Assembly (NCBI GenBank): GCA_964291315.2
Contig: OZ219752.1
Location: forward strand, 288,001-352,000
Length of the DNA: 64,000 nt
Direction of reading: 5' to 3'
Source: Candidatus Poribacteria bacterium
GTDB taxonomy: Bacteria > Poribacteria > WGA-4E > WGA-3G
Shown: positions 1 through 64,000 of the stretch, piece by piece
Numbering within the stretch: the stretch's first letter is position 1
Layout: every line of letters begins with the position of its first letter
Notes under the pieces: generated by a model
Told to the model about the DNA's origin: nothing
Database searches by the model: none
The model's input: only the letters and a program-made list of their open reading frames with translations
Made by a program: the position numbers and the translations under genes

Positions 1-1
1 T

Positions 2-1213
2 CAATTGCCGGATGCAGAATTACCTATAGAGCTGCCTCAGATTGATGCTTACAAGCCGACAGCAGATGGTAGACCGCCCCTTGCTCGTGCAAATGAAGAA
101 TGGTTGAAGGTGACACTTCCTGATGGCAGCGTTGCGACGCGGGAGACGAACATTATGCCGCAGTGGGCTGGCTCTTGTTGGTACTATCTCCGTTTCCTCG
201 ATGCACACAACAGTGAAGTGCCTTTTGATACCGAGCTTGAACAATATTGGATGCCCGTAGATCTCTATATGGGTGGGGCTGAACATGCCGTTTTGCATCT
301 GCTCTATGCCCGGTTTTGGCACAAAGTGCTTTACGATTGTGGGTTGGTATCTACGAAAGAACCGTTCCAAAGATTGCTCAACCAAGGCACAATTCTTGCC
401 GAATCCTATCAAGACAACGCGGGTAAGTACTACTATCCGCATGAAGTTGAACATAATAACGGAAAAACGGTTGCCAAAGTCTCTGGTGTGCCGCTTGATG
501 TACAAATGGAGAAGATGTCCAAATCCCGTTTTAACGTCATCAACTCCAACGGTGTTATTGACAAATACGGTGCTGATGCTCTTCGCTTATACCTGTTGTT
601 TATTGGCCCGGTCACGGCGAGTACCCCGTGGCAAGATGCCGGGGTCGAAGGGGTCTACCGTTTCCTGCAACGCGTCTGGCGTCTCATTATTAATGAAGAT
701 AACGGAAAATTGAATGCCAAACTCACCGACGCTGCTGGTAAAACCGAGTCTGAGCTCTGGCGGGAACTCCATCAGACAATCAAACAAGTAACGGAAGACA
801 CGGAATCCATCGATAAAATGAATACAGCGATTAGCCAGATGATGATTTTTGTTAACACTGCAACCCGGGCGAAATCGCTGCCGAAAGAGACCTTGAAGGT
901 GTTCTTGCATTTGCTCGCGCCTTATGCGCCGCACATTGCACAAGAGTTGTGGCATCGCCTGGGTGAAACGGGCTTCATCGCGCATGGGTGCTGGCCCACC
1001 TACGATGAAGCCGTGCTGACACCTACGACTGTAACGATAATCGCACAAGTTAACGGCAAGCTTCGTAACCGGCTCCAACTGCCTGCAGGTGTAACCGACA
1101 AGGAGATTGAAGAGGCAGCACTTGCGGACGAACGGATTCAGCGGTTCATAGAAGGCAAACCCATCCGGAAGGTTATCGTGGTACCGAATCGTCTTATCAA
1201 TATTGTTCTTTAA
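2..1213 (+). CDS. leuS: Leucyl-tRNA synthetase, C-terminal part (starts before the window)
   Basis: Motifs PQWAGSCWYYLRF, GGAEHAVLHLLYARFW and KMSKS; C-terminal QVNGKLR domain. Frame is open from the window start. Confidence 0.98.
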   Translation, partial: QLPDAELPIELPQIDAYKPTADGRPPLARANEEWLKVTLPDGSVATRETNIMPQWAGSCWYYLRFLDAHNSEVPFDTELEQYWMPVDLYMGGAEHAVLHLLYARFWHKVLYDCGLVSTKEPFQRLLNQGTILAESYQDNAGKYYYPHEVEHNNGKTVAKVSGVPLDVQMEKMSKSRFNVINSNGVIDKYGADALRLYLLFIGPVTASTPWQDAGVEGVYRFLQRVWRLIINEDNGKLNAKLTDAAGKTESELWRELHQTIKQVTEDTESIDKMNTAISQMMIFVNTATRAKSLPKETLKVFLHLLAPYAPHIAQELWHRLGETGFIAHGCWPTYDEAVLTPTTVTIIAQVNGKLRNRLQLPAGVTDKEIEEAALADERIQRFIEGKPIRKVIVVPNRLINIVL

Positions 1214-1279
1214 TCGTTGTTGGTCTTTAGTTGTCAGTGAATCAATAGTTAAAGCTGATAATGGAAAAAAATTACTTAT

Positions 1280-3049
1280 ATGACAAAAAATCGTGAAAAT
1301 ATAACAGGAGCAAACGTTTCGATCATTCCGTTGGGGGGCTTGGGTGAATTTGGGCTCAATATGATGGTGTACGAAACCGAGCGTGACCTTATCGTCATTG
1401 ATACCGGTTTCATGCTTCCAAGTTCAGATATGCCTGGTGTGGATCTGATATTCCCGGATATTCACTATCTCATTGAACGGCGAGAGAAGATACGCGGAAT
1501 CCTTTTAACACATGGACATGAGGACCACATCGGCGCTTTAGCCTACATCCTACGGCAATTAGATGTACCTGTCTACGGCACACAGCTTACACTCGCCATC
1601 GCAAGCGGCAGGCTGCGTGAATACGGCGTATTTGGCACAGCACAACTCAACACAATTGCCCCAGGCGACACGGTTGAATTGGGAGGCTTTTCTGCAGAGT
1701 TCATACACGTCACACACAGCATTCCAGATAGCGTGGCGATTGCCCTCCGCACCCCTATCGGTGTTATAGTTCATACGGGTGATTTCAAATTTGATATGAC
1801 CCCTGTCGATGGCAAGTTAAGTGATATTCAGACGTTCGCGCGCTTAGGAGCGGAGGGTGTCTTGATGCTCGTCTCTGATAGCACAAACGCCGAGTGGCCC
1901 GGGCAAACGCCCTCTGAACGGAGCATTTACGATACGATAGACAGTATTTTTCAGAAAACCGAGCAGAAGCTGTTTCTGTGTACCTTTTCCTCAAGTCTAC
2001 ACCGCATTCAGCAATTCATCAATCTTGCAGATACACATCGTCGTCTTGTTGCTGTCGCCGGACGTTCTCTTATAAATAACGTCCGCACGGCTTCTGAACT
2101 CGGGTATCTCAATCTTAATCCTGACTATCTTATTGATGCGCGCGATGTGTCTCTCTTTAAACCACACGAGGTCGTAATTTTAACGACCGGCAGCCAAGGT
2201 GAACCGCGTTCAGCACTCGCCTTGATGGCGCTTGATGATCACTCGTTTCTAAAGGTGGATCCAGGAGACACAGTGGTTATCTCTGCCCGGATTATCCCGG
2301 GGAACCAAAAGTCAGTTGGGAACGTGGTGAATCACTTGCTTAGGCGTGGTGCGAAAATATACCATGAACGTAATGCCAATGTACATGTTTCTGGGCACGG
2401 TGCAAGCGAAGATTTGAAATTAATGATTAATCTTTTGCAACCCAAATTCTTTATGCCGATGCACGGTGAATACCAAAACCTGATGCGGCATGCCGAACTC
2501 GCTGAATCTGTCGGTATACCGAGCGAAAACATCAAGGTTGCTGAAGACGGTGAACGTATTCATCTGACACCTGAAACGTGTGAGGTTTTTGGACGCAAAG
2601 GACGCTCCGGACGCGTTCTTGTTGACGGAAAGCCAGAAATCGAACTTGAGGACATTGTCTTGCGGGACCGTATCCAACTCTCCGAGGACGGTATCCTCAT
2701 TCCTATTATCGTTCTACAGAGTGATACAGAGGCAGCTAGCAATCAAGAGTCAGGTGTTGAACAAAAACGGGCTGCGACGGAAGAAAACGCCCTTGACACT
2801 GATAACGGGCTGCCGATAACCGATCCACAGATAGAAATTATCTCACGAGGATTCGTCTATATGAAGGAATCAGAAGAGTTGATGGAAGAAGCAAAAAAAA
2901 TCACGCTCCGCATCATCGAAAATCTCAGCGCTGAGCAGAAGCAAGAAACGGAGATAGTCCAAGACGAGATCCGAGGCACGCTTCGCCAATTTTTCTCAAA
3001 ACAGATGCAACGGACACCGATCATTTTTCCTGTTGTTATGAGGGTCTAA
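1280..3049 (+). CDS. rnj: Ribonuclease J
   Basis: IIPLGGLGEFGLNM, THGHEDHIGAL, VHTGDFKFD, HVSGH and PMHGE motifs; ~30-aa extra insertion near the C-terminus. Confidence 0.96.
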   Translation: MTKNRENITGANVSIIPLGGLGEFGLNMMVYETERDLIVIDTGFMLPSSDMPGVDLIFPDIHYLIERREKIRGILLTHGHEDHIGALAYILRQLDVPVYGTQLTLAIASGRLREYGVFGTAQLNTIAPGDTVELGGFSAEFIHVTHSIPDSVAIALRTPIGVIVHTGDFKFDMTPVDGKLSDIQTFARLGAEGVLMLVSDSTNAEWPGQTPSERSIYDTIDSIFQKTEQKLFLCTFSSSLHRIQQFINLADTHRRLVAVAGRSLINNVRTASELGYLNLNPDYLIDARDVSLFKPHEVVILTTGSQGEPRSALALMALDDHSFLKVDPGDTVVISARIIPGNQKSVGNVVNHLLRRGAKIYHERNANVHVSGHGASEDLKLMINLLQPKFFMPMHGEYQNLMRHAELAESVGIPSENIKVAEDGERIHLTPETCEVFGRKGRSGRVLVDGKPEIELEDIVLRDRIQLSEDGILIPIIVLQSDTEAASNQESGVEQKRAATEENALDTDNGLPITDPQIEIISRGFVYMKESEELMEEAKKITLRIIENLSAEQKQETEIVQDEIRGTLRQFFSKQMQRTPIIFPVVMRV

Positions 3050-3156
3050 AATGCAACTCAATTGTTTATAATTTAACTTTTTCTTTAAATCTGACTGAAC
3101 TAATATACAAAAGCGCGAAACGCGCACAATAAATTTGAAACAAGGAGCACGTTGAC

Positions 3157-4305
3157 ATGAAACTATTTACATCTCTCATCACAGTCATTACTTTGACAAT
3201 AGGTCTCTCCGCTTGTGAACGAATAGCGTCAGTTACCCAACCTGTCACACCTCAAATAGAAGATACGAGCAGCGAATTTTCCATTGGCGTTGCTTTGCCT
3301 TTAACGGGGCCTTTGGGAACTGTCGCTGAACGCATGAAACAAGGGCTTGATCTCGCCCTCAGCGAAATTAACAACGAGCAATCCAACAATATCAGATTCA
3401 AGTTCATCGTAGAGGATACTGCCAGCACCCAGGAAGGGGCGGTTCAAGCTTTCAATAATTTGATTCACCAAGAGGGGGTCTCTGTGATTCTGGGGCCCAC
3501 GTCCTCAAGTGCAACCCAGGTCGCTTTTCCGATTGCACAAGAGAATCAGGTTGTAGCGGTTAGCCCGTCAGCGGGGGCTCGCGGGCTTAGTGAAATTGGC
3601 GATTTCGTCTTCCGCACCCCTATTACGACAGGTGTTGTAGTGCGACAAGGTGTCGAGACAACATACGCCAAGCTCGGCTATCAACGCGTTGCTACGTTGT
3701 TCGACGAAACCGATCTTTTCTCTAAGGACAGAGAAAGTGCGTTGCAGGAAGCGTTCGCTGCAAGAGGTATTGAGGTGCTAACCACAGAGGTTTTCCAGAG
3801 CAACGCTACAGATTTTACTGCACAATTGACCCGGATAAAGGAGCTCAACCCGGATGCTATCTTTGTTTCTGCGTTACCTCCGGACAAACCAGAAATACTG
3901 ATCCAAGCCGATCGACTCGGTATATCTGCCCCGATTGTTATCAGCTCATTAACCAATATTGAGCTAGAGGCCGCAGGGGCTGCCGCCGAAGGGGCGATAA
4001 CGTTCATAGGCTGGCTCAGCACAGACGAAACTCCTGGCAATCAAGCCTTCGTCCAACGTTATATCGAGACTTTTGGCATACAACCCAACGGTTTCACAGC
4101 TTTTTCGTACGTGACGCTCTACGTTTTAACGGAGGCAATCAAGAACGCTGCATCCCCCGATTCAGCATCAATTCGAGATGCCTTGGCGGCTATTAAAGAC
4201 TTTGACACAATTGTCGGGAAGTTTTCCTTTGATGCCGTCGGAAATGGTGTCTATGACATGAAGGCGCTCATAGTGAAAGACGGTGCATTCCAGGCCTTCG
4301 AGTGA
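3157..4305 (+). CDS. Branched-chain amino acid ABC-type substrate-binding lipoprotein (LivJ/LivK-like)
   Basis: Lipobox LSAC; IGVALPLTGP, ILGPTSS, DFVFR and DFTAQLTRIK motifs. No permease genes adjacent. Confidence 0.88.
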   Translation: MKLFTSLITVITLTIGLSACERIASVTQPVTPQIEDTSSEFSIGVALPLTGPLGTVAERMKQGLDLALSEINNEQSNNIRFKFIVEDTASTQEGAVQAFNNLIHQEGVSVILGPTSSSATQVAFPIAQENQVVAVSPSAGARGLSEIGDFVFRTPITTGVVVRQGVETTYAKLGYQRVATLFDETDLFSKDRESALQEAFAARGIEVLTTEVFQSNATDFTAQLTRIKELNPDAIFVSALPPDKPEILIQADRLGISAPIVISSLTNIELEAAGAAAEGAITFIGWLSTDETPGNQAFVQRYIETFGIQPNGFTAFSYVTLYVLTEAIKNAASPDSASIRDALAAIKDFDTIVGKFSFDAVGNGVYDMKALIVKDGAFQAFE

Positions 4306-4333
4306 CCTTTGCTATTGAGAGAAGAGGCAAACC

Positions 4334-5737
4334 ATGAAAACACAAACGATGTATGAAAAGATATGGAACGCACATCTCGTTCGTGCTGCTGCAGACGAGG
4401 TTCCGATGCTCTATATCGACACACACCTCGTCCACGAAGTCACCTCCCCGCAGGCATTTGAGGGATTGCGGCTCAATAACCGAAAGGTACGCCGTCCTGA
4501 TCTGACGTTTGCGACTATGGATCATAACGTACCGACAACAGACAGATCGCTGCCGATTACCGATCTGATTGCCGCGAAACAGATGGAAACACTTGCAGAG
4601 AATTGTGCTGAGTTCGGCATTCCGCTCTATGATATTAATAGCCCCGAACAAGGAATCGTTCATGTCATCGGCCCGGAACTCGGCATTACACAGCCTGGCA
4701 AAACCATCGTCTGTGGTGATAGCCACACCTCGACGCACGGGGCTCTCGGGGCCCTGGCGTTCGGCATCGGTACCAGCGAGATTGAGCACGTCCTCGCCAC
4801 ACAGTGCCTCTTGCAACAGAAGTCACGCACCTTTGAAATTCGAATAGATGGCAGACTGCCCGATGGGGTGACTGCCAAGGACATTATTCTCTCTATTATC
4901 GGACACATCGGCATTGATGGCGGCAACGGTACGGTCGTCGAGTACACAGGTTCTACCATTCGTACTCTTAGCATAGAGGAGCGGATGACAGTTTGCAACA
5001 TGTCGATTGAAGCAGGCGCGCGCGCAGGCATGATTGCACCTGACGACACTACCTACGAATACATAGCGGGTAGACGTTTCGCCCCGGCAGGCGAGGCCTT
5101 CGACGCAGCAGTTGAACGCTGGCGCCAACTGCCCACTGATGAAGACGCAACCTACGATCGGAGCTTGCTGCTCAATGCAGCGGACATTGCACCCCAGGTG
5201 ACATGGGGAACAAACCCGGGGATGGTCACCGATGTAACAGGGCGCGTTCCGGACCCCGCAGAGATGCCGACAGCGGATGAAAAGAGCGCTGCTGAACATG
5301 CCTTGGAGTATATGGACCTCAAGCCCGGTACTCCAATTACAGATATTCCCGTGGACAGGGTCTTTATTGGCAGCTGCACCAACTCCCGCATCAGCGATTT
5401 GCGCGCTGCTGCCGGAATTGCGAAGGGCAGGAAGGTTAGAGAGAACATCAGCGCTATGGTTGTTCCTGGTTCACAAGCCGTCAAACGCCAAGCCGAAGCG
5501 GAAGGGCTTGACAAGATTTTCCGGGAGGCGGGGTTTGAATGGCGCGAGGCTGGTTGTAGCATGTGCCTCGGTATGAATCCTGATACGTTGATGCCGGGAC
5601 AACGCTGTGCCAGCACATCAAACCGGAATTTTGAAGGCAGACAAGGCAAAGGCGGGCGCACACATCTAGTCAGCCCGCAGATGGCTGCTGCGACTGCAGT
5701 AACAGGGCATTTCGTCGACATCCGAACGTTTCAGTAG
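4334..5737 (+). CDS. leuC: 3-isopropylmalate dehydratase large subunit
   Basis: [38 protein letters not shown] and [12 protein letters not shown]. Confidence 0.98.
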
Positions 5738-5820
5738 AAGGCGTGGCGCGGAGGCTGCAAGATCGGAAGTTCTCTTTTGCGATCCGCCCAATAATCTCAA
5801 TATAAGAAGGAAACAAAGAA

Positions 5821-6411
5821 GTGGAAGCATTCAAGGAACACGTCGGACGTGTCGTCCCACTCGATCGAATTAATGTTGATACCGACCAGATTATCCCGAA
5901 GCAATTTCTAAAAAGGATTGAACGGACTGGCTTCGGTAAATTTCTCTTCAATGATTGGCGTTATCTAGAAAGCGGTGAATCGAACCCAGCATTTGTTCTC
6001 AACCTTCCGCGCTACGCCGGGGCCAGCATTCTTATTGCGGGTGCCAATTTCGGCTGTGGAAGTTCGCGTGAGCATGCACCGTGGGCACTCCAGCAGTATG
6101 GTTTCAAAGCAATTCTGGCCCCCTCATTCGCTGACATCTTCCGCAACAACTGCTATAAGAACGGCGTTCTCCCGATAGTTCTACCGGTTGACGTTATCGC
6201 CTCGCTTAGCCAAGAAGTGCGCGACACCGATGGCTACCGGTTGATGATAGACCTGGAGGAACAATCGGTGATCTGCCCTGATGGCACCACACACGCTTTT
6301 GAAATTGGCGACTTTGAGAAGTACTGTCTGTTGAACGGCCTTGATGACATCGGTTGGACCTTGCAATATGAAGCAGACATCGCTGCATATGAAAATCAGA
6401 CCGGCTCATAG
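5821..6411 (+). CDS. leuD: 3-isopropylmalate dehydratase small subunit
   Basis: [13 protein letters not shown] and [15 protein letters not shown]; follows leuC. Confidence 0.98.
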
Positions 6412-6417
6412 ACATCA

Positions 6418-7827
6418 CTACTCGAAAAGCAGCTTGGTCCGAAACTCCCCGAAGGCAGCAATTCCTCCGGTATAAAATAGCACTGCCAACGGAATCAACA
6501 CCCAAATGGAGAGGTACCCCTTCAGTAAGGTTAAGCTGATACCCATCACAGCGGAGAGGAAAACTGCTTTCACAAGTGTCAGAAGTATAGGGAGCGTTTC
6601 GCGGGGTTTAACAATATTTCTTGAGATATAGCCGACCCCCAAGACAAGTAGGTACACTTCACTCATAACCATCGCTATCGCTGCCCCGACATGGTTAAAC
6701 CGTGGAATCAAAAATAAGTTCAGACAGATATTGAGGAGTGCAGTTGTTCCCATCAGTACCGAAAAAGCACGGCGTTTGTCGGTGGCGCGTAGCACCGCCA
6801 ATACTGCTGTTGTTACAAAGATCAGTCCGCCAGCCCAGCTCAGCCAGTGTAGTGTTTTTGCCGCCTTGCCTATTTCCAATATTGCTGTGATTTCTGAAGA
6901 TAGTGTTGAAAGTCCGACTGCAAACGGAAGTCCACTCAGCACCATCCACCGCATGCCGAAGGTGTATACGGCTGGAAACCGATCTTTCTCTCGTTCCCAG
7001 GTACGGGATAGCACGGGAAACATTGCTCCCATCATAAATGCCCCGGGTAAAATTGTGAGAGCGTTGACGATGGTATATGCCAAGCCATACCAGGTATTAG
7101 CATCTACACCGTCCGGGCTCAGCTTTGATATTAGGATCGCATCAACCCGAAAGTAGAGGAGATTGAAGAGGTTACCAATGGCAAATGGTAGTGCTTGCTG
7201 CATCAGCGTTCTAACAATTTCTCGACTCGGTTGGAACGCGAGCGGTGTGAAGCGCCCTCGAGTGAGTGCGACACTCAAAAGCAGGTTAACAGAGCCTGCT
7301 ATCAACATTGCGTGACAGACTCTGATCAATCCGTAGTCGAGAAGGATCGCGCCGCCTGCAAAGAGCAGAAACACCCCTCGTTCGGCAATTACGGTCAACG
7401 CTTCATACTTCAGTTTCTCGTGTGCGCGAAAGACACAGCGATACAGCTGCGCGAAGGAATTCACAATCTCTGCTAGTCCTAAGAAGAGTATCATCTCTAC
7501 GATTCTCGGGGTATAGAGGAATACACCGCTAACAACCATGATACCGTAGGCGGTGATTGACAGAAGGCAACGGACAATCAAAGCGTTGCCTAGGTAATGC
7601 CGCGTCTGTTGCAGGTGGAGTGTCATTTCCCGCACGAGCGGATTTTGCATGCCGAGCTCCGTTAGACTCGCGATCAAGTTAGTGAGGGCAAGTGCAACAA
7701 AATAGCCGCCGAGTTCGCTTTCTGCGAAATAACGGGGCATTAGCCAGATCGTTATCACAAGCGACCCGAGGCGACTGATAAGGTGGCCACCAAAAAGTGA
7801 AGACGTGTTTGTAAAAATACGATTCAT
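6418..7827 (-). CDS. Polysaccharide/O-antigen flippase (Wzx-like, MOP superfamily)
   Basis: About 12-14 hydrophobic segments; ELGM..PLVRE, LYFRVDAILIS and NLFLIPRFNHVGAAIA motifs. Confidence 0.85.
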   Translation of the reverse strand: MNRIFTNTSSLFGGHLISRLGSLVITIWLMPRYFAESELGGYFVALALTNLIASLTELGMQNPLVREMTLHLQQTRHYLGNALIVRCLLSITAYGIMVVSGVFLYTPRIVEMILFLGLAEIVNSFAQLYRCVFRAHEKLKYEALTVIAERGVFLLFAGGAILLDYGLIRVCHAMLIAGSVNLLLSVALTRGRFTPLAFQPSREIVRTLMQQALPFAIGNLFNLLYFRVDAILISKLSPDGVDANTWYGLAYTIVNALTILPGAFMMGAMFPVLSRTWEREKDRFPAVYTFGMRWMVLSGLPFAVGLSTLSSEITAILEIGKAAKTLHWLSWAGGLIFVTTAVLAVLRATDKRRAFSVLMGTTALLNICLNLFLIPRFNHVGAAIAMVMSEVYLLVLGVGYISRNIVKPRETLPILLTLVKAVFLSAVMGISLTLLKGYLSIWVLIPLAVLFYTGGIAAFGEFRTKLLFE

Positions 7828-7934
7828 CTCATTGATATGTTTTGTCCTTCTAGTTTTAGCGGGGTTAGCGGCGTTGAAAAATAAAAAGGTTGGTACAGTC
7901 CCAACATCCTCAGCTGACCTCTGAGAGTCAACAA

Positions 7935-8615
7935 CTAATATAGTCCAACTCTAACGTAGTTCGGCACTAGGGTCCAATAACTATCCGTGTCGTCCTCTTG
8001 CAAGCGTTGCGCGCCCAGAGAAGCGATAGTTGCCCCGCGCGGAACGTTGAAGATAGGGTCTGCAAAGTGCACTTGCTTCCCGAGGGTTTCTCGAACCGCG
8101 TTGCCGTATCTGATCAGACCGTCTCCAACGAAATGAATGGCGCGATCTGAAGAGTTTTTCTCTTTAATACACGCTAAGAATGCATCGATCGGCAAGCAGA
8201 TGTCCTCGTTGAGACGTTGCCATTTTGTGCCGCCTTCAAAGATCGCCCCGTAGATTTCACTGCGCCGGGCGTCAAGCAGTGGGCAGATAACACCGGGCGA
8301 GCATCGGAGGTTATAAGCAATCGCCTCCAAGGTTGAAACCCCCACGATCGGTTTGTCAACAGCGTAGCAGATAGATTTAATTGTCGCAACACCGATACGG
8401 ACTCCGGTAAACGACCCAGGTCCAATACCGACAGCACACCCATCTAAATCGTCGACTGTAATGTTGCCCCACTTCAGCACGTTATCAATTGCGGGCATCA
8501 GTCTGGAAGAGTGTGCTTGGACAACGTTGAGCGTGTGTTCTGCGATGAGCTGGTCGCTGTCTATGAGAGCCACGCTACCAATGGGGGTTGAGGTATCAAC
8601 ACCTAAAATCTTCAT
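7935..8615 (-). CDS. tsaB: tRNA t6A biosynthesis protein TsaB
   Basis: MKILGVDTST, GPGSFTGVRIG and LDARRSEIY. Confidence 0.96.
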   Translation of the reverse strand: MKILGVDTSTPIGSVALIDSDQLIAEHTLNVVQAHSSRLMPAIDNVLKWGNITVDDLDGCAVGIGPGSFTGVRIGVATIKSICYAVDKPIVGVSTLEAIAYNLRCSPGVICPLLDARRSEIYGAIFEGGTKWQRLNEDICLPIDAFLACIKEKNSSDRAIHFVGDGLIRYGNAVRETLGKQVHFADPIFNVPRGATIASLGAQRLQEDDTDSYWTLVPNYVRVGLY

Positions 8616-8810
8616 TCAATTTCAATTTTTACTAATCAACAGTCACATTTTTATTTTCTAGCTTTGCCCAAGCAACCCGTTTAAAAAAGTCAACAGCAAA
8701 TTGCAAAAATTCTGCATCGAGTAGGGTCACGATTTCGGAACGGTAATCTTGCCCTGTGAGAAGCTTGCGAATGATATTTTTAATAACGATACCAGCCAGA
8801 GTCATAGGCG

Positions 8811-10214
8811 TTAATTCCTTTCCGCAAGTTCCGACTTTAATTCAGTCAGCGAGACTACTTGAGGTTTTGTCTGCGTGAATAAGGCAGAATCGAGCAGCTG
8901 TTTTGCGCGTTCAACATATTCAGTTTCTTTTTCACAGAGAAGAAAGTAGCGTTCAAGCATGAGCGCCACCTGTCCGACCGCTCCACTACCGCCGAATGGA
9001 TCAAAGACAAGGTCACCTTTAAACGAATAAAACCGTATGACCCGCATCGCCAATTCAGCCGGGAATACTGCCGGATGCACTTTATCCGTTGCAGGATTAA
9101 TATGCCATAGGTTCGTTTTTTCGTAGTCTCCCATTACTCTACTTGCGGTAACAGTTTCGTCATCGTATTGACGGATATTCCAATCAATCAGCTTATCTGT
9201 CTTTTTACGGTACACCATAACGTTTTCAGTGACGGCATTTGCCTTGTACGCCAATGGTTTCCGATGTTGAAAGAATCCGCCATTTCGATTTTTGGCTGCG
9301 TAGTCTGGTTTCGTCCAAACGATGTCGTCTATGAATTCCCATCCTATGCCGGTAAGGCGCGGGTGTATATCGTAGGGGATAGCATACCGCCTGCTGGCAT
9401 GTGCTCGGCTAATGCGAGGCACGATAACCGGCGATGTATTCAACACAAGGAACCGGCCCTCTTTGGTAATGCGATGCGTTTCCTTAAAAACAGCAGTTAG
9501 GAAGTCTAGATATGCCTCATAACTTTGATAAATTGTGTAATCACGAGCATTGTAATAGGGCGGCGATGTAAAAGTGAGATGAATGGACTCCCCCGGAATG
9601 AGTTTTAAGGCATCTTGCACGTCGGCACAAACAACCACGTTTTTAAGCGTATCTGGGCTTGTAGAATGATGGGGCTCTTTTTTTGGGTTTTGCGATTTTG
9701 CTCTTCTGTTTTTGTTTTTAATTTCACTGTTAAAATGCTCTCGAATTAGTTCGTTTGGGTGTTCGCATAGTGACTCTAACGCTGCTTGGACTTCAGGTTT
9801 TTCCTTGAAGTAGAGCAGGCCTCGGAGTCCTTGTAAAACAACTTTCGGATCGATATCAGTGAGGAATTCTGTCAAAATCGGTATTGCTTTCTGAGTTCTC
9901 ATGCGCCCGATAGCAGAAATCGCCTCACGGCGGACAAGCGTGTTTTGTTCGGTTTTAGCAAACGTGGAGAGTCTGTCTAACAAATTTTCATCTTTCAACT
10001 TCGCCATGTTCTTTATTGCAAGGCACCGGATTTTCGGGTTTGAGTGGCTGATTAAGGGCATCAGCAATTCTCTATCGAACCAATCTGGCAATTTGCCGAG
10101 GTTTTTAAGCGTAAAAAGTAGGTATTGCTCCTCGTTTGCCGGTGAGAGAGCGGTTCTGAAAAATGGGGAGTGCGGTTCTAATTTCTCTTGTTCAATATCC
10201 GCTTTAGTTAACAT
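8811..10214 (-). CDS. HEAT-repeat N-terminus fused to a beta-class amino-DNA methyltransferase (probably N4-cytosine)
   Basis: N-terminal HEAT-like helices (VRREAISAIGRM, DPKVVLQGLRGL); catalytic TSPPY precedes HPAVFP and the SAM motif DPFGGSG. Confidence 0.88.
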   Translation of the reverse strand: MLTKADIEQEKLEPHSPFFRTALSPANEEQYLLFTLKNLGKLPDWFDRELLMPLISHSNPKIRCLAIKNMAKLKDENLLDRLSTFAKTEQNTLVRREAISAIGRMRTQKAIPILTEFLTDIDPKVVLQGLRGLLYFKEKPEVQAALESLCEHPNELIREHFNSEIKNKNRRAKSQNPKKEPHHSTSPDTLKNVVVCADVQDALKLIPGESIHLTFTSPPYYNARDYTIYQSYEAYLDFLTAVFKETHRITKEGRFLVLNTSPVIVPRISRAHASRRYAIPYDIHPRLTGIGWEFIDDIVWTKPDYAAKNRNGGFFQHRKPLAYKANAVTENVMVYRKKTDKLIDWNIRQYDDETVTASRVMGDYEKTNLWHINPATDKVHPAVFPAELAMRVIRFYSFKGDLVFDPFGGSGAVGQVALMLERYFLLCEKETEYVERAKQLLDSALFTQTKPQVVSLTELKSELAERN

Positions 10215-10307
10215 TTTCTACTAATGGCTCCTTCTAAATGTTCACATTGGTATTTAACGAGGGAATGCCCTGGTTTTTCAACATTTTTCTGAGAATTGCG
10301 ATTTTTC

Positions 10308-10336
10308 TTGCATTCTCTGAAGAAGTGTGATATAAT
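10308..10336 (+). promoter_or_regulatory. sigma70 promoter of tRNA-Ala
   Basis: TTGCAT-N17-TATAAT with extended TG, 18 nt upstream of the tRNA. Confidence 0.8.
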
Positions 10337-10354
10337 TACTGGCAGTAATCGATT

Positions 10355-10427
<73 letters not shown>

Positions 10428-10432
10428 TCTTT

Positions 10433-10939
10433 TTATTTTTCCCCCTCCTTCAGAGAGGATGTAGAATTTTCGTTCGTCTGCTTACGAGTTCGCGATGTCG
10501 TCATCTTCCGAGGGATCCCGTTGTCCAGCACCCCTAAGACAGTTAAATGGAGTTCGGCACGAGGCGGCAGCGCCTGAACGAGCTTTTCCTCCATCGCGTC
10601 GATTCGTCCCTGGATTTCTTTGCGTTCCAATCGGAATTTATCCAACGTTTCTTGAATCTGTATATCTTCGGCAAGCGAATCTCTGACAAGTCGATTTAAA
10701 GTTTTCAGATGATCAACTGCCTGAATCTGCTTGCGGCGTTTTAATTCCCAGAGTGCTTTGATTTCAGCTTGCTGTGCTGCTGTTACGCCAAGGTCAGCCA
10801 AAGTAACCGCTTGTTGACGCTCACTGTTCCGTTTTTGTGCCAACGCAATAGTACCTAAAAGGGCAACACATATCAAAATTCCCAAAGCGGACTTTGAGAT
10901 AAACCGGTGTCGGCTGCCTGTCCGTTCAACATTTGGCAT
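10433..10939 (-). CDS. Exported helical protein, Spy/CpxP-like
   Basis: Signal peptide ending ALA|Q; LGVTAAQQAEIKAL resembles the LTxxQ motif; all-helical. Confidence 0.55.
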   Translation of the reverse strand: MPNVERTGSRHRFISKSALGILICVALLGTIALAQKRNSERQQAVTLADLGVTAAQQAEIKALWELKRRKQIQAVDHLKTLNRLVRDSLAEDIQIQETLDKFRLERKEIQGRIDAMEEKLVQALPPRAELHLTVLGVLDNGIPRKMTTSRTRKQTNENSTSSLKEGEK

Positions 10940-11075
10940 TATTTTTCACCTCTAATTTCAGTAGCTGGTTTCAGAGACGCTCATATGCTAATTATAGTAA
11001 CACGGAATATAGGAGATGTCAAGCGTAAACAGACAATAGGCAGCTGCGCTGCTTGCTGATAGTCCATAAATATCC

Positions 11076-11104
11076 TTGACAAAAAATATGCTCGCCATTA
11101 TAAT
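11076..11104 (+). promoter_or_regulatory. sigma70 promoter of the helicase gene
   Basis: Perfect TTGACA-N17-TATAAT. Confidence 0.85.
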
Positions 11105-11177
11105 TGCTACCATATCATCATATCTCAAACCACTGACCTGTTGTGCGCGAGTAGGTTGAAGTGCAAGGGAGGATTAG

Positions 11178-13586
11178 ATGCTTTATAAGGGGTTACAACT
11201 CGATCGCTTTCAAGAGTCCGCAATTTCTGCTATTAACCGAGATACTTCAGTGATTGTCACTGCTCCTACAGGTGCGGGCAAAACTGTCATCGCTGAGTAT
11301 GCCGTTGAAAAGTGCATCGAGGAGGACCACCGCGTTATCTACACGGCGCCAATCAAAGCGCTCAGTAATCAAAAATATCGGGATTTTTACGCTCAATATG
11401 GAGACAAAATCGGTATTGTTACCGGGGATGTAGTGCTAAATCCGTATGCCCAGGTGCTGTTGATGACCACCGAAGTTTTCCGGAATTCTATTTTTGATGA
11501 GATTGAACGCTTGCGGGATGTCTCTTACGTTGTCTTTGATGAAATCCACTATATTAATGATATTGCGCGCGGAACTGTCTGGGAAGAGAGTCTCATTTTT
11601 GCACCTCAACATATCAAATTTGTCTGTCTGAGTGCTACGATCCCGAACATCCGTTCTTTCACAAGATGGATGCAGAGCGTCCGGGATATAGACATCGAGA
11701 TAGTTGAAGAGTTAAACCGGCCTGTACCTTTAAAGCATCAGCTCTATTTTAAAGATTACGGTATCGGTAGTCTAAAGGATATACCACGTCTCCGGAATAT
11801 AGCCCGACGTAAGGTCCGGAAACGCAATGCTGATTCCGATGGTGAGAACCCCCCGTCTCTACCGCCTGACTTTATAGAGTCACGTCTTATTCCACATCTT
11901 CGCCGTGAAAGACACCTTCCGTGTCTCTATTTCTGTTTTAGTCGAAAGGGGTGCGAAGAAAACGCCAAAGCGCTCGTCCATGGATCGCAACTTCAGCTAC
12001 TTGAAAGAAGTCAACAGACCCAGATTTTAAACCGGTTTGACGAGCTTTGTGCCCAATTTGACATCGTAGAGGAAAAGAAAATTGCCCAATTTCGCAGATT
12101 GATCCGTTGTGGGATTGCCTATCATCATGCGGGGATGCTGCCCACACTCAAAGAGGTTGTAGAACGCTTGTTCACCTCTGGATTGATCCAACTCCTCTTT
12201 ACCACTGAAACTTTTGCTGTCGGTATTAATATGCCTGCCTGTTCTGTCGTCTTTGATAGTCTAAAAAAATATGATGGAATCGGATTTCGACCCCTCAAAG
12301 CACGGGAATATCACCAAATGTCCGGACGTGCCGGTAGACGCGGCATTGACCCTATCGGCTATGTCTATGCCCAGATTGTACCCGAATATGCTGATTCAGA
12401 AGAAATTCGAAGCGTTGTTGCTGATAAGATAGAGCCTATCGAAAGCCAATTTAATCTCTCCTATTCCAGTATTCTCAATCTTTATCAGAGATATGGAGAG
12501 GGGATTTACGATATCTATACGATGAGTCTGAGCAATCACCAAAACTACGTGCGTGTCGCAAAACTCAACAAAGAAATTGAGACCAAAACAGAGAAGCTCC
12601 AAGGGCTACCTGAGCCTGAGTGTATCCATGAGGGGATCAATGGAATCAAACAGATTGGGCAACATTATCGCCAAAATAGAGAGCGTGAAAAGGAACGTCA
12701 ACGTTTATACGCAGAGCGGGCGCAAATCAGATCCGAAATTCGAAAAAAGAGGCGGAAAAAAGCGCAAAATAAAAGATTAAAGGCAGTTCAACGAAAGATA
12801 AACCTGTTGCAGCGAAGAGCGGAGCCGAGCCTTTGTGATGCCTGTCAACACTTAAACACATGCACTACAAGATATAAAGCCATCCGGAAAGAGGAGGTGC
12901 GCCTCCAAAAACTCAAAGAGAGAACGACACGCATTGAAAACAACCCGATGGCGCAAATAATAGCTCGTCTCAGAGTACTTAAGGAATTAGGTTACATTGA
13001 AGCCGAAGCGCTGCTGCCGAGGGGCAGTACGGCTGCACACATTTCTGGATACGAGCTCGAATTAACCCAGCTCCTCCTTAACGGATTCTTTGAGAGACTG
13101 ACGGAAGATGAAATTAACTGCCTCATAGTCGCAATCGTCTCTGAACCGCGTAAAGATGGGTATTTTAAGCCCCTCAAGGATCCACACTTGTTGGAGGTCC
13201 TCTATGCCGTCAACTCCGAAATTTCGTTCATCCAATCTTTAGAGAATAAACACGGCGTGACAGAAATCACCCCTCTCTTGGAACTACGGTTTTGCACGGC
13301 GATGCTGGCCTGGAGCCGAGGGTGTCGCTTCGACATGCTTGAAAAGTATGCGCGCGTGGATGCTGGCGATTTTGTCCGAACCTTTCGGCTCGTCATCGAT
13401 CAACTCCGTCAAATGTGCCGTGCAATGAGTGGACACACCGCTCTAGTTGATAAGCTCAACCGATGTATTGAAAAAATCAATAGGGACGTTGTCGACGCGG
13501 AACGCCAATTACGGATTACACAAGAAAATCTTGATGAAGCAGACAGTAAGGCTGCTGAAGAGACGTTACGAAAAAAGGCATTGTAA
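11178..13586 (+). CDS. Ski2/HelY-like SF2 RNA helicase
   Basis: APTGAGKT, YTAPIKALSNQK, FDEIHY, LSATIPN, TETFAVGINMPA and QMSGRAGRRG; DSHCT-like C-terminus. Confidence 0.93.
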   Translation: MLYKGLQLDRFQESAISAINRDTSVIVTAPTGAGKTVIAEYAVEKCIEEDHRVIYTAPIKALSNQKYRDFYAQYGDKIGIVTGDVVLNPYAQVLLMTTEVFRNSIFDEIERLRDVSYVVFDEIHYINDIARGTVWEESLIFAPQHIKFVCLSATIPNIRSFTRWMQSVRDIDIEIVEELNRPVPLKHQLYFKDYGIGSLKDIPRLRNIARRKVRKRNADSDGENPPSLPPDFIESRLIPHLRRERHLPCLYFCFSRKGCEENAKALVHGSQLQLLERSQQTQILNRFDELCAQFDIVEEKKIAQFRRLIRCGIAYHHAGMLPTLKEVVERLFTSGLIQLLFTTETFAVGINMPACSVVFDSLKKYDGIGFRPLKAREYHQMSGRAGRRGIDPIGYVYAQIVPEYADSEEIRSVVADKIEPIESQFNLSYSSILNLYQRYGEGIYDIYTMSLSNHQNYVRVAKLNKEIETKTEKLQGLPEPECIHEGINGIKQIGQHYRQNREREKERQRLYAERAQIRSEIRKKRRKKAQNKRLKAVQRKINLLQRRAEPSLCDACQHLNTCTTRYKAIRKEEVRLQKLKERTTRIENNPMAQIIARLRVLKELGYIEAEALLPRGSTAAHISGYELELTQLLLNGFFERLTEDEINCLIVAIVSEPRKDGYFKPLKDPHLLEVLYAVNSEISFIQSLENKHGVTEITPLLELRFCTAMLAWSRGCRFDMLEKYARVDAGDFVRTFRLVIDQLRQMCRAMSGHTALVDKLNRCIEKINRDVVDAERQLRITQENLDEADSKAAEETLRKKAL

Positions 13587-13922
13587 TGAAAAACGAATTG
13601 TATTACAATAGAGCACTTGCACACGGTGCTGTTTTATGCTCAAAACCGCGTAAGTCCGAAACGATCGGATAGCCAAGCATATCCTTCGTTTGATTGAACG
13701 GGTGATTACAGTGAGCAGAGAGGCGATGTTGATTGTTAGTCAATTGCCGGCATTTAGTAAGAAGAGGCATCGTCGGGTTTCCAGCTCACAATCTACCAGC
13801 AGCTTGCAAGGTGTATAGAAAATGTTACACTTTCCGCGAAATTGTTTTTTTACAACAAAAAAAAAGAATGCGGATTAACCCGCTTATTCACTGTGTTTTC
13901 TGCCCATAACACCTCTACTCCT

Positions 13923-13944
13923 AATGTTACACCAGTGTAACATT
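13923..13944. promoter_or_regulatory. Perfect palindrome, candidate operator
   Basis: AATGTTACAC-CA-GTGTAACATT; a third identical half-site AATGTTACAC at 13821-13830. Confidence 0.55.
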
Positions 13945-14074
13945 TTTACACGGAGAATTCATTACGCCGGTCTAAGGATTTCTGCTAACATGTCACGTCA
14001 GCGATCGGATTTGCTTCTCGCCATAGGTTGACCTATAAAAGTATTACATATTATACATAAAACAGTGTTTTTCC

Positions 14075-14103
14075 TTGACAGAAACTATATTATCTCATAA
14101 ATT
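14075..14103 (+). promoter_or_regulatory. sigma70 promoter upstream of the paralog array
   Basis: TTGACA-N17-TAAATT, ~135 nt upstream of copy 1. Confidence 0.65.
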
Positions 14104-14237
14104 CTATTGTAGAGACACGCTGCGGTTTGCCTCGGTCTCCTGCTTCCGAGAGAACACGAAGAAGCGCACCGCTAGAGGCATTGTGAGTCTCACACATTAG
14201 CAATAAAGTCTAGTGGAGAAAAAAGGATAATAACATA

Positions 14238-14942
14238 GTGTTGAAGCAACTGTTATCAGACAAGCGTATTTTATGCGGTTTTATCTGTGTGTTGGTGCTG
14301 GTTGTTGGCGGCGTGGTATATGAGAGATCGGTGAAACAGCAAGCCCGCCGCGATATCCGACGCACTGAAAAGATCGTCAAAGAGAGGCAACGTCAGGAGA
14401 CCGGCTCTCAGCCCACAGAGAGTGGTCACTACCATTCGGATGGAACATATCACACAGGCTCACATGAAGCACCGGCCGGCACGACTGCCCCGTCAGAAGA
14501 GGGTAAGAAGAGCGGTATAGCTCCTGAGCGTGTGATATGGACAGGCAAGCCCCTGCGTGAGGTGTCCGCACCCGATCCGCTGAGTCCCGCGGAGCGCAAA
14601 GCACGCAATGCGAAGATCCAAGCACTCAATATACAGATACAGAAACTCAGAGGCGTAACAGAAGCAAAAACCGTCGAGTGTGATGAACGCATTAAGGCAT
14701 CTTCTAAAATCCTCAGGGAAAGGGAAGCAATCTCGGCAGAGCTGGACGCATTCCTCGTTGCAGAGGATCGCACTGCGGAAGAACAAGCACGCTTTGATGC
14801 ACTTTTAAAACAGTATTTAGAATTGCGCAACCTCTTTCATGAAAAGCACGCCATCGCTAAGCAAACGCTAGAAGAGAAGCGCACACTTCTTGAAAATCTC
14901 TATAGACTTGAAACGGATCGCGATGCGTTACGACGCCGATAA
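14238..14942 (+). CDS. Membrane-anchored His-motif coiled-coil protein, copy 1
   Basis: 234 aa; N-terminal TM, GHYHSDGTYHTGSH, Pro-rich linker, helical C-terminal half. Confidence 0.9.
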   Translation: MLKQLLSDKRILCGFICVLVLVVGGVVYERSVKQQARRDIRRTEKIVKERQRQETGSQPTESGHYHSDGTYHTGSHEAPAGTTAPSEEGKKSGIAPERVIWTGKPLREVSAPDPLSPAERKARNAKIQALNIQIQKLRGVTEAKTVECDERIKASSKILREREAISAELDAFLVAEDRTAEEQARFDALLKQYLELRNLFHEKHAIAKQTLEEKRTLLENLYRLETDRDALRRR

Positions 14943-14954
14943 GGAGGCATGTTG

Positions 14955-15002
14955 ATGAAGCACAGACGTATTGTAGTTGCAATAATATTAGGTTTGATGT
15001 AA
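14955..15002 (+). pseudogene. 15-codon stub MKHRRIVVAIILGLM* (vestigial signal-peptide start); also at 15760-15807, 16565-16612, 17368-17415 and 22859-22906
   Basis: GGAGG-N7-ATG begins 13 nt after the stop of the 234-aa gene, the same geometry as the start of the 1292-aa gene. Confidence 0.6.
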
Positions 15003-15042
15003 TGTAAAGTTTACGGACTTAACTGAAAAGGAGAAGGATGTA

Positions 15043-15747
15043 ATGTTGAAGCAACTTTTATCGGACAAGCGTATTTTAGGTGGGCTTATCTGTGTGTTGG
15101 TGTTGGTTGTTGCCGGCGTGGTATATGAGAGATCGGTGAAACGACAAGCCCGCCGGGATATACAGCGCCCTGAAAAGATCGTCAAAGAGAGGCAACCTCG
15201 GGAGACCGGCTCTCAGTCCGCAGAGAGTGGTCACTACCATTCGGATGGCACATATCACACAGGCTCACATGAAGCACCGGCCGACACGACTGCCCCGTCA
15301 GCAGAGGGTAAGAGGAGCCGTATAGCTCCGGGAGATGTGATATGGATGGGCAAGCCGCTGCGTGAAGTGTCAGCACCCGATCCGCTGAGTCCCGCAGAGC
15401 GCAACGCACGCAATGCGAAAATACAAACACTCAATACACAGATACAGAAACTCAAACGCATAACAGAAGCACAGACCAACGAGTGGTTGGAACACCTTAA
15501 AAAATATCCTAAAATCAGCCGAGAAAAAAGGGCAATCTTGGCTGAGAAGGATAAACTCCTCGCTGTAGAAGATTGGACTGCGGAAGAACGAGCCCGCTAT
15601 GACGCACTTTCAAAAAGGTTTGAAGAATTGAACGATCTAAGTGACAAAAGACGCGCTATCTCTGAGCAAATGCAGGAAGAGAACCTCCAGCTTCTTGAAA
15701 AGCGCGATGCCCTTGAAGCGGAACTGAGTGCCTTACGGCGCCGATAA
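15043..15747 (+). CDS. Membrane-anchored His-motif coiled-coil protein, copy 2
   Basis: 234-aa paralog with RBS (GGAG/AAGGA) upstream. Confidence 0.9.
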   Translation: MLKQLLSDKRILGGLICVLVLVVAGVVYERSVKRQARRDIQRPEKIVKERQPRETGSQSAESGHYHSDGTYHTGSHEAPADTTAPSAEGKRSRIAPGDVIWMGKPLREVSAPDPLSPAERNARNAKIQTLNTQIQKLKRITEAQTNEWLEHLKKYPKISREKRAILAEKDKLLAVEDWTAEERARYDALSKRFEELNDLSDKRRAISEQMQEENLQLLEKRDALEAELSALRRR

Positions 15748-15847
15748 GGAGGGATGTTGATGAAACACAGACGTATTGTAGTTGAAATAATATTAGGTTT
15801 GATGTAATGTAGCATTTACTAACTTAACTAAAAAGGAGAAGGATATA

Positions 15848-16552
15848 ATGTTAAAGCAATTGTTATCGGATAAGCGTATTTTATGCGGTTTTATCTGTGC
15901 TTTGGTGCTGGTTGTTACGTCGCTGGTGTATCAGGGATCTGTGAAACGGCAAGTCCACCGAGATATACAACGCACTGAAAAGATCGTCAAAGAGAGGCAA
16001 CGTCAGGAGACCGGCTCTCAGCCCACAGAGAATGGGCACTACCATTCGGATGGCACATATCACACAGGCTCACATGAAACACCGTCTGGCATGACTGCCC
16101 CGTCAAAAGAGGTTGAGAGGAGCGGTATAGCTCCTGAGAGTGTGATATGGACAGGCAAGCCGCTGCGTGAAGTGTCAGCACCCGATCCGCTGAGTCCTGC
16201 AGAGCGCAAGGCACGCAATGCGAAAATACAAGCACTCAATACTGAGATAAAGCAACTTGTGCGCGCAACGCGGGCACACATGCACAAGTATAATGAACAA
16301 GTTGACAAATATCCCAAAATCAGGCAAGAAATAAAGGCAATCTCGACAGAGTTGGACACTTTCCCCGCTGCAGAGGATCGCACTACGGAACAACAGACAC
16401 GCTATGACACCCTTTTAAAACGGTATTTAGAATTGGAGAACCTTGCTGACGAAGTTCTCACTATCGCAAATGAAATGCGGGAAGAGAGCCGCCAGCTTCT
16501 TGAAAATCTCGATCCACTTGAAACGGAGCTGAGTGCGTTACGGCGCCAATAA
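15848..16552 (+). CDS. Membrane-anchored His-motif coiled-coil protein, copy 3
   Basis: 234-aa paralog; identical to copy 6 after about residue 38. Confidence 0.9.
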   Translation: MLKQLLSDKRILCGFICALVLVVTSLVYQGSVKRQVHRDIQRTEKIVKERQRQETGSQPTENGHYHSDGTYHTGSHETPSGMTAPSKEVERSGIAPESVIWTGKPLREVSAPDPLSPAERKARNAKIQALNTEIKQLVRATRAHMHKYNEQVDKYPKIRQEIKAISTELDTFPAAEDRTTEQQTRYDTLLKRYLELENLADEVLTIANEMREESRQLLENLDPLETELSALRRQ

Positions 16553-16650
16553 GGAGGGATGTTGATGAAACACAGCCGTATTGTAGTTGAAATAATATTA
16601 GGTTTGATGTAGTCTATACTTCAGGAACTGAAAAGTAGGAGCATAACAAA

Positions 16651-17355
16651 GTGTTGAAGCGTCTATTATCAAACAAGCGGATTTTGGGTGTGGTTGTCTG
16701 TGCTTTAGTGCTGGTTGTTGCCGGCGTGGTATATGAGAGATCGGTGAAACAGCAAGCCCAACGCGATATCCGACGCACTGAAAAGATCGTCAAAGAGAGG
16801 CAACGTCAGGAGACCGGCTCTCAGTCCGCAGAGAGTGGTCACTACCATTCGGATGGCACATATCACACAGGCTCACATGAAGCACCGGCTGACACGACTG
16901 CCCCGTCAGAAGAGGTTGAGAAGAGCGGTATAGCTCCTGAGAGTGTGATATGGACGGGGAAGCCGTTGCGTGAGATTTCGGCACCCGATCCGCTGAGTCC
17001 CGCAGAGCGCAACGCACGCAATGCGAAAATACAAACACTCAATACACAGATACAGAAACTCAAACGCATAACAGAAGCACAGACCAACGAGTGGTTGGAA
17101 CACCTTAAAAAATATCCTAAAATCAGCCGAGAAAAAAAGGCAATCTCGGCAGAGCTGCGTGCACTCCGCGCTGCAGAGGATTGGACTGTGGAAGAACGAG
17201 CTCGCTATGATGCACTTTCAAAAAGGTTTGAAGAATTGGGCGATCTAATTGACAAAATTTTCTCCACCTCTGATCGGATGCAGGAAGAGAACCTCCAGCT
17301 TCTTGAAAAGCGCGATGCCCTTGAAGCGGAGCGCGATGCGCTGCGGCGCCGATAA
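16651..17355 (+). CDS. Membrane-anchored His-motif coiled-coil protein, copy 4
   Basis: 234-aa paralog; mosaic of blocks seen in copies 2, 5 and 7. Confidence 0.9.
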   Translation: MLKRLLSNKRILGVVVCALVLVVAGVVYERSVKQQAQRDIRRTEKIVKERQRQETGSQSAESGHYHSDGTYHTGSHEAPADTTAPSEEVEKSGIAPESVIWTGKPLREISAPDPLSPAERNARNAKIQTLNTQIQKLKRITEAQTNEWLEHLKKYPKISREKKAISAELRALRAAEDWTVEERARYDALSKRFEELGDLIDKIFSTSDRMQEENLQLLEKRDALEAERDALRRR

Positions 17356-17455
17356 GGCGGAATGTTGATGAAGCACAGACGTATTGTAGTTGAAATAATA
17401 TTAGGTTTGATGTAATGTAGAGTTTACGCACTTAACTAAAAAGGAGAAGGATATA

Positions 17456-18160
17456 ATGTTAAAGCAACTGTTATCAGACAAGCGTATTTTATGCGGTTTT
17501 ATCTGTGTGTTGGTGTTGGTTGTTGCCGGCGTGGTATATGAGAGATCGGTGAAACAGCAAGCCCAACGCGATATCCGACGCACTGAAAAGATCGTCAAAG
17601 AGAGGCAACATCGGGAGACTGGCTCTCAGTCCGCAGAGAATGGGCACTACCATTCGGATGGAACCTATCATACAGGATCACATGAAGCACCGGCAGACAC
17701 GACTGCGCCCTCAGGAGATGGTAAGAGGAGCAGTATAGCTCCTGAGCGTGTGATATGGACAGGGAAGCCGCTGCGTGAAGTGTCAGCACCCGATCCGCTG
17801 ACTCCCGCAGAGCGCAAAGCACGCAATGCGAAAATACAAGCACTCAATACACAGATACAGAAACTCAGACGCATAACACAAGCAAAAACCGTCGAGTGTG
17901 ATGAACGCATTAACGAAACTGATAAAACCCTCAGCGAAATCGATACAATCTCGGCAGAGCTGCGTGCACTCCACATTACAGAAGATTCGACTGCGGAAGA
18001 ACAAGCACGCCATGACGCACTTTTAAAACGGTATTTAGAACTGCACAACCTCGCCCGCGAAAGGAACGTCATCGCTAAGCAAACGCTAGAAGAGAAGCGC
18101 GCACTTCTTGAAAATCTCGATGCTCTTGAAGCGAAGCTTAGCGCTTTACGTGGTCGATAA
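17456..18160 (+). CDS. Membrane-anchored His-motif coiled-coil protein, copy 5
   Basis: 234-aa paralog directly upstream (12-nt gap) of the large Cys/His protein. Confidence 0.9.
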   Translation: MLKQLLSDKRILCGFICVLVLVVAGVVYERSVKQQAQRDIRRTEKIVKERQHRETGSQSAENGHYHSDGTYHTGSHEAPADTTAPSGDGKRSSIAPERVIWTGKPLREVSAPDPLTPAERKARNAKIQALNTQIQKLRRITQAKTVECDERINETDKTLSEIDTISAELRALHITEDSTAEEQARHDALLKRYLELHNLARERNVIAKQTLEEKRALLENLDALEAKLSALRGR

Positions 18161-18172
18161 GGAGGAATATCG

Positions 18173-21100
18173 ATGAACCGAAAATATACTGTAACCGTTT
18201 TTTTATGCGGTCTTTTTTGCCTCCACACAGTGGCGCTCGTGTTAGCTAACAATGAAGAGCGAACCCAATCGCAGAAAGATGCGGAAAGTAAATATGCCCA
18301 AGCACTTGATGGTTATCAAGACGCTCAAATTGCTAGGGGGAATGTTAAGATTGATGTTAGAGCTTTAGAAATAACTAGAGGATTGCTACAGAAGGAGATA
18401 AGTGATGAAAAGTTGGCAGCGTACGGTACGGTGCTCAACACGGCGGTGGCCTTGCTCACTGGGGCGTCTGCGGCGACCATAGCAACGAGAACGGCCGCAG
18501 CAATTGTCATTGGCAAGAGTGTTTCTGATATGGTCCGGACAATCCGTGACGCGCTGAAGGAGAATAAGAAAGCCACGCTTCATAAGTTGAAGCAAGGAAT
18601 GTATAACTTGGAGACAGAGCTAATAGAAAGGACGAAGGTGGTTCAAGATGAGGCAGCTGATGCTAACAGCGAGTTAGATGCTTGGAAAGCCGTAGAGCCC
18701 GGTGCGACGTATGACAAAAAGCCACTTGATGAACGGTATATTGATGTCGAAACAATGCATCCGGACTACACTCGGACGTTGCCGGATCCGCCGACGTATC
18801 GTTCCGACACGACGGAAACGATTGCGTGCCCTGCCTGTCGTGATCAGGTCAAGCCGCCATATTTGACAAAGATAGTGGTTTTATCCCCTGGTCTGATTAT
18901 GGGTATAGAGAAAACGGTCAAAAGGTATCGGGGTCATGAGGTCACGTGTGCAGAGACGCGTCACTCGACAGGCAAAGCGTGTGATGGTGAGTATTATAGT
19001 TGCTTGTCTCCGTATTCGAGTGCTTCCATAGTTTGCCCGAATGATGCGGATCACCGAGTTGTTGGCACGTGTGGTGAGCTCAAGGGCTCTAGGTTTAAGA
19101 AGCATGAGTATGCGAAGGGTTCGCCTGGGAATCATGGCAAGAAATTGAAGACTTGTGGTTCTATTGGTATGAGGTGGGAGCAATCCGATGGAACGGTCAC
19201 ACGGCAGGTATGTAAGATTAAGGTTTTTCCATGTGCGCCGGCGCATGGTCGGCATAATTGGGATCTGGTGTCTTTTAAGAAGCTATCACTGAATTTGGGT
19301 TCGGGCAGTAATTATATTTGTGCCAATTCCTCGTGTTCCATGAGCGGTAGCAGTTCATCGGGCGACGATGAAGACGACGAGGACGATACCGCTGACAATA
19401 CCCAGGGCGGTTCCGAATACGGTATGGGTATGGATGTGCGTTCGATAAACGGTAGCGGTTCGCCGAACGTCCCTCATCGAGAACAGGTTGCTCGAGCGTT
19501 AGCGTCTCGGGCGTGGAGAGCTTTACATTGGAACCACTCCGTCTCGCTAGGTATCTCTGCTGCACCGGAGCAGACTACCTCGCCGCTGAAGTTATCGTAT
19601 GAGCATCAGCGGGTGTGTTCAGAGGGGCATAAGTATTGGCTCTGTGATGCATCACAGAGGTTGGGGCATGCCCAATTGGTGTGTAGTCGTTCGGCGTGCG
19701 GGCAGGCGTTCACGCAGTGTTCTAACCACAGCTCAGCGTGTGTCGGGGGTTGGCATACCGGGGGTGCCGGTGATTTTTCCGAGACAGCAGATGCCTTGGC
19801 GGTGGTGTGTGGTAACCCGCACCGCAGGGATGGTGCGTGTGCATATGGGGGTCAGACCCCCTCGGTGAATGCTCATCGGACGACGTGTCTGGCAGGTCAT
19901 ACATATTGGTCGTGTAATGCGCAGGCGGTCCTAACGCATAGCAAACATACAGCCCGGCTTGTTACGTGTGGCAACTCGAACGCTGGGGAAGGAGCGTGTT
20001 CACAGGGGCGTCAAGCCGTCTCGTTGAATGCTCATCAGACGACGTGTCTGGCGGGTCATACATATTGGTCGTGTAATCCCGTGGCAAAACAGACGCATTC
20101 CTCTCACACCGCCTCATCCGGCGAAGGTACGGATGCTCCTAATACGGTTCCTGCTCGGGCTCCTGCACCTACTCCTGCGCGCCCTCCGACGGGAGATGGT
20201 GCGTGTGGCAACTCGAATGCTGGTGCGGGTGCGTGTTCTGTGGGAGGCAAGGCGCCGTCAGCGAATGCTCATCGGACGACGTGTCTGGCGGGTCATACGT
20301 ATTGGTCGTGTAATGCGCAGGCGGTTATAACGCATAGCCGACATACTGCGCCGCTTGTTGCGTGTGGCAACTCGAATGCTGGTGCGGGTGCGTGTTCACA
20401 GGGAGGCCGAGTCGTCTCGTTGAATGCTCATCAGGTTCGGTGTCTGGCGGGTCATACATATTGGTCGTGTAATCCCGTGGCAAAACAGACGCATTCCTCT
20501 CATACCGCCTCATCCGGCGAAAGTGCAAGTCTTTCTAAGATATCTTCTATGCTACTCCTGACGGGAGATGGTGCGTGTGGCAACTCGAATGCTGGGGATG
20601 GTGCGTGTTCTGCGGGAGGCAGGGCGCCGTCAGCGAATGCTCATCAGATTCGGTGTTTAGCAGGTCATACGTATTGGTCGTGTAATGCGCAGGCGGTTGT
20701 AATACATAGCCGACATACTGCGCCGCTTGTTGCGTGTGGCAACTCGAATGCTGGTGCGGGTGCGTGTTCTGCCGGAGGTCAAGCCGTCTCGTTGAATGCT
20801 CATCAGGCGCGATGTCTGGCGGGTCATACGTATTGGTCGTGTAATCCGTTAGCAAAACAGACGCATTCCTCTCATACCGCCTCATCCGGCGAAGGTACGG
20901 ATGCTCCTCATCTGGCTCCTGTGGCACCCGATCCTAAACCGTCTCGGGCGCCTGCACCTACTCCTGCGCGCCCTCCGACGGGAGATGTTGCGTGTGGCAA
21001 CTCGAATGCTGGTGCGGGAGCGTGTTCTGCGGGAGGCAGGGCGCCTTCAGCGAATGCTCATCAGGTTCGGTGTTTAGCGGGTCATACGTATTGGTCGTGT

Positions 21101-22051
21101 AATGCGCAGGCGGTTGTAAGGCATAGCCGACATACTGCGCCGCTTGTTGCGTGTGGCAACTCTAACGCTGGGGATGGTGCGTGTTCACAGGGAGGCCGAG
21201 CCGTCTCAGCCAATGCTCATCAGACGACTTGTTTAGCAGGTCATACATATTGGTCGTGTAATGCCCCATCGGTCCTAATGCATAGCAAACATACTGCCCC
21301 CGTGGTCTGTCCTGCGGATAGTTGGACGGATTGTGGTGGCACGGTATCACATGCGGCGACGTGTCCAGCGGGTCATTCGTATTACACGTGTAACTCATCG
21401 TCAGCGTCGACACATTCAGCACATACCGCTCCGCCGCCGCCACCCCCTCCGCCGGAGGATCCGGTTGTTTGTCCTGCGGATAGTTGGACGGATTGTGGTG
21501 GCACGGTATCGCATGCGGCGACGTGTCCAGCGGGTCATTCGTATTACACGTGTAACTCATCATCAGCGTCGACGCATTCAGCACATACCGCTCCGCCGCC
21601 GCCACCCCCTCCGCCGGAGGATCCGGTTGTTTGTCCTGCGGATAGTTGGACGGATTGTGGTGGCACGGTATCACATGCGGCGACTTGTGCGGCGGGTCAT
21701 TCGTATTATACGTGTAACTCATCGTCAGCGTCGACACATTCAGCACATACCGCTCCGCCGCCGCCACCCCCTCCGCCGGAGGATCCGGTTGTTTGTCCTG
21801 CGGATAGTTGGACGGATTGTGGTGGAAAGGTGTCACATGCGGCGACTTGTGAAGCTGGGCACGAGTATTATACATGTAACTCGTCAGCAGCTTCGGAACA
21901 TTCGGAACATACCGCTCCCGAACCGGCCTGCCCTGCAAGTAGTTGGACAGATTGTAGTGGGACCGGAACGGAGCATAAGGCGAAGTGTGGTAGAGGGCAT
22001 ACGTATTACACGTGCAATTCTTCGGCGCTTAAGAAACACTCCAAGCATTAG
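18173..22051 (+). CDS. Large secreted Cys/His-rich repeat protein (1292 aa) of unknown function
   Basis: RBS GGAGG; signal peptide (VLA|N); helical domain with a hydrophobic stretch; Cys/His-rich middle; acidic linker; 13 C4H4 modules. Confidence 0.9.
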   Translation: MNRKYTVTVFLCGLFCLHTVALVLANNEERTQSQKDAESKYAQALDGYQDAQIARGNVKIDVRALEITRGLLQKEISDEKLAAYGTVLNTAVALLTGASAATIATRTAAAIVIGKSVSDMVRTIRDALKENKKATLHKLKQGMYNLETELIERTKVVQDEAADANSELDAWKAVEPGATYDKKPLDERYIDVETMHPDYTRTLPDPPTYRSDTTETIACPACRDQVKPPYLTKIVVLSPGLIMGIEKTVKRYRGHEVTCAETRHSTGKACDGEYYSCLSPYSSASIVCPNDADHRVVGTCGELKGSRFKKHEYAKGSPGNHGKKLKTCGSIGMRWEQSDGTVTRQVCKIKVFPCAPAHGRHNWDLVSFKKLSLNLGSGSNYICANSSCSMSGSSSSGDDEDDEDDTADNTQGGSEYGMGMDVRSINGSGSPNVPHREQVARALASRAWRALHWNHSVSLGISAAPEQTTSPLKLSYEHQRVCSEGHKYWLCDASQRLGHAQLVCSRSACGQAFTQCSNHSSACVGGWHTGGAGDFSETADALAVVCGNPHRRDGACAYGGQTPSVNAHRTTCLAGHTYWSCNAQAVLTHSKHTARLVTCGNSNAGEGACSQGRQAVSLNAHQTTCLAGHTYWSCNPVAKQTHSSHTASSGEGTDAPNTVPARAPAPTPARPPTGDGACGNSNAGAGACSVGGKAPSANAHRTTCLAGHTYWSCNAQAVITHSRHTAPLVACGNSNAGAGACSQGGRVVSLNAHQVRCLAGHTYWSCNPVAKQTHSSHTASSGESASLSKISSMLLLTGDGACGNSNAGDGACSAGGRAPSANAHQIRCLAGHTYWSCNAQAVVIHSRHTAPLVACGNSNAGAGACSAGGQAVSLNAHQARCLAGHTYWSCNPLAKQTHSSHTASSGEGTDAPHLAPVAPDPKPSRAPAPTPARPPTGDVACGNSNAGAGACSAGGRAPSANAHQVRCLAGHTYWSCNAQAVVRHSRHTAPLVACGNSNAGDGACSQGGRAVSANAHQTTCLAGHTYWSCNAPSVLMHSKHTAPVVCPADSWTDCGGTVSHAATCPAGHSYYTCNSSSASTHSAHTAPPPPPPPPEDPVVCPADSWTDCGGTVSHAATCPAGHSYYTCNSSSASTHSAHTAPPPPPPPPEDPVVCPADSWTDCGGTVSHAATCAAGHSYYTCNSSSASTHSAHTAPPPPPPPPEDPVVCPADSWTDCGGKVSHAATCEAGHEYYTCNSSAASEHSEHTAPEPACPASSWTDCSGTGTEHKAKCGRGHTYYTCNSSALKKHSKH
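19808..21292 (+). repeat. Eight intragenic type-A modules C-x9-C-x11-H-x3-C-x3-H-x4-C-x7-H-x2-H, arranged as four pairs
   Basis: CLAGHTYWSCN occurs 8 times; Pro/Ala or Ser-rich linkers between pairs. Confidence 0.95.
21308..22048 (+). repeat. Five intragenic type-B modules (162-bp period, poly-Pro linkers)
   Basis: CPADSWTDC starts at 21308, 21470, 21632 and 21794, plus a divergent last copy; same H-x3-C-x3-H-x4-C-x7-H-x2-H core. Confidence 0.95.
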
Positions 22052-22064
22052 GCGATTTCTTTGA

Positions 22065-22098
22065 GAACAAAGCCTTGTTTTTCAGTAGGGCTTTGTTC
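22065..22098 (+). other. Stem-loop after the large gene (mRNA stabiliser or weak terminator)
   Basis: GAACAAAGCCTT...AGGGCTTTGTTC; no U-tract on the + strand. Confidence 0.5.
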
Positions 22099-22141
22099 AA
22101 AAGGAGGCAAAGCGAGTGCCTAATATTAAGGGGATGACGTA

Positions 22142-22846
22142 ATGTTGAGGCATCTATTATCAAACAAGCGGATTTTGGGTGTGGTTGTCTGTGCTTTAGT
22201 GCTGGTTGTTGCCGTCGTGGTGTATCAGGAAACGGTGAAACGGCAAGCTCACCGCGATATACAACGCACTGAAAAGATCGTCAAAGAGAGGCAACGTCAG
22301 GAGACCGGCTCTCAGCCCACAGAGAATGGGCACTACCATTCGGATGGCACATATCACACAGGCTCACATGAAACACCGTCTGGCATGACTGCCCCGTCAA
22401 AAGAGGTTGAGAGGAGCGGTATAGCTCCTGAGAGTGTGATATGGACAGGCAAGCCGCTGCGTGAAGTGTCAGCACCCGATCCGCTGAGTCCTGCAGAGCG
22501 CAAGGCACGCAATGCGAAAATACAAGCACTCAATACTGAGATAAAGCAACTTGTGCGCGCAACGCGGGCACACATGCACAAGTATAATGAACAAGTTGAC
22601 AAATATCCCAAAATCAGGCAAGAAATAAAGGCAATCTCGACAGAGTTGGACACTTTCCCCGCTGCAGAGGATCGCACTACGGAACAACAGACACGCTATG
22701 ACACCCTTTTAAAACGGTATTTAGAATTGGAGAACCTTGCTGACGAAGTTCTCACTATCGCAAATGAAATGCGGGAAGAGAGCCGCCAGCTTCTTGAAAA
22801 TCTCGATCCACTTGAAACGGAGCTGAGTGCGTTACGGCGCCAATAA
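22142..22846 (+). CDS. Membrane-anchored His-motif coiled-coil protein, copy 6
   Basis: 234-aa paralog. Confidence 0.9.
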   Translation: MLRHLLSNKRILGVVVCALVLVVAVVVYQETVKRQAHRDIQRTEKIVKERQRQETGSQPTENGHYHSDGTYHTGSHETPSGMTAPSKEVERSGIAPESVIWTGKPLREVSAPDPLSPAERKARNAKIQALNTEIKQLVRATRAHMHKYNEQVDKYPKIRQEIKAISTELDTFPAAEDRTTEQQTRYDTLLKRYLELENLADEVLTIANEMREESRQLLENLDPLETELSALRRQ

Positions 22847-23016
22847 GGAGGGATGTTGATGAAACACAGCCGTATTGTAGTTGAAATAATATTAGGTTTG
22901 ATGTAGTCTATACTTCAGGAACTGAAAAGTAGGAGCATAACAAAGTGTTGAAGCGTCTATTATCAAACAAGCGGATTTTGGGTGTGGTTGTCTGTGCTTT
23001 AGTGCTGGTTGTTGCC
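22256..23016 (+). repeat. 761-bp direct repeat identical to 15962-16722
   Basis: Offset 6294 bp; no mismatch found by eye. Confidence 0.9.
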
Positions 23017-23649
23017 TTCGTGGTGTATCAGGGATCAATGAAACAGCAAGCTCACCGCGATATCCGACGGACTGAAAAGAGCATCAAAGAGAGGCAACCT
23101 CGGGAGACTGGCTCTCGGTCTGCAGAGAGTGGGCACTACCATTCGGATGGGACATATCACACAGGCTCACATGAAACAACGTCTGGCACGACTGCTCCGT
23201 CAGCAGAGGGTAAGAGGAGCGGTATAGATCCTGAGCGTGTGATATGGACGGGCAAGCCGCTGCGTGAGGTGTCCGCACCCGATCCGCTGAGTCCAGCAGA
23301 GCGCAAGGCACGCAATGCGAAGATCCAAGCACTCAATACAGAGATCGAGCAACTCTGGCGCGTAATAGAGGCACAAACCGTCGAGTGGAATGAACACGTT
23401 GATAAATATCCTAAAATCAGCCGAGAAAGAAGAGCAATCTTAGCAGAGATGAACGCCCTCCCTACTGCACAGGATTGGACTGCGGAAGAACGAGCTCGCT
23501 ACAACGCACTTTCAAAAAGGTTTGAAGAATTGGACGATCTAAGTGACAAAATTTTCTCTACCTCTGATCGGATGCAGGAAGAGAATCGCCTGCTTCTTGA
23601 AAAGCGCGATGCCCTTGAAGCGGAGCTGAGTGCGTTACGGCGCCAATAA
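22945..23649 (+). CDS. Membrane-anchored His-motif coiled-coil protein, copy 7
   Basis: 234-aa paralog; the conserved spacer is absent after it. Confidence 0.9.
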   Translation: MLKRLLSNKRILGVVVCALVLVVAFVVYQGSMKQQAHRDIRRTEKSIKERQPRETGSRSAESGHYHSDGTYHTGSHETTSGTTAPSAEGKRSGIDPERVIWTGKPLREVSAPDPLSPAERKARNAKIQALNTEIEQLWRVIEAQTVEWNEHVDKYPKISRERRAILAEMNALPTAQDWTAEERARYNALSKRFEELDDLSDKIFSTSDRMQEENRLLLEKRDALEAELSALRRQ

Positions 23650-23706
23650 TAGTTGCGAACTACATCCTGATAACAACTATCTAATAACAAATTAAGGAGA
23701 ATATCC

Positions 23707-24267
23707 ATGGCTAATCAAGACTTCAATCTCACTGGTGCTATTAAAGTACGACCGGCTGAAGAAACCGATGCAGCTAATTTGCACATGTACTGCTTTCCTG
23801 AAAAAACCAAAAAGCAGGTCACTGAAGAGCTGAAAAACGATCTGAAAGCTGAAAATCAGACACACCGACTTGTTGCTGAATCGAGTGGATACCCTATTGG
23901 GCAGGTCACTGTCAAGCAAAACGTTGGTAACCCCGAGATCGCACAGGTTGGGAATCTTGCTGTTGCAGGGCCTTTTCGGCACTTCGGGGTCGCTAATTAC
24001 CTGATAGAGGCGGCTCAGGATGCTGCTGCAGCGAACGGTGTAAAATCGCTTCAAATAGAGTTATCCCCCTCCGATACGAGCGTTATTCAGCGGTATAAGG
24101 ACTGGGGGTTCTCCGAAAAACCGGTCGTTGTTCTCGAAAAGATACTCGGTGAATCAGAACCGGAGGCAGAGGAAGGAATACAGGTAGAGGCAGACGACAC
24201 CGACGAAGATGCCGAAGATGGAGCCTCAGCAGACGACGATGAACAACCCAGCCTGCTTGACTCCTAA
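23707..24267 (+). CDS. GNAT family acetyltransferase with acidic tail
   Basis: LAVAGPFRHFGVANYLI (acetyl-CoA loop) and YKDWGF. Confidence 0.85.
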   Translation: MANQDFNLTGAIKVRPAEETDAANLHMYCFPEKTKKQVTEELKNDLKAENQTHRLVAESSGYPIGQVTVKQNVGNPEIAQVGNLAVAGPFRHFGVANYLIEAAQDAAAANGVKSLQIELSPSDTSVIQRYKDWGFSEKPVVVLEKILGESEPEAEEGIQVEADDTDEDAEDGASADDDEQPSLLDS

Positions 24268-24282
24268 AAGGAGAATAGATTT

Positions 24283-25167
24283 ATGAACAGAATCTGGCTC
24301 CCGCTCCTCCTGGTCCTTTTTGTTGTCGGGTGCGGCACCCAAAACGAAAATCTTGCCAAGGGGAAGGAGTTGATTAAATCCGATAAACGCCGGAAAGAAG
24401 AACGGGCTGTTCGAGAATTTAAACTTGCACTCCAACAACCGATCGATAAGGCAGAATCACACTACCTGCTCGGACTTTACAATTCCCAGGAGTTTTACGA
24501 ACCGAATACCGCCGACCGGGAAGCGGCCTCAATCGCTGCGCGCGGGGGACACATGTTCCTTGCATATAAGGAAGAACCGCGTAAGTATCTTGAGATACTC
24601 ATTTTTGAGACGCTTCGCGATGACGATCTAGATATTCAAAACGTCGCGCTCGATGCTTTAACGCGCATATATAAAGAGGGCGATCGGAAACGACTGATCA
24701 GTCAACTTCAGAAGGCTATCAAATCCGGGGATAATCGCGATAGACACAGCGCACATTGGGTATTTGGACACCTCGGTAAGGAAGACCCCGGGGTGCTTGT
24801 CCCCATTTTGTTAGAACTGCTTGATCACGGCCGCGAAGAAACCCGCTTGAATGCCGTTAAGGCCCTTGGCGACATCGGGAGCGAAGAAGCAATTCCTGCC
24901 CTCGCTGCCCTGATTGACTCCGGCGCTGCTAGATGGAAACGCGACCGGGAGAAACCTGAAGTTCGTCAACTCGCTGTAGAAGCCCTCGGCAAAATCGGTG
25001 GTGCTGCTGTCCCAGAACTCATCAAAATTGTAGAGAATAAGGGGTCTTCGCTACGTGTCGACGCTATTCGCGCCTTAGCAACCCTCGGAGATGAAAAAGT
25101 CGTTGTGCCGCTCTTAGATGTTTTGAAAGAGCAGAGCAGCCGGGATGTGAGTATCCCCCTTAATTGA
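24283..25167 (+). CDS. HEAT-repeat lipoprotein
   Basis: Lipobox VVGC; repeats TRLNAVKALGDIG, VRQLAVEALGKIG and LRVDAIRALATLG. Confidence 0.85.
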   Translation: MNRIWLPLLLVLFVVGCGTQNENLAKGKELIKSDKRRKEERAVREFKLALQQPIDKAESHYLLGLYNSQEFYEPNTADREAASIAARGGHMFLAYKEEPRKYLEILIFETLRDDDLDIQNVALDALTRIYKEGDRKRLISQLQKAIKSGDNRDRHSAHWVFGHLGKEDPGVLVPILLELLDHGREETRLNAVKALGDIGSEEAIPALAALIDSGAARWKRDREKPEVRQLAVEALGKIGGAAVPELIKIVENKGSSLRVDAIRALATLGDEKVVVPLLDVLKEQSSRDVSIPLN

Positions 25168-25244
25168 AGGGACAGGCGTTATGGCACGCCCCGGGGCGCC
25201 TAATACCTTGATGAAACCTGCTATTCAATGGAAAGGACTGAAGT

Positions 25245-26696
25245 ATGGTAGGGAAAACAACACGCATGAAACAAATCTGCCGCTTCGCGGTTATTGTGCC
25301 CTTTTTCGCGCTTGTACTCGGACTGGTACTCGGATGTGACAACCGGTATTCCGATGAACGTTTGAAAATGGAGGTACAGCAGTTAGACAGTGACCTTATG
25401 AACCGTTGGGCAACAAGTGGTGTTATCGTTTTAAACACGACCCCCAACGGGCCGGCGAATAAGGCACAACTTGAACCTGGAGAACTGATCTCCTATGTCA
25501 TTGCGGAATATCCGGTCCAAAGCACAGACGACTTCAACAGGGCGCTCAAAAAAGCACTTGAGGGTGATAACAACCTCATTCTCTATTTGAAAGGCAAGCC
25601 ACCTATCCGTATTGCCCTTCGGAGACAAGGCGATAAGGTAGGCCTCAGCACTGAAGGAACGGGAACGGTGCGAGTCAAGGAAATTCAAGCTGGGACTCCT
25701 GCTGCAAATGCGGATATTCAGGTAGGCGATGTCGTTGAAAAAATTGTTGATGAGCGAAATATTTATGACCTTGCGGATTACAAAAAGACCTTGGGGAAAC
25801 TCTCCAAACACAAAATTACCTTCCGAACATCTGAATTAATAGGCGTGAAGATCGCTGCTGTGACGGCCCTTGGTGATTTGGGGGATGCCCGGGCGATTCA
25901 GCCGTTAATGGATCTCTTCAAAAATAGTGCAGAGTTCTCGGTTCGCAAAGCCGCCATCATCAGCCTGCAACGGCTCGTTGAATTAAGCATGCTGAACAAC
26001 CTTTTCCACGAATTTCAACGGGCGAATGTGAATCAGCTCCCCGCTGATAGTATGCATGTGAGCCAATTGGAATCTGCTGCTATCCTGGGCTTACTCACTG
26101 TTGATAGAGCCGGAAATACTGCTACACTCAAAGAGCCTTTCGGAACACAATTCAGACACAGGTCAGAAACACTCTATCGAGAAATCAACGGGGGACAGCT
26201 TGCTGAGATCGCGCAAGAATACATTCAGATGCATGTAGAGCCTGAACAAGAGATTCGGCGTGCGTGTCTCGCGATACTCGGAGTCCTCAAACCGGTTTCG
26301 GCAATTGAGGATCTCGTTGTTGTCCTCGAAAGCCCGTCAGAAATTCCCGGCATCCGTTTCCAAGCGGGACTTGCCCTCAGTCAGATTGGTGAGCCTGCTG
26401 TTGATGCGCTCATCGCGGTTTTTGAAAATAAAGATACCAGCACAAAAGATATCGCGGCTTCCGCCCTCGGCAGGATCGGTGGAACTAAGGCGCGAGATCG
26501 ATTGATTGATGAGCTTGAGACAACTCATCAACCTGCGATTCGACTAACGCTTGTTGACGCGATTTCCAAAATCGGTGATGCCCCGTCTATACGGGCACTT
26601 GAACGCCAACGTGAACGATACCAACAGAATGCTGATCCTGGCCTGCGTATCTTTCTAGATGAGGTTTTTAGAAACTTAGCCAGTGGATCCATGTAA
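25245..26696 (+). CDS. PDZ plus HEAT-repeat lipoprotein (start may be 25266)
   Basis: Lipobox-like VLGC; PNGPANKAQLEPGELI and AGTPAANADIQVGDVV (PDZ-like); HEAT repeats. Confidence 0.8.
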   Translation: MVGKTTRMKQICRFAVIVPFFALVLGLVLGCDNRYSDERLKMEVQQLDSDLMNRWATSGVIVLNTTPNGPANKAQLEPGELISYVIAEYPVQSTDDFNRALKKALEGDNNLILYLKGKPPIRIALRRQGDKVGLSTEGTGTVRVKEIQAGTPAANADIQVGDVVEKIVDERNIYDLADYKKTLGKLSKHKITFRTSELIGVKIAAVTALGDLGDARAIQPLMDLFKNSAEFSVRKAAIISLQRLVELSMLNNLFHEFQRANVNQLPADSMHVSQLESAAILGLLTVDRAGNTATLKEPFGTQFRHRSETLYREINGGQLAEIAQEYIQMHVEPEQEIRRACLAILGVLKPVSAIEDLVVVLESPSEIPGIRFQAGLALSQIGEPAVDALIAVFENKDTSTKDIAASALGRIGGTKARDRLIDELETTHQPAIRLTLVDAISKIGDAPSIRALERQRERYQQNADPGLRIFLDEVFRNLASGSM

Positions 26697-26734
26697 ACCA
26701 ATGCAGTCCTCACACAACGTGGACTGTGCTATGC

Positions 26735-27571
26735 ATGAAAATTGGACTTATTTCAGATTTACACACTGACGTTACGTCTTTCAACAAAGCGCTTATCCCG
26801 TATCTCATTGATGCAGTAAATGCAGCGGAACTGGATGTTTTGGTGATGGCGGGCGATCTTGCGCGACATCTCGTCCAACTTTCTGAAACGCTCAACCTTT
26901 TTCACCTTGCAAATTTAGCGTGTGAAAAATTGTTTGTGCCCGGAAACCATGACATTTGGGCTATTGAGACGCCCGATGTGACAAGCGAGCAGAAATGTGA
27001 CATTATTTCGAAACTCTGTTATGAGTGTGGGTTTCATCCGCTCATGCGTGAACCCTTCATCACTGAGAAGATCGCTTTCTGTGGAACTATCGGCTGGTAC
27101 GATTACAGTTTCGCCCCCGAGGGTTATACCTTCTCGGATACACAATATGCGGAAAAGGAACTCATGGGGGCTGTTTGGAATGATAAACGATACGCGAGAT
27201 GGTTGGATACCGATCGCGTTGTCGCTCAAGGTTTTGAAAATGCCCTTGAGGCGCAAATTGCTGATGTCCGAAACAGGGTAGCTTCTATCGTTGTAGTTAC
27301 CCACCATGTCCCGTTTCGTGAGTGCATCCAATACCGGGGCGAATTACCTTGGGATTTCTTCCGCGCCTTCATGGGCAGTGAAGGTCTCGGGGCTTGCTGC
27401 TTGCGAGAGCCTCGCGTCACGCACACACTTTTCGGGCATAGCCACCGCTCGGTTGATATGCAACTTCGTAACGTTCGTGCTATCTGTGCCCCTATCGGCT
27501 ACCTCTATCAAGAACCTAAGCTTGGATTGAAAGCATACGCCTCACAATGTTTGACCTGTTTCAACGTATAA
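26735..27571 (+). CDS. Calcineurin-like metallophosphoesterase
   Basis: ISDLH, AGDL, PGNHD, THHVP and GHSH. Confidence 0.92.
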   Translation: MKIGLISDLHTDVTSFNKALIPYLIDAVNAAELDVLVMAGDLARHLVQLSETLNLFHLANLACEKLFVPGNHDIWAIETPDVTSEQKCDIISKLCYECGFHPLMREPFITEKIAFCGTIGWYDYSFAPEGYTFSDTQYAEKELMGAVWNDKRYARWLDTDRVVAQGFENALEAQIADVRNRVASIVVVTHHVPFRECIQYRGELPWDFFRAFMGSEGLGACCLREPRVTHTLFGHSHRSVDMQLRNVRAICAPIGYLYQEPKLGLKAYASQCLTCFNV

Positions 27572-27601
27572 TGCAATTCCAAAGATAGAAAGGAAACCAC
27601 T

Positions 27602-27961
27602 GTGGAGATAACGCTAACTAACAGTAATGACACTGGTGCCCTCGAATTTCCATGGGGGGCAATTAAATGGCTCTGCAACGATCAAATAGACTCGAATGCT
27701 GAGATGACGTTCGGGGTTGTCTATATTAATGTTGGTGAAAGCAATCCTGTCCACTACCATCCGAACTGTGAGGAGCTCATTTATGTCCTCTCTGGTGAAT
27801 GCGATCACAGTTTGGGCGATGAGCTCATCCGTCTCAAACCTGGCATGATGTTGCGTATACCGCGGAATGTCAAACACAATGCGGTCAACATAGGCTGGCA
27901 GCCTGTGACAATGATTATCTGTTATTCGGATGCCGACAGGCAGAGCGTATTTGAGGAATAG
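27602..27961 (+). CDS. Cupin domain protein
   Basis: HYHPNCEELIYVLSG and IPRNVKH. Confidence 0.88.
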   Translation: MEITLTNSNDTGALEFPWGAIKWLCNDQIDSNAEMTFGVVYINVGESNPVHYHPNCEELIYVLSGECDHSLGDELIRLKPGMMLRIPRNVKHNAVNIGWQPVTMIICYSDADRQSVFEE

Positions 27962-28047
27962 GAGCCTTGATTTGTAGGTGGGATTTCCAAATCTCGACCT
28001 TATCCGATATACGATACGTCCATTCTCCTAAAAGGAGTTACTGTACA

Positions 28048-28737
28048 ATGTCCAAAGAATCATCTTGCAGTGTTAAGATCTGCGGTATTACCTCTATCCA
28101 TGATGCTCGACTTGCTGCTGACGCAGGTGCAAACTATATCGGTGTGTTAGTTGATGTTGCTGTATCAGAACGGACTCGTTCTGTGCTCCAAGCGTCTGAA
28201 ATCAGAAGGGCGAGCCCGATCGCTGCCGTAATTTTACTGTACAACCGCACAACAGCCGATATCCAACAGATAGTGGCACAAGTTCAACCGTTTGCTCTAC
28301 AACTCCTCGGTCAGGAGCCGCCGCAACAGGTTGCGGAACTTAAAGAGACTGTGTCGTGCCAGCTTTGGAAGTCTATTTATCTGCCTGCCGGGAGCCCCGA
28401 AAACGTAGATATGTCGGCCGTCAGAGCGGAGATGCAAACCTACCGGGACGCTGGTGCGGATTTCTTGCTCTTTGATAGCGTTGATATGAGTCTGGAGAAA
28501 CCCAGATACGGCGGTACAGGCAAAACTTGCGATTGGAATGTTGCTGCTGAACTTATTTCAGATAGTCCCCTGCCGGTATTTTTCGCGGGTGGGATTCGAC
28601 CAGAGAATGTTAAAGCTGCTATTGAGACAATCCATCCACACGGTATTGACCTCTGTTCTGGCGTTGAGGCATCAAAGGGGATCAAAGATCCACGTAAACT
28701 TGGACAACTCATGGCACAGGTTAAACAAGCGTATTAA
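28048..28737 (+). CDS. trpF: Phosphoribosylanthranilate isomerase
   Basis: VKICGIT, GGTGKTCDW, AGGIRPENV and DLCSGVE; RBS AAAGGAG before ATG 28048. Confidence 0.88.
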   Translation: MSKESSCSVKICGITSIHDARLAADAGANYIGVLVDVAVSERTRSVLQASEIRRASPIAAVILLYNRTTADIQQIVAQVQPFALQLLGQEPPQQVAELKETVSCQLWKSIYLPAGSPENVDMSAVRAEMQTYRDAGADFLLFDSVDMSLEKPRYGGTGKTCDWNVAAELISDSPLPVFFAGGIRPENVKAAIETIHPHGIDLCSGVEASKGIKDPRKLGQLMAQVKQAY

Positions 28738-28744
28738 AAAATAT

Positions 28745-28830
28745 CAGTCGCCGGTTCCCGGTTGTAGGTGAGGGGCATCCTGGTGGAACGCCCGCTTAAC
28801 CGGCAGCTGATGACAGATGATTGGTAACCA
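28745..28830. repeat. Degenerate heptamer-based palindromic intergenic element
   Basis: CAGTCGC CGGTTCC CGGTTGT ... CCGGCAG CTGATGA CAGATGA TTGGTAA; similar relics near 1214-1262, 13728-13775, 31113-31242 and 44850-44878. Confidence 0.45.
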
Positions 28831-28848
28831 TGTAAAAAGGAGCCTATT

Positions 28849-29589
28849 ATGAATAACGGGTTGATCTGCCGAGTACGACAGGCGTTCGGCACTCTTTTTC
28901 GGCTAACCGCTGTTTTTCTATTAATGTCTATGGTATCCATTGCTGATTTTTCTACGGCTTTCGGTGATAGTCATGAAGCTGCAGGTGAAAAATTGGAAGA
29001 AAAACCGGGTATCTCAGGGTGGTTCCAGCTTGATGTTGATAGTCGCGGCACCTATTTTTTGGTTGGTGCCAGCCATCCCCTCGGCGGTGTGTCCCTTGAT
29101 TCTAATATCTATATTAACGATCATTTCGGTGAATTTGATATCGGGTTCTCGTTCCCTGTTATAAAGAACGATAATGCGACACTCATACTGCTCCCGATGC
29201 TCGGCGTTGGGTTTGATTACACCGCGGCAGATGCTCCGAATGCCCTATTTCCACAAATATTTGTTTTTTTACCTGCTGGTAAAATTTATGGGTTTCATTG
29301 GACCATTGGCACAGTCAAAACTATATTTGATGAGGAAGTCCTTAATGAACTCTACAATAGGACTTATTTTACCTATGCCCTTAATGATACGCTCGCTATC
29401 GGTCCACAGTTTGAATCTGTGATGGGTTTTGGTGGTGATGACAGGCTCTGGGCTCTCAATTTCGGGGCTCGCCTAAATATTGGTTACGGTAAGCACAACA
29501 CGCTCGGTCTATACGTTGGCTATGAAACTCAAAAAGAGGATGGAGAAACCGGACTGACCGGTAGAATGAATTTTACTCGGCGCTGGTAG
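28849..29589 (+). CDS. Putative outer-membrane beta-barrel protein, paralog A
   Basis: Signal peptide, alternating amphipathic strands, terminal aromatic residue (GRMNFTRRW); clearly paralogous to 31496-32215. Confidence 0.7.
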   Translation: MNNGLICRVRQAFGTLFRLTAVFLLMSMVSIADFSTAFGDSHEAAGEKLEEKPGISGWFQLDVDSRGTYFLVGASHPLGGVSLDSNIYINDHFGEFDIGFSFPVIKNDNATLILLPMLGVGFDYTAADAPNALFPQIFVFLPAGKIYGFHWTIGTVKTIFDEEVLNELYNRTYFTYALNDTLAIGPQFESVMGFGGDDRLWALNFGARLNIGYGKHNTLGLYVGYETQKEDGETGLTGRMNFTRRW

Positions 29590-29683
29590 GGTAGCTTTCT
29601 CTATCGATCCATAGGTGTGCTTCAAACGGATCAGAGGCACGTCTTTTAAAACCTGTGTAATCCGTGCTTCAGATGTCGGGTAT

Positions 29684-31093
29684 CTATTCCAATAAGTAGA
29701 TATGAATGGTTCTGTCTTTTGCCCGTGAGAATGCTGGCAATGTTTCTACAAGATGTCCACGTTTGCGGATCCAACTGCGAGCTGCCACATCTGCGTCAAA
29801 GACGTTAAAACTCGCCACGTCCACAATGAACCACAGTCGATCTCTTCCAGAAGTTTCCCATTGTTTCTCGAATTTTTCTGCATCGTCTAACAGCCCGCCA
29901 ATGTAGACTGCGGTCAATTCTGGCAGATAATATCTTCCCATTTCAGGTTCCGAAAGGACCACTTTATCGGTTGGTTTCTTCTCGGCTTGAATTGCTTCAA
30001 ACGCCTCGCGCCATCTCGGTCGCCCACCGTTTTCAATCTGAAAGTAGAGATAGGTCTGTGAGAGTAAGGTTGCTATTAGAATATACGATAATACGTTTGC
30101 TTTTTTCTCTTCTGATTGATGTGTCGTTGCCTTCCAAACAAATTTTTCACACCCAACGCCAGCGAGAATAAAATAAGCGGGAATAGTCCAGAATAAGTAA
30201 TAGCCAGCGACGTTTTGAAACTTCGATGCCACAAGAAAGAGTAGAAGCGGGATACCCGCGTAACAGAATAAAAAACGGGTCTGTTTGTTAGACAAGGTGG
30301 CGATGAAACCGACGAGGGCAGCCGCTGCTACTGGGACGCTTACTCCGTGTACAAGCGTTAGCACGATATACAATGGGCTCCGTTGCCATTCGTTGCGCCC
30401 CCACCCGGAAAAGAGGTAACTCCGAATTTGCGGAAGGATTAGTGCTAACACCGGTATTGCGAACGGAACGAAGAAGAGAAGCAAATTTAGCCACCGTTTT
30501 TTGTTGGGGTTCTCTAATAGACAGATGGCCGCATAGACGGCTAATGCTGGTACGATCACAACGGAGAGGGTGTGTGAGAGAATTAGGCAGGAACAAGAGA
30601 GGAGCGCGCCTATGGTCAGAAGCGTCGAATTGCGTTCCAGAGACAGATAGAAGAGCCACGCTGTCAATACTGCAAAAAGAAGCGTGAACACCGGATAACG
30701 GGCATTCTGTGTCCAAAATAGATGCCAGCTTGAACATGCCATAAAGGTGCTACTAAGAAGTCCAATTCGCCAATTGAATAGCGTTCGTCCTAAGCCAAAA
30801 ACTGCGGGAATCGAAACAACCCCGGCTATACATGGAATGAGACGACTGCTCCATTCGTTGTCGCTTGAAAGTGTGATGGATAATTTCACTGCAAGATACG
30901 GAATAGGATTTGGCACATTCTGCCAATTCTTCAGTGAAAGTTTATGGGCATCTCTAAGGGTAAAGACCTCATCGATCCAGAAGCTCCACTCGCCCAAATG
31001 CCAGAATCGGAGGAGTCCTCCGATCATCACAACAGCGCTCAAAAGCACAAAATGCTTTTTTTTTGGGCAATCTTTTGTTGAAAATTTCAGCAT
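29684..31093 (-). CDS. GT-C membrane glycosyltransferase (PMT/ArnT-like)
   Basis: LRFWHLGEWSFWIDE, SRLIPCIAG and TQNARYP; multiple TM segments. Confidence 0.85.
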   Translation of the reverse strand: MLKFSTKDCPKKKHFVLLSAVVMIGGLLRFWHLGEWSFWIDEVFTLRDAHKLSLKNWQNVPNPIPYLAVKLSITLSSDNEWSSRLIPCIAGVVSIPAVFGLGRTLFNWRIGLLSSTFMACSSWHLFWTQNARYPVFTLLFAVLTAWLFYLSLERNSTLLTIGALLSCSCLILSHTLSVVIVPALAVYAAICLLENPNKKRWLNLLLFFVPFAIPVLALILPQIRSYLFSGWGRNEWQRSPLYIVLTLVHGVSVPVAAAALVGFIATLSNKQTRFLFCYAGIPLLLFLVASKFQNVAGYYLFWTIPAYFILAGVGCEKFVWKATTHQSEEKKANVLSYILIATLLSQTYLYFQIENGGRPRWREAFEAIQAEKKPTDKVVLSEPEMGRYYLPELTAVYIGGLLDDAEKFEKQWETSGRDRLWFIVDVASFNVFDADVAARSWIRKRGHLVETLPAFSRAKDRTIHIYLLE

Positions 31094-31280
31094 TTTTGTT
31101 AGAAGTCTGTTTCCTCGCTTTACGGTTAACGATTAAGGGTTGTCTATAGAGGGTTTGCGTTTATTGCAGTCATAGACTCAACAGCTGCTACTTGTGCACT
31201 ACTTGCAGCTGACGTTTGCCAGCTCATAAGCCGATAACTGAAAAGTAGATTAATAAATGCCGTGCCTGCCGGTTGCAGAT

Positions 31281-31296
31281 TGGCACGCGTTTTGCT
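31281..31296 (+). promoter_or_regulatory. sigma54 (-24/-12) promoter
   Basis: TGGCACG-CGTT-TTGCT matches TGGCACG-N4-TTGCW; lies upstream of the porin-amt genes. Confidence 0.8.
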
Positions 31297-31495
31297 TTAA
31301 ACACGAAAATAGGTGCACAGTAAGTGTCAATAAAAGTTTGCGGTTGGCAGGCGCGTGAGTATATCACAAAATTATGCCGAAGTCAACTGATACCGCACTC
31401 AGTAAAACCTGAAAAGGCCCTGTAGCACTATGATTGTCCATTAATTAAATCACATAACATTTCGGGCGTGTATTGATGCCACAAAGGAGATTTTG

Positions 31496-32215
31496 ATGAA
31501 AACGTATGCATTTTGGTTCGTTCAATTGTTAGCAGTTGTCTGTATTTTCGCAGTCGGTACGACCCCTCTGCTCTATGCAGACGCACATGAAGCAGATGAA
31601 GAGACTGAAGAAGAGTCGTCAGGTGCTTCCGGTTGGTTCCGTACCGACACGGACGGTTTAGGAACCCAGATTTGGTTCGGGGCAAGCCATTCCCCAAGTT
31701 TTCTGGGTAGTCTTTCGCTGGATACCGATATCTACGTCGTTGATACGTTTGGTGAATTAGACATCGGAATCGGTGTGCCTGTTGCTGATAGCGACTCGCT
31801 GTCACTCAGCTTTCTGCCTATGGTCGGTATTGGATTTGACTATGCTGCCCCGAATGGTCCTTCTTCCTTAATTGCCCCGCAGCTATTTACGTATCTCACT
31901 GCTGGTTCTATCTATTTTGAGTCGTGGATACAAGGCTTCTTCAATACTATGTTTGACGAAGAAGCGGGGGATTCCCTCTACACGCGTGACTTTATTCTGT
32001 TGTCGCTCAATGATACTGTTTCTGTCGGCCCGCAAATAGAAGTAACGATTGATTTGGGAGATGATGGCGGCTTAGGGAGTATGGTGGTGGGCGGCCGCGC
32101 AAACGTGGCCTACGGTGAAAATAATACGCTCGGTGTTTTCGTCGGATTTGAGACGCAGAAAGAGGACGATGAAACGGGAATTACCGGTAGAATGACCTTC
32201 CTCCGGACCTGGTAG
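31496..32215 (+). CDS. Putative outer-membrane beta-barrel protein, paralog B
   Basis: Signal peptide (LYA|D), very acidic, amphipathic strands, ends GRMTFLRTW. Confidence 0.72.
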   Translation: MKTYAFWFVQLLAVVCIFAVGTTPLLYADAHEADEETEEESSGASGWFRTDTDGLGTQIWFGASHSPSFLGSLSLDTDIYVVDTFGELDIGIGVPVADSDSLSLSFLPMVGIGFDYAAPNGPSSLIAPQLFTYLTAGSIYFESWIQGFFNTMFDEEAGDSLYTRDFILLSLNDTVSVGPQIEVTIDLGDDGGLGSMVVGGRANVAYGENNTLGVFVGFETQKEDDETGITGRMTFLRTW

Positions 32216-32298
32216 GGCGCATATATTATTGTGCCGTTCATCGCGAACGCAAGTTCGCGCAAAGGCGACATCGTTCGCGGTGAATAGGCACCGCCCCT
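32212..32298. repeat. REP/REPIN-like palindromic element between porin and amt
   Basis: GTAGGGCG...CGCCCCT enclosing GTGCCGTTCATCGCGAACG / CGTTCGCGGTGAATAGGCAC. Confidence 0.5.
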
Positions 32299-32399
32299 CA
32301 ACGGATTCCAGCAGATGACCTGATACGAGGACAAATATCGCGTCCATCACTCGCGATACTAGAGTCTAAACAAGTACTGACACAAGGAGATATTACAAA

Positions 32400-33749
32400 A
32401 TGAAGAAAAAGGTTGTTATAGTCGTTTTTACCCTCACGTGTCTATTAAGTTTGAACGTTTTCGCTTTAAATGGATCGATTGAGGAGGATGGAGCGGTTAA
32501 AAAGGTTTCTGACGCGCAATATATGGCGGACACGCTGTGGGTGCTTGTCGCTGCATTTCTGGTGTTCTTTATGCAGGCAGGATTCGCTATGGTGGAATCT
32601 GGCTTCACGCGTGCTAAGAATGCTGTCAACATTCTCATGAAAAACCTAATGGACTTCTCAATGGGGTCCATTGCATATTGGGCGATCGGTTTCGCTATCA
32701 TGTTTGGCGCTGGCAACGCTTTCATGGGAACGAGCGGATGGTTCGTTCCCGCTGATTCTAAAGCGTTTAGTTCATTAGAATGGAGTTCTGTCCCGACACA
32801 TGCCGCGTGGCTTTTCCAATTGGTGTTCGCTGCTACCGCGGCAACTATTGTCTCCGGGGCAATGGCTGAGCGTACACAATTTAAAAGTTACCTGATTTAT
32901 AGCGTGTTCATCACCGGTATTATTTATCCGATTGTTGGACACTGGATTTGGGGAGGCGGTTGGTTATCAAGTCTCGGAATGTCTGATTTTGCAGGTTCAA
33001 CCGTCGTTCATTCCACTGGAGGATGGCTAGCATTAACTGGAGCGATTGTGCTAGGACCGCGCTTGGGCAAATATGATGCTGAAGGTAGATCGAGACCGAT
33101 AGCCGGGCACAATCTTCCGCTTGCTGCGCTGGGTGTCTTTATTTTATGGCTTGGATGGTTCGGGTTTAATCCTGGTAGTCAAATGGCGGCAAGTGCGCCT
33201 GAGATTTCTGCTATCGCTGTAACGACAAACCTTGCCGCTGCTGCTGGTGCTATTACTGCGATGATTACCGCGTGGATATTTCTCAAGAAACCCGATGCGG
33301 GCATGTCGCTTAACGGTGCACTCGCTGGATTGGTCGCAATTACTGCAGGATGTGCCTCCGTCAGTCCGGTATCGGCTGCGATTATTGGTGCGCTCGGTGG
33401 TATTGTTGTTGTTTTGAGCGTTCTGATGTTTGAAAAGCTTCGCATTGATGATCCTGTCGGCGCTATCTCCGTTCACGGTACCTGTGGGGCATTAGGCACA
33501 ATCCTCCTCGGTTTTTTTGACAGTGAAAATGGGGTCTTATTTGGAGGAGGATTTGGACTGCTCTGGGCACAGATCGTCGGTGTGGTTGCCGTTTTCGTGT
33601 GGTGTCTTGTGACAGGCTTCACTCTCTTCTACAGTATCAAAGCTGTTACAGGCTTGCGAGTCACTGAAGAAGAAGAAATGGAAGGACTCGATTACCAAGA
33701 ACACGGTGCAAGTGCATATCCTGACTTCAATGTCTCCTCAATACGGTAG
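32400..33749 (+). CDS. amt: Ammonium transporter (Amt family) 1
   Basis: FMQAGFAMVESG, SGAMAER, DFAGSTVVH, WFGFN and DDPVGAISVHG (twin His present). Confidence 0.96.
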   Translation: MKKKVVIVVFTLTCLLSLNVFALNGSIEEDGAVKKVSDAQYMADTLWVLVAAFLVFFMQAGFAMVESGFTRAKNAVNILMKNLMDFSMGSIAYWAIGFAIMFGAGNAFMGTSGWFVPADSKAFSSLEWSSVPTHAAWLFQLVFAATAATIVSGAMAERTQFKSYLIYSVFITGIIYPIVGHWIWGGGWLSSLGMSDFAGSTVVHSTGGWLALTGAIVLGPRLGKYDAEGRSRPIAGHNLPLAALGVFILWLGWFGFNPGSQMAASAPEISAIAVTTNLAAAAGAITAMITAWIFLKKPDAGMSLNGALAGLVAITAGCASVSPVSAAIIGALGGIVVVLSVLMFEKLRIDDPVGAISVHGTCGALGTILLGFFDSENGVLFGGGFGLLWAQIVGVVAVFVWCLVTGFTLFYSIKAVTGLRVTEEEEMEGLDYQEHGASAYPDFNVSSIR

Positions 33750-33787
33750 ACACATTTTACCGATAGCTTTCAGGCTGCAAACCTAAT

Positions 33788-33840
33788 AGGGACCGCCTCC
33801 AGGAAATATCTCGTATCTCTTGTGGGGTGTTCCCTCTTTT
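33788..33840 (+). terminator. Putative intrinsic terminator after amt1
   Basis: Imperfect stem AGGGACCGCCTCCAGGA...TCTTGTGGGGTGTTCCCT followed by CTTTT. Confidence 0.4.
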
Positions 33841-33882
33841 GCTATCGGTATTTCATGCGCTTTTTCAACCGAAAAATACTGC

Positions 33883-33911
33883 TTGATACTGTTTTAACAT
33901 TCTGCTAAAAT
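33883..33911 (+). promoter_or_regulatory. sigma70 promoter upstream of amt2
   Basis: TTGATA-N17-TAAAAT with extended TG. Confidence 0.6.
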
Positions 33912-34173
33912 TTGAATGGTTTTCGGTTCGATAATGATATAATACCCTTCTTGTAATGAGAACTGAGACTACCCGTGATTGGCGGGGTCCAATTTCTCGA
34001 CATCATTATTAAATCGAAAAACCCACAAATTTTGGATCTATATCTTCTTAAAAATTAAATCTCTCTTATCAGGAAACAATTGAATTGTGATTGGAAAGAT
34101 AGACAAAGCCGTTTGGTTTTATGGCAACAACAAGATAAGCGGTATCTGCTTGTCAATATTATGGAGGATTCAG

Positions 34174-35541
34174 ATGCAACGACGATGTGCATCAACGTTT
34201 GCGAAAAAGCGATTTGGTTACCCGCGAATTGGAACGCTAATTGTAATACTACTAATTTGTGGTGTACCAAGTTTGGCGATGGCACAAGAGGCCTCTGTTG
34301 ATTCAGGCAATACTGCTTGGATGCTTACCTCAACAGCCCTCGTCCTATTTATGACTATTCCCGGGCTTGCTCTCTTCTACGGGGGACTTGTGCGGGTTCA
34401 AAATGTACTATCTGTGCTTATGCAATGCTTCGCCCTGACAGGATTGATTACTATCGTGTGGGTCGTTTGTGGATATAGTCTTGCTTTTAATACGGCTGGT
34501 ATGGAGGAAGGGAAAATCACTCTCGGCTCTTTTGTCGGAGGGCTCGGCACTATGTTCCTGCGGGGTATCGGCGTGGATACTCTCTCTGGAGATATTCCTG
34601 AAACCGTTTTTATTACCTTTCAACTGACATTCGCGATCATCACGCCGGCTCTGATTGCTGGGGCATTCGCGGAACGAATGAAGTTCTCGGCGATGTTAAT
34701 TTTCTCTTTCCTATGGTCGATCATTGTGTATGCCCCCCTCTGCCACATGGCCTGGGCTGGCGACGGATCGCTCTTTGGTGATATTATCGGTGCGCTTGAT
34801 TTTGCTGGGGGAACCGTTGTGCATATTAATGCGGGGATCGCGGCATTAATCGCCGCTATCTTAGTCGGAAAACGGCTGGGTTACCAGACAACGCCGATGC
34901 CGCCTCATAGCTTGACGCTGACTGTTGTCGGAGCATCTATGCTCTGGGTTGGATGGTTCGGTTTCAATGCGGGGAGCGCTCTTGCCGCTGACGGTACCGC
35001 TGGTATGGCGATGCTCGTTACCCAAATTTCAACCGCAGCCGCTGCTATTGCCTGGATGTTTGTTGAATGGGCAAAACATGGGAAACCGAGCGTCTTAGGG
35101 ATTGTAACGGGGGCGGTTGCTGGCTTGGTCGCTATCACGCCCGCTTCCGGTTCCGTCGGACCCATGGGGGCCTGCTGTATCGGTATCGTTTCAGGCGTGA
35201 TCTGTTTCTGGGGCGCTACCAGCTTGAAAACCAAGCTGGGTTACGATGATTCCCTTGATGCATTCGGTGTTCACGGCATCGGTGGAATTGTTGGTGCATT
35301 ATTGACAGGCATCTTTGCTGCAGAAAGTTTAGGCGGAGCTGGGCTGGAAAAGAGTAGCATCGGGATGCAGATTTGGGCACAGTTTCTCAGCGTTATTATT
35401 ACGCTTGTTTGGAGCGGTGTGCTATCGTTTATCATCCTCAAAATTGTTGATGCCACAGTCGGCTTACGTGTTGAAGAGGATGAGGAGCGCATGGGTCTCG
35501 ATCTTTCGCAACACAACGAGCGCGGATATAACCTCTCTTAG
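34174..35541 (+). CDS. amtB: Ammonium transporter AmtB
   Basis: DSGNTAWMLTS, PGLALFYGG, DFAGGTVVHINAG and DDSLDAFGVHG; GGAGG RBS before ATG 34174. Confidence 0.96.
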   Translation: MQRRCASTFAKKRFGYPRIGTLIVILLICGVPSLAMAQEASVDSGNTAWMLTSTALVLFMTIPGLALFYGGLVRVQNVLSVLMQCFALTGLITIVWVVCGYSLAFNTAGMEEGKITLGSFVGGLGTMFLRGIGVDTLSGDIPETVFITFQLTFAIITPALIAGAFAERMKFSAMLIFSFLWSIIVYAPLCHMAWAGDGSLFGDIIGALDFAGGTVVHINAGIAALIAAILVGKRLGYQTTPMPPHSLTLTVVGASMLWVGWFGFNAGSALAADGTAGMAMLVTQISTAAAAIAWMFVEWAKHGKPSVLGIVTGAVAGLVAITPASGSVGPMGACCIGIVSGVICFWGATSLKTKLGYDDSLDAFGVHGIGGIVGALLTGIFAAESLGGAGLEKSSIGMQIWAQFLSVIITLVWSGVLSFIILKIVDATVGLRVEEDEERMGLDLSQHNERGYNLS

Positions 35542-35559
35542 AAAACGGTTTTGCAATTG

Positions 35560-35613
35560 GGCACGGTGTGAAATCGCGCCTACAAATGTAAGGGCGGCCG
35601 ACACAGGCCGCCC
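35560..35613. repeat. Pair of REP-like hairpins between convergent genes
   Basis: GTAGGCGCGATTTCACACCGTGCC on - and GTAAGGGCGGCC-GACACA-GGCCGCCC on +. Confidence 0.55.
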
Positions 35614-35624
35614 AATATTTTCCG

Positions 35625-37649
35625 TTAATTAACTGCTATTGTTACCCGTGCAACTATCTCTTCGTGGGATAACCTACTTTTCTCCACAAACAGATGTTGA
35701 CTTGCTTGTATATTGTCGTAAACTTCGGCGATCCATTTTGTGTTGAAGGCCTCGCCAGTGTTGTGAATAGTCAGGGTGCGAGGAGCAATCAGGGTTCCCG
35801 CAGTCCGAAAATCTCCAACTTGTCGGATATTCGGTATCGGTAGGGTTTCCAAGAAGGCAGCATCGCCCTCAAGGTCGTGCTGCAAGTCAAATTCTGTCGC
35901 ATCAGCAACAACGTTTTTCACATCCGCAAAGCCTGCCGCTAGTAGGCACCACAATCCGGCTTCGCCTATTCCGACTAAATTCACGGCTGAAACGCCGTTT
36001 CTGCCTATAAAACAGTGCAGTGCTGTCACAATGTCTTGTATGCGGAGGGCGGCAGTCGTTCGGTTGTAAGTCGTAAAATAGTTGATTTCTTCCGCTCTTT
36101 CGTAATCTGGATGTTCACCTGTTCCAAAGACATCAATCAGAAGCACTTGCTGGTGAGCAATAAGTAAGTCTGTAATAATCGGTAGGGGTTCCCCTGTTTC
36201 TGGGTCAATTAATTTATTTTTTCCTTCTGGATGGACGACAAGAGCTAGATCGTGTTGCGTTTGTGATTCCGGACTAAACAGAAGAGCAGGTATAGCGTCG
36301 CCTATATCTTTTCTGCCAATTACAAGGTGCCTTGCAGATAAGTTTGTTCGGTAAGTTGTTGGAAACGCCCCCGCTGGTTGAACAAGCGTTATATCTGTGC
36401 CTTTGGGAATCTGTAGTCCGAGTGCGTGTTGCAACCTGCTGCGTGTTTCCGCGTGGGATCTCTGGCGTTCCAATTCACTCTTGGGTTTCCATTTTTCTAT
36501 TGCTTGCAGCGAACGATTCACCCAGGTCGGTAGAAACGCTTCCTGCTTCAAAGCGTGCTCGGGCATCTTGCGTTTGGAGAAAACCAGCAACGCATCATCT
36601 GGTTCTACTTGGAATGGGACCTCTTTGAATGCCGAAGGGTCTTTTGATCCTAAGAGCCATTTAGCAAACCAAGCATATACTGCCTCGCGGCTCTCTTGGT
36701 TGTAATTATGTTCTGCGTTTACCTGAACCTGATGCACTTTATCTTCAGCGTCACAGTGAGCGTAGATACTTCGGATAGCGGGATATTCAACCGTTGGTGT
36801 GTTCGCTGTCCAATCGCCTGTAGCTGACACTAGTAGGAGCGGTCGTGGTGCCATCAATGCCCCAATCTCAATGTTGCTGACATCTAAACGGAGGTTTGGG
36901 GCGTTTTCGCAGAGACAACCGCCTTGCATTGTCGCTGAGATCATATTAACGGGGGCTGATACTTTGATTCGTTGATCTATTGCAGTCAAGATGAAGGTTT
37001 GTGTTCCGCCGCCAGATGCTCCTGTGCACCCGATCCGTTCACTGTCAACATCTGGTAGACTCTCCAGGAAGTCTATAGATCGGATACCGTTCTGGAGTTG
37101 AAGCCCCATTGCACTTAAGCCCCAAAGCCCCTCGCGTGCCCCTCCATAATGGTGTTCTATCTGTTTTCCGCTGTCGTTGTAACCGAGCATATCATATGTA
37201 AAGATAACGTATCCTTGTTTGGCAAAATTAATACAACGCCCTGGAATTGAGCCGCGTTCTATATTCTCAAGCCTACCGCGTGCCCAATGTCCATGGGGAC
37301 TCACGATCCCTGGAAATGGGCCGGATTTCCCGATCGGACGATACAGATTGCCTGTTGTGAAGAAACCCGGAAAGGGTTCAAAATAAACTTTTTCTACGCT
37401 ATAATCTTCGCGCTCGATCCTTTCAAATATCTCTGCATTTAAGAGTTGCGGTTCGGGCCTTGGGACTAAACCGTTGGCAACCCGAATTTGTTGACGTAAT
37501 GCGGCAGCTTTTTCTGTCCATTCTGCTTTCGTGTAACCCGGGAAGGTATAAAGTGTATTAAAATCGCGTGGTCTACTGCCACGTGCGTCGTTAACAACCT
37601 GCGAAGCCTCTCCAAAAACATGAGCAAGCTCGTGGTGTTGTTCAGTCAT
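35625..37649 (-). CDS. Two-domain alpha/beta hydrolase (acetyl xylan esterase-like)
   Basis: SPHGHW, nucleophile elbow GCTGASGGG, GGCLCE and HNYN. Confidence 0.8.
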   Translation of the reverse strand: MTEQHHELAHVFGEASQVVNDARGSRPRDFNTLYTFPGYTKAEWTEKAAALRQQIRVANGLVPRPEPQLLNAEIFERIEREDYSVEKVYFEPFPGFFTTGNLYRPIGKSGPFPGIVSPHGHWARGRLENIERGSIPGRCINFAKQGYVIFTYDMLGYNDSGKQIEHHYGGAREGLWGLSAMGLQLQNGIRSIDFLESLPDVDSERIGCTGASGGGTQTFILTAIDQRIKVSAPVNMISATMQGGCLCENAPNLRLDVSNIEIGALMAPRPLLLVSATGDWTANTPTVEYPAIRSIYAHCDAEDKVHQVQVNAEHNYNQESREAVYAWFAKWLLGSKDPSAFKEVPFQVEPDDALLVFSKRKMPEHALKQEAFLPTWVNRSLQAIEKWKPKSELERQRSHAETRSRLQHALGLQIPKGTDITLVQPAGAFPTTYRTNLSARHLVIGRKDIGDAIPALLFSPESQTQHDLALVVHPEGKNKLIDPETGEPLPIITDLLIAHQQVLLIDVFGTGEHPDYERAEEINYFTTYNRTTAALRIQDIVTALHCFIGRNGVSAVNLVGIGEAGLWCLLAAGFADVKNVVADATEFDLQHDLEGDAAFLETLPIPNIRQVGDFRTAGTLIAPRTLTIHNTGEAFNTKWIAEVYDNIQASQHLFVEKSRLSHEEIVARVTIAVN

Positions 37650-38076
37650 TGCTAATTCCTCCGTTGTGAATCGTCAATCTGCCGCCCTGACCCCATATTT
37701 TGGCAGAAAGAATGTGTTACGTATCTGATGAAGTTGCGTCATCCAGTAATCCTGTCTTCATATTATTGGTAGTTTCCACAATATTTGCAAGGGCGTTGTT
37801 TTTTTCTTCTATGAAAAGGAAACAAGAGGGAGCACCTATAACAAAGGTGATGCAGAGACCGGCCCCAAGCTGGAGTCAGCAATGACAAGAATCGATGAGA
37901 CTATTCCGAGACTTTGTTTGCAGTTATTGTATCAGAACTGCTTGCAATCCGTAGATACTCAGGCCCCGTGAAGGCAAGCTCCGAGGGATTCCGAGAATAA
38001 TTGTGGTGCAACGCCAGGGAGAATCCTCGCTTTCCCGAACGCTTCATGATATAATACAGAAAGAAAGGAGAGACGC

Positions 38077-39351
38077 ATGAAAATTCTTGTTATTGGGCAA
38101 GGGGGACGTGAACATGCCCTTGTCTGGAAACTTGTTCAGAGCTCACTTGTTGAAAAAATCTATTGTGCCCCCGGAAATGCCGGCATCTCACAAATTGCGG
38201 AATGTATCTCTATGCCCGACGAATTTGTTGACTTGGCAGATTGGGCGAAATCGGAGGGTATCGCATTGACTGTTGTCGGGCCCGAAGCCCCGTTGGCTGA
38301 AGGGATCGTCGATGGGTTTCGCGAGCGCGGGCTAAAAGCTTTTGGACCCGATAGGCGCGCCGCTCGCCTTGAAGCTAGCAAAGATTTTGCGAAATGCCTG
38401 ATGGCAGAGAATAGGATACCTACGGCTGCACACCGAACCTTCACGGATGCCGAGGAGGCCCTGGCATATATCGAAGATAAAAAAACACCTGTTTTTGTTA
38501 AAGCGAACGGACTTGCTGCAGGGAAAGGGGTTATCCCCGGACGCACCTTCGAACAGGCTGCGCAAGCTGTTACAACTATTTTGGTGGATAAGGCGTTTGG
38601 CGAAGCGGGCGATAGCATCGTGATCGAAGAAGAACTTATCGGAGAAGAAGCCTCCTTTACTGTTCTGACAGACGGTACCTACTGTCTCCCTTTTGTTTCC
38701 TCACAAGACCATAAAATGTCACACGATGCGGACACCGGCAAAAACACTGGCGGGATGGGTGCGTACTCTCCGGCGCCTGTTATGACGCCAGAATTGCACA
38801 ATTATGTAATGGAGCAAGTGGTCTATCCGACTATCAACGGTATGAGACAGATCGGAAGTGCCTTCAAAGGGGTGCTATACGTCGGACTTATGATTACGGA
38901 CACCGGCCCAAAAGTGCTGGAATTCAACTGCCGTTTTGGTGATCCAGAGGCACAGGTGCTTTTGACTCGTCTCAAGAGCGATTTAGTGACTTTGTTGATG
39001 GCGTGTATAGATGGAACACTTGCCCAGCATGCTCATGTTGAATGGCATGACGACGCAGCAGCTTGTGTTGTTATGGCTTCGGGGGGTTACCCAGATCCGT
39101 ACCAAACAGGCGAAATCATCACAGGCTTGTCGGAAGCAGCAGCCATTCAAGGAGTAAATGTTTTTCATGCAGGCACGAAACACAGTGATCAAAATGTTGT
39201 CACCGATGGCGGGAGAGTGTTAGGTGTTACTGCAACTGCAGATGGATTACACAATGCTATTCAACGCGCATATCAAGGCGTTGCTGCTATTCAATTTGCC
39301 AATGCCCACTTCCGAAACGACATCGGATACCGGGCGCTGGAACGCCTTTGA
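38077..39351 (+). CDS. purD: Phosphoribosylamine--glycine ligase
   Basis: GQGGREHAL, VGPEAPL, KANGLAAGKGV, NTGGMGAYSP and EFNCRFGDPE. Confidence 0.98.
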   Translation: MKILVIGQGGREHALVWKLVQSSLVEKIYCAPGNAGISQIAECISMPDEFVDLADWAKSEGIALTVVGPEAPLAEGIVDGFRERGLKAFGPDRRAARLEASKDFAKCLMAENRIPTAAHRTFTDAEEALAYIEDKKTPVFVKANGLAAGKGVIPGRTFEQAAQAVTTILVDKAFGEAGDSIVIEEELIGEEASFTVLTDGTYCLPFVSSQDHKMSHDADTGKNTGGMGAYSPAPVMTPELHNYVMEQVVYPTINGMRQIGSAFKGVLYVGLMITDTGPKVLEFNCRFGDPEAQVLLTRLKSDLVTLLMACIDGTLAQHAHVEWHDDAAACVVMASGGYPDPYQTGEIITGLSEAAAIQGVNVFHAGTKHSDQNVVTDGGRVLGVTATADGLHNAIQRAYQGVAAIQFANAHFRNDIGYRALERL

Positions 39352-39500
39352 GATGATATAAGAAAATTTGCAGACACTTGGATATCCGAGTTGCTTAAGT
39401 GAGGTAATCCGGCAAATCTTAAAATCTTGGAAACTTGATCCTGACAGACAAAGCAGCCTCTATTTGGGGCAATATATTAGTGTCGTAATGGAACGAATAA

Positions 39501-40019
39501 ATGGCAGCTGAACTTGCATACAAAATCGCTAAATGTTGTGCCCCGCAAGAGGGGGACGCGATCACTGGCTATTTCAAAGAGGATGGAACAATTACTGTCC
39601 ATGGCACCGGGTGCAACGCAATTCAAAGTTTACGGACAGAACGACTGCTGAGAGTCACATGGAATGAGATCCGGACCACGCAAGCACTATCGAACGAGGT
39701 TTCTGTCCCGCCCGAATTCGCAGAACTTGATGAAACCGACTATTTCATACTCAAGCATCACCAAGAATTTGGGATCGACTACTCTATTGTTGTTGCAGAA
39801 GCTTTAAGAGTTCCGCTTGAAGAGATGCAACAGCGACATCGAAAATTAAGGGAACTTGGCGGGCTAAAACGGGTGCAAGGACGTATAATTCAATATCGAA
39901 AAAATATCGTCAAAGGTAAATGGATTAAGCACCGAAACCACACCTACTATGAACTTACGCCAGAAGGCGGAACATGGATTGACGTTTTTGAAAATCAGCA
40001 AGCTACTGTTGGAAAATAG
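39501..40019 (+). CDS. Fusion of a RelA/SpoT RIS(ZFD)-like domain and a DUF2250-like winged helix
   Basis: IAKCCAPQEGDAITGY...ITVHGTGC, then ILKH..GIDY and KHRNHTYYELTPEG. Confidence 0.65.
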   Translation: MAAELAYKIAKCCAPQEGDAITGYFKEDGTITVHGTGCNAIQSLRTERLLRVTWNEIRTTQALSNEVSVPPEFAELDETDYFILKHHQEFGIDYSIVVAEALRVPLEEMQQRHRKLRELGGLKRVQGRIIQYRKNIVKGKWIKHRNHTYYELTPEGGTWIDVFENQQATVGK

Positions 40020-40157
40020 ATATATCAAATCTCGGTATCTACCAAGTCGCGTAAGCTGTGAGTTTTGAAATTTGGAACTGCCCCTATAAAATACTAGAAC
40101 CGTTGATTGCCGAGACGTACCCGTTGAAGGACTAAAACATACTAAGAGGGTTTTATC

Positions 40158-41363
40158 ATGTTAAATCAACTCCTGAATTGGCGTTTTGATGCCGAGCGGC
40201 GTAGGAATAGGATACATAATCTTATCTTATTGTCTCTTATTGCACACATTATTGTTGCCATCGTCTACAATTCTGTGTCCATCGATCAGTTTAATGAAGG
40301 GCCGGACGATGTTTTTGTTGTTGATCTACTTAACGACAAAGAGGCGCCCAAGAAGCGGAGTCCAAAACCGAAACCGCCGCTCACAAAAAAATTATATGAT
40401 CCTAACGAGGATCTTGCAAGAGCGGCAGAGAAGCGGCGGATTGAATCTACGCGGAACAAGATAGATGAAGTCATAACCCCTAGTCCACGCGTTGTGCTTG
40501 AGGACGTTGAAGCCATCAAAGCACCGGTCAGTGAATTCATTCCAGATGTTATGACCGATGCCCAATTACGCGATGCAGAGGCCTCAGACCTCACACGACT
40601 CTTCTCAAACCCCGGACGTACGGATGGGCGCGGGGTCGTTACCGGCAGGGTCCGGGCGCGCGGGGATGGCGGGATGGGTAGATTCCGCGGCAGTGGTCAA
40701 GGCGGCGGAAATGGACTCCAAGGCGGTGGCGGCAAAGACGGTACTGCTGATCGACTCGGTATCATCGATTTCCTCGATGAACTCAATGGCCCCAAGGAGG
40801 TAGTCTATTGCCTTGATGTCACCGCAAGCATGCAGGCAGCTGGAATGAAAAAATTGCCGCTTGCAATAAACTCGCTCAAGGACTCTGTCCTGATGCTGGG
40901 AAATGATGACAAGCTGAATATTGTAGCGTTTTCTGACACAGCGGAAGTTATGAGTGAGGAGATGCTGCCAGCGAACGCTACAAACGTAGATCGCGTCTTC
41001 AAATATCTTAATAGATTCACACCAGAGAGTATTCAGGGCAATGATAAGACGAACATTCTCACCGCTATTGAAACCGCCTTAGCATTTAACCCCACTGTTG
41101 TCGTTTTGATAACAGACGGTTTACCGCGAGCAAATATGAGCCCGATATACATTGAAACGGACACACAGAAGATCCTTGATATTGTCAGGGAACGAAATCA
41201 CAACAATGCAGCTATCTATGTGGTTGGCTTTGAAATTGATTTAAAACGCTCGCCCGGGGCAGAGCTACTTGTCTCGCTCGCTGCGGAGCACAACGGGAAA
41301 ATAAAACCAATAGGGGGCGAGCTGTTGTTCGAGTATGCAAAACAGGAAGGGTTGAATGATTAA
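40158..41363 (+). CDS. Membrane-anchored vWA-domain protein
   Basis: N-terminal TM (SLIAHII), Pro/Lys and Gly-rich linkers, MIDAS-like LDVTASM and LITDG. Confidence 0.85.
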   Translation: MLNQLLNWRFDAERRRNRIHNLILLSLIAHIIVAIVYNSVSIDQFNEGPDDVFVVDLLNDKEAPKKRSPKPKPPLTKKLYDPNEDLARAAEKRRIESTRNKIDEVITPSPRVVLEDVEAIKAPVSEFIPDVMTDAQLRDAEASDLTRLFSNPGRTDGRGVVTGRVRARGDGGMGRFRGSGQGGGNGLQGGGGKDGTADRLGIIDFLDELNGPKEVVYCLDVTASMQAAGMKKLPLAINSLKDSVLMLGNDDKLNIVAFSDTAEVMSEEMLPANATNVDRVFKYLNRFTPESIQGNDKTNILTAIETALAFNPTVVVLITDGLPRANMSPIYIETDTQKILDIVRERNHNNAAIYVVGFEIDLKRSPGAELLVSLAAEHNGKIKPIGGELLFEYAKQEGLND

Positions 41364-41382
41364 CGAAACACACGGAGTAGAT

Positions 41383-42189
41383 ATGAATCAGAAATCTGCT
41401 GTGACTATCGTCCACCAGTTTCGACTTGATGGCAAGGTCAGCCTTGTTACCGGGGCCAGCCGTGGCATCGGACTTGCTATGGCAGAGGGGCTCGCGGGTG
41501 CAGGCTCCGAGCTCGCCATCGTTGGGAGGAAACTTGAGACGTTGACGCCGATCGCTGAACAAATCGCATCGGAAACTGGTAGAACTGTTTTGCCTCTTCA
41601 GGCGGATGTCGGAAACCTTGCTGAAATTAATGCCCTCGTCGCACAGGTGCTTGATACCTTCGGCAGAATCGATGTACTCGTTAACAACGCAGGGGTGAAT
41701 AGGCGGAGTCCTGCCTTGGAATTCAGTGAAATAGATTGGGATTTCGTCACAAATGTTAATCTCAAAGGGGCATTTTTTCTTGCAAAAGCTTGTGGCAAGG
41801 TCATGAAAGAACAGAGGGCTGGGAAAATCATTAACACCTTGTCGCTTACCTCAGCGATCGGGTTGCCTACAAGCGTTGCCTATACGGCAGCTAAGGGCGG
41901 ACTCCTGCAGCTCACAAAACTTCTTGCCGTAGAATGGGCGGAACACAACATACAAGTCAACGGCATCGCCCCCGGTTTCATCAGAACAGAAATGACTGCT
42001 CCTGCCCGTGAAGACAACCGAAATGAATGGATACTCAACCGAACCCCTGCGTATCGCTGGGGTGAACCTGAAGATTTGGCGGGGTTGACTATCTTCTTTG
42101 CATCCAACGTCTCTGATTTTGTTACAGGCCAAATGGTTTTTGTTGACGGTGGATTCATGGCGGGGAGCGATTGGAGGCGGCGTTCCTAA
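41383..42189 (+). CDS. SDR oxidoreductase (gluconate 5-dehydrogenase/KduD-like)
   Basis: TGASRGIG, NNAG, YTAAK and NGIAPG. Confidence 0.9.
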   Translation: MNQKSAVTIVHQFRLDGKVSLVTGASRGIGLAMAEGLAGAGSELAIVGRKLETLTPIAEQIASETGRTVLPLQADVGNLAEINALVAQVLDTFGRIDVLVNNAGVNRRSPALEFSEIDWDFVTNVNLKGAFFLAKACGKVMKEQRAGKIINTLSLTSAIGLPTSVAYTAAKGGLLQLTKLLAVEWAEHNIQVNGIAPGFIRTEMTAPAREDNRNEWILNRTPAYRWGEPEDLAGLTIFFASNVSDFVTGQMVFVDGGFMAGSDWRRRS

Positions 42190-42190
42190 C

Positions 42191-42427
42191 ATGGAAAAAG
42201 AACACGCTCTGCGACCCAGCAATAGCCAGAACGCAGTAAAAAAGATCAAACAGATTCTGAAAGAATGTCAAATTGAAAATGCGGACATCTTTGATCATGC
42301 CCCAGTTTTGCGCATCCAGGTACCGGAAGAAGTGTTTGCACACGCACTTCAAGTCCGAGAACGCTTACTTGAGCGAATAAAACCACTCGGATACCGATTC
42401 GTTGCCCTTGATTTGGATGAATTGTAA
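42191..42427 (+). CDS. Small protein resembling the LarE C-terminal domain
   Basis: VLRIQVP...IKPLGYRFVALDL; ATG immediately after the SDR stop. Confidence 0.55.
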   Translation: MEKEHALRPSNSQNAVKKIKQILKECQIENADIFDHAPVLRIQVPEEVFAHALQVRERLLERIKPLGYRFVALDLDEL

Positions 42428-42487
42428 AATTTGGGAAAAGAGGGAGCCATCACGAAAAATAGAGTGTTAGCAATTAAGGAATACTAC

Positions 42488-43444
42488 TTAGGTAAGATTC
42501 CTCATAATGATATTCCTCCTAATTCTTTCTTGAGCGCAAATCGCCATTTCTGTCTCAATCTCATATCCGATAAACGATCTGCCCTCAACCTTGGCAGCTA
42601 CCCCTGTTGAACCAGAGCCCGCGAAAGAATCAAGCACGAGTGCCCCCGGTGCAGAGAAAATTCGAATAAGATGTCGAAGTAGATCAACAGGTTTTGCTGT
42701 CATGTGTCCATACCGTTCTCGTGGTTTTTTCGCTGGAATGACAGTCCCAGGAAATTGAGTAGGGCTGATGAATGGGTTTTTCACATCAATCAATCCTGTT
42801 TCCCATTTATCCCAATTATCCACAAAAGTGCCTTCTCTAGGGGCCTGTCCAAGGATTACCATTTCCCCTTGAGGCTTCAATTGGGGTGTTTTTCGTCCGC
42901 CCAATTTCTCTATAAGTCTCTCTTTTTCTTCTTCTGTTAATTTCCGCTTGCGTATGAAATGATCCTGAGTGAAAGCTTTCGCTTGTCCTTCATATCGCCA
43001 TAGCAAAACGTCTCGTATTTCAAACCCTGCATCTTCTAATGCTATAGCGGCTCTGTGCGCTAAGCGATTCTGGCTGAAAACGAGGCAAAACCCGCCTGGG
43101 CGAATGACTCGCATCCATTCCTGTGCAATAGGTGCGAGAAAATTTTGCAACTTTCGTCCCTGGTCAACGGAGAACTTCATACCCGCTGGTAGCGAACCGA
43201 CAACACCATCTTTGACGCGGGCAGTCAATTTCTTTGTGTTCCAATCTGCATCCATGCCGTCAATAAAATAGGGAGGATCTGTTAGCACAAGGGAGACGGT
43301 ATTCTCACCGATTTGCTTCATACCTATTCGGCAATCCGCATTTTCTACTTTTGCCTTCAAGTTTTCGGTCCCTAATGTATTGTGTAAGTTTGACGGGTCC
43401 ATAGCGGGTAGGTGCACCTCGTTAATAATAGTGTGATTTTTCAA
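42488..43444 (-). CDS. Orphan beta-class DNA methyltransferase (probably N6-adenine)
   Basis: TDPPY, HMTAKP and DSFAGSGST; no adjacent nuclease. Confidence 0.9.
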   Translation of the reverse strand: MKNHTIINEVHLPAMDPSNLHNTLGTENLKAKVENADCRIGMKQIGENTVSLVLTDPPYFIDGMDADWNTKKLTARVKDGVVGSLPAGMKFSVDQGRKLQNFLAPIAQEWMRVIRPGGFCLVFSQNRLAHRAAIALEDAGFEIRDVLLWRYEGQAKAFTQDHFIRKRKLTEEEKERLIEKLGGRKTPQLKPQGEMVILGQAPREGTFVDNWDKWETGLIDVKNPFISPTQFPGTVIPAKKPRERYGHMTAKPVDLLRHLIRIFSAPGALVLDSFAGSGSTGVAAKVEGRSFIGYEIETEMAICAQERIRRNIIMRNLT

Positions 43445-43575
43445 AATTTGATTTTGTAATTGAGAGTCAGTATTTTATATAATGAGCGATGTGGGTTGCC
43501 TCTCTTGCAAAACTGCCTAAGGAGTCTATCACTGTTAAAAAAGAAGGTCAAATATTTTTTTACTTCAACAAAAAT

Positions 43576-43604
43576 TTGATTTTCTTCCTGCGCTGTGTTA
43601 TAAT
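43576..43604 (+). promoter_or_regulatory. sigma70 promoter of the polyprenyl synthase
   Basis: TTGATT-N17-TATAAT with extended TG. Confidence 0.7.
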
Positions 43605-43704
43605 TTTAAAGCAAAACTTGTGAGGTTTGAAGGTGCTAAGGCACTTGATAGAGACCACGGGGGCTGCGTGAAACAGATAAACGGCATGAAATATAAGGAA
43701 ACCG

Positions 43705-44763
43705 ATGCAGAAAACTGGACAGGATCCCTCACTAGCACAGCTCACCTCTTACCTCAGTGATGTCAAACGCAGGATTGATGCCTGCATCTTCGATTTTCTC
43801 CCAACTGCCCACGAGCATCCGGATGTACATCAATTGTACCAGATGATGTTAGACTACCCCCGGCGCGCTGCTAAAGGGTTAAGACCTGCCCTCTGTATGC
43901 TGATTTGTCAAGCATTCGGTGGGGATCCAAAGCATGCTGTAAATACTGCAGCCTCGCTCGAACTCCTCCAGAATTGGCTCTTGATTCATGATGACATTGA
44001 AGACAGTTCTGAACTTCGTAGAGGGGAGCCCTGCCTCCATCAAAAGCATGGAATTCCGATGGCTATCAACGTGGGGGACGCACTACACTGCAAAATGTGG
44101 GAAATGCTACACCGAAACACAGATATTCTTGGACACGAACTCGCCTTCCGAATTTTATCAGAGTTTATACAGCTCAGCAACCAAGTTGTTGAGGGGCAGC
44201 ATATTGAACTAAGTTGGGTCAACGATAACCGTTGGGAGCTCGATGAAGAAGATTACCTGACAATGTGCGTACAGAAAACTGCTTGGTATACCTGTATTAC
44301 CCCTTGTCGGGTTGGTGCAATTATTGGTGGGGCAAACGTAACAGAGATAGATCAGTTCATTGAACTCGGCAAAGATATCGGAGTAGCCTTCCAGATTCAG
44401 GACGATGTGCTTAACCTCATCGGCGATGTCGGTAGATATGGTAAAGAAATTGCGGGCGACATTAGTGAGGGCAAACGGACTCTCGTTCTCATTCATCTCA
44501 TCAATAACTGTACCGCTGCGGAGGCACAGCAGGTTATTGATATTATGGCGCGCCCGCGCGGTGAAAAGACTGAGGTAGAAGTCAAGAATGTTCTCCAGAT
44601 GATGCAAAAATATAAATCTATTACTTACGCCCAAGAACGTTCTAAAGCTCTTCTACAAGCGGCTGCAGGGCGATTTAATCGTAACTTTGCGCATCTCCCT
44701 GATGACCATGCCAAACAATTGTTTTTATCTTTAATTCGTTTTTTCGTTGAGCGTGAATACTAA
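43705..44763 (+). CDS. Trans-isoprenyl diphosphate synthase (short chain, GGPP-synthase-like)
   Basis: KGLRP, WLLIHDDIED..RRG, FQIQDDVL and DISEGKRT; aromatic residue at -5 of the first DDxxD suggests a short product. Confidence 0.9.
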   Translation: MQKTGQDPSLAQLTSYLSDVKRRIDACIFDFLPTAHEHPDVHQLYQMMLDYPRRAAKGLRPALCMLICQAFGGDPKHAVNTAASLELLQNWLLIHDDIEDSSELRRGEPCLHQKHGIPMAINVGDALHCKMWEMLHRNTDILGHELAFRILSEFIQLSNQVVEGQHIELSWVNDNRWELDEEDYLTMCVQKTAWYTCITPCRVGAIIGGANVTEIDQFIELGKDIGVAFQIQDDVLNLIGDVGRYGKEIAGDISEGKRTLVLIHLINNCTAAEAQQVIDIMARPRGEKTEVEVKNVLQMMQKYKSITYAQERSKALLQAAAGRFNRNFAHLPDDHAKQLFLSLIRFFVEREY

Positions 44764-44897
44764 ATAGGTATCGGTATTTCTAGCAGCAGGCTATGGATAA
44801 AAACAAGTAGTATGCGGCAAGCAAACTATAGCGATGTCCACACACGCTGCGAACAGCTGATAGCTAGACACTACAACTATTGAAAAAGGAGAGATTA

Positions 44898-45962
44898 ATG
44901 AACGATATTTCTTCTGGAAAATTTCGGGGCATCACAAAACTTGCAGATGCGAACGGCCGTTTTAAAATGATGGCAATTGACCAGCGGGGTTCCATGGTTC
45001 AAGCCCTTGCAGATACACTCAACAAGGACAAAATTGATGTCCAATATGAAGAAGTCGCAGCAATCAAAACTTTGATAACGCGCGTCCTTGCCTCCAATGC
45101 AACCGCAGTTCTTACTGATCCGATCTACGGGCATCCGTATTCCATCATGGAAATTCCGCGTGATGTTGCGCTTCTACTCGCTTATGAAGCGTCTGGCTAT
45201 GTTAACGAAGGGGTCGCCGAGAACGAACGCCTCTCCAATCCGATTGAAAACTGGAGTATTGCAAAGGCCCGGCGTGCTGGAGCGGATGCGATTAAGCTCC
45301 TCGCCTATTACCATCCGGATGCCTCCTCAGAAACGGTGAAGCATCAGCAAGCTTTTGTTCGTCATGTCGGCGATGAATGTCAGAAGCATGATCTGCCATT
45401 CCTGTTGGAATTAGTAAGTTACGCTCTTGAAGGCACGACTAAGAGCGTTGCATTTGCAAAACAGAAACCGGACCTTGTTATCCGCAGCGTTGAAGAATTC
45501 ACGGATCCGAGTTACAAAGTTGACATTTTGAAGTTGGAATTCCCAGCAGACTTGAAATATACCGCGGATTACCAGAATTCTGATTTTTATGCCGGGGAGT
45601 CGGCTTATGAAATTGCTGAGGTAAGGGAAATCTGCCAGAAATTAGATGAAGCTTCAACGCTGCCTTGGGTAATTCTGAGCGCCGGTGTTGATATTGCAGA
45701 ATTCATTGAAAACGTGCGCCTTGCAACTGAGGCGGGTGCTAGTGGATTCCTCTGTGGGCGAGCTATCTGGAAAGATGCACTCCAATATTATCCGGACACA
45801 AATGCTGTCAAGCTATTTCTTGAGAATGAGGCAACAACAAATTTCAAAAACGCGAATGCAGTAGCAGAAAATGCACTGCCCTGGGTTGAGCATCGTCAAT
45901 TCGGCGGCGCACAAAACGTTCGTATTGCCAAACAGTCGGAAACATGGTATCAGGACTATTAA
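44898..45962 (+). CDS. lacD: Tagatose-1,6-bisphosphate aldolase (LacD-type class I)
   Basis: MAIDQRGS, DAIKLL, DILKLEFP, ILSAGVD and SGFLCGRAIW. Confidence 0.85.
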   Translation: MNDISSGKFRGITKLADANGRFKMMAIDQRGSMVQALADTLNKDKIDVQYEEVAAIKTLITRVLASNATAVLTDPIYGHPYSIMEIPRDVALLLAYEASGYVNEGVAENERLSNPIENWSIAKARRAGADAIKLLAYYHPDASSETVKHQQAFVRHVGDECQKHDLPFLLELVSYALEGTTKSVAFAKQKPDLVIRSVEEFTDPSYKVDILKLEFPADLKYTADYQNSDFYAGESAYEIAEVREICQKLDEASTLPWVILSAGVDIAEFIENVRLATEAGASGFLCGRAIWKDALQYYPDTNAVKLFLENEATTNFKNANAVAENALPWVEHRQFGGAQNVRIAKQSETWYQDY

Positions 45963-46197
45963 ATTCTGTATGGGTTCAATTGACGCAAAGTGCTAGGCAG
46001 TTTGAACAACGGTTTGAACGGGATTTAATTAGCAATTATTAGGATGCTGATACGCGTATTCCATGCTGGGTAAATCTAAAAAATTGTGCAATCTAGAGGG
46101 TGTGTTCGCCGAGACCTTCCCTCTTATTTTGGCAGCTAATATAAAACAGTTTCTTGGACAAATAGGAAATTCGTCCCCGGCCGCTATCCGGTATTGC

Positions 46198-46389
46198 CTA
46201 GCCCGTGCGTATTATTCGTTGATGGTTGATAGATGGAATTGTGCCCCGGGGTTTCGCAAAGTCTGCGTCGAGAGCTGGAATCTACCTTCAGTAGCCGCTG
46301 CATACGCCTCGGCTGTCGAGGCGAAGAACCGATGATTAGTCACAACCGTCTCCGCAGCTGTCTAGTTTAACCACCATCGATCACGCTAG
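46198..46389 (+). ncRNA. Candidate structured ncRNA (~190 nt), identity unknown
   Basis: Nested pairings CTAGC/GCTAG, GATGGT/ACCATC, TAGATGG/CTGTCTA, CTGCG/CGCAG, GAGA/TCTC and CGCCTCG/CGAGGCG inside a 770-bp intergenic gap. Confidence 0.4.
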
Positions 46390-46734
46390 CCGAATTGTGC
46401 ACAATGCCAATGCAGAGTTGCGGGAGAATAAATTTTTTGTGAGGATACGTAGCGTGCTGCCACATCCGTGAGGTTATCTGTTGTGAGTTGAATTTTTCCA
46501 ACGTGAGTTTCATATAGTGTGTAATATCATCTCAGGCACGGAATCTCGAATTAAAAGAAGAACATATTCCTACCAACTTATCGGCTCTCTAAAAAAACAA
46601 AGGTTTTTTAGCCACAAATCAACTAATGGAAAAATTAGATAGACATTTTTAAGGTTTCGATTCTCAGCTAACGGTATCGAAATTGTTGAAAACGTTTTAC
46701 CGTCACAAGCGAGGTCTAACAGCCGATAAGCGAT

Positions 46735-47937
46735 ATGCGAACATTATCACGATATCTCCTCAAAGAGTTTTTTCCACCTTTCATAATAGCGCTGACTTGT
46801 TTCACTATTATGCTTATCTTCAATGATCTGTTTCGGTTGACGAAACTTTTTGTTCAAAAAGGGGTGAGTCCGTTCTATCTTGCTGAGTTAATCTTTTATA
46901 TGATGCCGGTGATGATGGTGTTAGCACTCCCAATGGCAGGCTTGGTGGCAATTTTACTCGCCCTCGGGCGGCTTTCTGTTGATAATGAGATAACCGCAAT
47001 GAAGGCTCACGGTGTAGCATTCTACCAACTTATGCTGCCGTTTTTGGCCATATCGCTGATATTAAGTCTCGTTAATTTGATGCTCATGGACTATGCCTTG
47101 CCGCGAGCTAACCTCGCCTATGCTTCCCTCAGGCGTGATATCCAAAGGCACAACCCTGCCTTTGTTTTAGAGGAAGCCACTGTTATGAAAGAATTGCAAA
47201 CTGAGGGTAAACTCTGGATGTACGAGTCTACCGATGCAGAAAGTGGTCGCCTGCAGAACGTCAAAATCTGGGATAGCATTTGGAGTGGGCATCCAAGATT
47301 CAGTCAGGCGGCAGAGGCGACCCTCGCCTTTGAAGACGGCAGAGCAACCCTCACGCTTTACAATGGTTTCACCTACGAACCCACACCGGAGAATTCTGAT
47401 GAGTTTCGTGTAACAAAGTTTCAACAACAAAAACTGACGCTTCAGGTGATGGAAGACCTCAAGCGTGGTGAATTTCAAAGTCAGACGCCTCGTTCGATGA
47501 GTATTGCTCAACTTAAGACGTTTGTGGGCAGTTTGCGCTCCTCTGTCCAAACCAGCACAAACCGGGACCATATGCAACAGAAGCTCCGATTTGCCGAGGT
47601 GGAGTATCACAAAAAATTCTCTATTCCGTTTGCATGTTTTTCGCTCGGTTTAATCGGTATCCCCTTAGGGATGATGGTGAAGCAAAGCGGTAAAATGATT
47701 GGACTTGGGATCGGATTGGCTGTGATCGTTGTCTACTATTTACTATTACAAGCTGGACAAACCGCAGGGGTAGACGATATCCTCCCGCCAATGTTTGCTA
47801 TGTGGTTACCAAATCTTGTAATTGCAATATTTGGAATTTTGCTCAGCGTCTCGATGATAGGCGAAGGGAAGATATTGGCCTGGCGCGATCCGGACAGAAA
47901 ACTGCCGATTGTTGTTAATAGGACGGCAGGATCTTAA
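46735..47937 (+). CDS. lptF: LPS export permease LptF
   Basis: LSRYLLKE, GRLSVDNEITAMKAHG and EYHKKFSIPF. Confidence 0.9.
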   Translation: MRTLSRYLLKEFFPPFIIALTCFTIMLIFNDLFRLTKLFVQKGVSPFYLAELIFYMMPVMMVLALPMAGLVAILLALGRLSVDNEITAMKAHGVAFYQLMLPFLAISLILSLVNLMLMDYALPRANLAYASLRRDIQRHNPAFVLEEATVMKELQTEGKLWMYESTDAESGRLQNVKIWDSIWSGHPRFSQAAEATLAFEDGRATLTLYNGFTYEPTPENSDEFRVTKFQQQKLTLQVMEDLKRGEFQSQTPRSMSIAQLKTFVGSLRSSVQTSTNRDHMQQKLRFAEVEYHKKFSIPFACFSLGLIGIPLGMMVKQSGKMIGLGIGLAVIVVYYLLLQAGQTAGVDDILPPMFAMWLPNLVIAIFGILLSVSMIGEGKILAWRDPDRKLPIVVNRTAGS

Positions 47938-48076
47938 CTGCACATCAAGTGCCTGAAACACGAAAGAGCACCTATCAGTCCTCATATGATGGTTGGAAGC
48001 GCCGCAATGTCCATAACATTAACATTCTGCTGGCTGCCAACTTGTTGAAGCCCGATACCTATATGGGAAACATCGT

Positions 48077-49138
48077 TTGAATATCTTAGACCGTTATCTG
48101 CTCCGGGAATATCTCCGCGCATTCGCTGTTGGAATCTGTTTCTTTATCGCCTTGGTCGTCATCGTCCGGCTATTGGATTACGACCTCAAGAAATTTGAGG
48201 ATGGCATAGACTATATCACGGCAGTCAAGATCGTGCTTTTTTTAACACCTCGCCGGATTATGGAAATGGTGCCGATTGCTGCGTTTGTTGCAGTTTTTTT
48301 TACCTTGGGCAGGATGGTGAGAAGCAACGAATTCACTGCAATGAAGGCAGGTGGCATAAGTGTTTACCGGATTCTCTTTCCTATTCTTGCAGTAACGGTC
48401 CTTATTTGTGCAGTCTTCGCTCTTTTCTATGATCGAGTTGCTTCACCTGCTTTCCACCAAGCGCATCTTTTGCAAAACAAAGTCCGCCCCCGACAGGGCA
48501 GGAACATTGTCTTCAAAGGGAAAAATAACCGTATCTTTTATTTGCAACGTGTTTCTTTGGATGCACAGAAAATTAGTCACTTGACGATTTATGAATATGA
48601 TCCAGATGTGCGGCTTAAACGTATAACGTTTGCGAAATCGGCAACATGGACGTCGACGCAGTGGGAACTCTCTGATGGATATATCCGACGCTTTGAGGAA
48701 GGAGTTGAGGTTGATTATGAAATTTTTGATGCTTATGCCCTTCGACGTTATGAAGATCCTGCGCGTTTTATCGGAAGCGAAAAGGACCCGCGAGCGATGA
48801 CGATGAAAGAGCTGCGTGAGCAGATCGCCTATAAACAAGAAGCAGGACAGATTTCTCGGAAAGAACGCGTGAAGTTTTATCATAAAACAGCGTACCCATT
48901 TGCTGCTGTCGTTGTTATTATGCTTGGTGCTCCAATTGCCATCCGATTCGGGAGAGCAGGCTTTTTTGCTGGTTTGGTTATCGCCTTCTTCATCTCTTTC
49001 ATCTACTGGGCGCTCTCCTTTGCGACGCTGGAAGGGTTGAGTGAAAGCGGCAAACTCCATCCATTTCTTGCCTGCTGGGGGGCGAATATCCTCTACGCTG
49101 TGATGGGCGGTGTTCTCCTCTGGCAGACCCCAAAATAG
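48077..49138 (+). CDS. lptG: LPS export permease LptG
   Basis: ILDRYLLRE and NEFTAMKAGGIS; paired with lptF. Confidence 0.9.
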   Translation: MNILDRYLLREYLRAFAVGICFFIALVVIVRLLDYDLKKFEDGIDYITAVKIVLFLTPRRIMEMVPIAAFVAVFFTLGRMVRSNEFTAMKAGGISVYRILFPILAVTVLICAVFALFYDRVASPAFHQAHLLQNKVRPRQGRNIVFKGKNNRIFYLQRVSLDAQKISHLTIYEYDPDVRLKRITFAKSATWTSTQWELSDGYIRRFEEGVEVDYEIFDAYALRRYEDPARFIGSEKDPRAMTMKELREQIAYKQEAGQISRKERVKFYHKTAYPFAAVVVIMLGAPIAIRFGRAGFFAGLVIAFFISFIYWALSFATLEGLSESGKLHPFLACWGANILYAVMGGVLLWQTPK

Positions 49139-49160
49139 AATCAAATTGACCTATGATCCG

Positions 49161-49751
49161 ATGCAAAACATAATACCCGCAAAAATTGGCAACTATCTCT
49201 TCAGGATCCGCAGCTTCACTCCAATTCCGGTTATTTTTGCTCTTTTCTATTTTGCCGCTCCAACGTCCTACAGTGTAGCGATGGGTGCGCCCTTTATTGC
49301 TGTAGGCGAGTTTCTTCGAATATGGGCGGTCGGTTATGCCGGAGCATCTACCCGTGCTAGAACGCTTGGTGCGGCACGGGATCTCGTCACAACCGGGCCC
49401 TACAGTTACGTTCGCAACCCACTCTATCTCGGCAATTTCTTACTCAGTTTTGGGGTTTGCCTTCTTGCGAATGTGTATTGGCTCGTCGTTGTGCTTGTTA
49501 TTGGTTATTTTTCGCAATATCTTCCAATCATTGCACTCGAAGAAGGATACCTATTAGAGTCCTGCGGTAAAACTTACCAGGCCTATAGAGAAAGAGTACC
49601 TCGCTTTGCTCCGAGCTTACGTTCCTATTCTAATCCGTCGGCTCATGATTTTTCTTGGAGGCGCGCCATTAAAAGTGAAAAGCGGACCTTGACGGCGATC
49701 GTCTGTGTTATCGGATTGGTTTTCGCAAGGCAGCTTATCGAGCTGTCATAG
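49161..49751 (+). CDS. ICMT/PEMT-family membrane methyltransferase (LmtA-like)
   Basis: GEFLRIWAVGY, LVTTGPYSYVRNPLYLGN, EEGYL and YRERVPRF. Confidence 0.85.
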   Translation: MQNIIPAKIGNYLFRIRSFTPIPVIFALFYFAAPTSYSVAMGAPFIAVGEFLRIWAVGYAGASTRARTLGAARDLVTTGPYSYVRNPLYLGNFLLSFGVCLLANVYWLVVVLVIGYFSQYLPIIALEEGYLLESCGKTYQAYRERVPRFAPSLRSYSNPSAHDFSWRRAIKSEKRTLTAIVCVIGLVFARQLIELS

Positions 49752-49867
49752 ATTTTCCTCTAACCACGACAACTCATACATTGCAGACACGCAGCGTTCT
49801 CTAGAGACTCTAGTGGCATACGTTACCCTAATCAGTGAGTAGATTAATTTTGGGGATTTCCATTTTC

Positions 49868-49896
49868 TTGACACTAATTTCTCGATAGTCTATTAT
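49868..49896 (+). promoter_or_regulatory. sigma70 promoter
   Basis: TTGACA-N17-TATTAT upstream of ATG 49938. Confidence 0.75.
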
Positions 49897-49937
49897 ATAA
49901 ATGTTGTCTATATATAGAAATAGGAGGAAACTATCTC

Positions 49938-50627
49938 ATGAAAAAGACTTTTTTTTCATTCATGTTTCCCGCTGCTTTCCTGATGTTGATCCTGCTATCC
50001 GTGAGCCCCGCCTTGGCGCGCACGTTTGACAACGATTTCGAAACAGGCGACCTCACGGACTGGGAAAAAGAGGGCGAAGCGTTTGATTTTCAACCCACTT
50101 GGGGCGATAACCCGACAGCACGGAACCGCGGTCAGCCTTCTGAACATCAGGGCGATTGGTGGTTAGGGTTGTACGAGAAGTACCAAGGCCCAGATAAAGG
50201 CGAAAAACTTGGACAGAATCCAGGCGGCACTCAGGGGGATGGCCCCCAAGGCACCCTCACCTCCATCGAGTTCACAATTGTCGGGAAAACAATGAATTTT
50301 CTTATCGGTGGCGGGAAACACCCATGGGAGGATGATCCGGGCGCCTGCAGCGTCAACCTTGAAATTGACGGGAAAGTCGTGCTCACGGCAACAGGAAACG
50401 ATACCGAAACCATGGCGCGCGTAGAATGGGATGTTTCTGAATTTAGCGGCGAAACAGCACAAATTGTTGTCGTCGATAACAACGGTGGGGGTTGGGGGCA
50501 CCCGAATTTTGATGATATTCATCAGGCCGATGCCAGAGGGAGAAATATTCCGTGGGAACAGGTACTCACAGTTGATGCCCGTGGTAAGTTGGCTGCCACT
50601 TGGGCGCAAATGAAAAAGTACTACTAA
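49938..50627 (+). CDS. Secreted beta-sandwich protein with a Poribacteria-type C-terminal motif
   Basis: Signal peptide ALA|R; DFETGDLTDW..AF, GTLTSIEF and NFLIGGG (like GH32-associated accessory domains); tail VDARGKLAATWAQMK. Confidence 0.75.
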   Translation: MKKTFFSFMFPAAFLMLILLSVSPALARTFDNDFETGDLTDWEKEGEAFDFQPTWGDNPTARNRGQPSEHQGDWWLGLYEKYQGPDKGEKLGQNPGGTQGDGPQGTLTSIEFTIVGKTMNFLIGGGKHPWEDDPGACSVNLEIDGKVVLTATGNDTETMARVEWDVSEFSGETAQIVVVDNNGGGWGHPNFDDIHQADARGRNIPWEQVLTVDARGKLAATWAQMKKYY

Positions 50628-50689
50628 TCGGGAAGTTAAGCAATAAAAGCGGGCTTTCACGGCTTAAGGAATGAAATACGGTATATTCT

Positions 50690-51643
50690 TTAAGCCGTTA
50701 TCTGTTCCTTGCCCGCGCGTTCCCGAAACTGGTTGAACGTTTTCAGAATACCTTGCTCCATTGTATACTCCGGGGTAAAACCTATTTCTTCGGCAATCGG
50801 AGTTGCATCGTAATCCCATGAGATGCCGAAAACGCCTGGTTGCAGTGTAATTTCAATGTCTGGTACTAATGTCTTTAGGTACGCTACGCCTTCTTTGACA
50901 GGGCGAATACCGCCCTTCACGTTAAAGACGCGCGTTGGTGTTGTCGGGCAAGTACACGCCAGCACAATTGAACGAGCCACATCTTCTACATACTGCCAGT
51001 CCACAGCATCGTCACCGAAGGGACAAACGTGCGGGTTCCCTAATGCCGCAGCCTCAATCATTTGTGTTGTAAACGAACTCATCCCGCGTGTTCTGCCTAC
51101 TCCATAGACAGCCGTAAAGCGAAGTCCAATAGAGTCAACCCCGTAAGCATCGAAGTAGTGCATCGCATATCTCTCGTTTAGAGATTTGCAGGCTCCGTAA
51201 ATAAATTTCGGATAGTGTGGGGCATCATTGAGAATTTGTTGTTGGTTGTAATCCTCTGGCGCTCCGAACACTGCAACACTGCTTGCCCATACAACGCGTT
51301 TGAGTTTGAAAAGACGAGCTGTCTCCAGTATGTTAATTGTTCCTTCGCAAACAACTTTGAGCGCCTGTGGGGGATTTGCGTTACATGCCGGCACCTGCCA
51401 TGAAGCGAGATGGATAATGCGATCTATGCTGTGCTCTTGAACCGTCCGTAGAACGTGGGGCAGGTCGGTAATATCTCCCTGCACAAAGGTGAATCCTTCA
51501 ATCTGGGCATCCGTCAGTACCATGTTCGGAATAGTTAAATCATAAGCAAAATCGTAAACGATGACCTTTTCCCCGGCTGCCAACAGGTCACGGATCACAT
51601 AACTACCGATGCATCCCATGCCACCGGTGAGCAGATATGCCAT
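50690..51643 (-). CDS. NAD-dependent epimerase/dehydratase
   Basis: TGGMGCIG, IIHLA, ASSVAVFG and YGACK. Confidence 0.9.
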   Translation of the reverse strand: MAYLLTGGMGCIGSYVIRDLLAAGEKVIVYDFAYDLTIPNMVLTDAQIEGFTFVQGDITDLPHVLRTVQEHSIDRIIHLASWQVPACNANPPQALKVVCEGTINILETARLFKLKRVVWASSVAVFGAPEDYNQQQILNDAPHYPKFIYGACKSLNERYAMHYFDAYGVDSIGLRFTAVYGVGRTRGMSSFTTQMIEAAALGNPHVCPFGDDAVDWQYVEDVARSIVLACTCPTTPTRVFNVKGGIRPVKEGVAYLKTLVPDIEITLQPGVFGISWDYDATPIAEEIGFTPEYTMEQGILKTFNQFRERAGKEQITA

Positions 51644-51659
51644 ATTGGTCTCTCCTCTT

Positions 51660-51691
51660 AAAACAGCGCGATCCCAGGATCACGCTGTTTT
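51660..51691 (-). terminator. Terminator-like hairpin between the Rieske gene and the epimerase
   Basis: AAAACAGCGCGATCC-CA-GGATCACGCTGTTTT. Confidence 0.5.
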
Positions 51692-51726
51692 GCCAAAACT
51701 TACATGCATTGCTCGGCCTAATTATG

Positions 51727-52044
51727 TTAGAGCGGTGTGTCGACATCCACAAGGATATCTTCGCCCTCCACTTTAACAGCGTATGTAGGTAACTTTTCCT
51801 CAGTGGGCCATACGCACTCGCCTGTTGTCACGTCAAACTCCCACATGTGGAGCGGACATGTGATACAGTTACCGTCTACGAAACCGTGACTCAAGACCCC
51901 ACCAAGATGCGGGCAAATATTGTTCATGGCGTAATACTCGCCCTTTATATTATAGATACCGATGAAAACGCCGTCCACTTTCACGCCGATACATTTACCC
52001 GGCTGAATCTGGTCAACTGTTGCGGCTTTTACAAATTGTGCCAT
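51727..52044 (-). CDS. Rieske [2Fe-2S] ferredoxin
   Basis: CPHLG and CPLHMWEFD. Confidence 0.93.
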   Translation of the reverse strand: MAQFVKAATVDQIQPGKCIGVKVDGVFIGIYNIKGEYYAMNNICPHLGGVLSHGFVDGNCITCPLHMWEFDVTTGECVWPTEEKLPTYAVKVEGEDILVDVDTPL

Positions 52045-52251
52045 AATTTCTTCGTCTTTTTCCCTCCCTTACGAAACACGAATTGAAATTGTATCCGAAA
52101 ATCTATGCTTCTGCGTCCAAAAATCAATATCTCACGTAGTAGCATAGCCTGTTAATTAGTGATTTTGTGTTCAAAAACCAACCGACTTCCCGCTCTATGA
52201 ACGTTTGTAGGTATCTCATTGCTCTTCCGGTGATGCTTTCACTTCACTACG

Positions 52252-55200
52252 TCAATCTCTTAAGCCTATCCGATATTTGATGTCGTAGTTGATGATGAAG
52301 TCTAATTCCTCATCGCTGAAGCCGTAGTGCTTTGCGAGGACGCGGTCTATTTCGTCTATGATGTGCTTGGAATGTCGCGGATAAAACTCATCGTAGATGA
52401 CCTGTCCAGTGGTCTTATAGGACACCTGCTTGCGTTGTGCGTGATGTTTGAGATCTACCATCAAGTCCTTGCACAGCTGGGAGAGGCTCTGCTTGGTTTG
52501 CTGCTCGATTTGAGCTATTCCCATCGGAAAACTTCTAATTTCACGTAAGGTTAAGGATCGGCAACTTGAAAGCACAACAAACCACCAATAAAAAAGTGAA
52601 CTGTTTAGGGTTGCTATAGCAACATCTGCATCTAATTCTGATTCAAAGTACAGTGATTTGATAGTTGGAGATACTTTCTCTCCATCTCGCTCGTTCCAGA
52701 AGTAGGGGACGAAGTCCATTGCTCGCAGCCAATAGCGAGCTGCGCTATGGTAATATACTGTGTAGGGGACTCGCTTCGTATTAAGGTGTTTGCCCAAAAC
52801 CGAGAATTGGGATAATTTCTTCCATACGTTTTGTTCGAGCTCACTCCGGACTTTCGGCACAGAATTTTGAAATGAGATATGCGTAACCTCTGTGTATTCT
52901 GCGACACTGAAGAGATATTCACGAAATATCTCGTTCCATCTGTTGTAGCCGGATGTATACAACAGATTGGATGCTTTTGAATTCTGTTGAAGGATATAAA
53001 TCGCTAAACGTTGCTCGGCTCCGACAAACAATTTGGCTGGTCTGATGCTATACGTCTGTATCCATCCAACTTGTTTATGGTGCTGGAATAAATGTTGGAG
53101 GGGCGCCATTCTGTCGGTGCAGTATGCGGAATGCGGGATTATCATTGATTTCCACCCATTCTTTTGAAGCAGCCGAAAGCTCCTTTCAAACACAAAGGCA
53201 TATAAATTGCCGCAGGTTTCGGTTTCGTATCCTTTTACTGTGTAATCCTTTTTGACTTTGCTATATTCTATGTAGGGCGGGTTTCCGATGATGACATCAA
53301 ATCCGCCGTCTTTGAGGATGCTGTAGAAAGCGATAAACCAGTGGAAGGGCTTATGCGTGTCAAGCCATTTGTGGTAATCCGTGATTACCCCCCCCCACTT
53401 ATATTATGTGAAGTGTTCACGCCATACTCACCCGCAAGGTAAAGGTTCAACTCATCTTCTAAGACACCCAGTCTCTCCCGCAATGCCTGCTTATCCGCAC
53501 GCGTCACGACCCCGCCTAACGCCGTCTGTTGCCTGCGAAACGCTTGGAACAACGCATCCACATCCTCCGCCTTCTCCCGAAGCCGCCGCATCGTGTCGTC
53601 AAAGTCCAGCTTGCCCGTCACCGCACGCTCTACCGCATCATACGTTGAGAACCCGACGAGACTATTCCCCGACTGGATGTTGAAGTCGATGTCTGGCAAC
53701 GGCTCTATCTGCCGCACATCTTCGATCTGTGAGACCATCTTCAGGAAGAGCCGGAGCTTACAGATTTCAACCGCCTCCGCCATGATGTCCACACCGTAGA
53801 GGTTATTTATCACAATAGACTTGAGAATAAAATAGGCTCTGTTCGGATGCTGCTCTATACGCTTAAGCGTCTCTCGGAAGTCAGCGTAGCGCCGGCCGGC
53901 ACCCAAGTCGTCGTTGAGAAAGGCTTGCATTCGGTCGAGACACGCCTCATAGAGCGGCACGAGGATATTCACAGCGGCGAAGAGGAACGCCCCCGAGCCA
54001 CACGTCGGATCCAGGATGCTGACGTGTCTGATCGCCTGCCAAAACGCACGCAGCAGCTCGGGGCCCTCACATCCCGCGATTACGTCCTGTGCGAACTGGC
54101 GGACATCTAGATTGTAGGTAATCAGATCGTTGATGCTGGCGACGTCTCCGTTGACCAGCTTCGCACGCAGCGTCTCGTAGCGTTGTCGTCTCGCAACGAC
54201 TTCCCGCCATATCTCGGTCGGCAAGGCATACTCGGAAGGCGCAACGGTGTTCCAATCCGTGCGCTTAGAGACATCCGCAACCCCCGCAGCGATGTTAGGC
54301 GGCAGCTCTAACGCAGCACCTTTGCTCACAGCCGGGTAGATATAGCGCTCCGGGGCATCTCGCAGCAATTGCCACACCGCACCATCCGCCGCAAACGCTA
54401 TCTCACACGACCGACGCGCCGCATCAAAGAGGAACGGAATAATCGTGTTTTTGCTGATATACTCGGTGATGTCTTCCTTCGTATAATAAGCACCCATCTG
54501 CTTCTGATTGATGTATTTCTCAAAGATATATCCCAGCACATCCGGGTTGATCTCCGTGTCGTTTTTCAACGGGCGATCGTCCAAATGCCACTGATACTCA
54601 TCAAAGAAGCCGAAGAGCTGCTCAAACGCCGCATCCGGGATCTCAATACGCTCCCCGTGATGTGTCTCTATGGCGTGCTGCTCAAAGATGCCGCCGTTGA
54701 GATACGGCACATCCCCGAGGAGCCCGACCACGGCTCTGCTCCGCTCTGCCTCCGGCTTTGCGAACCCTTCAAAGAACAGCGGACACAGAAACGATCTATA
54801 GTACCGGTCGCTGCCTTGCTTTTGCGTCTCCGTCAACGTGTGCCGCAGATAGTCTGGGTCATTGTTGAGAAACCCCTTCTTCTGAATGAAGTAGATGAAC
54901 ATCAGCCGATTCAGCAGGATAGAGACATATGCGCGCTGCACCTCGGTGTCCGGGATGCCCGTGAGGAAGGTCAGGAACGCCGTCTGCTCTCGCTTGAAGC
55001 GATCGTAAAACTTCTTGGTCACCCGCTCCGCATAGAACGCGCTCCCGACGCGCCCTGTCACATCAGAGAGCGTCAGTTCGGCTTCTTCGTCAAGACTGAA
55101 GGCGATCGGCTCTAACTTTTGTATCAGCGACTCCCCCGATTGTGCCGTGTGATACCGGTGTTCTCGGCACGCATCCGGCTTGCCCGGCTCTCGTCTGACC

Positions 55201-55508
55201 CACTGCCAGAGGTGCGTTGTTTTGCTTGCATCGGTGTAGATGATAATATGCTCATGCGCAGAGCGCGCCACCTGCTGCTGGATCTTCCGGCGCAGCGCAT
55301 ACTTGGGGAGTTGTCCGGCCGTGTCTGTTGCGTGGCATTCAAAGACGATCATGCCGCGTTTCTCTGCGACTGCGGAGAGGTGCCACTCGGTGGTGTCTAC
55401 GCTGATATTTAGCGCCTGTGTGTAGTGCTCCCACCCGAGTGCTTGGGTGAAGAGAGCGCTAAAGTTAGCAGCTCTGAGATATTCAAGGATTCGTTCTCGA
55501 TGAAGCAT
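52252..55508 (-). pseudogene. Eco57I-like gamma-class adenine methyltransferase, frameshifted at G9 (candidate phase-variable gene, OFF as sequenced)
   Basis: The 5' ORF has YLNGGIF, GAYYT and DPTCGSGAFL and stops at AGT-G9-TAA. The shifted frame continues VITDYHKWLDTHKPFHW...FDVIIGNPPY and stays open to 52252. Confidence 0.9.
53388..53396 (-). repeat. G9 homopolymer (C9 on +), candidate slipped-strand switch
   Basis: G10 or G7 would restore the frame. Confidence 0.85.
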
Positions 55509-55581
55509 GGACGTTTTTTCCTATTCGTTGGTTTTCACAGATTATACCTAGGTTTCTAACACTGTTTTTTCGGAGGTTCGG

Positions 55582-55637
55582 ACAGGCTAACGGACTATGC
55601 TACAAGTGCTACTGCACAACCTGACACGTTATGCTAC
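55582..55637 (-). repeat. Two REP-like GTAGCATA elements; a related copy on + at 52139-52154
   Basis: GTAGCATAGTCCGTTAGCCTGT and GTAGCATAACGTGTCAGGTTGTG on -; GTAGCATAGCCTGTTA on +. Confidence 0.55.
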
Positions 55638-55789
55638 GAAAGAGTCTACTCAATCTTTTTTAAAACTCACGTTAATCTCCGTTCTCTTAGGATCCTAGAA
55701 CCTCTTTTAGGAATTTTATGACGTTTGAGGATGAAGATCTCTGTCAAAGTCCTATTTTTTATTTTTTAATCGAACATAGATTCAGATCT

Positions 55790-57877
55790 TCAAAGTTTTT
55801 CTTGATATAAGTAACAGTGGCATGAATGTGTCTGTGTGAAATGCATTTCCTCTGGATATGTGTCTTTACATACAGACATTACTTCTGGACAGCGAGGGTG
55901 GAAATGGCAACCGGATGGACGGTTGATTGGCGAAGGCACATCGCCCTCCAATCGCATTTTTTCAACTTCGGGCTGCTTGTGCATCCTCGGTACAGCAGAG
56001 AGGAGGGCGCGCGTGTACGGATGCTTAGGTGAATCAAAAATCTCTTCTGCTGTGCCGCGCTCAACAATTTTACCGAGATACATCACTGCGACTTCGTCCG
56101 CAAAGTACTCAACGACAGAGAGGTTATGTGTGATAAAGAGATAGGTGAGGTTAAAATCTGTTTGCAGCGATTTGAGTAAGTTTAGTATCTGTGCTTGTAC
56201 GGACACGTCGAGGGCGCTGGTGGCTTCATCACAGACGATGAATTCCGGATCAACGGCGAGGCATCGGGCAATCCCGATGCGCTGTCTTTGACCGCCGGAA
56301 AATTCATGCGGATAGCGGGTTACCATGTCTGGTGATAAACCGACACGTTGCATTAGTTCTGCGATCCGGGCTTGTCGGTTGTGCGTCGAACCGCCGATAT
56401 TGTGTGCCTGCATTCCCTCTTGGATAATAGCCCCGATTGTCATTCGTGGGTTAAGGGATGCATATGGATCTTGGAAGATAATTTGCATCCGTTTTCGGTA
56501 CGGATGCATCTGCTCCCGCTTCACGGTAGCGATATTGACATTGTCATAGACTAGATCACCTTTAACGGGTACCCGCAATCGAAGGACAGCTTTTCCGAGG
56601 GAGCTTTTGCCTGATCCGGATTCACCAACGAGGGCAAGCGTTTTACCGCGTGGAATATCGAGCGTGACGTTATCGACAGCGTAAACATAACCGATCGTTC
56701 GTTTCAAAATTCCTTTCCGAATCGGATAGTGGACGCAGAGGTTTTTTATTTCAAGTTGCGTGCGCGTATCTGTTAATTGTGTTGGAGTCTCTCGATCTTC
56801 TTCATCTGCGTTTGTTTCGAGCTTAAGTTTTGCCGTCGGAGTTCCTACCATTTTAAACGGAGGTTCAGAATTATAAAGGTGACAAGCGACGTTGTGTCCG
56901 TCGCTGTTAACGTGGTGTAGCGGTGGAACGATGCTCTCACAACCATCCATAACTGTTGGGCACCGTTCAGCAAATCTACACCCGTCGTTATAGGCGGTGG
57001 CTTTCGGGACTCTCCCGGTAATTGTCTGGAGCCGCGTCCCGCGTTTATCGCGCTCCGGTGTTGATTCGAGAAGCTTTACGGTATAGGGGTGTTGCGGTGT
57101 GTTGTAGAGTTGATTCCATGTGCCTATTTCGGCAATTTTTCCGGCATACATAACAGCGACCCGGTGTGCGATGTTAGCGACAACGCCCAGGTCGTGTGTA
57201 ATCAACAGCACTGCCATCTGGAATTCTTGTTGGAGACGTTGAATGAGTTCTAGAATTTGTGCTTGGATGGTGGCATCGAGGGCAGTTGTGGGTTCATCGG
57301 CGATAAGGAGTCCTGGGTGACAGGAGAGTGCCATGGCGATCATAACGCGTTGTTTCATCCCCCCGGACATCTGGTGCGGATATTCATCGTAACGGGTGCT
57401 TGGTTCCGGGATCCCGACGAGGTCGAGCATCTCTATTGCTGCATTTCTGGCAGCAGAGCGTTGGAGGTTTTGATGTTGTCGGATTGCCTCTGAGATCTGA
57501 TTACCGATTGTGAAAACGGGATTGAGACTGGTCATCGGTTCTTGGAAAATCATGGCGATGTCATTGCCTTGAATTTTTCGTTTTTCGACTTCAGAAAGCA
57601 GCGTGATGTCTCTACCTTTGTAATAGATAGCACCGCCGGCGATGAAACCTGCAGGTTTCGCGATGAGTTGAATTATGGAAAGTGCAGTTACACTTTTACC
57701 ACAACCTGACTCGCCGACGAGTGCGAAAATTTCGTTCGACTTGATGTCAAAAGAGATACTGTCGACTGCGCGTGCAAGCCCTTCCGGGGTGCGAAAATAA
57801 GTTTGGAGGTTCTGGACGCTGAGCAATGTGTCTATGACATTCCCGCCTCTAGGGGCGTGAGATTCTTTGTTCGTCAT
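55790..57877 (-). CDS. Fused dual-ATPase of a peptide/nickel ABC transporter (OppD-OppF-like)
   Basis: GESGCGKS/MSGGMKQR and GESGSGKS/FSGGQRQR; two Cys-rich oligopeptide C-terminal motifs. Confidence 0.93.
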   Translation of the reverse strand: MTNKESHAPRGGNVIDTLLSVQNLQTYFRTPEGLARAVDSISFDIKSNEIFALVGESGCGKSVTALSIIQLIAKPAGFIAGGAIYYKGRDITLLSEVEKRKIQGNDIAMIFQEPMTSLNPVFTIGNQISEAIRQHQNLQRSAARNAAIEMLDLVGIPEPSTRYDEYPHQMSGGMKQRVMIAMALSCHPGLLIADEPTTALDATIQAQILELIQRLQQEFQMAVLLITHDLGVVANIAHRVAVMYAGKIAEIGTWNQLYNTPQHPYTVKLLESTPERDKRGTRLQTITGRVPKATAYNDGCRFAERCPTVMDGCESIVPPLHHVNSDGHNVACHLYNSEPPFKMVGTPTAKLKLETNADEEDRETPTQLTDTRTQLEIKNLCVHYPIRKGILKRTIGYVYAVDNVTLDIPRGKTLALVGESGSGKSSLGKAVLRLRVPVKGDLVYDNVNIATVKREQMHPYRKRMQIIFQDPYASLNPRMTIGAIIQEGMQAHNIGGSTHNRQARIAELMQRVGLSPDMVTRYPHEFSGGQRQRIGIARCLAVDPEFIVCDEATSALDVSVQAQILNLLKSLQTDFNLTYLFITHNLSVVEYFADEVAVMYLGKIVERGTAEEIFDSPKHPYTRALLSAVPRMHKQPEVEKMRLEGDVPSPINRPSGCHFHPRCPEVMSVCKDTYPEEMHFTQTHSCHCYLYQEKL

Positions 57878-58289
57878 TGTCAAACCTTTTGTGGCATGCG
57901 GTGTTTTTTCTTCGCCCAATTTTCTATATATGAATGCTTGGTCTTGTTAAGGGAGCCCCTCATAAGATTACTTTAGCATAGAAACTCCTGAAAATCAAGA
58001 ATAAATTTGGTCCATTCCGAACTTTATCTTATTTTAAAGGATTAAGTTATCAATGCATATAAATTTTAAAGCAAATTTACGTTAGAATTAGCTATGCACT
58101 CTGCTCCGGCCGGGTGAGGAAGTTTCGCCCTTGTGCCTTATCGAAATGTTTACTTATTCCTATAATGGACCATAAATAGTCCTAATTCGTTAAAAATAAA
58201 GGTTGATCTTTTCTGCGATTTGGCGTATAGATAGAAAGGTAAACAGTTTTTCACTTCAGAAATACATGAGAGCTGAGAGGAGAAGAGTT

Positions 58290-59306
58290 ATGGCAGAACA
58301 GCGTTTTTTGACAGCAGAGCAAGGTGTTGCGCAGCTTCTGAAAGCAAGACCATCGCTTCACTTCGATGGTACGACCAAAAAGGAGTGGGAAGAGTGGCGA
58401 CACGGATTCCGGCGTAACCTTGTTAAACACTTGGGGCCTTCACCGGAGTCAATCCCGTTAGAGGTTGAAACATTGGCACGGACGCAGCACGATGGCTATA
58501 GGCGCGAAAAAATTATCTTTAATCCGGATCCGTTTTCTTCAATTCCGGCTTATATTTTAATTCCAGATGGAGCAGGCGTGAACAATCCTGCGCCCGCTGT
58601 TCTCTGTGCCCATGGACACGGTGCTGGTAAAGACGGGGCAGTCGGTCTTGTAGCAGACTATCAGAAACAGTACGCTGTAGAATTGGTGCGGCGCGGCTTT
58701 GTGACACTTGCCCCGGATTGGCGCTGCTTTGGGGAACGGAAAGATAGAGATGAATGGGTGCGTTATCCGAGCCGTGACGGGTGCAATGTCGCTTATTTCG
58801 CATTTGGGTATTTTGGCTATCAACTCTTGCAACTGAATATCTCGGATGGACAACGGTGCTTAGACTATCTCCAGTTGCGCCCTGAAGTCGATAGTCGTCG
58901 TTTGGGGTGTATGGGATGTTCATTTGGTGGCACAATGACAATGTACATTTCCGCCTTGGACCATCGGATTAAGGCGGCTGTCATTGTCTGTTATTTGAGT
59001 ACATTAACGGACGCTTTGAACGATCGCGGCCGTGGGAATACGTGCGGTTCACAGTTTATGTTGGGGCTACGGAAGGTGGGCGACATCGCCGACGTGGCAG
59101 GGTTAATAACGCCGCGGGCATGTATGGTGCAGATCGGCTCAGACGATATGTGTTTCATTGAGTCTGATGCGCTGGCAGCGTTTGAGCAATTGAAGAGAAT
59201 TTATGCAGCATCAGGACGAAGCGATCAGTTGGTACTAGATCATTTTCAGGGCGAACACGAAATTGATTTGGAAGCGGGAATCGCGTTTTTGGAAGAACGA
59301 TTGTAG
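58290..59306 (+). CDS. Alpha/beta hydrolase (dienelactone hydrolase-like)
   Basis: CAHGHG, DWRCFGER and GCSFGG; RBS before ATG 58290. Confidence 0.85.
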   Translation: MAEQRFLTAEQGVAQLLKARPSLHFDGTTKKEWEEWRHGFRRNLVKHLGPSPESIPLEVETLARTQHDGYRREKIIFNPDPFSSIPAYILIPDGAGVNNPAPAVLCAHGHGAGKDGAVGLVADYQKQYAVELVRRGFVTLAPDWRCFGERKDRDEWVRYPSRDGCNVAYFAFGYFGYQLLQLNISDGQRCLDYLQLRPEVDSRRLGCMGCSFGGTMTMYISALDHRIKAAVIVCYLSTLTDALNDRGRGNTCGSQFMLGLRKVGDIADVAGLITPRACMVQIGSDDMCFIESDALAAFEQLKRIYAASGRSDQLVLDHFQGEHEIDLEAGIAFLEERL

Positions 59307-59354
59307 CGGCGATGGGCCAGCATCCGAACCTACCCAAATATCTATTTTTTCTGT

Positions 59355-60614
<1,260 letters not shown>

Positions 60615-60672
60615 CTATCTGCTGTGTTTTAAAATAAAAGGGCATCTCATATTCACGTTCAAAGAAATTGGA

Positions 60673-61818
60673 TTAATATTCACGTTTGTGCCAGTCGTTT
60701 TCCCAGAGGTTGAATGAACCTTCTCGATACGGGTGCTCGGCAATGAGGGCTTCGTTGAGTTCTACACCAAGTCCAGGTCCATTGGGCAAGCTAAAATGGC
60801 CGTTGATGACTTCAGGGCATCCTGTCGCTGCCTCTTTAACCCATGCTTCAGAGAAATCGTTGAAGTGTTCCTGAATCTTAAAGTTTGTCGTACACGCTGC
60901 GAAGTGCAAGGCGGTTGCAGTAGAGACAGGCCCCCCGACATTATGCGGGGCAACGGTCATATAGCACATATCGCCCATTGCTGCGATTTTCTTAGTCTCC
61001 AAAAAGCCGCCTGTCTGGGTAATGTCCGGTTGCAGGATGTCTGCTGCTTGCAAGTTAATCACCTCACGATACTCATATTTATTGTGGAGACGTTCACCTG
61101 TAGCGACAGGCAGTTTAATTTTCTCAGCGGCTTTTGCGAGTGCTGCGATATTATCAGGTGGTACAGGTTCCTCAACCCAACTCGGTTGATACGTCTCTAA
61201 TTCTGCGGCAATCTCAATTGCAGTGTACGGGCTGAATCTGCCGTGCATTTCAATAAGAATTTCCACATCAGGTCCCACGGCATCCCGCACGGCCTCGACG
61301 AGTTCAACAGACTTCAGTTTTTCTTCATAGGAGAGTTCATAGTAACCGGCACCAAACGGATCAAATTTGAGTGCTTGATACCCTTTTTGAATAACCTTTT
61401 TGGCGGCAGCGTGAAATTCTTCAGGTGCCCGTTCAACACGATACCAACCGTTGGCGTACGCTTTAATCTTATCACGACAGGCCCCGCCGAGTAGGCGATA
61501 GACCGGCTGGTTGAGTGCTTTGCCGATAATATCCCAGCAAGCAATCTCAATAACACTAATGCCGGTTGCGACGATTTCACCTGCGCGGCCGTAGTCGTCG
61601 CGGAATAGGCGTTGGTATAGGTCTTCTGTATTGAATGGATCGCTTCCGATGACGTGTCGTCGTTTGGCTCCGTCGATATAGGCGACGAGTGCGTCTGTCC
61701 GGTTGTTCATCCGCACTTCACTGACGCCGGTCAAGCCTTCATCTGTTTCAACTTTGACAAACGTTAAATTGCGCCAGCTGGTTCCCATCACTAAGGTTTT
61801 GACATCTGTAATTTTCAT
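60673..61818 (-). CDS. Mandelate racemase-family acid-sugar dehydratase (DgoD-like)
   Basis: WDIIGK, LLGG..RD, YANGW, KFDP, EMHGR, EEP and ATGER. Confidence 0.88.
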   Translation of the reverse strand: MKITDVKTLVMGTSWRNLTFVKVETDEGLTGVSEVRMNNRTDALVAYIDGAKRRHVIGSDPFNTEDLYQRLFRDDYGRAGEIVATGISVIEIACWDIIGKALNQPVYRLLGGACRDKIKAYANGWYRVERAPEEFHAAAKKVIQKGYQALKFDPFGAGYYELSYEEKLKSVELVEAVRDAVGPDVEILIEMHGRFSPYTAIEIAAELETYQPSWVEEPVPPDNIAALAKAAEKIKLPVATGERLHNKYEYREVINLQAADILQPDITQTGGFLETKKIAAMGDMCYMTVAPHNVGGPVSTATALHFAACTTNFKIQEHFNDFSEAWVKEAATGCPEVINGHFSLPNGPGLGVELNEALIAEHPYREGSFNLWENDWHKREY

Positions 61819-61901
61819 TTTTTTAACAGTTTCCTCTGGACACCTTCTATTATAGGCGAGGTTCTAATGTGGGGTTTTACGGTACTATCTTATCAGTAGT
61901 A

Positions 61902-63269
61902 TTAGCTTCTTGCTTCTGTGTCAGATACGCTACGTTGCCCGCTTCTTTGTGTAGGAGCAGGTTCAATCATAGGTTTTTCTTCACCAGCCTCTAGCATGCG
62001 TTGGATAAGTCGCTTGCGCATTACTTCTGTTACAGTTTCATGTGATTGCAGTCCGATGAGATTCCGTAGTTCATAAGGGTCTGCTTGGAGATCGTAGAGG
62101 TATTGCTCGGTATACCGGTCTGATCCGGCATCGCTGCCCCCATTTTTGTGAGGGGCATCTACACTGTATTTCCAGCGTTGGGTGCGAACAGCACGTCCAA
62201 CTTGTGCCTCGCTAATTTGGACGAAGACCTCTTCTGGCCAATCGTCTGTTTCTCCGCGAAGGAGGGGCATGAGCGTGCGTCCTTGCATTTCGACCGGTAC
62301 TGCTAAACCCGCCGCGTCGAGGAGTGTAGGTGGGAGATCCACGAGGCTCACAAGTTCTTGAATCTGACCGCCGCCGATGAAACCGGGGCCGTCGAATGCA
62401 GTCGGAACACGGATTGAACTCTCGTGGCATGAGCGTTTGTATTCACCGTTTCGGGTTTTGAAGTGGCATCCATGATCGGAGGTAAAGAGGATGATGGTAT
62501 TGTCAAGGATCTGGAGACTTTTCAGGGCATCCAAAATTCTGCCGAGTGCCTCGTCCAATCTTTTTACCATACCGTAGTAGCCGCCTAAATGTTGGTGGGT
62601 TGAACCGCCTAGTGCTGCGAGGTCTGGTGGTATCCATTTTCCTGTATAGCGTTCCCGATACCCGTCCGGTGGCGGATAGTCATCCAGATGGTTCTGATGG
62701 TGCGGTTCAATATATGATGTAAAGAGATAAAAGGGATCATTCTTGTGTCGATCAACGTAGCGAATCGCGGCATCTGTGAGTGCATCCACACGATAGCCCG
62801 GGAGGTCAACGGGTTTATTGTCATTATCGTAAAGCGTTGTCTGATAAGCGTCGGACGTGAATTCGAGAACGTTGGATGCTAACCAGTAATCATAGCCGCC
62901 ACGATGTTCGACTGGCACAGGTCCGGGTCCTGTGCCCCCACTATGGAGGTGCCACTTGCCGATGTAGCCGGTGGCGTAGCCTGCTTCCCCGAAGTGGTGC
63001 GCGAGGGTTTTGAGGTTCGGCGACAACGGTATACCGTTTCGGAAGCATCCTGTGCGGGTTGCGTATAATCCTGTTTGGAGGCAGGATCGGGCAGGACCAC
63101 ATACCGGCTGGCATGTAAAGGACCGGTGGACGTGTGTGCCACGTTGTGCCATCCGGTCGAAATTAGGAGTCAAGTCGAGTGGGTTTCCGTGCAAGCCGGA
63201 GGTATCCCACCGCTGTTGGTCGGTGAAAAAGACGATCACATTGGGTTGGTCTGCATGATTTTGCGGCAT
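61902..63269 (-). CDS. Cys-type sulfatase
   Basis: TDQQR, CGPAR (CxPxR), GKWH and SDHG. Confidence 0.93.
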   Translation of the reverse strand: MPQNHADQPNVIVFFTDQQRWDTSGLHGNPLDLTPNFDRMAQRGTHVHRSFTCQPVCGPARSCLQTGLYATRTGCFRNGIPLSPNLKTLAHHFGEAGYATGYIGKWHLHSGGTGPGPVPVEHRGGYDYWLASNVLEFTSDAYQTTLYDNDNKPVDLPGYRVDALTDAAIRYVDRHKNDPFYLFTSYIEPHHQNHLDDYPPPDGYRERYTGKWIPPDLAALGGSTHQHLGGYYGMVKRLDEALGRILDALKSLQILDNTIILFTSDHGCHFKTRNGEYKRSCHESSIRVPTAFDGPGFIGGGQIQELVSLVDLPPTLLDAAGLAVPVEMQGRTLMPLLRGETDDWPEEVFVQISEAQVGRAVRTQRWKYSVDAPHKNGGSDAGSDRYTEQYLYDLQADPYELRNLIGLQSHETVTEVMRKRLIQRMLEAGEEKPMIEPAPTQRSGQRSVSDTEARS

Positions 63270-63415
63270 ATTTCTATTTTCCTCTCTGTTCAGGTTTGGC
63301 TGTTCTCATTTTAGGGGGTTTTTCGCTGGATGTCAAGCAGAAAATTCGGATAAGGCGAATTGCATCGGACGGGACGAAGGGGTAAAAGTGGATAGTGAGA
63401 TTTGTGGTAGATCTG

Positions 63416-63444
63416 TTGAAGCTGAAAGTAAGGCATGCTATACT
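63416..63444 (+). promoter_or_regulatory. sigma70 promoter
   Basis: TTGAAG-N17-TATACT with extended TG. Confidence 0.6.
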
Positions 63445-63507
63445 TTTTAAGATACCAAGGGACTTCAGAATGAGTACTGACGCATCGTTGCTCGGAAGCA
63501 TTTAATA

Positions 63508-64000
63508 GTGGCAATACTTTCTCTACAAGGGTTCATTAGGGATGTAAGATATATTCCTTGCTTCAGCCGGGATACGCTCAGTTTGTACAATATAGAGCAA
63601 TTTGATGTAAATCAAGCACAGTCTTATGGACTAATTGATTTGGGAACATCTGGTAATAATCTTGCTTTTTCAAAGTGGGTCTCCCCGAAGCGAACGCGCT
63701 CCTATCCGTTCGCACGGATTTATAACACATATCACCTCAATACGAAAAAAGTCACGATTATTCCAATTATTAAAGATGAGGGAGCAGGGACACAGAACAA
63801 TGATCGGATTAACTTCATCACATTTTCATGGATGAATCTCCTGAATATCTACATCGTTTTGGCTTGGTATGAGGGTGCAGAAAGAAAAGCAGGTACAACT
63901 GACCGAATTACTAATCAAGTTCTGAACGTTAAGGGCGTGCGTGAAAAATTGTTTGAGATAAGTCGGTATCAGATGAGTGCTCTACATTGGAACACGACCC
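63508..64000 (+). CDS. 3'-truncated ORF missing from the ORF track; possible type II restriction endonuclease
   Basis: Open from GTG 63508 to the window end: ...FSKWVSPKRTRSYPFARIY...KKVTIIPIIKDEG... The family call is from recollection only. Confidence 0.55.
   Translation, partial: MAILSLQGFIRDVRYIPCFSRDTLSLYNIEQFDVNQAQSYGLIDLGTSGNNLAFSKWVSPKRTRSYPFARIYNTYHLNTKKVTIIPIIKDEGAGTQNNDRINFITFSWMNLLNIYIVLAWYEGAERKAGTTDRITNQVLNVKGVREKLFEISRYQMSALHWNTT

Follow-up and report, generated by a model that had tools for sequence, protein, structure and literature searches.

What is the function of seven neighbouring genes of exactly equal length whose products differ mainly in their C-terminal halves, and how did this pattern arise? 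The question is raised by an array on the + strand of the window, the whole 64,000-nt stretch of Candidatus Poribacteria DNA that was analysed. ORF calling in this window yielded seven intact reading frames of exactly 234 codons each, and their gapless alignment bears out the preliminary description of seven indel-free paralogs of 234 aa. That description had placed the start at position 14628, which falls inside copy 1 at about the onset of its variable half; the array begins at 14238. The features of the locus are as follows:

14075..14103, + strand: sigma-70-like promoter match (10/12), ~135 nt upstream of copy 1
14238..14942, + strand: paralog (copy) 1, 234 aa, GTG start
14955..15002, + strand: 15-codon small ORF in the spacer, with the context TAAGGAGG and the offset as at the partner gene start
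15043..15747, + strand: copy 2, 234 aa
15760-15807, 16565-16612, 17368-17415 and 22859-22906, + strand: further copies of the spacer small ORF
15848..16552, + strand: copy 3, 234 aa, same as copy 6 from nt 115 on
15962..16722, + strand: 761-nt tract with perfect identity to 22256-23016, from nt 115 of copy 3 through the spacer to nt 72 of copy 4
16651..17355, + strand: copy 4, 234 aa, GTG start, used for AlphaFold2
17456..18160, + strand: copy 5, 234 aa, residues 105-234 used in complex prediction
18173..22051, + strand: partner gene, 1292 aa, secreted, with a signal-peptide-like N-terminus
22142..22846, + strand: copy 6, 234 aa
22256..23016, + strand: twin of the 761-nt tract, from nt 115 of copy 6 to nt 72 of copy 7
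22945..23649, + strand: copy 7, 234 aa, GTG start

The starts of the paralogs are 805, 805, 803, 805, 4686 and 803 nt apart, and the array is interrupted by the 1292-aa Cys/His-repeat ORF (18173-22051), which is unrelated to the paralogs and begins 12 nt behind the stop of copy 5. Pairwise identity among the seven copies ranges from 77.6 to 95.9% at the nucleotide and from 64 to 94% at the amino acid level. All copies are full length, with their own start codon and a purine-rich ribosome-binding site, and there is not a single indel over 702 nt despite a synonymous divergence of 0.2-0.6. From nt 115 (residue 39) through to the stop, copy 3 does not differ from copy 6, and the seven paralogs therefore carry only six distinct hairpins. 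The sigma-70-like match is a possible, weak candidate for the array promoter, since the 14 promoter-like sites are not more than in shuffled sequence (10.8, sd 3.4). The small ORFs in the spacers resemble the partner gene start in ribosome-binding context, offset and a basic-then-hydrophobic peptide, a likeness judged by eye and without statistics; we read them as probable relics of the partner 5' end within an 805-nt duplication unit. The array would have grown as this unit, made up of one paralog and the initial ~50 nt of the partner gene, underwent unequal crossing-over.

The partner protein contains 72 Cys and 72 His and is arranged in the order helical N-domain, Cys-rich region, acidic linker and 14 Cys/His modules. 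Its N-domain includes an Ala/Gly/Thr-rich hydrophobic stretch (residues 85-115) and is present in 3 of 65 genomes of the genus, each time directly after an anchor gene; this genome has only one gene with such a domain. Searches with Pfam, NCBIfam, PADLOC and PDB sequences found no toxin domain in the partner.

For the paralogs, neither Pfam nor NCBIfam returned a family at its cut-off. A family profile matched 523 representative clusters at E<=1e-3. A search with a family member from a second species (G022) gave 45 loci, 43 of which lie in records titled Poribacteria. The array is a species-specific tandem expansion of this unannotated family, which is almost restricted to Poribacteria records. 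A same-strand ORF follows within 300 nt at 36 of the 45 loci; 32 of these 36 ORFs are signal-peptide-like and 23 have at least 3% Cys, compared to 57 of 364 background ORFs. As a rule, a family gene is followed by one that encodes a secreted and mostly Cys-rich protein, and these partners are very diverse across the family. ECF-sigma-like genes, so called by eye only, are located upstream in some relatives.

Each paralog is built from four parts: a signal-anchor helix at the N-terminus, the invariant His loop, a disordered linker and a C-terminal antiparallel two-helix hairpin of ~117 residues. The AlphaFold2 model of copy 4 shows helices at residues 9-55, 117-152, 154-173 and 180-233 (block pLDDT 89-98), a beta-hairpin formed by residues 63-65 and 71-73 at the His motif, and disorder at 76-106. 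The fixed-length helical hairpin of the preliminary description is upheld by the confident model of an antiparallel hairpin at residues 117-233 and by the alignment to relatives of 29-41% identity, in which only single-residue gaps occur; core and length of the hairpin are conserved and one face is variable.

The His loop has the motif G-H-x-H-x-D-G-x-x-H-x-x-x-H-E, of which G63, H64, H66, D68 and H72 are invariant in 21 sequences. The family profile matched the AztC chains 5w56/5w57 and 6xpn at E=0.0076 and 0.011 (19-20 bits), a borderline match of ~20 residues, which falls on the D-loop segment and lets H64, H66 and H72 correspond to the three His of this loop. In AztC, these three His are described as essential for zinc transfer (PMC7463823). 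The His loop would handle zinc for the Cys/His modules of the partner. A cluster A-I zinc solute-binding protein was rejected as an identity of the paralogs: no solute-binding family of Pfam or NCBIfam matched, and the model consists of helices and one small beta-hairpin instead of a two-lobed fold. Regarding membrane topology, we infer that the C-terminus is outside; the stretch right after the anchor helix is, as read from the sequence, rich in Lys and Arg, an unusual composition for an exported segment and a point against this orientation. A membrane-spanning anti-sigma factor, considered in view of the ECF-sigma-like genes in some relatives, was also dismissed, because the hydrophobic helix begins at about residue 11 and leaves no room for an N-terminal cytoplasmic sigma-binding domain.

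How the variation is distributed along the gene was analyzed in windows of 30 nt, which contain 3-12 variable sites in nt 1-390 compared to 9-21 in nt 391-702. Residues ~1-130 had been called well conserved, and their variability is indeed lower, but residues 1-36 fall into two types that diverged deeply (copies 1, 2, 3 and 5 versus copies 4, 6 and 7) with a between-type dS of 0.35-0.91. Synonymous divergence is ~0.20 for residues 37-130 and 0.40 for residues 131-234, and the hairpin alleles are old (pS 0.3-0.6). All seven shared peptide blocks were recovered in exactly the copies named before and at the same residue numbers; copies 2 and 4 have nt 351-485 in common without a private change.

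The array is a mosaic. The PHI statistic over all 702 nt was reached in 0 of 2000 permutations, while nt 391-702 alone were not significant (148/2000). Permutations of the longest identical run showed block sharing above chance, and triplet run tests within nt 391-702 gave 1/5000 for copies 2, 4 and 7 and 0/5000 each for copies 1, 5, 4 and 3, 7, 4. In AU tests, whose partitions were like those of the codon tests picked after the data were seen, nt 391-540 rejected the tree of nt 541-702 (p=0.011; converse p=0.0011), and nt 1-114 rejected each of the three trees built from the remaining segments (p<=2e-4) but not the whole-gene tree (p=0.06). A single tree for all sites is thus rejected. The latest exchange is the perfect 761-nt tract, which crosses a gene boundary. 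Segmental exchange between copies, as proposed earlier, is therefore supported by PHI, triplet run tests, AU tests and the tract. What has to be revised is the direction of its effect: the 5' halves are younger and homogenised, whereas the hairpin segments are older, reassorted alleles and not fresh variation, and conversion is a homogeniser of the 5' halves at least as much as a source of diversity. Of the proposed combinatorial library, the mosaic reshuffling stands; with seven germline copies, its use as an adaptive device is a hypothesis only. In G022, two paralogous loci of ~5 kb differ only in islands, which include the hairpins of both anchors, and are 100% identical elsewhere; the pattern of one homogenised gene half and another half with old, retained and reassorted alleles is independently present in this second species.

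Selection on the hairpin was estimated by a counting method, which yielded an omega of 0.77 for residues 131-234 (95% CI 0.54-1.09) and of 1.18 for residues 131-180 (0.71-2.15). In our own implementation of the codon models, M2a was favoured over M1a in the two hairpin halves (p=0.004 and 0.009 for a class with omega>1), and the control region was clean. The observed M2a statistic was not approached in any of 22 simple null simulations; one of 15 simulations with mixed, recombination-contaminated trees matched it, and a wrong tree inflates the statistic (14.98 versus 11.0). At core positions, defined from other species, omega was 0.29 compared to 0.75 at other helical positions, and the core is under purifying selection in all copies. 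Diversifying selection, as originally suggested, is consequently backed by the model comparison but weakened by intervals that include 1 and by the matching mixed-tree null, and a dN/dS above 1 in the hairpin is suggestive only.

To what could the variable face bind? Complex prediction, carried out for copy 5 alone (residues 105-234 together with the partner), scored 0.87, and the best of three controls 0.59. Among solved complexes, 58 of 80 reached the mark for this score, as did 2 of 110 mismatched pairs; these counts are only rough, given that the alignments were our own. At least 84% of the contacts are common to the three runs, with a pLDDT of at least 85 for the partner. Two controls at 0.59 and 0.56 indicate that helical proteins dock readily in the complex model. 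The 33 predicted contact residues differ in 0.60 of the copy pairs compared to 0.31 for other helical residues (p=3.7e-6), in line with the earlier expectation that the variation maps to one exposed face, and they include 10 of the 15 sites of the omega>1 class (hypergeometric p=0.003). In the predicted complex, the N-terminal helix of the partner is placed on the variable face of the hairpin.

The explanation we favour, with moderate confidence, is a Poribacterial anchored-hairpin array whose variable face would grip the secreted partner and whose mosaic structure stems from conversion. The variable face would be a groove that takes up the amphipathic N-terminal helix of the partner (~residues 35-70) to form a three-helix bundle, the partner would be tethered or chaperoned at the outer face of the inner membrane, and the six hairpin versions would differ in binding specificity or affinity. 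Among the observations that count against this explanation, there is one partner gene for six hairpin versions with strongly different contact residues; and at the G022 loci the hairpins have diverged while partner codons 1-94, which cover the helix predicted as contact here, are identical, which argues against tight lock-and-key co-evolution. A bolder version, which we regard as unlikely, treats the hairpin as a specificity code: each adaptor would fit the N-terminal helix of one secreted, Cys/His-rich and probably zinc-loaded protein, and the arrays would be repertoires of alternative specificities whose diversity selection maintains and gene conversion reassorts, with a role in cargo sorting or in the recognition or neutralisation of variants from neighbouring strains in the sponge.

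Neutral redundancy is the alternative that we take most seriously, although we consider it rather improbable. Here, one copy, probably copy 5 beside the partner, would still function in binding, the others would drift at solvent-exposed coiled-coil positions, and conversion would homogenise the 5' halves and sometimes patch the 3' halves, with the mosaic as a by-product. The single partner gene, both counting-method estimates with their intervals, the mixed-tree simulation that matched the M2a statistic and the inflation of this statistic on a wrong tree are all in agreement with drift. Drift is harder to reconcile with seven intact, indel-free ORFs that retain starts and ribosome-binding sites at such synonymous divergence, with purifying selection on the core of every copy, with the preference for M2a, which is seen in each hairpin half and absent from the control region and which no simple null simulation approached, and with the hairpin-limited divergence in G022. 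More doubtful still is an immunity-like repertoire, in which a membrane-active or otherwise harmful partner is exchanged between sponge neighbours, the hairpins clamp its N-terminal domain and the extra copies act as 'orphan' neutralisers of variants from other strains. Small divergent binders in tandem beside one large secreted protein, variation focused on the predicted contact face, relics of a neighbouring gene at each unit boundary, the hydrophobic stretch of the partner and variant versions in related strains from other runs of the same study would all fit. However, the searches listed above found no toxin domain, the family partners are very diverse, the invariant His loop would be left without a role, and the anchor gene precedes the partner gene, whereas in most toxin-immunity pairs the immunity gene is downstream of the toxin gene.

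Programmed variation, with silent cassettes feeding segments into one expressed gene at high frequency, would account for the segmental mosaicism, and a contig from run X4 joins a copy-4-like 5' part and a copy-2-like 3' part over 157 shared letters; this joint is possibly chimeric, as it comes from a short-read contig across a repeat. We consider such a system highly improbable: the array has no single expression site and no truncated cassettes but seven complete genes with their own starts and ribosome-binding sites, and the hairpin alleles are old. Equally slim are the chances of an assembly artefact or of strain alleles collapsed into one array. The perfect 761-nt twin tract is unusual and the array is unspanned among the contigs listed from four runs, but the genome is in 4 contigs, run X1 gives depth in all 30 bins, 7 of the 8 X1 pieces listed have 0 other letters and one has 3, unit spacing and reading frames are regular, and G022 has an analogous array structure with different flanks.

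Poribacteria live as uncultured symbionts in sponges, and no role has been assigned to the majority of the genes specific to their lineage. The anchored hairpins constitute a sizeable family whose architecture is clear, which has a conserved partner gene and for which a contact surface is predicted; this makes the binding hypothesis testable with recombinant domains. As the evolutionary phenomenon is well known in other systems, what is of interest is the new family and the role it may have, and not a new principle. The locus is a clean bacterial example of conversion evening out one gene half while old alleles of the other are retained and reassorted. A hairpin specificity code, if true, would be a self/non-self system of a new molecular type.

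Comparison with known systems places the array beside several of them. The overall shape resembles the receptor-binding hairpin of colicin E2/E3 (2ysu_B), p85 iSH2 and STAT5, the top Foldseek ranks, but no match reached E<=1e-3 and identity was 10-18%, so the fold likeness is generic only. The likeness to AztC/ZnuA-type zinc-binding proteins is confined to the borderline alignment of the ~20-residue His loop, with its three His, to the AztC D-loop; the remainder is unrelated and lacks a solute-binding fold. A target of a diversity-generating retroelement (DGR) was rejected, as 60 of the 159 variable columns in nt 391-702 have no A in any copy; a Pfam scan found no reverse transcriptase family among the 44 window ORFs scanned. 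A pilS/vls-type identity was likewise discarded: pilE/pilS of Neisseria and vlsE of Borrelia also show mosaic segmental exchange among tandem homologous units, but there promoterless partial cassettes supply a single expression site, whereas all seven units here are full-length ORFs with start and purine-rich ribosome-binding site. Orphan immunity or module arrays exist at bacteriocin/colicin, CDI and Rhs loci and share the small divergent binders in tandem by a large secreted protein, the interface-focused divergence and the neighbour-gene fragments at unit boundaries; they differ from this array, where the partner showed no toxin domain and the binder lies upstream, with a conserved His loop and a membrane anchor. 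An M-like surface protein was excluded because the paralogs end in ...ALRR[RQ] without LPXTG and have no Pfam match. The likeness to streptococcal M and M-like proteins (emm/mrp/enn) is that these coiled-coil surface proteins retain the heptad core, are hypervariable at exposed residues and exchange segments between neighbouring paralogs. M proteins, however, are parallel dimers that are anchored to the wall by a C-terminal LPXTG and vary in the number of repeats, whereas the Poribacterial proteins have an antiparallel, intramolecular hairpin of fixed length and an N-terminal membrane anchor.

The seven plus-strand ORFs of the array (14238-23649) comprise exactly 234 codons each, and their coding sequences align without a gap, which bears out the fixed length without indels claimed in the preliminary description. 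Identity between the copies is 77.6-95.9% at the nucleotide and 64-94% at the amino acid level, and their starts are spaced by 805, 805, 803, 805, 4686 and 803 nt. The features of the array are:

14238, 15043, 15848, 16651, 17456, 22142 and 22945, + strand: starts of copies 1 to 7, the paralogous genes for membrane-anchored proteins (anchor genes)
18173-22051, + strand: ORF of 1292 aa for a secreted Cys/His-repeat protein (the partner), which splits the array between copy 5 and copy 6
14955-15002, 15760-15807, 16565-16612, 17368-17415 and 22859-22906: ORF of 15 codons with a strong ribosome-binding site, in the spacers after copies 1-4 and 6

Altogether, 259 of the 702 nucleotide columns are variable and 173 are parsimony-informative. 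The density of variable columns climbs steeply beyond nt 390, in agreement with the proposed conserved first and variable second half; residues 1-36, however, fall into two old types (copies 1, 2, 3 and 5 versus 4, 6 and 7). The number of variable copies had to be corrected as well: seven ORFs are present, but no difference separates copies 3 and 6 from nt 115 through the stop codon, leaving six distinct hairpin versions (the hairpin being the C-terminal antiparallel two-helix region). No further close copies were found in this genome (4.4 Mb, 4 contigs). Both the ribosome-binding context and the offset of the 15-codon spacer ORFs match the start of the partner gene after copy 5. Compared by eye, they may be relics of the partner 5' end, including the signal peptide, carried along in the 805-nt duplication unit; alternatively, they may be genuine small genes.

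The remainder of the window consists of ordinary chromosomal housekeeping genes, and neither a reverse transcriptase nor a transposase or phage gene was detected among the 44 window ORFs scanned. Over 13000-24500, Rfam gave no matches at E<=0.1. The array is followed by a GNAT acetyltransferase gene (23707-24267) and then by genes for two HEAT-repeat proteins (24283-26696); both proteins have a hydrophobic N-terminus, and one also carries a PDZ domain. On the minus strand, an ORF at 8811-10214 joins an N6_N4_Mtase DNA methylase domain to HEAT repeats; a second N6_N4 methylase is encoded at 42488-43444, and the ORF at 53385-55508 has a weak match to the MmeI methyltransferase domain (31 bits, cut-off 27).

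The array is a mosaic. All blocks named in the preliminary description as shared between particular copies are present in those copies, at identical residue numbers, and several tests confirmed the segmental exchange proposed there. In our own implementation of the PHI test, none of 2000 permutations matched the signal for the whole gene or for nt 1-390, and 148 of 2000 did so for nt 391-702 alone. Permutation of the longest identical runs flagged copies 3/6 (nt 120-701), 2/4 (nt 347-487), 4/5 (nt 70-139), 4/6 and 6/7 (both nt 12-73) and others. We also applied a three-sequence run test, which asks whether the lineage bearing private changes switches along the gene. For the variable half, it was significant for copies 2, 4 and 7 (1/5000), 1, 5 and 4 (0/5000) and 3, 7 and 4 (0/5000), and not significant for copies 3, 7 and 2 (568/5000). 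Maximum-likelihood trees differ between segments, and no single tree explains all sites: in AU tests with segment borders picked after the data had been seen, nt 391-540 rejected the tree of nt 541-702 (p=0.011) and vice versa (p=0.0011), and for nt 1-114 the trees of the other three segments were rejected (p<=2e-4), while the whole-gene tree was not (p=0.06). The clearest single exchange event is a 761-nt tract (15962-16722) that begins within copy 3, crosses the spacer and ends in copy 4; it is letter-for-letter identical to the tract from copy 6 into copy 7 (22256-23016). Among the short contigs of four sequencing runs, no listed piece spans the array; joints of 16980 to 15373 (X4), 14959 to 18251 (X2) and 16569 to 18602 (X4) occur in short contigs and are possibly repeat-induced. 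Mutagenesis by a diversity-generating retroelement (DGR) was excluded, with 60 of 159 variable columns lacking adenine in every copy.

Residues 37-130 have a synonymous divergence of about 0.20 and residues 131-234 one of about 0.40, and the variable half is therefore older and not just faster at the protein level. The genome of a second species, a Poribacteria relative (G022), shows the same pattern more sharply. There, two loci, L019 (4278-9137) and L020, are paralogous over about 5 kb with different flanks and are 100% identical over most of this length, apart from a deletion of about 340 nt and sharply bounded divergent islands of 60-90% identity. These islands cover the hairpins of both anchors, part of one anchor's N-terminus and partner codons 95-194. 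One G022 anchor pair has no differences in codons 1-120, a single one in codons 121-150, and a pN of 0.26-0.30 together with a pS of 0.30-0.42 in codons 151-210. Since the synonymous sites jump too, this boundary is a mark of recombination between old alleles. The backbone is homogenised by conversion, while the alleles of the hairpin are retained and reassorted.

To estimate omega, the Nei-Gojobori method was applied to three independent pairs (1-5, 2-4 and 3-7) with a codon bootstrap, and M0, M1a and M2a (F3x4) were fitted in our own codon-model implementation to six sequences on segment-specific trees.

Omega by segment
Nei-Gojobori, residues 2-130: 0.30 (95% CI 0.18-0.48)
Nei-Gojobori, residues 131-234: 0.77 (95% CI 0.54-1.09)
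Nei-Gojobori, residues 131-180: 1.18 (95% CI 0.71-2.15)
Nei-Gojobori, residues 181-234: 0.56 (95% CI 0.35-0.91)
Codon model, codons 131-180: M0 omega 1.37; M2a vs M1a LRT 11.0, p=0.004; 53% of sites at omega 3.1
Codon model, codons 181-234: M0 omega 0.79; M2a vs M1a LRT 9.3, p=0.009; 14% of sites at omega 5.1
Codon model, codons 39-130 (control): M0 omega 0.47; M2a vs M1a LRT 0.4, p=0.83; no class with omega>1

Thus, dN/dS is not uniformly below 1. Core positions, defined as hydrophobic in five relatives from other genomes, have an omega of 0.29 compared with 0.75 for other helical positions, and the non-core positions of residues 131-173 reach 1.35 (0.83-2.71). For codons 131-180, none of 22 data sets simulated under the fitted M1a exceeded an LRT of 4.3. 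However, when 40% of the simulated codons came from the other tree, 1 of 15 data sets reached 12.2, and the real data on the wrong tree gave an inflated statistic of 15.0. Because of this sensitivity to mixed trees, positive selection on the hairpin is suggested but not established: the diversifying selection proposed earlier is favoured by M2a and plausible, yet unproven.

The expected fixed-length helical hairpin was recovered by AlphaFold2 on a 21-sequence alignment (mean pLDDT 78). The model comprises a long helix (9-55), a small beta-hairpin (63-65, 71-73) exactly on the His motif, a disordered linker (76-106) and an antiparallel hairpin with helices 117-152 and 154-173 against 180-233 (block pLDDT 89-98). 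A Foldseek search against the PDB gave no hit at E<=1e-3, and the resemblances it returned were to generic long hairpins. As even relatives from other species (29-41% identity) align to the hairpin with single-residue gaps only, its fixed length is a constraint that goes beyond recent duplication.

A same-strand ORF follows the anchor gene within 300 nt at 36 of 45 relative loci. Of these downstream ORFs, 32 are signal-peptide-like and 23 contain at least 3% Cys, compared with 57 of 364 background ORFs. The partner in the array has a signal-peptide-like start, an N-domain that is helical and includes an Ala/Gly/Thr-rich stretch, and 72 Cys and 72 His residues. Its 14 modules are about 53 residues long and have four Cys and four His apiece, in the pattern C-x7-C ... 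H-x3-C-x2-G-H-x-Y-[WY]-x-C-x7-H-x2-H; the repeats include four near-identical 162-nt units and four double modules of 372-417 nt. The partner has no match in Pfam, NCBIfam or the PDB, and AlphaFold2 modelled a Cys/His double module with low confidence (mean pLDDT 46). Homologs of its first 400 residues occur in 3 of 65 genomes of the genus, each directly downstream of an anchor gene; in G022, N-domain and repeat part are separate genes. At four loci of relatives (L022, L023, L025 and L069), the anchor gene is preceded, at a distance of a few hundred nt, by a gene for about 200 aa, and by eye the product of that upstream gene looks like an ECF sigma factor.

For one pair, the hairpin of copy 5 (residues 105-234) and residues 27-215 of the adjacent partner, we predicted a complex. 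The score was 0.87, with 0.59 for the best of three controls. Of 80 solved complexes, 58 attained this mark, as did 2 of 110 mismatched pairs; these counts apply only approximately, since the prediction used our own shallow alignments. Three runs have at least 84% of contacts in common, with a partner pLDDT of at least 85, and a partner helix (about residues 35-70) is laid along one hairpin face in the model. Variability was placed using helix boundaries, core positions from other species and the predicted contact list. The 33 predicted contact residues have a mean pairwise difference of 0.60, while the remaining 78 helical residues average 0.31 (p=3.7e-6); within residues 135-220, the values are 0.62 and 0.38 (p=5e-4). 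Of the 15 sites in the omega>1 class, 10 are predicted contact residues (hypergeometric p=0.003). This pattern matches the single variable face that had been anticipated. While the model supports binding of the copy 5 hairpin to the partner, it does not show it, and several points argue against a simple lock-and-key relation. The genome holds one such partner gene versus six hairpin versions, the first 94 codons of the G022 partners are identical though their hairpins differ, and two controls scored 0.56-0.59 in the complex prediction. The reading of the array as a library is speculative.

A search of 5.8 billion proteins matched only the window's own six clusters. Within the genus, distant matches, mostly covering residues 1-90, were found in 13 of 24 genomes; outside it, 16 genomes representing other families of the order had none. 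Querying public genome records with a family member from G022 retrieved 45 loci, 43 of them titled Candidatus or uncultured Poribacteria; copy 4 as query found no relative there. The 21-member alignment revealed an invariant G-H-x-H-x-D ... H motif (G63, H64, H66, D68, H72), with H76 and E77 kept at 90% or more. This His loop comes after the hydrophobic N-terminal helix, and the sequences beyond it are unrelated in many members. When 1.84 billion proteins were searched with a profile of this alignment, 523 representative clusters matched at E<=1e-3, and 303 of these also matched at E<=1e-10. Hairpins of the type seen in the window are restricted to 4 of 65 genomes of the genus, with seven copies here, three in G022 and one each in two other genomes (G049 and, weakly, G058). 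For the anchor family, none of the models in Pfam and NCBIfam scored above its cut-off, the six relatives that were checked all lack a name, PADLOC returned nothing beyond weak coiled-coil noise of SMC-like arms, and an ESM Atlas search was uninformative (best score 0.75). A membrane-spanning anti-sigma factor was considered and rejected, as the hydrophobic helix starts at about residue 11 and leaves no space in front of it for a sigma-binding domain; a cassette system was rejected as well, as all seven units are full-length ORFs with a start codon and a ribosome-binding site. In a second array of the same genome (L095, contig C4, 1672000-1690500), seven ORFs of 252-262 aa have an N-terminal anchor related to that of the family, and none of them has the His motif; several further ORFs (115-359 aa) lie between them, and some of these have hydrophobic stretches at the N-terminus.

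No description of the anchor family, the gene pairing or the His loop was found among the Poribacteria papers listed or in Pfam, NCBIfam or PADLOC. Taken together, the locus is best described as a new family of Poribacteria adaptors that has expanded in this lineage, with the hairpin as its likely partner-binding module. The family profile matches three PDB sequences of one protein (5w56/5w57, E=0.0076, and 6xpn, E=0.011), pairing the invariant His residues with a His-rich loop. Of these structures, 5W57 is wild-type AztC of Paracoccus denitrificans and 6XPN a loop-deletion mutant, and both the flexible D-loop (residues 117-133) and each of its three His residues are essential for zinc transfer from AztD (PMC7463823). 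The likeness of the family His loop to AztC is a short, borderline match that could be convergent; a putative metal-handling loop would fit beside a partner with so many Cys and His residues. The evolutionary pattern at the array is of an already known kind.

Follow-up and report, generated by a model that had tools for sequence, protein, structure and literature searches.

Paired S and L genes of Poribacteria as a candidate reverse-architecture effector/immunity system

TslA of Staphylococcus aureus is a type VII secretion (T7SS) lipase toxin of reverse architecture accompanied by tandem DUF576 immunity lipoproteins (TilA), and it offers a first comparison for the cassettes of S and L genes analysed here. 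As far as the relevant passages of PMC10730906 go, both systems have a polymorphic effector domain at the N-terminus, a membrane-tethered partner encoded directly upstream, beside the effector domain, and varying numbers of non-identical, recombining paralogs. However, their sequences are unrelated: L combines a Sec-type signal with Cys/His repeats and lacks an LXG-like tail, S is TM-anchored and carries a His motif but no lipobox, at least three unrelated domain types are swapped into L, and the host is a diderm with a type II secretion system (T2SS). The T4SS pairs X-Tfe/X-Tfi of Xanthomonadales, in the account given in parts of PMC6536674, likewise join a variable N-terminal envelope-attacking domain to a common C-terminal domain, with the immunity gene usually upstream and many dispersed pairs per genome; they differ in using XVIPCD and VirD4 and in having lipoproteins as X-Tfi, whereas in S–L cassettes L bears a signal peptide and a Cys/His tail, the neighbour is GspC-like and the S front end is shared.

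Arrays resembling that of S are described in sections of PMC9484751 and PMC3482391, where esaG and tipC arrays and homogeneous polyimmunity loci contain paralogs in tandem that are not identical but share conserved blocks, with spacers that hardly vary, mosaic copies, and pieces of toxin genes lying between the copies; these arrays follow C-terminal toxins, bear no sequence relation to S and have proven immunity, which for S is presumed. S, which has an N-terminal TM domain and adjoins an effector gene, also recalls the T2SS chaperones Lif/LipB and CpaB (PMC4713064, in the passages concerned), each encoded by an adjacent gene and having an N-terminal TM anchor and, C-terminally, a domain that is specific to a single secreted client; no arrays or orphans are described for them in those passages, and S has no chaperone-family match in family scans.

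Sponges host Poribacteria as dominant symbionts that are uncultured (PMC3909097, in part), and S–L cassettes are a testable candidate for how they compete and diversify inside the host. No curated family for the S–L system was found, nor any description of it in the main texts of the open literature. In searches for such a system in Poribacteria, the word 'toxin' was absent from the main texts of PMC3909097, PMC8546597 and PMC5087111, as was 'Poribacteria' from PMC3482391 within 300,000 characters. The cassettes comprise dozens of matched effector–partner classes whose domains are new, among them a beta fold that is modelled with confidence and has no close relative of solved structure; their GspC-like paralogs would bear directly on substrate selection by type II secretion, and an S that combined export chaperoning with immunity would link two classes that are at present considered apart.

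The S–L array of the window

In the window (the whole analysed stretch of 64,000 nucleotides), seven genes for membrane-anchored S proteins of 234 aa each surround one gene for the secreted protein L (1292 aa), all co-oriented (Table 1). The ORF coordinates agree with the sequence-only reading, which had described five paralogs, the large protein and two more paralogs between a helicase and a GNAT gene. Since S directly precedes L in relatives and only 12 bases separate the S5 stop from the L start, S5 is presumed to be the cognate partner of L.

Table 1. Features of the S–L locus in window coordinates
Feature	Position	Strand	Remark
DEAD-box helicase gene	11178-13586		one border of the locus
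Promoter candidate	14075..14103	+	sigma-70-like, upstream of the array; 10/12 consensus match
S1	14238..14942	+	234-aa ORF, paralog alignment
Stub ORF after S1	14949..15002	+	17 codons, RBS
S2	15043..15747	+	234-aa ORF, paralog alignment
Stub ORF after S2	15754..15807	+	
S3	15848..16552	+	234-aa ORF; 94% identical to S6
761-bp tract	15962..16722	+	identical to 22256-23016
Stub ORF after S3	16559..16612	+	
S4	16651..17355	+	234-aa ORF; mosaic, nearest paralog shifts along the gene
Stub ORF after S4	17362..17415	+	
S5	17456..18160	+	immediately precedes L; presumed cognate partner
L	18173..22051	+	1292-aa secreted protein
L signal peptide, predicted	18173..18247	+	read from sequence and hydropathy
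L variable N-domain	18266..18694	+	long alpha-helical hairpin, AlphaFold2 model
L hairpin tip	18404..18520	+	Ala/Thr/Leu-rich, hydrophobic; 19-residue hydropathy 1.45
L repeats	19808..22048	+	13 Cys4His4 repeats, 8 of a long and 5 of a short type; Pro-rich linkers
Hairpin after L	22065..22098	+	13-pair stem; possible terminator or processing site
S6	22142..22846	+	234-aa ORF, paralog alignment
Stub ORF after S6	22853..22906	+	
S7	22945..23649	+	234-aa ORF, paralog alignment
GNAT gene	23707-24267		other border of the locus

The gap-free alignment of the seven paralogs bears out the invariant motif GHYHSDGTYHTGSH and the conserved linker WxGKPLRExSAPDPL read earlier, beside a TM anchor and a variable coiled coil; in S1 the predicted anchor occupies residues 11-28, the His motif 63-76, the conserved linker 99-131 and the coiled coil 132-234. 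Pairwise identity is 64-83% in 20 of the 21 pairs, S3/S6 being the exception. Ancestry is mosaic. The motifs have a dN/dS of 0.11-0.13, and residues 132-176 one of 1.0; as the ratio does not exceed 1, relaxed selection fits the array as well as diversifying selection does. Only about 5-14 residues lie ahead of the TM helix, and its flanking charges are ambiguous as to topology (20 sequences).

L contains 72 Cys and 72 His, and its 13 repeats follow the pattern C-xn-C-xn-H-x3-C-x3-H-x4-C-xn-H-x2-H. In the model of its N-domain, residues 8-49 and 93-150 (model numbering) form helices, and block pLDDT is mostly 73-94; the hydrophobic tip, where model confidence is low, is a candidate membrane-inserting part. 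Fold searches with this domain returned generic helical hairpins (best VIA Z 10.1) and no Foldseek match under E 0.5; the alpha pore-forming toxin ClyA appeared at chance level (Foldseek E 1.3-1.6), the VIA matches being generic, and the best ESM Atlas score was 0.78. PDB sequence searches with the L repeats, A7, A9 and A11 gave nothing under E 0.1, a metagenome scan for L confirmed 0 of 185 candidates, and neither window S nor L matched Pfam, NCBIfam or PADLOC at cut-off, a single marginal PHROG hit being obtained for L. S and the L N-domain show no homology to each other (hhalign probability 0.5).

Three features had escaped the sequence-only reading: the 17-codon stub ORFs, the 761-bp identical tract and the hairpin after L. 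The five stubs each have their own RBS and follow S1, S2, S3, S4 and S6; the first is probably what is left of the 5′ end of a different L allele. One contig of run X2 connects position 14959 to L-like sequence at 18251; another L allele behind the stub start and a recombinant S are each seen in one contig. The identical tract points to a recent duplication or gene conversion. Contigs of run X1 cover 30/30 bins and bridge the upstream–S1, S5–L, L–S6 and S7–GNAT joins with 0-3 differences; since X1 is probably the source sample, they do not amount to independent support, and none of the contigs listed spans the whole array. As to transcription signals, candidate promoters and terminators are no more numerous than in shuffled sequence, and the promoter candidate is weak, as 14 such sites were found against 10.8 expected; the region holding the hairpin after L (22052-22141) has a folding z of -3.87, one in 200 shuffles folding equally well.

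S–L pairing and L classes in relatives

The S profile matches 88 of the 111 genomes of one Poribacteria family and one of the 64 genomes outside it. In relatives, S is linked to L, and other arrays occur. The cassette has a common plan: S consists of a conserved anchor and His motif followed by a variable C-domain, and L of a signal peptide, a variable N-domain and Cys/His repeats. With S directly upstream of L, the reverse of the canonical polymorphic-toxin order, the two variable domains are adjacent in the DNA. Among 62 S–partner pairs, similar L N-domains went with similar S C-domains in 40/45 cross-genome comparisons (permutation control: mean 2.5, maximum 10 in 1000), whereas among the 90 closest matches between S front ends the L class was foretold just 7 times. 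Of the new pairs held out from the comparison, 16 were assignable, and in 15 of them the S class was the one expected from the L class; from the L side, the same S class lay upstream in 29/30 best beta-class loci, including 23/23 that had no part in profile building, all these counts coming from related genomes that are not independent samples. Flanked by a conserved S front end and a conserved L back end, the S C-domain and the L N-domain are exchanged as one unit.

Partners fall into 35 single-linkage clusters in the 62 pairs, with helical, beta and M15 types of N-domain. In one class, which belongs to relatives and does not include the L of the window, Peptidase_M15_3 matched 6 of the 8 scanned members, one above cut-off; L263 scored 24.7 bits against the Pfam cut-off of 23.2 for Peptidase M15. 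GYR, SxHxxGxAxD-like and HVH residues, which we take to be the Zn-binding His/Asp/His motif of Peptidase M15, are invariant in the 7/7 aligned members of this class, which also has a PHROG endolysin match. It is the sole recognisable enzyme among the partners, the scans having revealed no nuclease, lipase or similar domain. The beta-class N-domain gave a confident model (pLDDT 88) that found no match beyond generic Ig-like sandwiches, with Z no higher than 6.6; aerolysin-type toxins were not among the fold-search matches listed, which, like the ClyA result for the helical model, does not decide against such a fold, ESM Atlas gave no usable match, and some beta-class L have FN3-like tails.

Further S arrays occur at L104, L262 and L263; G120 and G121 have independent arrays of other S classes. 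An orphan S is found in G120, a genome in 2 contigs (95% complete) in which the matching L class was not found. S was truncated in 0/84 cases against 24/61 short partner ORFs, a comparison in which L is the longer gene and some breaks possibly reflect assembly error. Presence of the His motif in S goes with a Cys/His tail in L (16/19 vs 0/8), and 14/14 His-less S relatives found by profile search in the source genome itself lack a Cys-rich neighbour. That genome has a T2SS operon, and a GspC-like gene lies near 34/51 loci, the window locus not being among them; its scores fall far short of the family cut-offs, at E 6e-5 and 23.4 bits for T2SSC (cut-off 27) and E 1e-4 and 22 bits for GspC_delta (cut-off 150), and each genome has 1-17 matches to the profile. 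In 10/51 loci an ECF sigma gene is found upstream; it is likewise missing at the window locus.

Proposed function and alternative explanations

These observations make it rather probable that S–L is a reverse-architecture polymorphic effector/immunity system with Sec and type II secretion export, S possibly being a chaperone as well. As in polymorphic toxins, L carries interchangeable effector domains on a conserved trafficking part, the adjacent partner gene is effector-specific by all three pairing tests, and orphans and immunity-type arrays exist, among them the window array with its stubs; the canonical C-terminal toxin with downstream immunity gene was not found, the order being reversed as in TslA and X-Tfe. 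L would cross the inner membrane by Sec and leave by type II secretion, often aided by the cassette-encoded GspC-like protein, and its N-domain would attack the envelope of competing cells, the target being peptidoglycan for the M15 class and probably membranes for the hairpin class of the window. S would be anchored in the inner membrane, face the periplasm and bind the L N-domain as cognate immunity protein; the Cys/His tail is probably what its His motif acts on, by loading or holding metal, so that S may be chaperone and immunity protein in one. At the window locus, S and the opening codons of one L allele would have been amplified by tandem duplication and the copies then shuffled by recombination into six distinct coiled-coil variants, a set able to match the variant L proteins that neighbouring strains would make.

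The toxin/immunity array suggested by the sequence-only reading thus gains from linkage, class pairing, arrays, orphans, decay of L without decay of S, and the M15 class, toxicity and binding staying putative. Its metal-binding alternative fits the tracking of tail by motif, but is probably a component of the system and not an alternative to it. Homologs proved to be linked elsewhere, the proteins did not map to characterised families, and the contigs did not show the array to be an assembly artefact. A wider and more doubtful proposal is that of a family-wide, undescribed Poribacteria conflict system, in which Sec/T2SS effectors would combine new-fold N-terminal warheads with a zinc-finger-like Cys/His tail, use their own GspC paralog as substrate adaptor, and rely on a bifunctional S that loads the tail with metal and neutralises the warhead, the immunity–warhead block being swapped by recombination between conserved flanks.

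The link between His motif and Cys/His tail is unexpected for a pure immunity protein, and adjacency and a TM anchor equally define T2SS chaperones. The anatomy of S (adjacent gene, N-terminal TM, C-terminal domain) fits the chaperones covered in those passages of PMC4713064, so S might be a membrane-anchored T2SS chaperone or metal loader of the Lif/CpaB kind for a non-toxic secreted or surface L that works in adhesion, nutrition or contact with the sponge host, in which case the array would amount to dosage amplification or drift; the GspC-like neighbours, the absence of Cys-rich neighbours beside His-less relatives, and the Ig-like sandwiches with occasional FN3-like tails agree with this. 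Yet one chaperone per client should do where seven diverged S accompany one L, orphan S and S kept beside broken L are unexpected, and variation is concentrated in the coiled coil, which leaves this account unlikely. The strict lock-and-key pairing, the ECF sigma genes and the lack of a known toxic fold in most L classes would also suit an L that is a polymorphic identity ligand and an S that is its allele-specific receptor, in ECF sigma signalling or in kin recognition without killing; however, the few residues ahead of the TM helix leave little room for an anti-sigma domain, most loci have no sigma gene, and an M15 peptidase suits attack better than signalling, so that we hold this to be quite improbable.

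Against the amplification proposed for the effector/immunity system, the seven copies could reflect neutral accordion-like change in gene number or the partial misassembly of a repeat, with a single S–L pair alone mattering. The identical tract, the want of a listed contig across the array and a dN/dS not above 1 are in keeping with this, but seven intact frames under purifying selection on their motifs, unique joins bridged in X1 and the independent arrays of other S classes in two relatives make it very improbable.

The S/L array in the window

Between the helicase and GNAT genes, the ORF list contains seven co-oriented genes for the 234-aa membrane-anchored protein S (S1–S7) and one for the 1292-aa secreted protein L, as described in the sequence-only reading, and the Cys4His4 repeats noticed there in L number 13, behind a signal-peptide-like start. 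The S paralogs align without gaps and share an invariant His motif, with dN/dS values (six genes, S6 being omitted as a near copy) of 0.11 in this motif, 0.13 at residues 99–131 and 1.0 at residues 132–176. The array is mosaic, since a 761-bp tract is identical between S3 and S6, extending into S4 and S7, and since the nearest S neighbour shifts along the length of each paralog. On the 3′ side of S1, S2, S3, S4 and S6, where L starts after S5, there is a hydrophobic stub of 17 codons with an RBS.

An assembly artefact is one of the refuting outcomes named in the same reading. Contigs of four out of five sequencing runs were compared with the array at 88% likeness: those of X1, probably the source sample and hence not independent, cover 30/30 bins and bridge the unique joins; no single contig from the four runs covers the full array. 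A neutral or artefactual array is considered highly improbable. Variant joints also occur, namely the first stub start (14959) joined to L-like sequence at 18251 and S6-like joined to S5-like sequence (each in a single X2 contig), and an L-like contig with 18951–21732 missing in both X1 and X3. Because other organisms can produce such joints at 88% likeness, they are hints that a different L allele begins at the stub and that there is variation among strains.

Conserved pairing of S and L

Full-length homologs outside the window are few, two for S and eight for the L N-region. The S front-end profile (anchor and His motif) matches 100/112 family genomes at E 0.001 and, at E 1e-6, 88/111 other family genomes versus 1/64 other genomes of the phylum. 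The closest related loci are labelled Candidatus Poribacteria, and named relatives are annotated 'hypothetical protein'.

The window and 60 fetched regions yielded 91 S genes with the His motif (17 motif-less ones were set aside), and for most of them the gene directly downstream has a signal-like start. After removal of S genes at contig ends and of those whose next gene was a further S, unrelated or distant, 62 pairs remained, including one added by hand. Similar L N-domains are accompanied by similar S C-domains in 40/45 cross-genome comparisons (permutation mean 2.5, maximum 10 in 1000), these pairing counts including kin genomes that are not independent samples. In 50 comparisons S alone counted as similar, L being more weakly similar in many of them. 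Of the 90 closest matches between S front ends, only seven had L matches, and both front-end types occur inside single classes. A further 40 held-out regions supplied 30 pairs, 16 of them assignable, with the predicted S class in 15. The profile of the beta class of L matches 45/112 genomes and 6/6 genera, with the same S class upstream in 29 of the 30 best loci, including all 23 unused in building it. S and L are thus paired and modular, and because pairing persists across genera although both flanks change, the variable block comprises the S C-domain and L N-domain, contiguous in DNA.

For the window L N-domain, the model (mean pLDDT 61, nine sequences) shows a long helical hairpin whose hydrophobic tip has low confidence, and the fold matches are generic; the beta class gives a good model (pLDDT 88), an Ig-like sandwich that includes a long hairpin (best fold match Z 6.6). 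In a third class, 6/8 scanned members match an M15 peptidase domain, one of them above cut-off; the candidate zinc ligands of this domain are invariant, and PHROG matches are to peptidases and endolysins. Since no toxin family was found in the remaining scanned partners, a recognisable envelope-attacking activity is predicted for the M15 class alone.

Effector partner, immunity protein or chaperone

S/L is a real modular effector-partner system, amplified in the window into a seven-gene bank, and probably undescribed so far; literature searches listed no description. TslA is described as an N-terminal polymorphic toxin with upstream, tandem, recombining immunity genes (PMC10730906), X-Tfe/X-Tfi have the same gene/domain order (PMC6536674), esaG arrays recombine (PMC9484751), homogeneous polyimmunity loci exist (PMC3482391) and T2SS chaperones are TM-anchored (PMC4713064). 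In gene logic S/L resembles the first-named of these, but by sequence it belongs to none of them. Its toxicity and its secretion route are putative, as are binding, topology and the use of metal.

An effector/immunity system is the reading we moderately favour. It is supported by arrays of other S classes in genomes G120 and G121, by a class-0 S in G120, a genome that yielded no L of the corresponding class (in a search of incomplete sensitivity, which also failed to pick up a short fragment known from G014), and by truncation of 0/84 S versus 24/61 short partner ORFs, 10 of these being truncations within classes that also have full-length members; in a second batch 4/46 S were short, two at or near contig ends. 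A chaperone role of S is supported by two findings: within the beta class, the S His motif occurs in 16/19 loci with Cys-rich L tails and 0/8 with Cys-poor tails (assigned by judgement, three loci excluded; Fisher p 7e-5 is overstated, as losses fall in about two clades), and the 14 His-less S relatives in the window's own genome all lack a Cys-rich neighbour. The immunity-like and chaperone-like patterns both fit a protein holding and neutralising L in the periplasm. That S is purely a chaperone appears unlikely, and a recognition pair is less probable still.

Neighbouring genes

A GspC-like gene codes for a short TM protein whose matches to T2SSC and GspC are weak and fall under the cut-offs. 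By a home-made profile it lies near 34/51 loci, and an ECF sigma gene lies upstream in 10/51; the window locus has neither. The profile matches 171/176 genomes of the phylum, 1–17 times each; in the window's own genome, a T2SS-type operon contains none of the matches and two lie elsewhere.

Locations of additional features (G000, the window's own genome; C4, contig; L plus number, fetched region)
Location	Strand	Feature	Reading
Window 8811-10214	-	467-aa ORF	Presumably resembles HEAT repeats fused to DNA methyltransferase
Window 13805-13948		~145 bp upstream of array; 78%-identical copy at G000:C4:1615150-1615294; loose ends in run contigs	Possible repeated regulatory element
Window 24283-26696		Two adjoining HEAT-repeat ORFs, PDZ domains in second	Possibly one split gene
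L263:3503-6270, L060:7410-8237, L056:6367-7248		S partners of M15-class L; common short His/acidic loop, variable among paralogs	Speculatively, a candidate zinc-blocking inhibitory loop
L041:11740-12291, L042:11158-11712, L128:7829-8503		L N-domain fused to C-terminal part of GspC-like gene	Apparently recombination products
G000:C4:1675163-1687544		Second array: six or more S-like genes lacking the His motif, accompanied by short secreted genes poor in Cys	
G000:C4:3184339-3187722 (L265:2340-5723)		Complete 16S rRNA gene, then 806-bp duplicate of its 3′ half (99.75% identical); small secreted genes and S-like genes lacking the His motif separate and surround the copies; no 23S match in the surrounding 14 kb	Partial duplicate either real insertion or assembly artefact
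G000:C4:3083604-3110538		Long series of TM-anchored and signal-peptide genes, family unknown; includes second GspC-like match at 3106174

Follow-up and report, generated by a model that had tools for sequence, protein, structure and literature searches.

Five spacers of a tandem gene array in a Candidatus Poribacteria genome each carry an open reading frame of only 15 codons, placed exactly where a gene for a 1292-aa protein begins in another spacer of the same array. This raises the question of whether the five short frames are what is left of five lost genes, copies of one remnant, or elements with a use of their own. The locus lies in a 64,000-nt stretch of contig OZ219752.1 (referred to as the window, whose positions are used here), in which the open reading frame listing places a membrane-anchored gene of 234 aa, in seven tandem copies, at positions 14238-23649. 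We call this array gene A, the 1292-aa secreted gene B or the giant, and the 15-codon open reading frame the stub. The reading that we favour, with a probability of roughly 0.55, is that the stubs go back to a single relic of a B-type start, which was amplified together with the A repeat and is now constant.

Layout of the array and build of the stubs

The units of the array are spaced by 803-805 nt, and their coordinates are collected in Table 1. Each stub region reads TAA, GG(A/C)GG, 7 nt, ATG, 14 codons, and TAA or TAG, and follows copies 1, 2, 3, 4, and 6. The initial annotation had described this geometry, as well as the opening of the 1292-aa gene through the same signals after copy 5, and both descriptions were confirmed, the former for all five stubs. 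The spacer after copy 3 has a second type of segment 3' of its stub, followed by a GTG-started copy. No stub is found downstream of copy 7, where homology with the other units stops at the stop codon.

Table 1. Coordinates of the array features within the window
Feature	Position	Strand	Remarks
Sigma-70-like promoter candidate, TTGACA-17-TAAATT	14075..14103	+	10/12 consensus matches; ~135 nt upstream of copy 1
A copy 1	14238..14942	+	234 aa
Spacer 1 island	14943..15002	+	GGAGG, 7 nt, stub 14955-15002 = MKHRRIVVAIILGLM
A copy 2	15043..15747	+	234 codons
Spacer 2 island	15748..15807	+	SD and stub 15760-15807 = MKHRRIVVEIILGLM
A copy 3	15848..16552	+	234 codons
Spacer 3 island	16553..16612	+	SD and stub 16565-16612 = MKHSRIVVEIILGLM; TAG stop
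A copy 4	16651..17355	+	GTG start; 234 codons
Spacer 4 island	17356..17415	+	GGCGG SD variant and stub 17368-17415 = MKHRRIVVEIILGLM
A copy 5	17456..18160	+	Sole copy with a full-length partner gene downstream
Giant gene B	18173..22051	+	1292 aa; opens after copy 5 via TAA-GGAGG-N7-ATG
10-bp inverted repeat just 3' of the giant's stop	22065..22098	+	Read directly from the sequence
A copy 6	22142..22846	+	Identical to copy 3 from ~nt 100 on
Spacer 6 island	22847..22906	+	SD and stub 22859-22906 = MKHSRIVVEIILGLM; exact copy of spacer 3
A copy 7	22945..23649	+	GTG start; array terminates at the stop codon of this copy

The A protein is composed of an N-terminal membrane anchor, a His-rich motif (GHYHxDGTYHxGxHE), and a variable, coiled-coil-like C-terminal half. 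In the giant, a signal peptide is accompanied by a helical N-terminal domain common to the B homologues and by Cys/His-rich repeats (four of about 396 nt and four of 162 nt). In run X3, most of the giant (18193-21080) has no cover, and no contig runs across it. The Pfam search gave no family for A, for the giant and its parts, for the upstream gene family, or for the A2-type neighbours, the sole match around these genes being an ECF sigma factor that adjoins the array of the genus genome G028. The PDB sequence search yielded nothing meaningful, and no match for the giant. The promoter candidate upstream of copy 1 is a possible array promoter on the basis of its consensus matches, from a sigma-70 scan that overall was not enriched against shuffles (14 found, 10.8 expected). 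The inverted repeat behind the giant may form a hairpin, without a T-run, and is absent from the terminator scan list.

Directly after the initial Met, the stub carries the charged n-region residues K2, H3, R4 (S in two copies), and R5. In the copy-1 stub these are followed by a hydrophobic run of 10 residues (IVVAIILGLM), whereas in the other four Glu9 breaks the hydrophobic core. All five frames stop after codon 15, with no c-region, cleavage site, or mature protein, so that the stub is at most a truncated start and not a signal peptide. Among 200,000 base shuffles of the stub body, a fraction of 2e-5 gave a comparable signal-like frame, defined as an open frame with two or more K/R among residues 2-5 and a hydrophobic run no shorter than 10; relaxing the run to 6 residues raised the fraction only to 0.0014. 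The signal-like build of the stub is no accident of base composition. Since a strong SD, the ATG, and the open frame are retained in all five, ribosomes leaving A very probably translate the stub, in which case the product would be a peptide of 15 residues and translation would end some 40 nt ahead of the next A. Only four of the stubs are independent, because the fifth lies in a tract of about 700 nt, running from copy 6 over the spacer to the start of copy 7, which is 100% identical to the tract from copy 3 (from about nt 100) to the start of copy 4 that holds the third.

The initial annotation had also aligned the stub with the start of the giant without gaps. The residues V7, G13, and L14 that it named are indeed common to both, together with M1, but the similarity is at background level, the amino-acid match ranking 52 among the 2662 SD-preceded open reading frame starts of the genome and 39 among the 182 that are signal-like. 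At the DNA level, 17 of the 20 positions from the stop to ATGAA are identical and only 18-19 of the next 40. The match over the stub is 24/45, with rank 5 among the 182 signal-like starts, and past ATGAA it is no better than for generic signal-peptide starts. From these alignments, clear homology between stub and giant would extend over stop-SD-ATGAA only. Compared with a profile of five B-type N-termini, the stub ranks 12/2662 overall and 6/182 among the signal-like starts, a borderline position in a test that was chosen after the sequences had been seen. One database homologue of B (P0009), whose best match in the genus has 50% identity and belongs to the genome G022, begins with MKHR. The profile and this homologue point weakly to a B-type gene different from the giant as the one whose start is kept in the stub, as the annotation had proposed. 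Descent of the stub from the 5' end of A itself, as a degenerate copy, was also considered, and the match did not rise above 622 TM/signal-like controls.

The A-B pair in the genus and the search for a parent gene

The locus is part of a genus-specific A-B module, in which a secreted, Cys/His-rich B sits close behind a membrane-anchored A and its translation is probably coupled to that of A. Of the genomes sampled, 23 of 36 from the genus have the A family, compared with none of 24 from other genera of the order; with a threshold of E<=1e-6, it is found in 25 of 64 genus genomes. Among the A homologues of the genus, 54 could be assessed, and a signal- or anchor-like open reading frame begins within -14 to +57 nt after 43 of them. 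Of these 43 frames, 35 are at least 90 aa long or run off the contig, and at least 3 of the 11 misses are due to the filter. Where the module is present, an ECF sigma factor is followed by the His-motif membrane anchor and a hypervariable Cys/His-rich secreted giant. The window fits this pair, with its giant after copy 5 and the stubs in the identical slot after the other five copies. An ancestral two-gene pair, as suggested in the initial annotation, is thus supported both by the 43 homologues and by the position of the stubs in exactly that slot.

Three other species have B-start stubs of their own. Homology to an intact A-B pair ends 36 nt into B in G008 (98% identity), 26 nt into B in G034 compared with G028 (74%), and 10 nt into B in G028 (79%). 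In these species, an A homologue is followed by the first 4-12 codons of B, a layout like that of the window. The parent B is identifiable there, whereas the window stub has no identifiable parent, but is five-fold amplified and conserved. G022 repeats this architecture on a larger scale, in that the open reading frames between its A copies are in-frame chimeras of 183-211 aa, joining a B start to the end of the upstream gene. The 211-aa frame matches the N-terminal domain of the giant (residues 4-165 aligned with residues 14-180 of the giant, E 6e-29), and the same frame also matches the C-terminus of the usual pre-A gene (67% identity, E 2e-21). A 17-codon candidate stub in G064 is in fact part of a B gene split by an insertion of about 110 nt, and hence is no parallel case.

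A full-length gene with the N-terminus of the stub, for which the initial annotation had proposed a search, was not found in the collections covered. None of 64 other genus genomes contains the sequence MKHRRIVV, even with one mismatch allowed. A looser N-terminal pattern gave two matches in genome_contigs and two in metagenome_contigs, all of them chance matches, sitting in unrelated low-GC DNA with A absent nearby. Close relatives of A among 5.8 billion proteins are just the window's own six proteins.

Origin and constancy of the stubs

A single rearrangement, either the join of a tandem duplication or a deletion, would have left A with no more of a B-type gene behind it than the SD, the start codon, and 15 initial codons, the retained piece of the B-type signal peptide being the n-region KHRR and part of the hydrophobic core. 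The resulting unit of A, stub, and about 40 nt with the ribosome site of the next A would then have been amplified by unequal recombination, with a very recent final step giving copies 6-7. Because the unit would have been amplified after the single rearrangement, the five stubs would represent one relic copied with the repeat and not five lost genes. Junction and fragment length are identical in every stub-bearing repeat and the fifth stub repeats the third within an identical tract, so that one origin via the repeat is the simpler account. The order of these events is our inference, as is descent from a B-type gene that is not today's giant. If the spacer had formed by simply joining the flanks seen today, its 3' part would be expected to look like the DNA upstream of copy 1, and no such likeness was seen: neither the DNA upstream of copy 1 nor that upstream of copy 6 showed homology to the spacers above shuffles, in a comparison whose power is low with pieces of about 40 nt and copies at dS 0.1-0.6. 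The 36-40 nt after the stub were also compared with the 3' end of the pre-A gene (...FLNAKRR*). This resemblance looked convincing by eye and failed against controls, with scores of 2-6 when 4010 SD-bearing control upstream regions averaged 3.0 and had their 90th percentile at 6.

Conservation in the spacer is highest between the A stop and the stub stop. Variable sites number 3 of 45 in the stub and 18 of 58 among the fourfold sites of A (p=0.003), and 6 of 63 in the whole island compared to 34 of the last 87 nt of A (p=6e-5). A 45-nt window inside A reaches the constancy of the stub in only 4.6% of cases. The post-stub segment splits into two unlike types, and in type-1 spacers alone the contrast between stub and post-stub segment is weak (2/45 and 7/40 variable; p=0.077). 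The A copies themselves have diverged, with dS of about 0.1-0.6 and dN/dS of 0.5-0.9 in the C-terminal part. The decay that the initial annotation had read from Glu in four stubs is contradicted by the comparison with the fourfold sites, and Glu9 is one GCA/GAA difference common to related copies instead of four separate changes. Since neutral sites vary far more than the island does, either selection acts on the relic now, for which translation of the short frame or a DNA/RNA signal are the candidates, or the relic is being locally homogenised. Such strong conservation is not expected of a neutral relic and counts against the preferred reading, as does the fact that the array is not closed by a B gene, copy 7 being followed by unrelated DNA.

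The same constancy speaks for a second reading, which we regard as possible but clearly less probable, namely that the SD and the 15-codon frame are, whatever their origin, a working element kept by selection today. They might serve as a re-initiation relay by which ribosomes stay on the polycistronic RNA between A copies, encode a small hydrophobic peptide, or provide a DNA/RNA signal for the next A copy, such as an internal promoter or a processing site. The island is sharp, beginning exactly at the A stop and ending at the stub stop, where the segment of two unlike types takes over; the stub is more conserved than the fourfold sites of A; and its SD, ATG, and frame are intact throughout. 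By eye, and not as a tool result, TTGAAA-N17-TAATGT/TAGTCT can be read across the 3' half of the stub, with the Ala-to-Glu change (GCA to GAA) improving the first hexamer. The sigma-70 and terminator scans, however, listed nothing in the stubs, and the covariance models of Rfam 15 gave no match at E<=1 over 13400-24400. Single-sequence folds have z values of -0.1 to -1.8, and the consensus fold has 0 of 32 compensatory pairs. Pairing between each stub and the next start did not surpass shuffles, of which 34, 263, 837, 340, and 825 of 1000 did as well, and the duplex energies were matched or beaten by 803 of 1500 other initiation regions, which lends no support to coupling through occlusion of the ribosome binding site. 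Further points against a working element are the tandem A spacers of G028, which have no such frame, the weak contrast within type-1 spacers, and the number of only four independent copies.

The initial annotation had instead seen the spacers as five empty slots, each of which once held, or elsewhere holds, a different large-gene allele, as in cassette exchange. Short contigs from two other samples of one study speak for this. In X2 a copy-1-type A 3' end with SD and ATGAA (14921-14959) is joined to giant-like sequence at 18251, and in X4 a copy-3/6-type end with SD and ATGAA (16518-16569) is joined to giant-like sequence at 18602, so that the A variant in front of the large gene is not of the copy-5 type there. 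The array is rearranged among samples, with a step of two units back in X4 (16980 to 15373) and mosaic A copies in both X2 and X4, and breakpoints just inside B are found in four species. We nevertheless consider the exchange of alleles very unlikely as the source of the stubs. Five separate losses would not leave one length and one junction in five stubs, of which one is a recent copy; a full-length gene with the stub start is absent from everything searched; and the letters after ATGAA in X2 and X4 match neither stub nor giant at 90% likeness. The defining features of orphan cassettes are lacking as well, the end of the gene that is kept being the opposite one.

The break of the contig alignments in X2 and X4 directly after ATGAA, like the limit of clear homology to the giant at this point, also fits an accidental frame, for which the B start supplied only stop-SD-ATGAA and unrelated spacer DNA the other 13 codons. 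This reading appears very unlikely in view of the rarity of a charged n-region with a hydrophobic run among the shuffles, the rank of 6/182 against the B-type N-termini, and the conservation of a stub that is not drifting. Breakpoints 10-48 nt into B in four species, the contig breaks in the two other samples, and a conserved island amid mosaic, fast-changing A ends are in turn consistent with a more speculative and rather doubtful view, in which the A stop, the SD, the ATG, and the first signal-peptide codons are a maintained docking point at which genes for large secreted proteins are swapped, lost, and acquired anew. The stubs would then be kept constant as a recombination anchor and translated placeholder, and the array would vary the A C-terminal halves and the B partner between strains.

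Significance and comparison with known systems

A single relic of a neighbouring start inside an amplified unit, as we prefer to read the stubs, is ordinary in itself, and its main message for annotation is a caution against recording these frames as genes or as five separate pseudogenes. It is less ordinary that the relic is more constant than silent sites across dS 0.1-0.6, that several species have the partner gene cut off shortly after its start, and that the stub marks an uncharacterised, genus-restricted module whose array varies between samples. If the constancy reflects function, the locus would be a compact natural case of short frames or junctions organising expression or recombination in paralogue arrays.

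Join-point, or novel-junction, fragments arise from tandem duplication and gene amplification in bacteria. As in such amplifications, the repeated unit of the window is a complete gene with a piece of its neighbour, the junction is identical in every repeat, and copy number shifts by unequal recombination, the window array having rearranged forms among samples. Laboratory amplifications are young and unstable, whereas the copies of the window are diverged around an almost constant junction piece, and its present flanks no longer appear to match the junction.

Short open reading frames also serve termination-reinitiation or translational coupling in operons. The stub resembles them in its strong SD and its ATG 12 nt after the upstream stop, and in ending about 40 nt before a next start that has its own SD. 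Unlike in occlusion-based coupling, no occluding structure or complementarity was detected at the stubs, and coupling alone would not demand the constant inner codons that the stub has.

The orphan cdiA-CT/cdiI and Rhs-CT cassettes, as presented in PMC3150448, share with the window the tandem arrays, the fragments of a large secreted gene beside small partners, the homology to the full gene that stops at a defined point, and the rearrangement from strain to strain. The giant differs from the large proteins of CDI and Rhs loci in having no toxin, Rhs, or CDI domain among its Pfam results (0 families), and unlike for cdiI, a role of A as an immunity protein is only putative. According to the same source (PMC3150448), what survives in orphan cdiA-CT cassettes is the toxin-encoding 3' region, VENN motif included, generally without initiation signals; the stubs of the window are the opposite, retaining just the initiation signals and 15 codons.

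Stub layout and origin

Seven tandem copies of A, a membrane-anchored gene, recur in the window with a start-to-start period of 803 to 805 nt, accompanied by the secreted giant gene B, and no further copies of A or the giant are found elsewhere in the same genome. The stubs reported in the initial annotation, each an SD with a 15-codon ORF directly after an A copy, are present at the positions it gave (see the table). All read TAA, GG(A/C)GG, 7 nt, ATG, 14 codons, and TAA or TAG, encoding MKHRRIVVAIILGLM (once), MKHRRIVVEIILGLM (twice), or MKHSRIVVEIILGLM (twice), and the identical TAA-GGAGG-N7-ATG arrangement opens the giant. Copy 7 is not followed by a stub, the unit homology stopping at its stop codon.

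Coordinates of the A copies, the giant, and the stubs in the window
Feature	Positions	Codons	Location
A copy 1	14238-14942	234	
A copy 2	15043-15747	234	
A copy 3	15848-16552	234	
A copy 4	16651-17355	234	
A copy 5	17456-18160	234	
Giant (B)	18173-22051	1292	between A copies 5 and 6
A copy 6	22142-22846	234	
A copy 7	22945-23649	234	
Stub	14955-15002		after copy 1
Stub	15760-15807		after copy 2
Stub	16565-16612		after copy 3
Stub	17368-17415		after copy 4
Stub	22859-22906		after copy 6

About 700 nt running from copy 3 (from about nt 100) through its spacer into copy 4 are 100% identical to the corresponding tract of copies 6 and 7, so that the independent stubs number four, not five; between copies 3 and 6, dS is 0 from codon 61.

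The proposed likeness of stub and giant holds for four residues (M1, V7, G13, and L14) and for the stop-to-ATGAA junction (17/20 bases identical), but the similarity as such is real and ordinary, with the giant ranking 52nd of 2662 SD-preceded ORF starts in its own genome and 39th of the 182 signal-like starts. At the DNA level 24/45 positions agree (rank 5/182), and past ATGAA only 18 to 19 of the next 40 bases, so the clear homology is the junction. The top amino acid look-alikes of the stub form a family of at least 12 secreted paralogues from many loci of the genome, with the common N-terminus MLWNK(I/M)R(I/V)(F/L)VVLG(L/I)... and DNA identity at chance level.

All stub spacers share the same stub length and junction, which suggests a single event, after which the 803- to 805-nt unit was amplified, rather than five separate losses. 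A full-length gene with the stub N-terminus was sought: MKHRRIVV (at most one mismatch) is found in 0/64 other genomes of the genus, and a looser pattern yields two matches in genome_contigs and two in metagenome_contigs, all in unrelated low-GC DNA without A. An exhaustive HMMER search with the first 260 residues of the giant retrieves only six other B-type representatives, one beginning MKHRNLWLTIFLL. Scoring with a profile built from five B-type N-termini places the stub 12th of 2662 overall and 6th of 182 among signal-like starts, hinting that it may derive from a B-type gene distinct from the present giant. Two sources for the 3' part of the spacer were rejected, namely the 3' end of the upstream gene, surviving as a relic (not above 4010 controls), and the sequence preceding copy 1 or 6 (no match), both tests being low-powered because they compare 40-nt pieces at a dS of 0.1 to 0.6 between copies.

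Conservation of the stub

Counted over the four independent units, 3/45 sites of the stub are variable, and 6/63 from the A stop to the stub stop, compared with 34 of the 87 nt at the 3' end of A (Fisher test, p=6e-5), 18/58 fourfold-degenerate sites of A (p=0.003), and 8/29 such sites in its best-conserved third (p=0.02). Of the 45-nt windows within A, just 4.6% vary as little as the stub. Constancy stops with the stub stop codon, and past that point the spacers separate into two dissimilar types; within type 1 alone the contrast is weaker (2/45 versus 7/40, p=0.077). The stub is thus under constraint or else subject to local homogenisation, and the decay initially proposed is not borne out. 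The glutamate cited for it in four of five stubs is indeed present, but Glu9 is a single GCA/GAA difference common to related units and not four events.

RNA folds of the spacers are unremarkable (z of -0.1 to -1.8). A consensus fold pairs the 3' half of the stub with the next A start, with 0 compensatory changes in 32 pairs and no advantage over shuffles, and Rfam gives no match. A sigma-70 scan listed nothing in the stubs; TTGAAA-N17-TAATGT/TAGTCT, spotted by eye without a tool behind it, is a weak promoter candidate.

The A-B module and its fragments in relatives

The A family is restricted to one genus, being found in 23/36 sampled genomes of the genus versus 0/24 from other genera of the order, and in 25/64 genus genomes at E<=1e-6. 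Among all 55 non-self A matches of the 64-genome search, one runs off its contig, and 43 of the remaining 54 are followed within -14 to +57 nt of the A stop by a signal- or anchor-like ORF (35 of at least 90 aa or running off the contig, 8 of 17 to 67 aa), a crude filter, since at least 3 of the 11 homologues it missed are in fact followed by a gene or stub of this kind. These counts support the ancestral two-gene unit, one part of the initial interpretation; empty slots and decay are not supported. Many B genes of the genus share the giant's terminal Cys/His motif, and an ECF sigma gene lies upstream in several A-B loci. No Pfam family covers A, B, or the upstream gene family.

A is characterised by a membrane anchor with an invariant G-H-x-H-x-D ... 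H ... H motif after it. Its C-terminal half (codons 126 to 234, within 14238-23649) is a mosaic among copies (1~5, 2~4~7, 3=6) with a dN/dS of 0.5 to 0.9, versus 0.2 to 0.5 in the N-terminal part, and resembles a coiled-coil region undergoing diversification and recombination, with conserved blocks on either side. The giant (18173-22051) contains internal repeats (4 x ~396 nt and 4 x 162 nt) encoding Cys/His-rich units C...C...H...C.AGH.Y(W/Y)(S/T)CN...H..H with proline runs between them; it has no match in Pfam or PDB.

In 9/9 A1-type genes examined in relatives, the preceding gene terminates in ...(K/Q/N/V)RR* with AGGAGATAA, which places the SD of A inside its last codons, 3 to 4 nt before the A ATG. 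One of these loci (L035) has a 228-nt insert between the two genes, with the motif repeated just before A, and the best A homologue of genome G066 itself has an end of the same (K/Q/N/V)RR* kind before its downstream gene. Small membrane-anchored proteins also stand in tandem elsewhere in the window's own genome (G000:C4:3188318-3193605), in a group comprising a duplicated 239-aa gene, an 87-aa copy that pairs with another gene's 180-aa copy, and an A-like protein beginning MKHLRTPYRLFIGAL.

Stubs of the B start occur repeatedly within the genus. In G008, an A-B region has a duplicate of 98% identity that breaks off 36 nt into B, homology of G034 to the intact G028 pair stops 26 nt into B, and one A copy of G028 retains just 10 nt of B; the tandem A copies of G028 lack an ORF like the stub between them. 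In G022, the ORFs between A copies (loci G022:C17 and G022:C70) are in-frame chimeras of 183 to 211 aa, joining a B-type N-terminal domain to the last 34 to 58 residues of the A-preceding gene family (...TDIFLNAKRR). Residues 4 to 165 of the 211-aa ORF match the N-terminal domain of the giant (E 6e-29) and residues 154 to 211 the C-terminus of the gene usually preceding A (67% identity, E 2e-21); the 183-aa ORF has the same ending. This architecture is what would result from a tandem duplication of the segment from the upstream gene's end through A to the B start, and the window spacer resembles an extreme case of it, reduced to 15 codons. At G022:C70 the B gene is in two pieces (119 aa and 197 aa). 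An apparent parallel stub in G064 was rejected, the B gene there being broken in its signal-peptide region by a ~110-nt insertion (G064:C349, ~1550-1660 of the locus); flanked by the 8-bp inverted pair GGCTCATG / CATGAGCC, the insertion may be a miniature mobile element.

Strain variation and competing readings

Four DNA sequencing runs of one study (X1 to X4) contain the stretch, and their contigs were compared with it at 90% or higher likeness. A 635-nt contig of X2 matches the giant at 18560-18785 and 18251-18331; the 39 letters at its end match 14921-14959, a copy-1-type A end with SD and ATGAA. In an 1883-nt contig of X4, 52 letters matching 16518-16569 (a copy-3/6-type A end, SD, and ATGAA) precede the giant from 18602 onward. 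A further joint in X4, 16980->15373, goes two units back, and mosaic A copies occur in X2 and X4 (22576->17930, 18052->17278). From these joints, on short contigs of one study, the array is rearranged among strains. The A variant preceding the large gene differs as well. The intervening letters of both contigs match neither stub nor giant. A joint in X1 skipping 18951->21732 within the giant suggests repeat-number variation or assembly collapse. Upstream of the array, the segment 13805-13948 is polymorphic in runs X1 and X3, which show loose ends at both of these coordinates and a joint 13851->13926; within it lies a near-palindrome ATGTTACAC..GTGTAACAT at ~13924-13945, with a related copy at ~13822.

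We favour, with a probability of about 0.55, the reading that the stub arose once, as a 5' remnant of a B-type partner gene, was amplified along with A, is probably still translated, and is unexpectedly conserved. A presently functional mini-ORF or signal is a tentative reading, compatible with a relic origin. True exchangeable slots are improbable given the uniform length and junction; the X2 and X4 contigs, short and from one study, are the only evidence leaning that way, through the A variant before the large gene. An accidental ORF is likewise improbable: among 200,000 composition-preserving shuffles of the stub body, a fraction of only 2e-5 combines an open frame, a charged n-region, and a hydrophobic run of 10 residues (0.0014 for a 6-residue run).

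Join-point fragments of tandem duplication or amplification are a known general kind, and the window stubs come closest to it. The initial annotation likened them to orphan cassettes. The orphan cdiA-CT/cdiI cassettes, as described in PMC3150448, keep the 3' toxin part and generally lack initiation signals, so the likeness fails on these defining features; no toxin or delivery domain is recognisable in the giant. The window stubs share with those cassettes the occurrence of gene fragments in arrays beside small partner genes, but unlike them they retain only the initiation signals and 15 codons.
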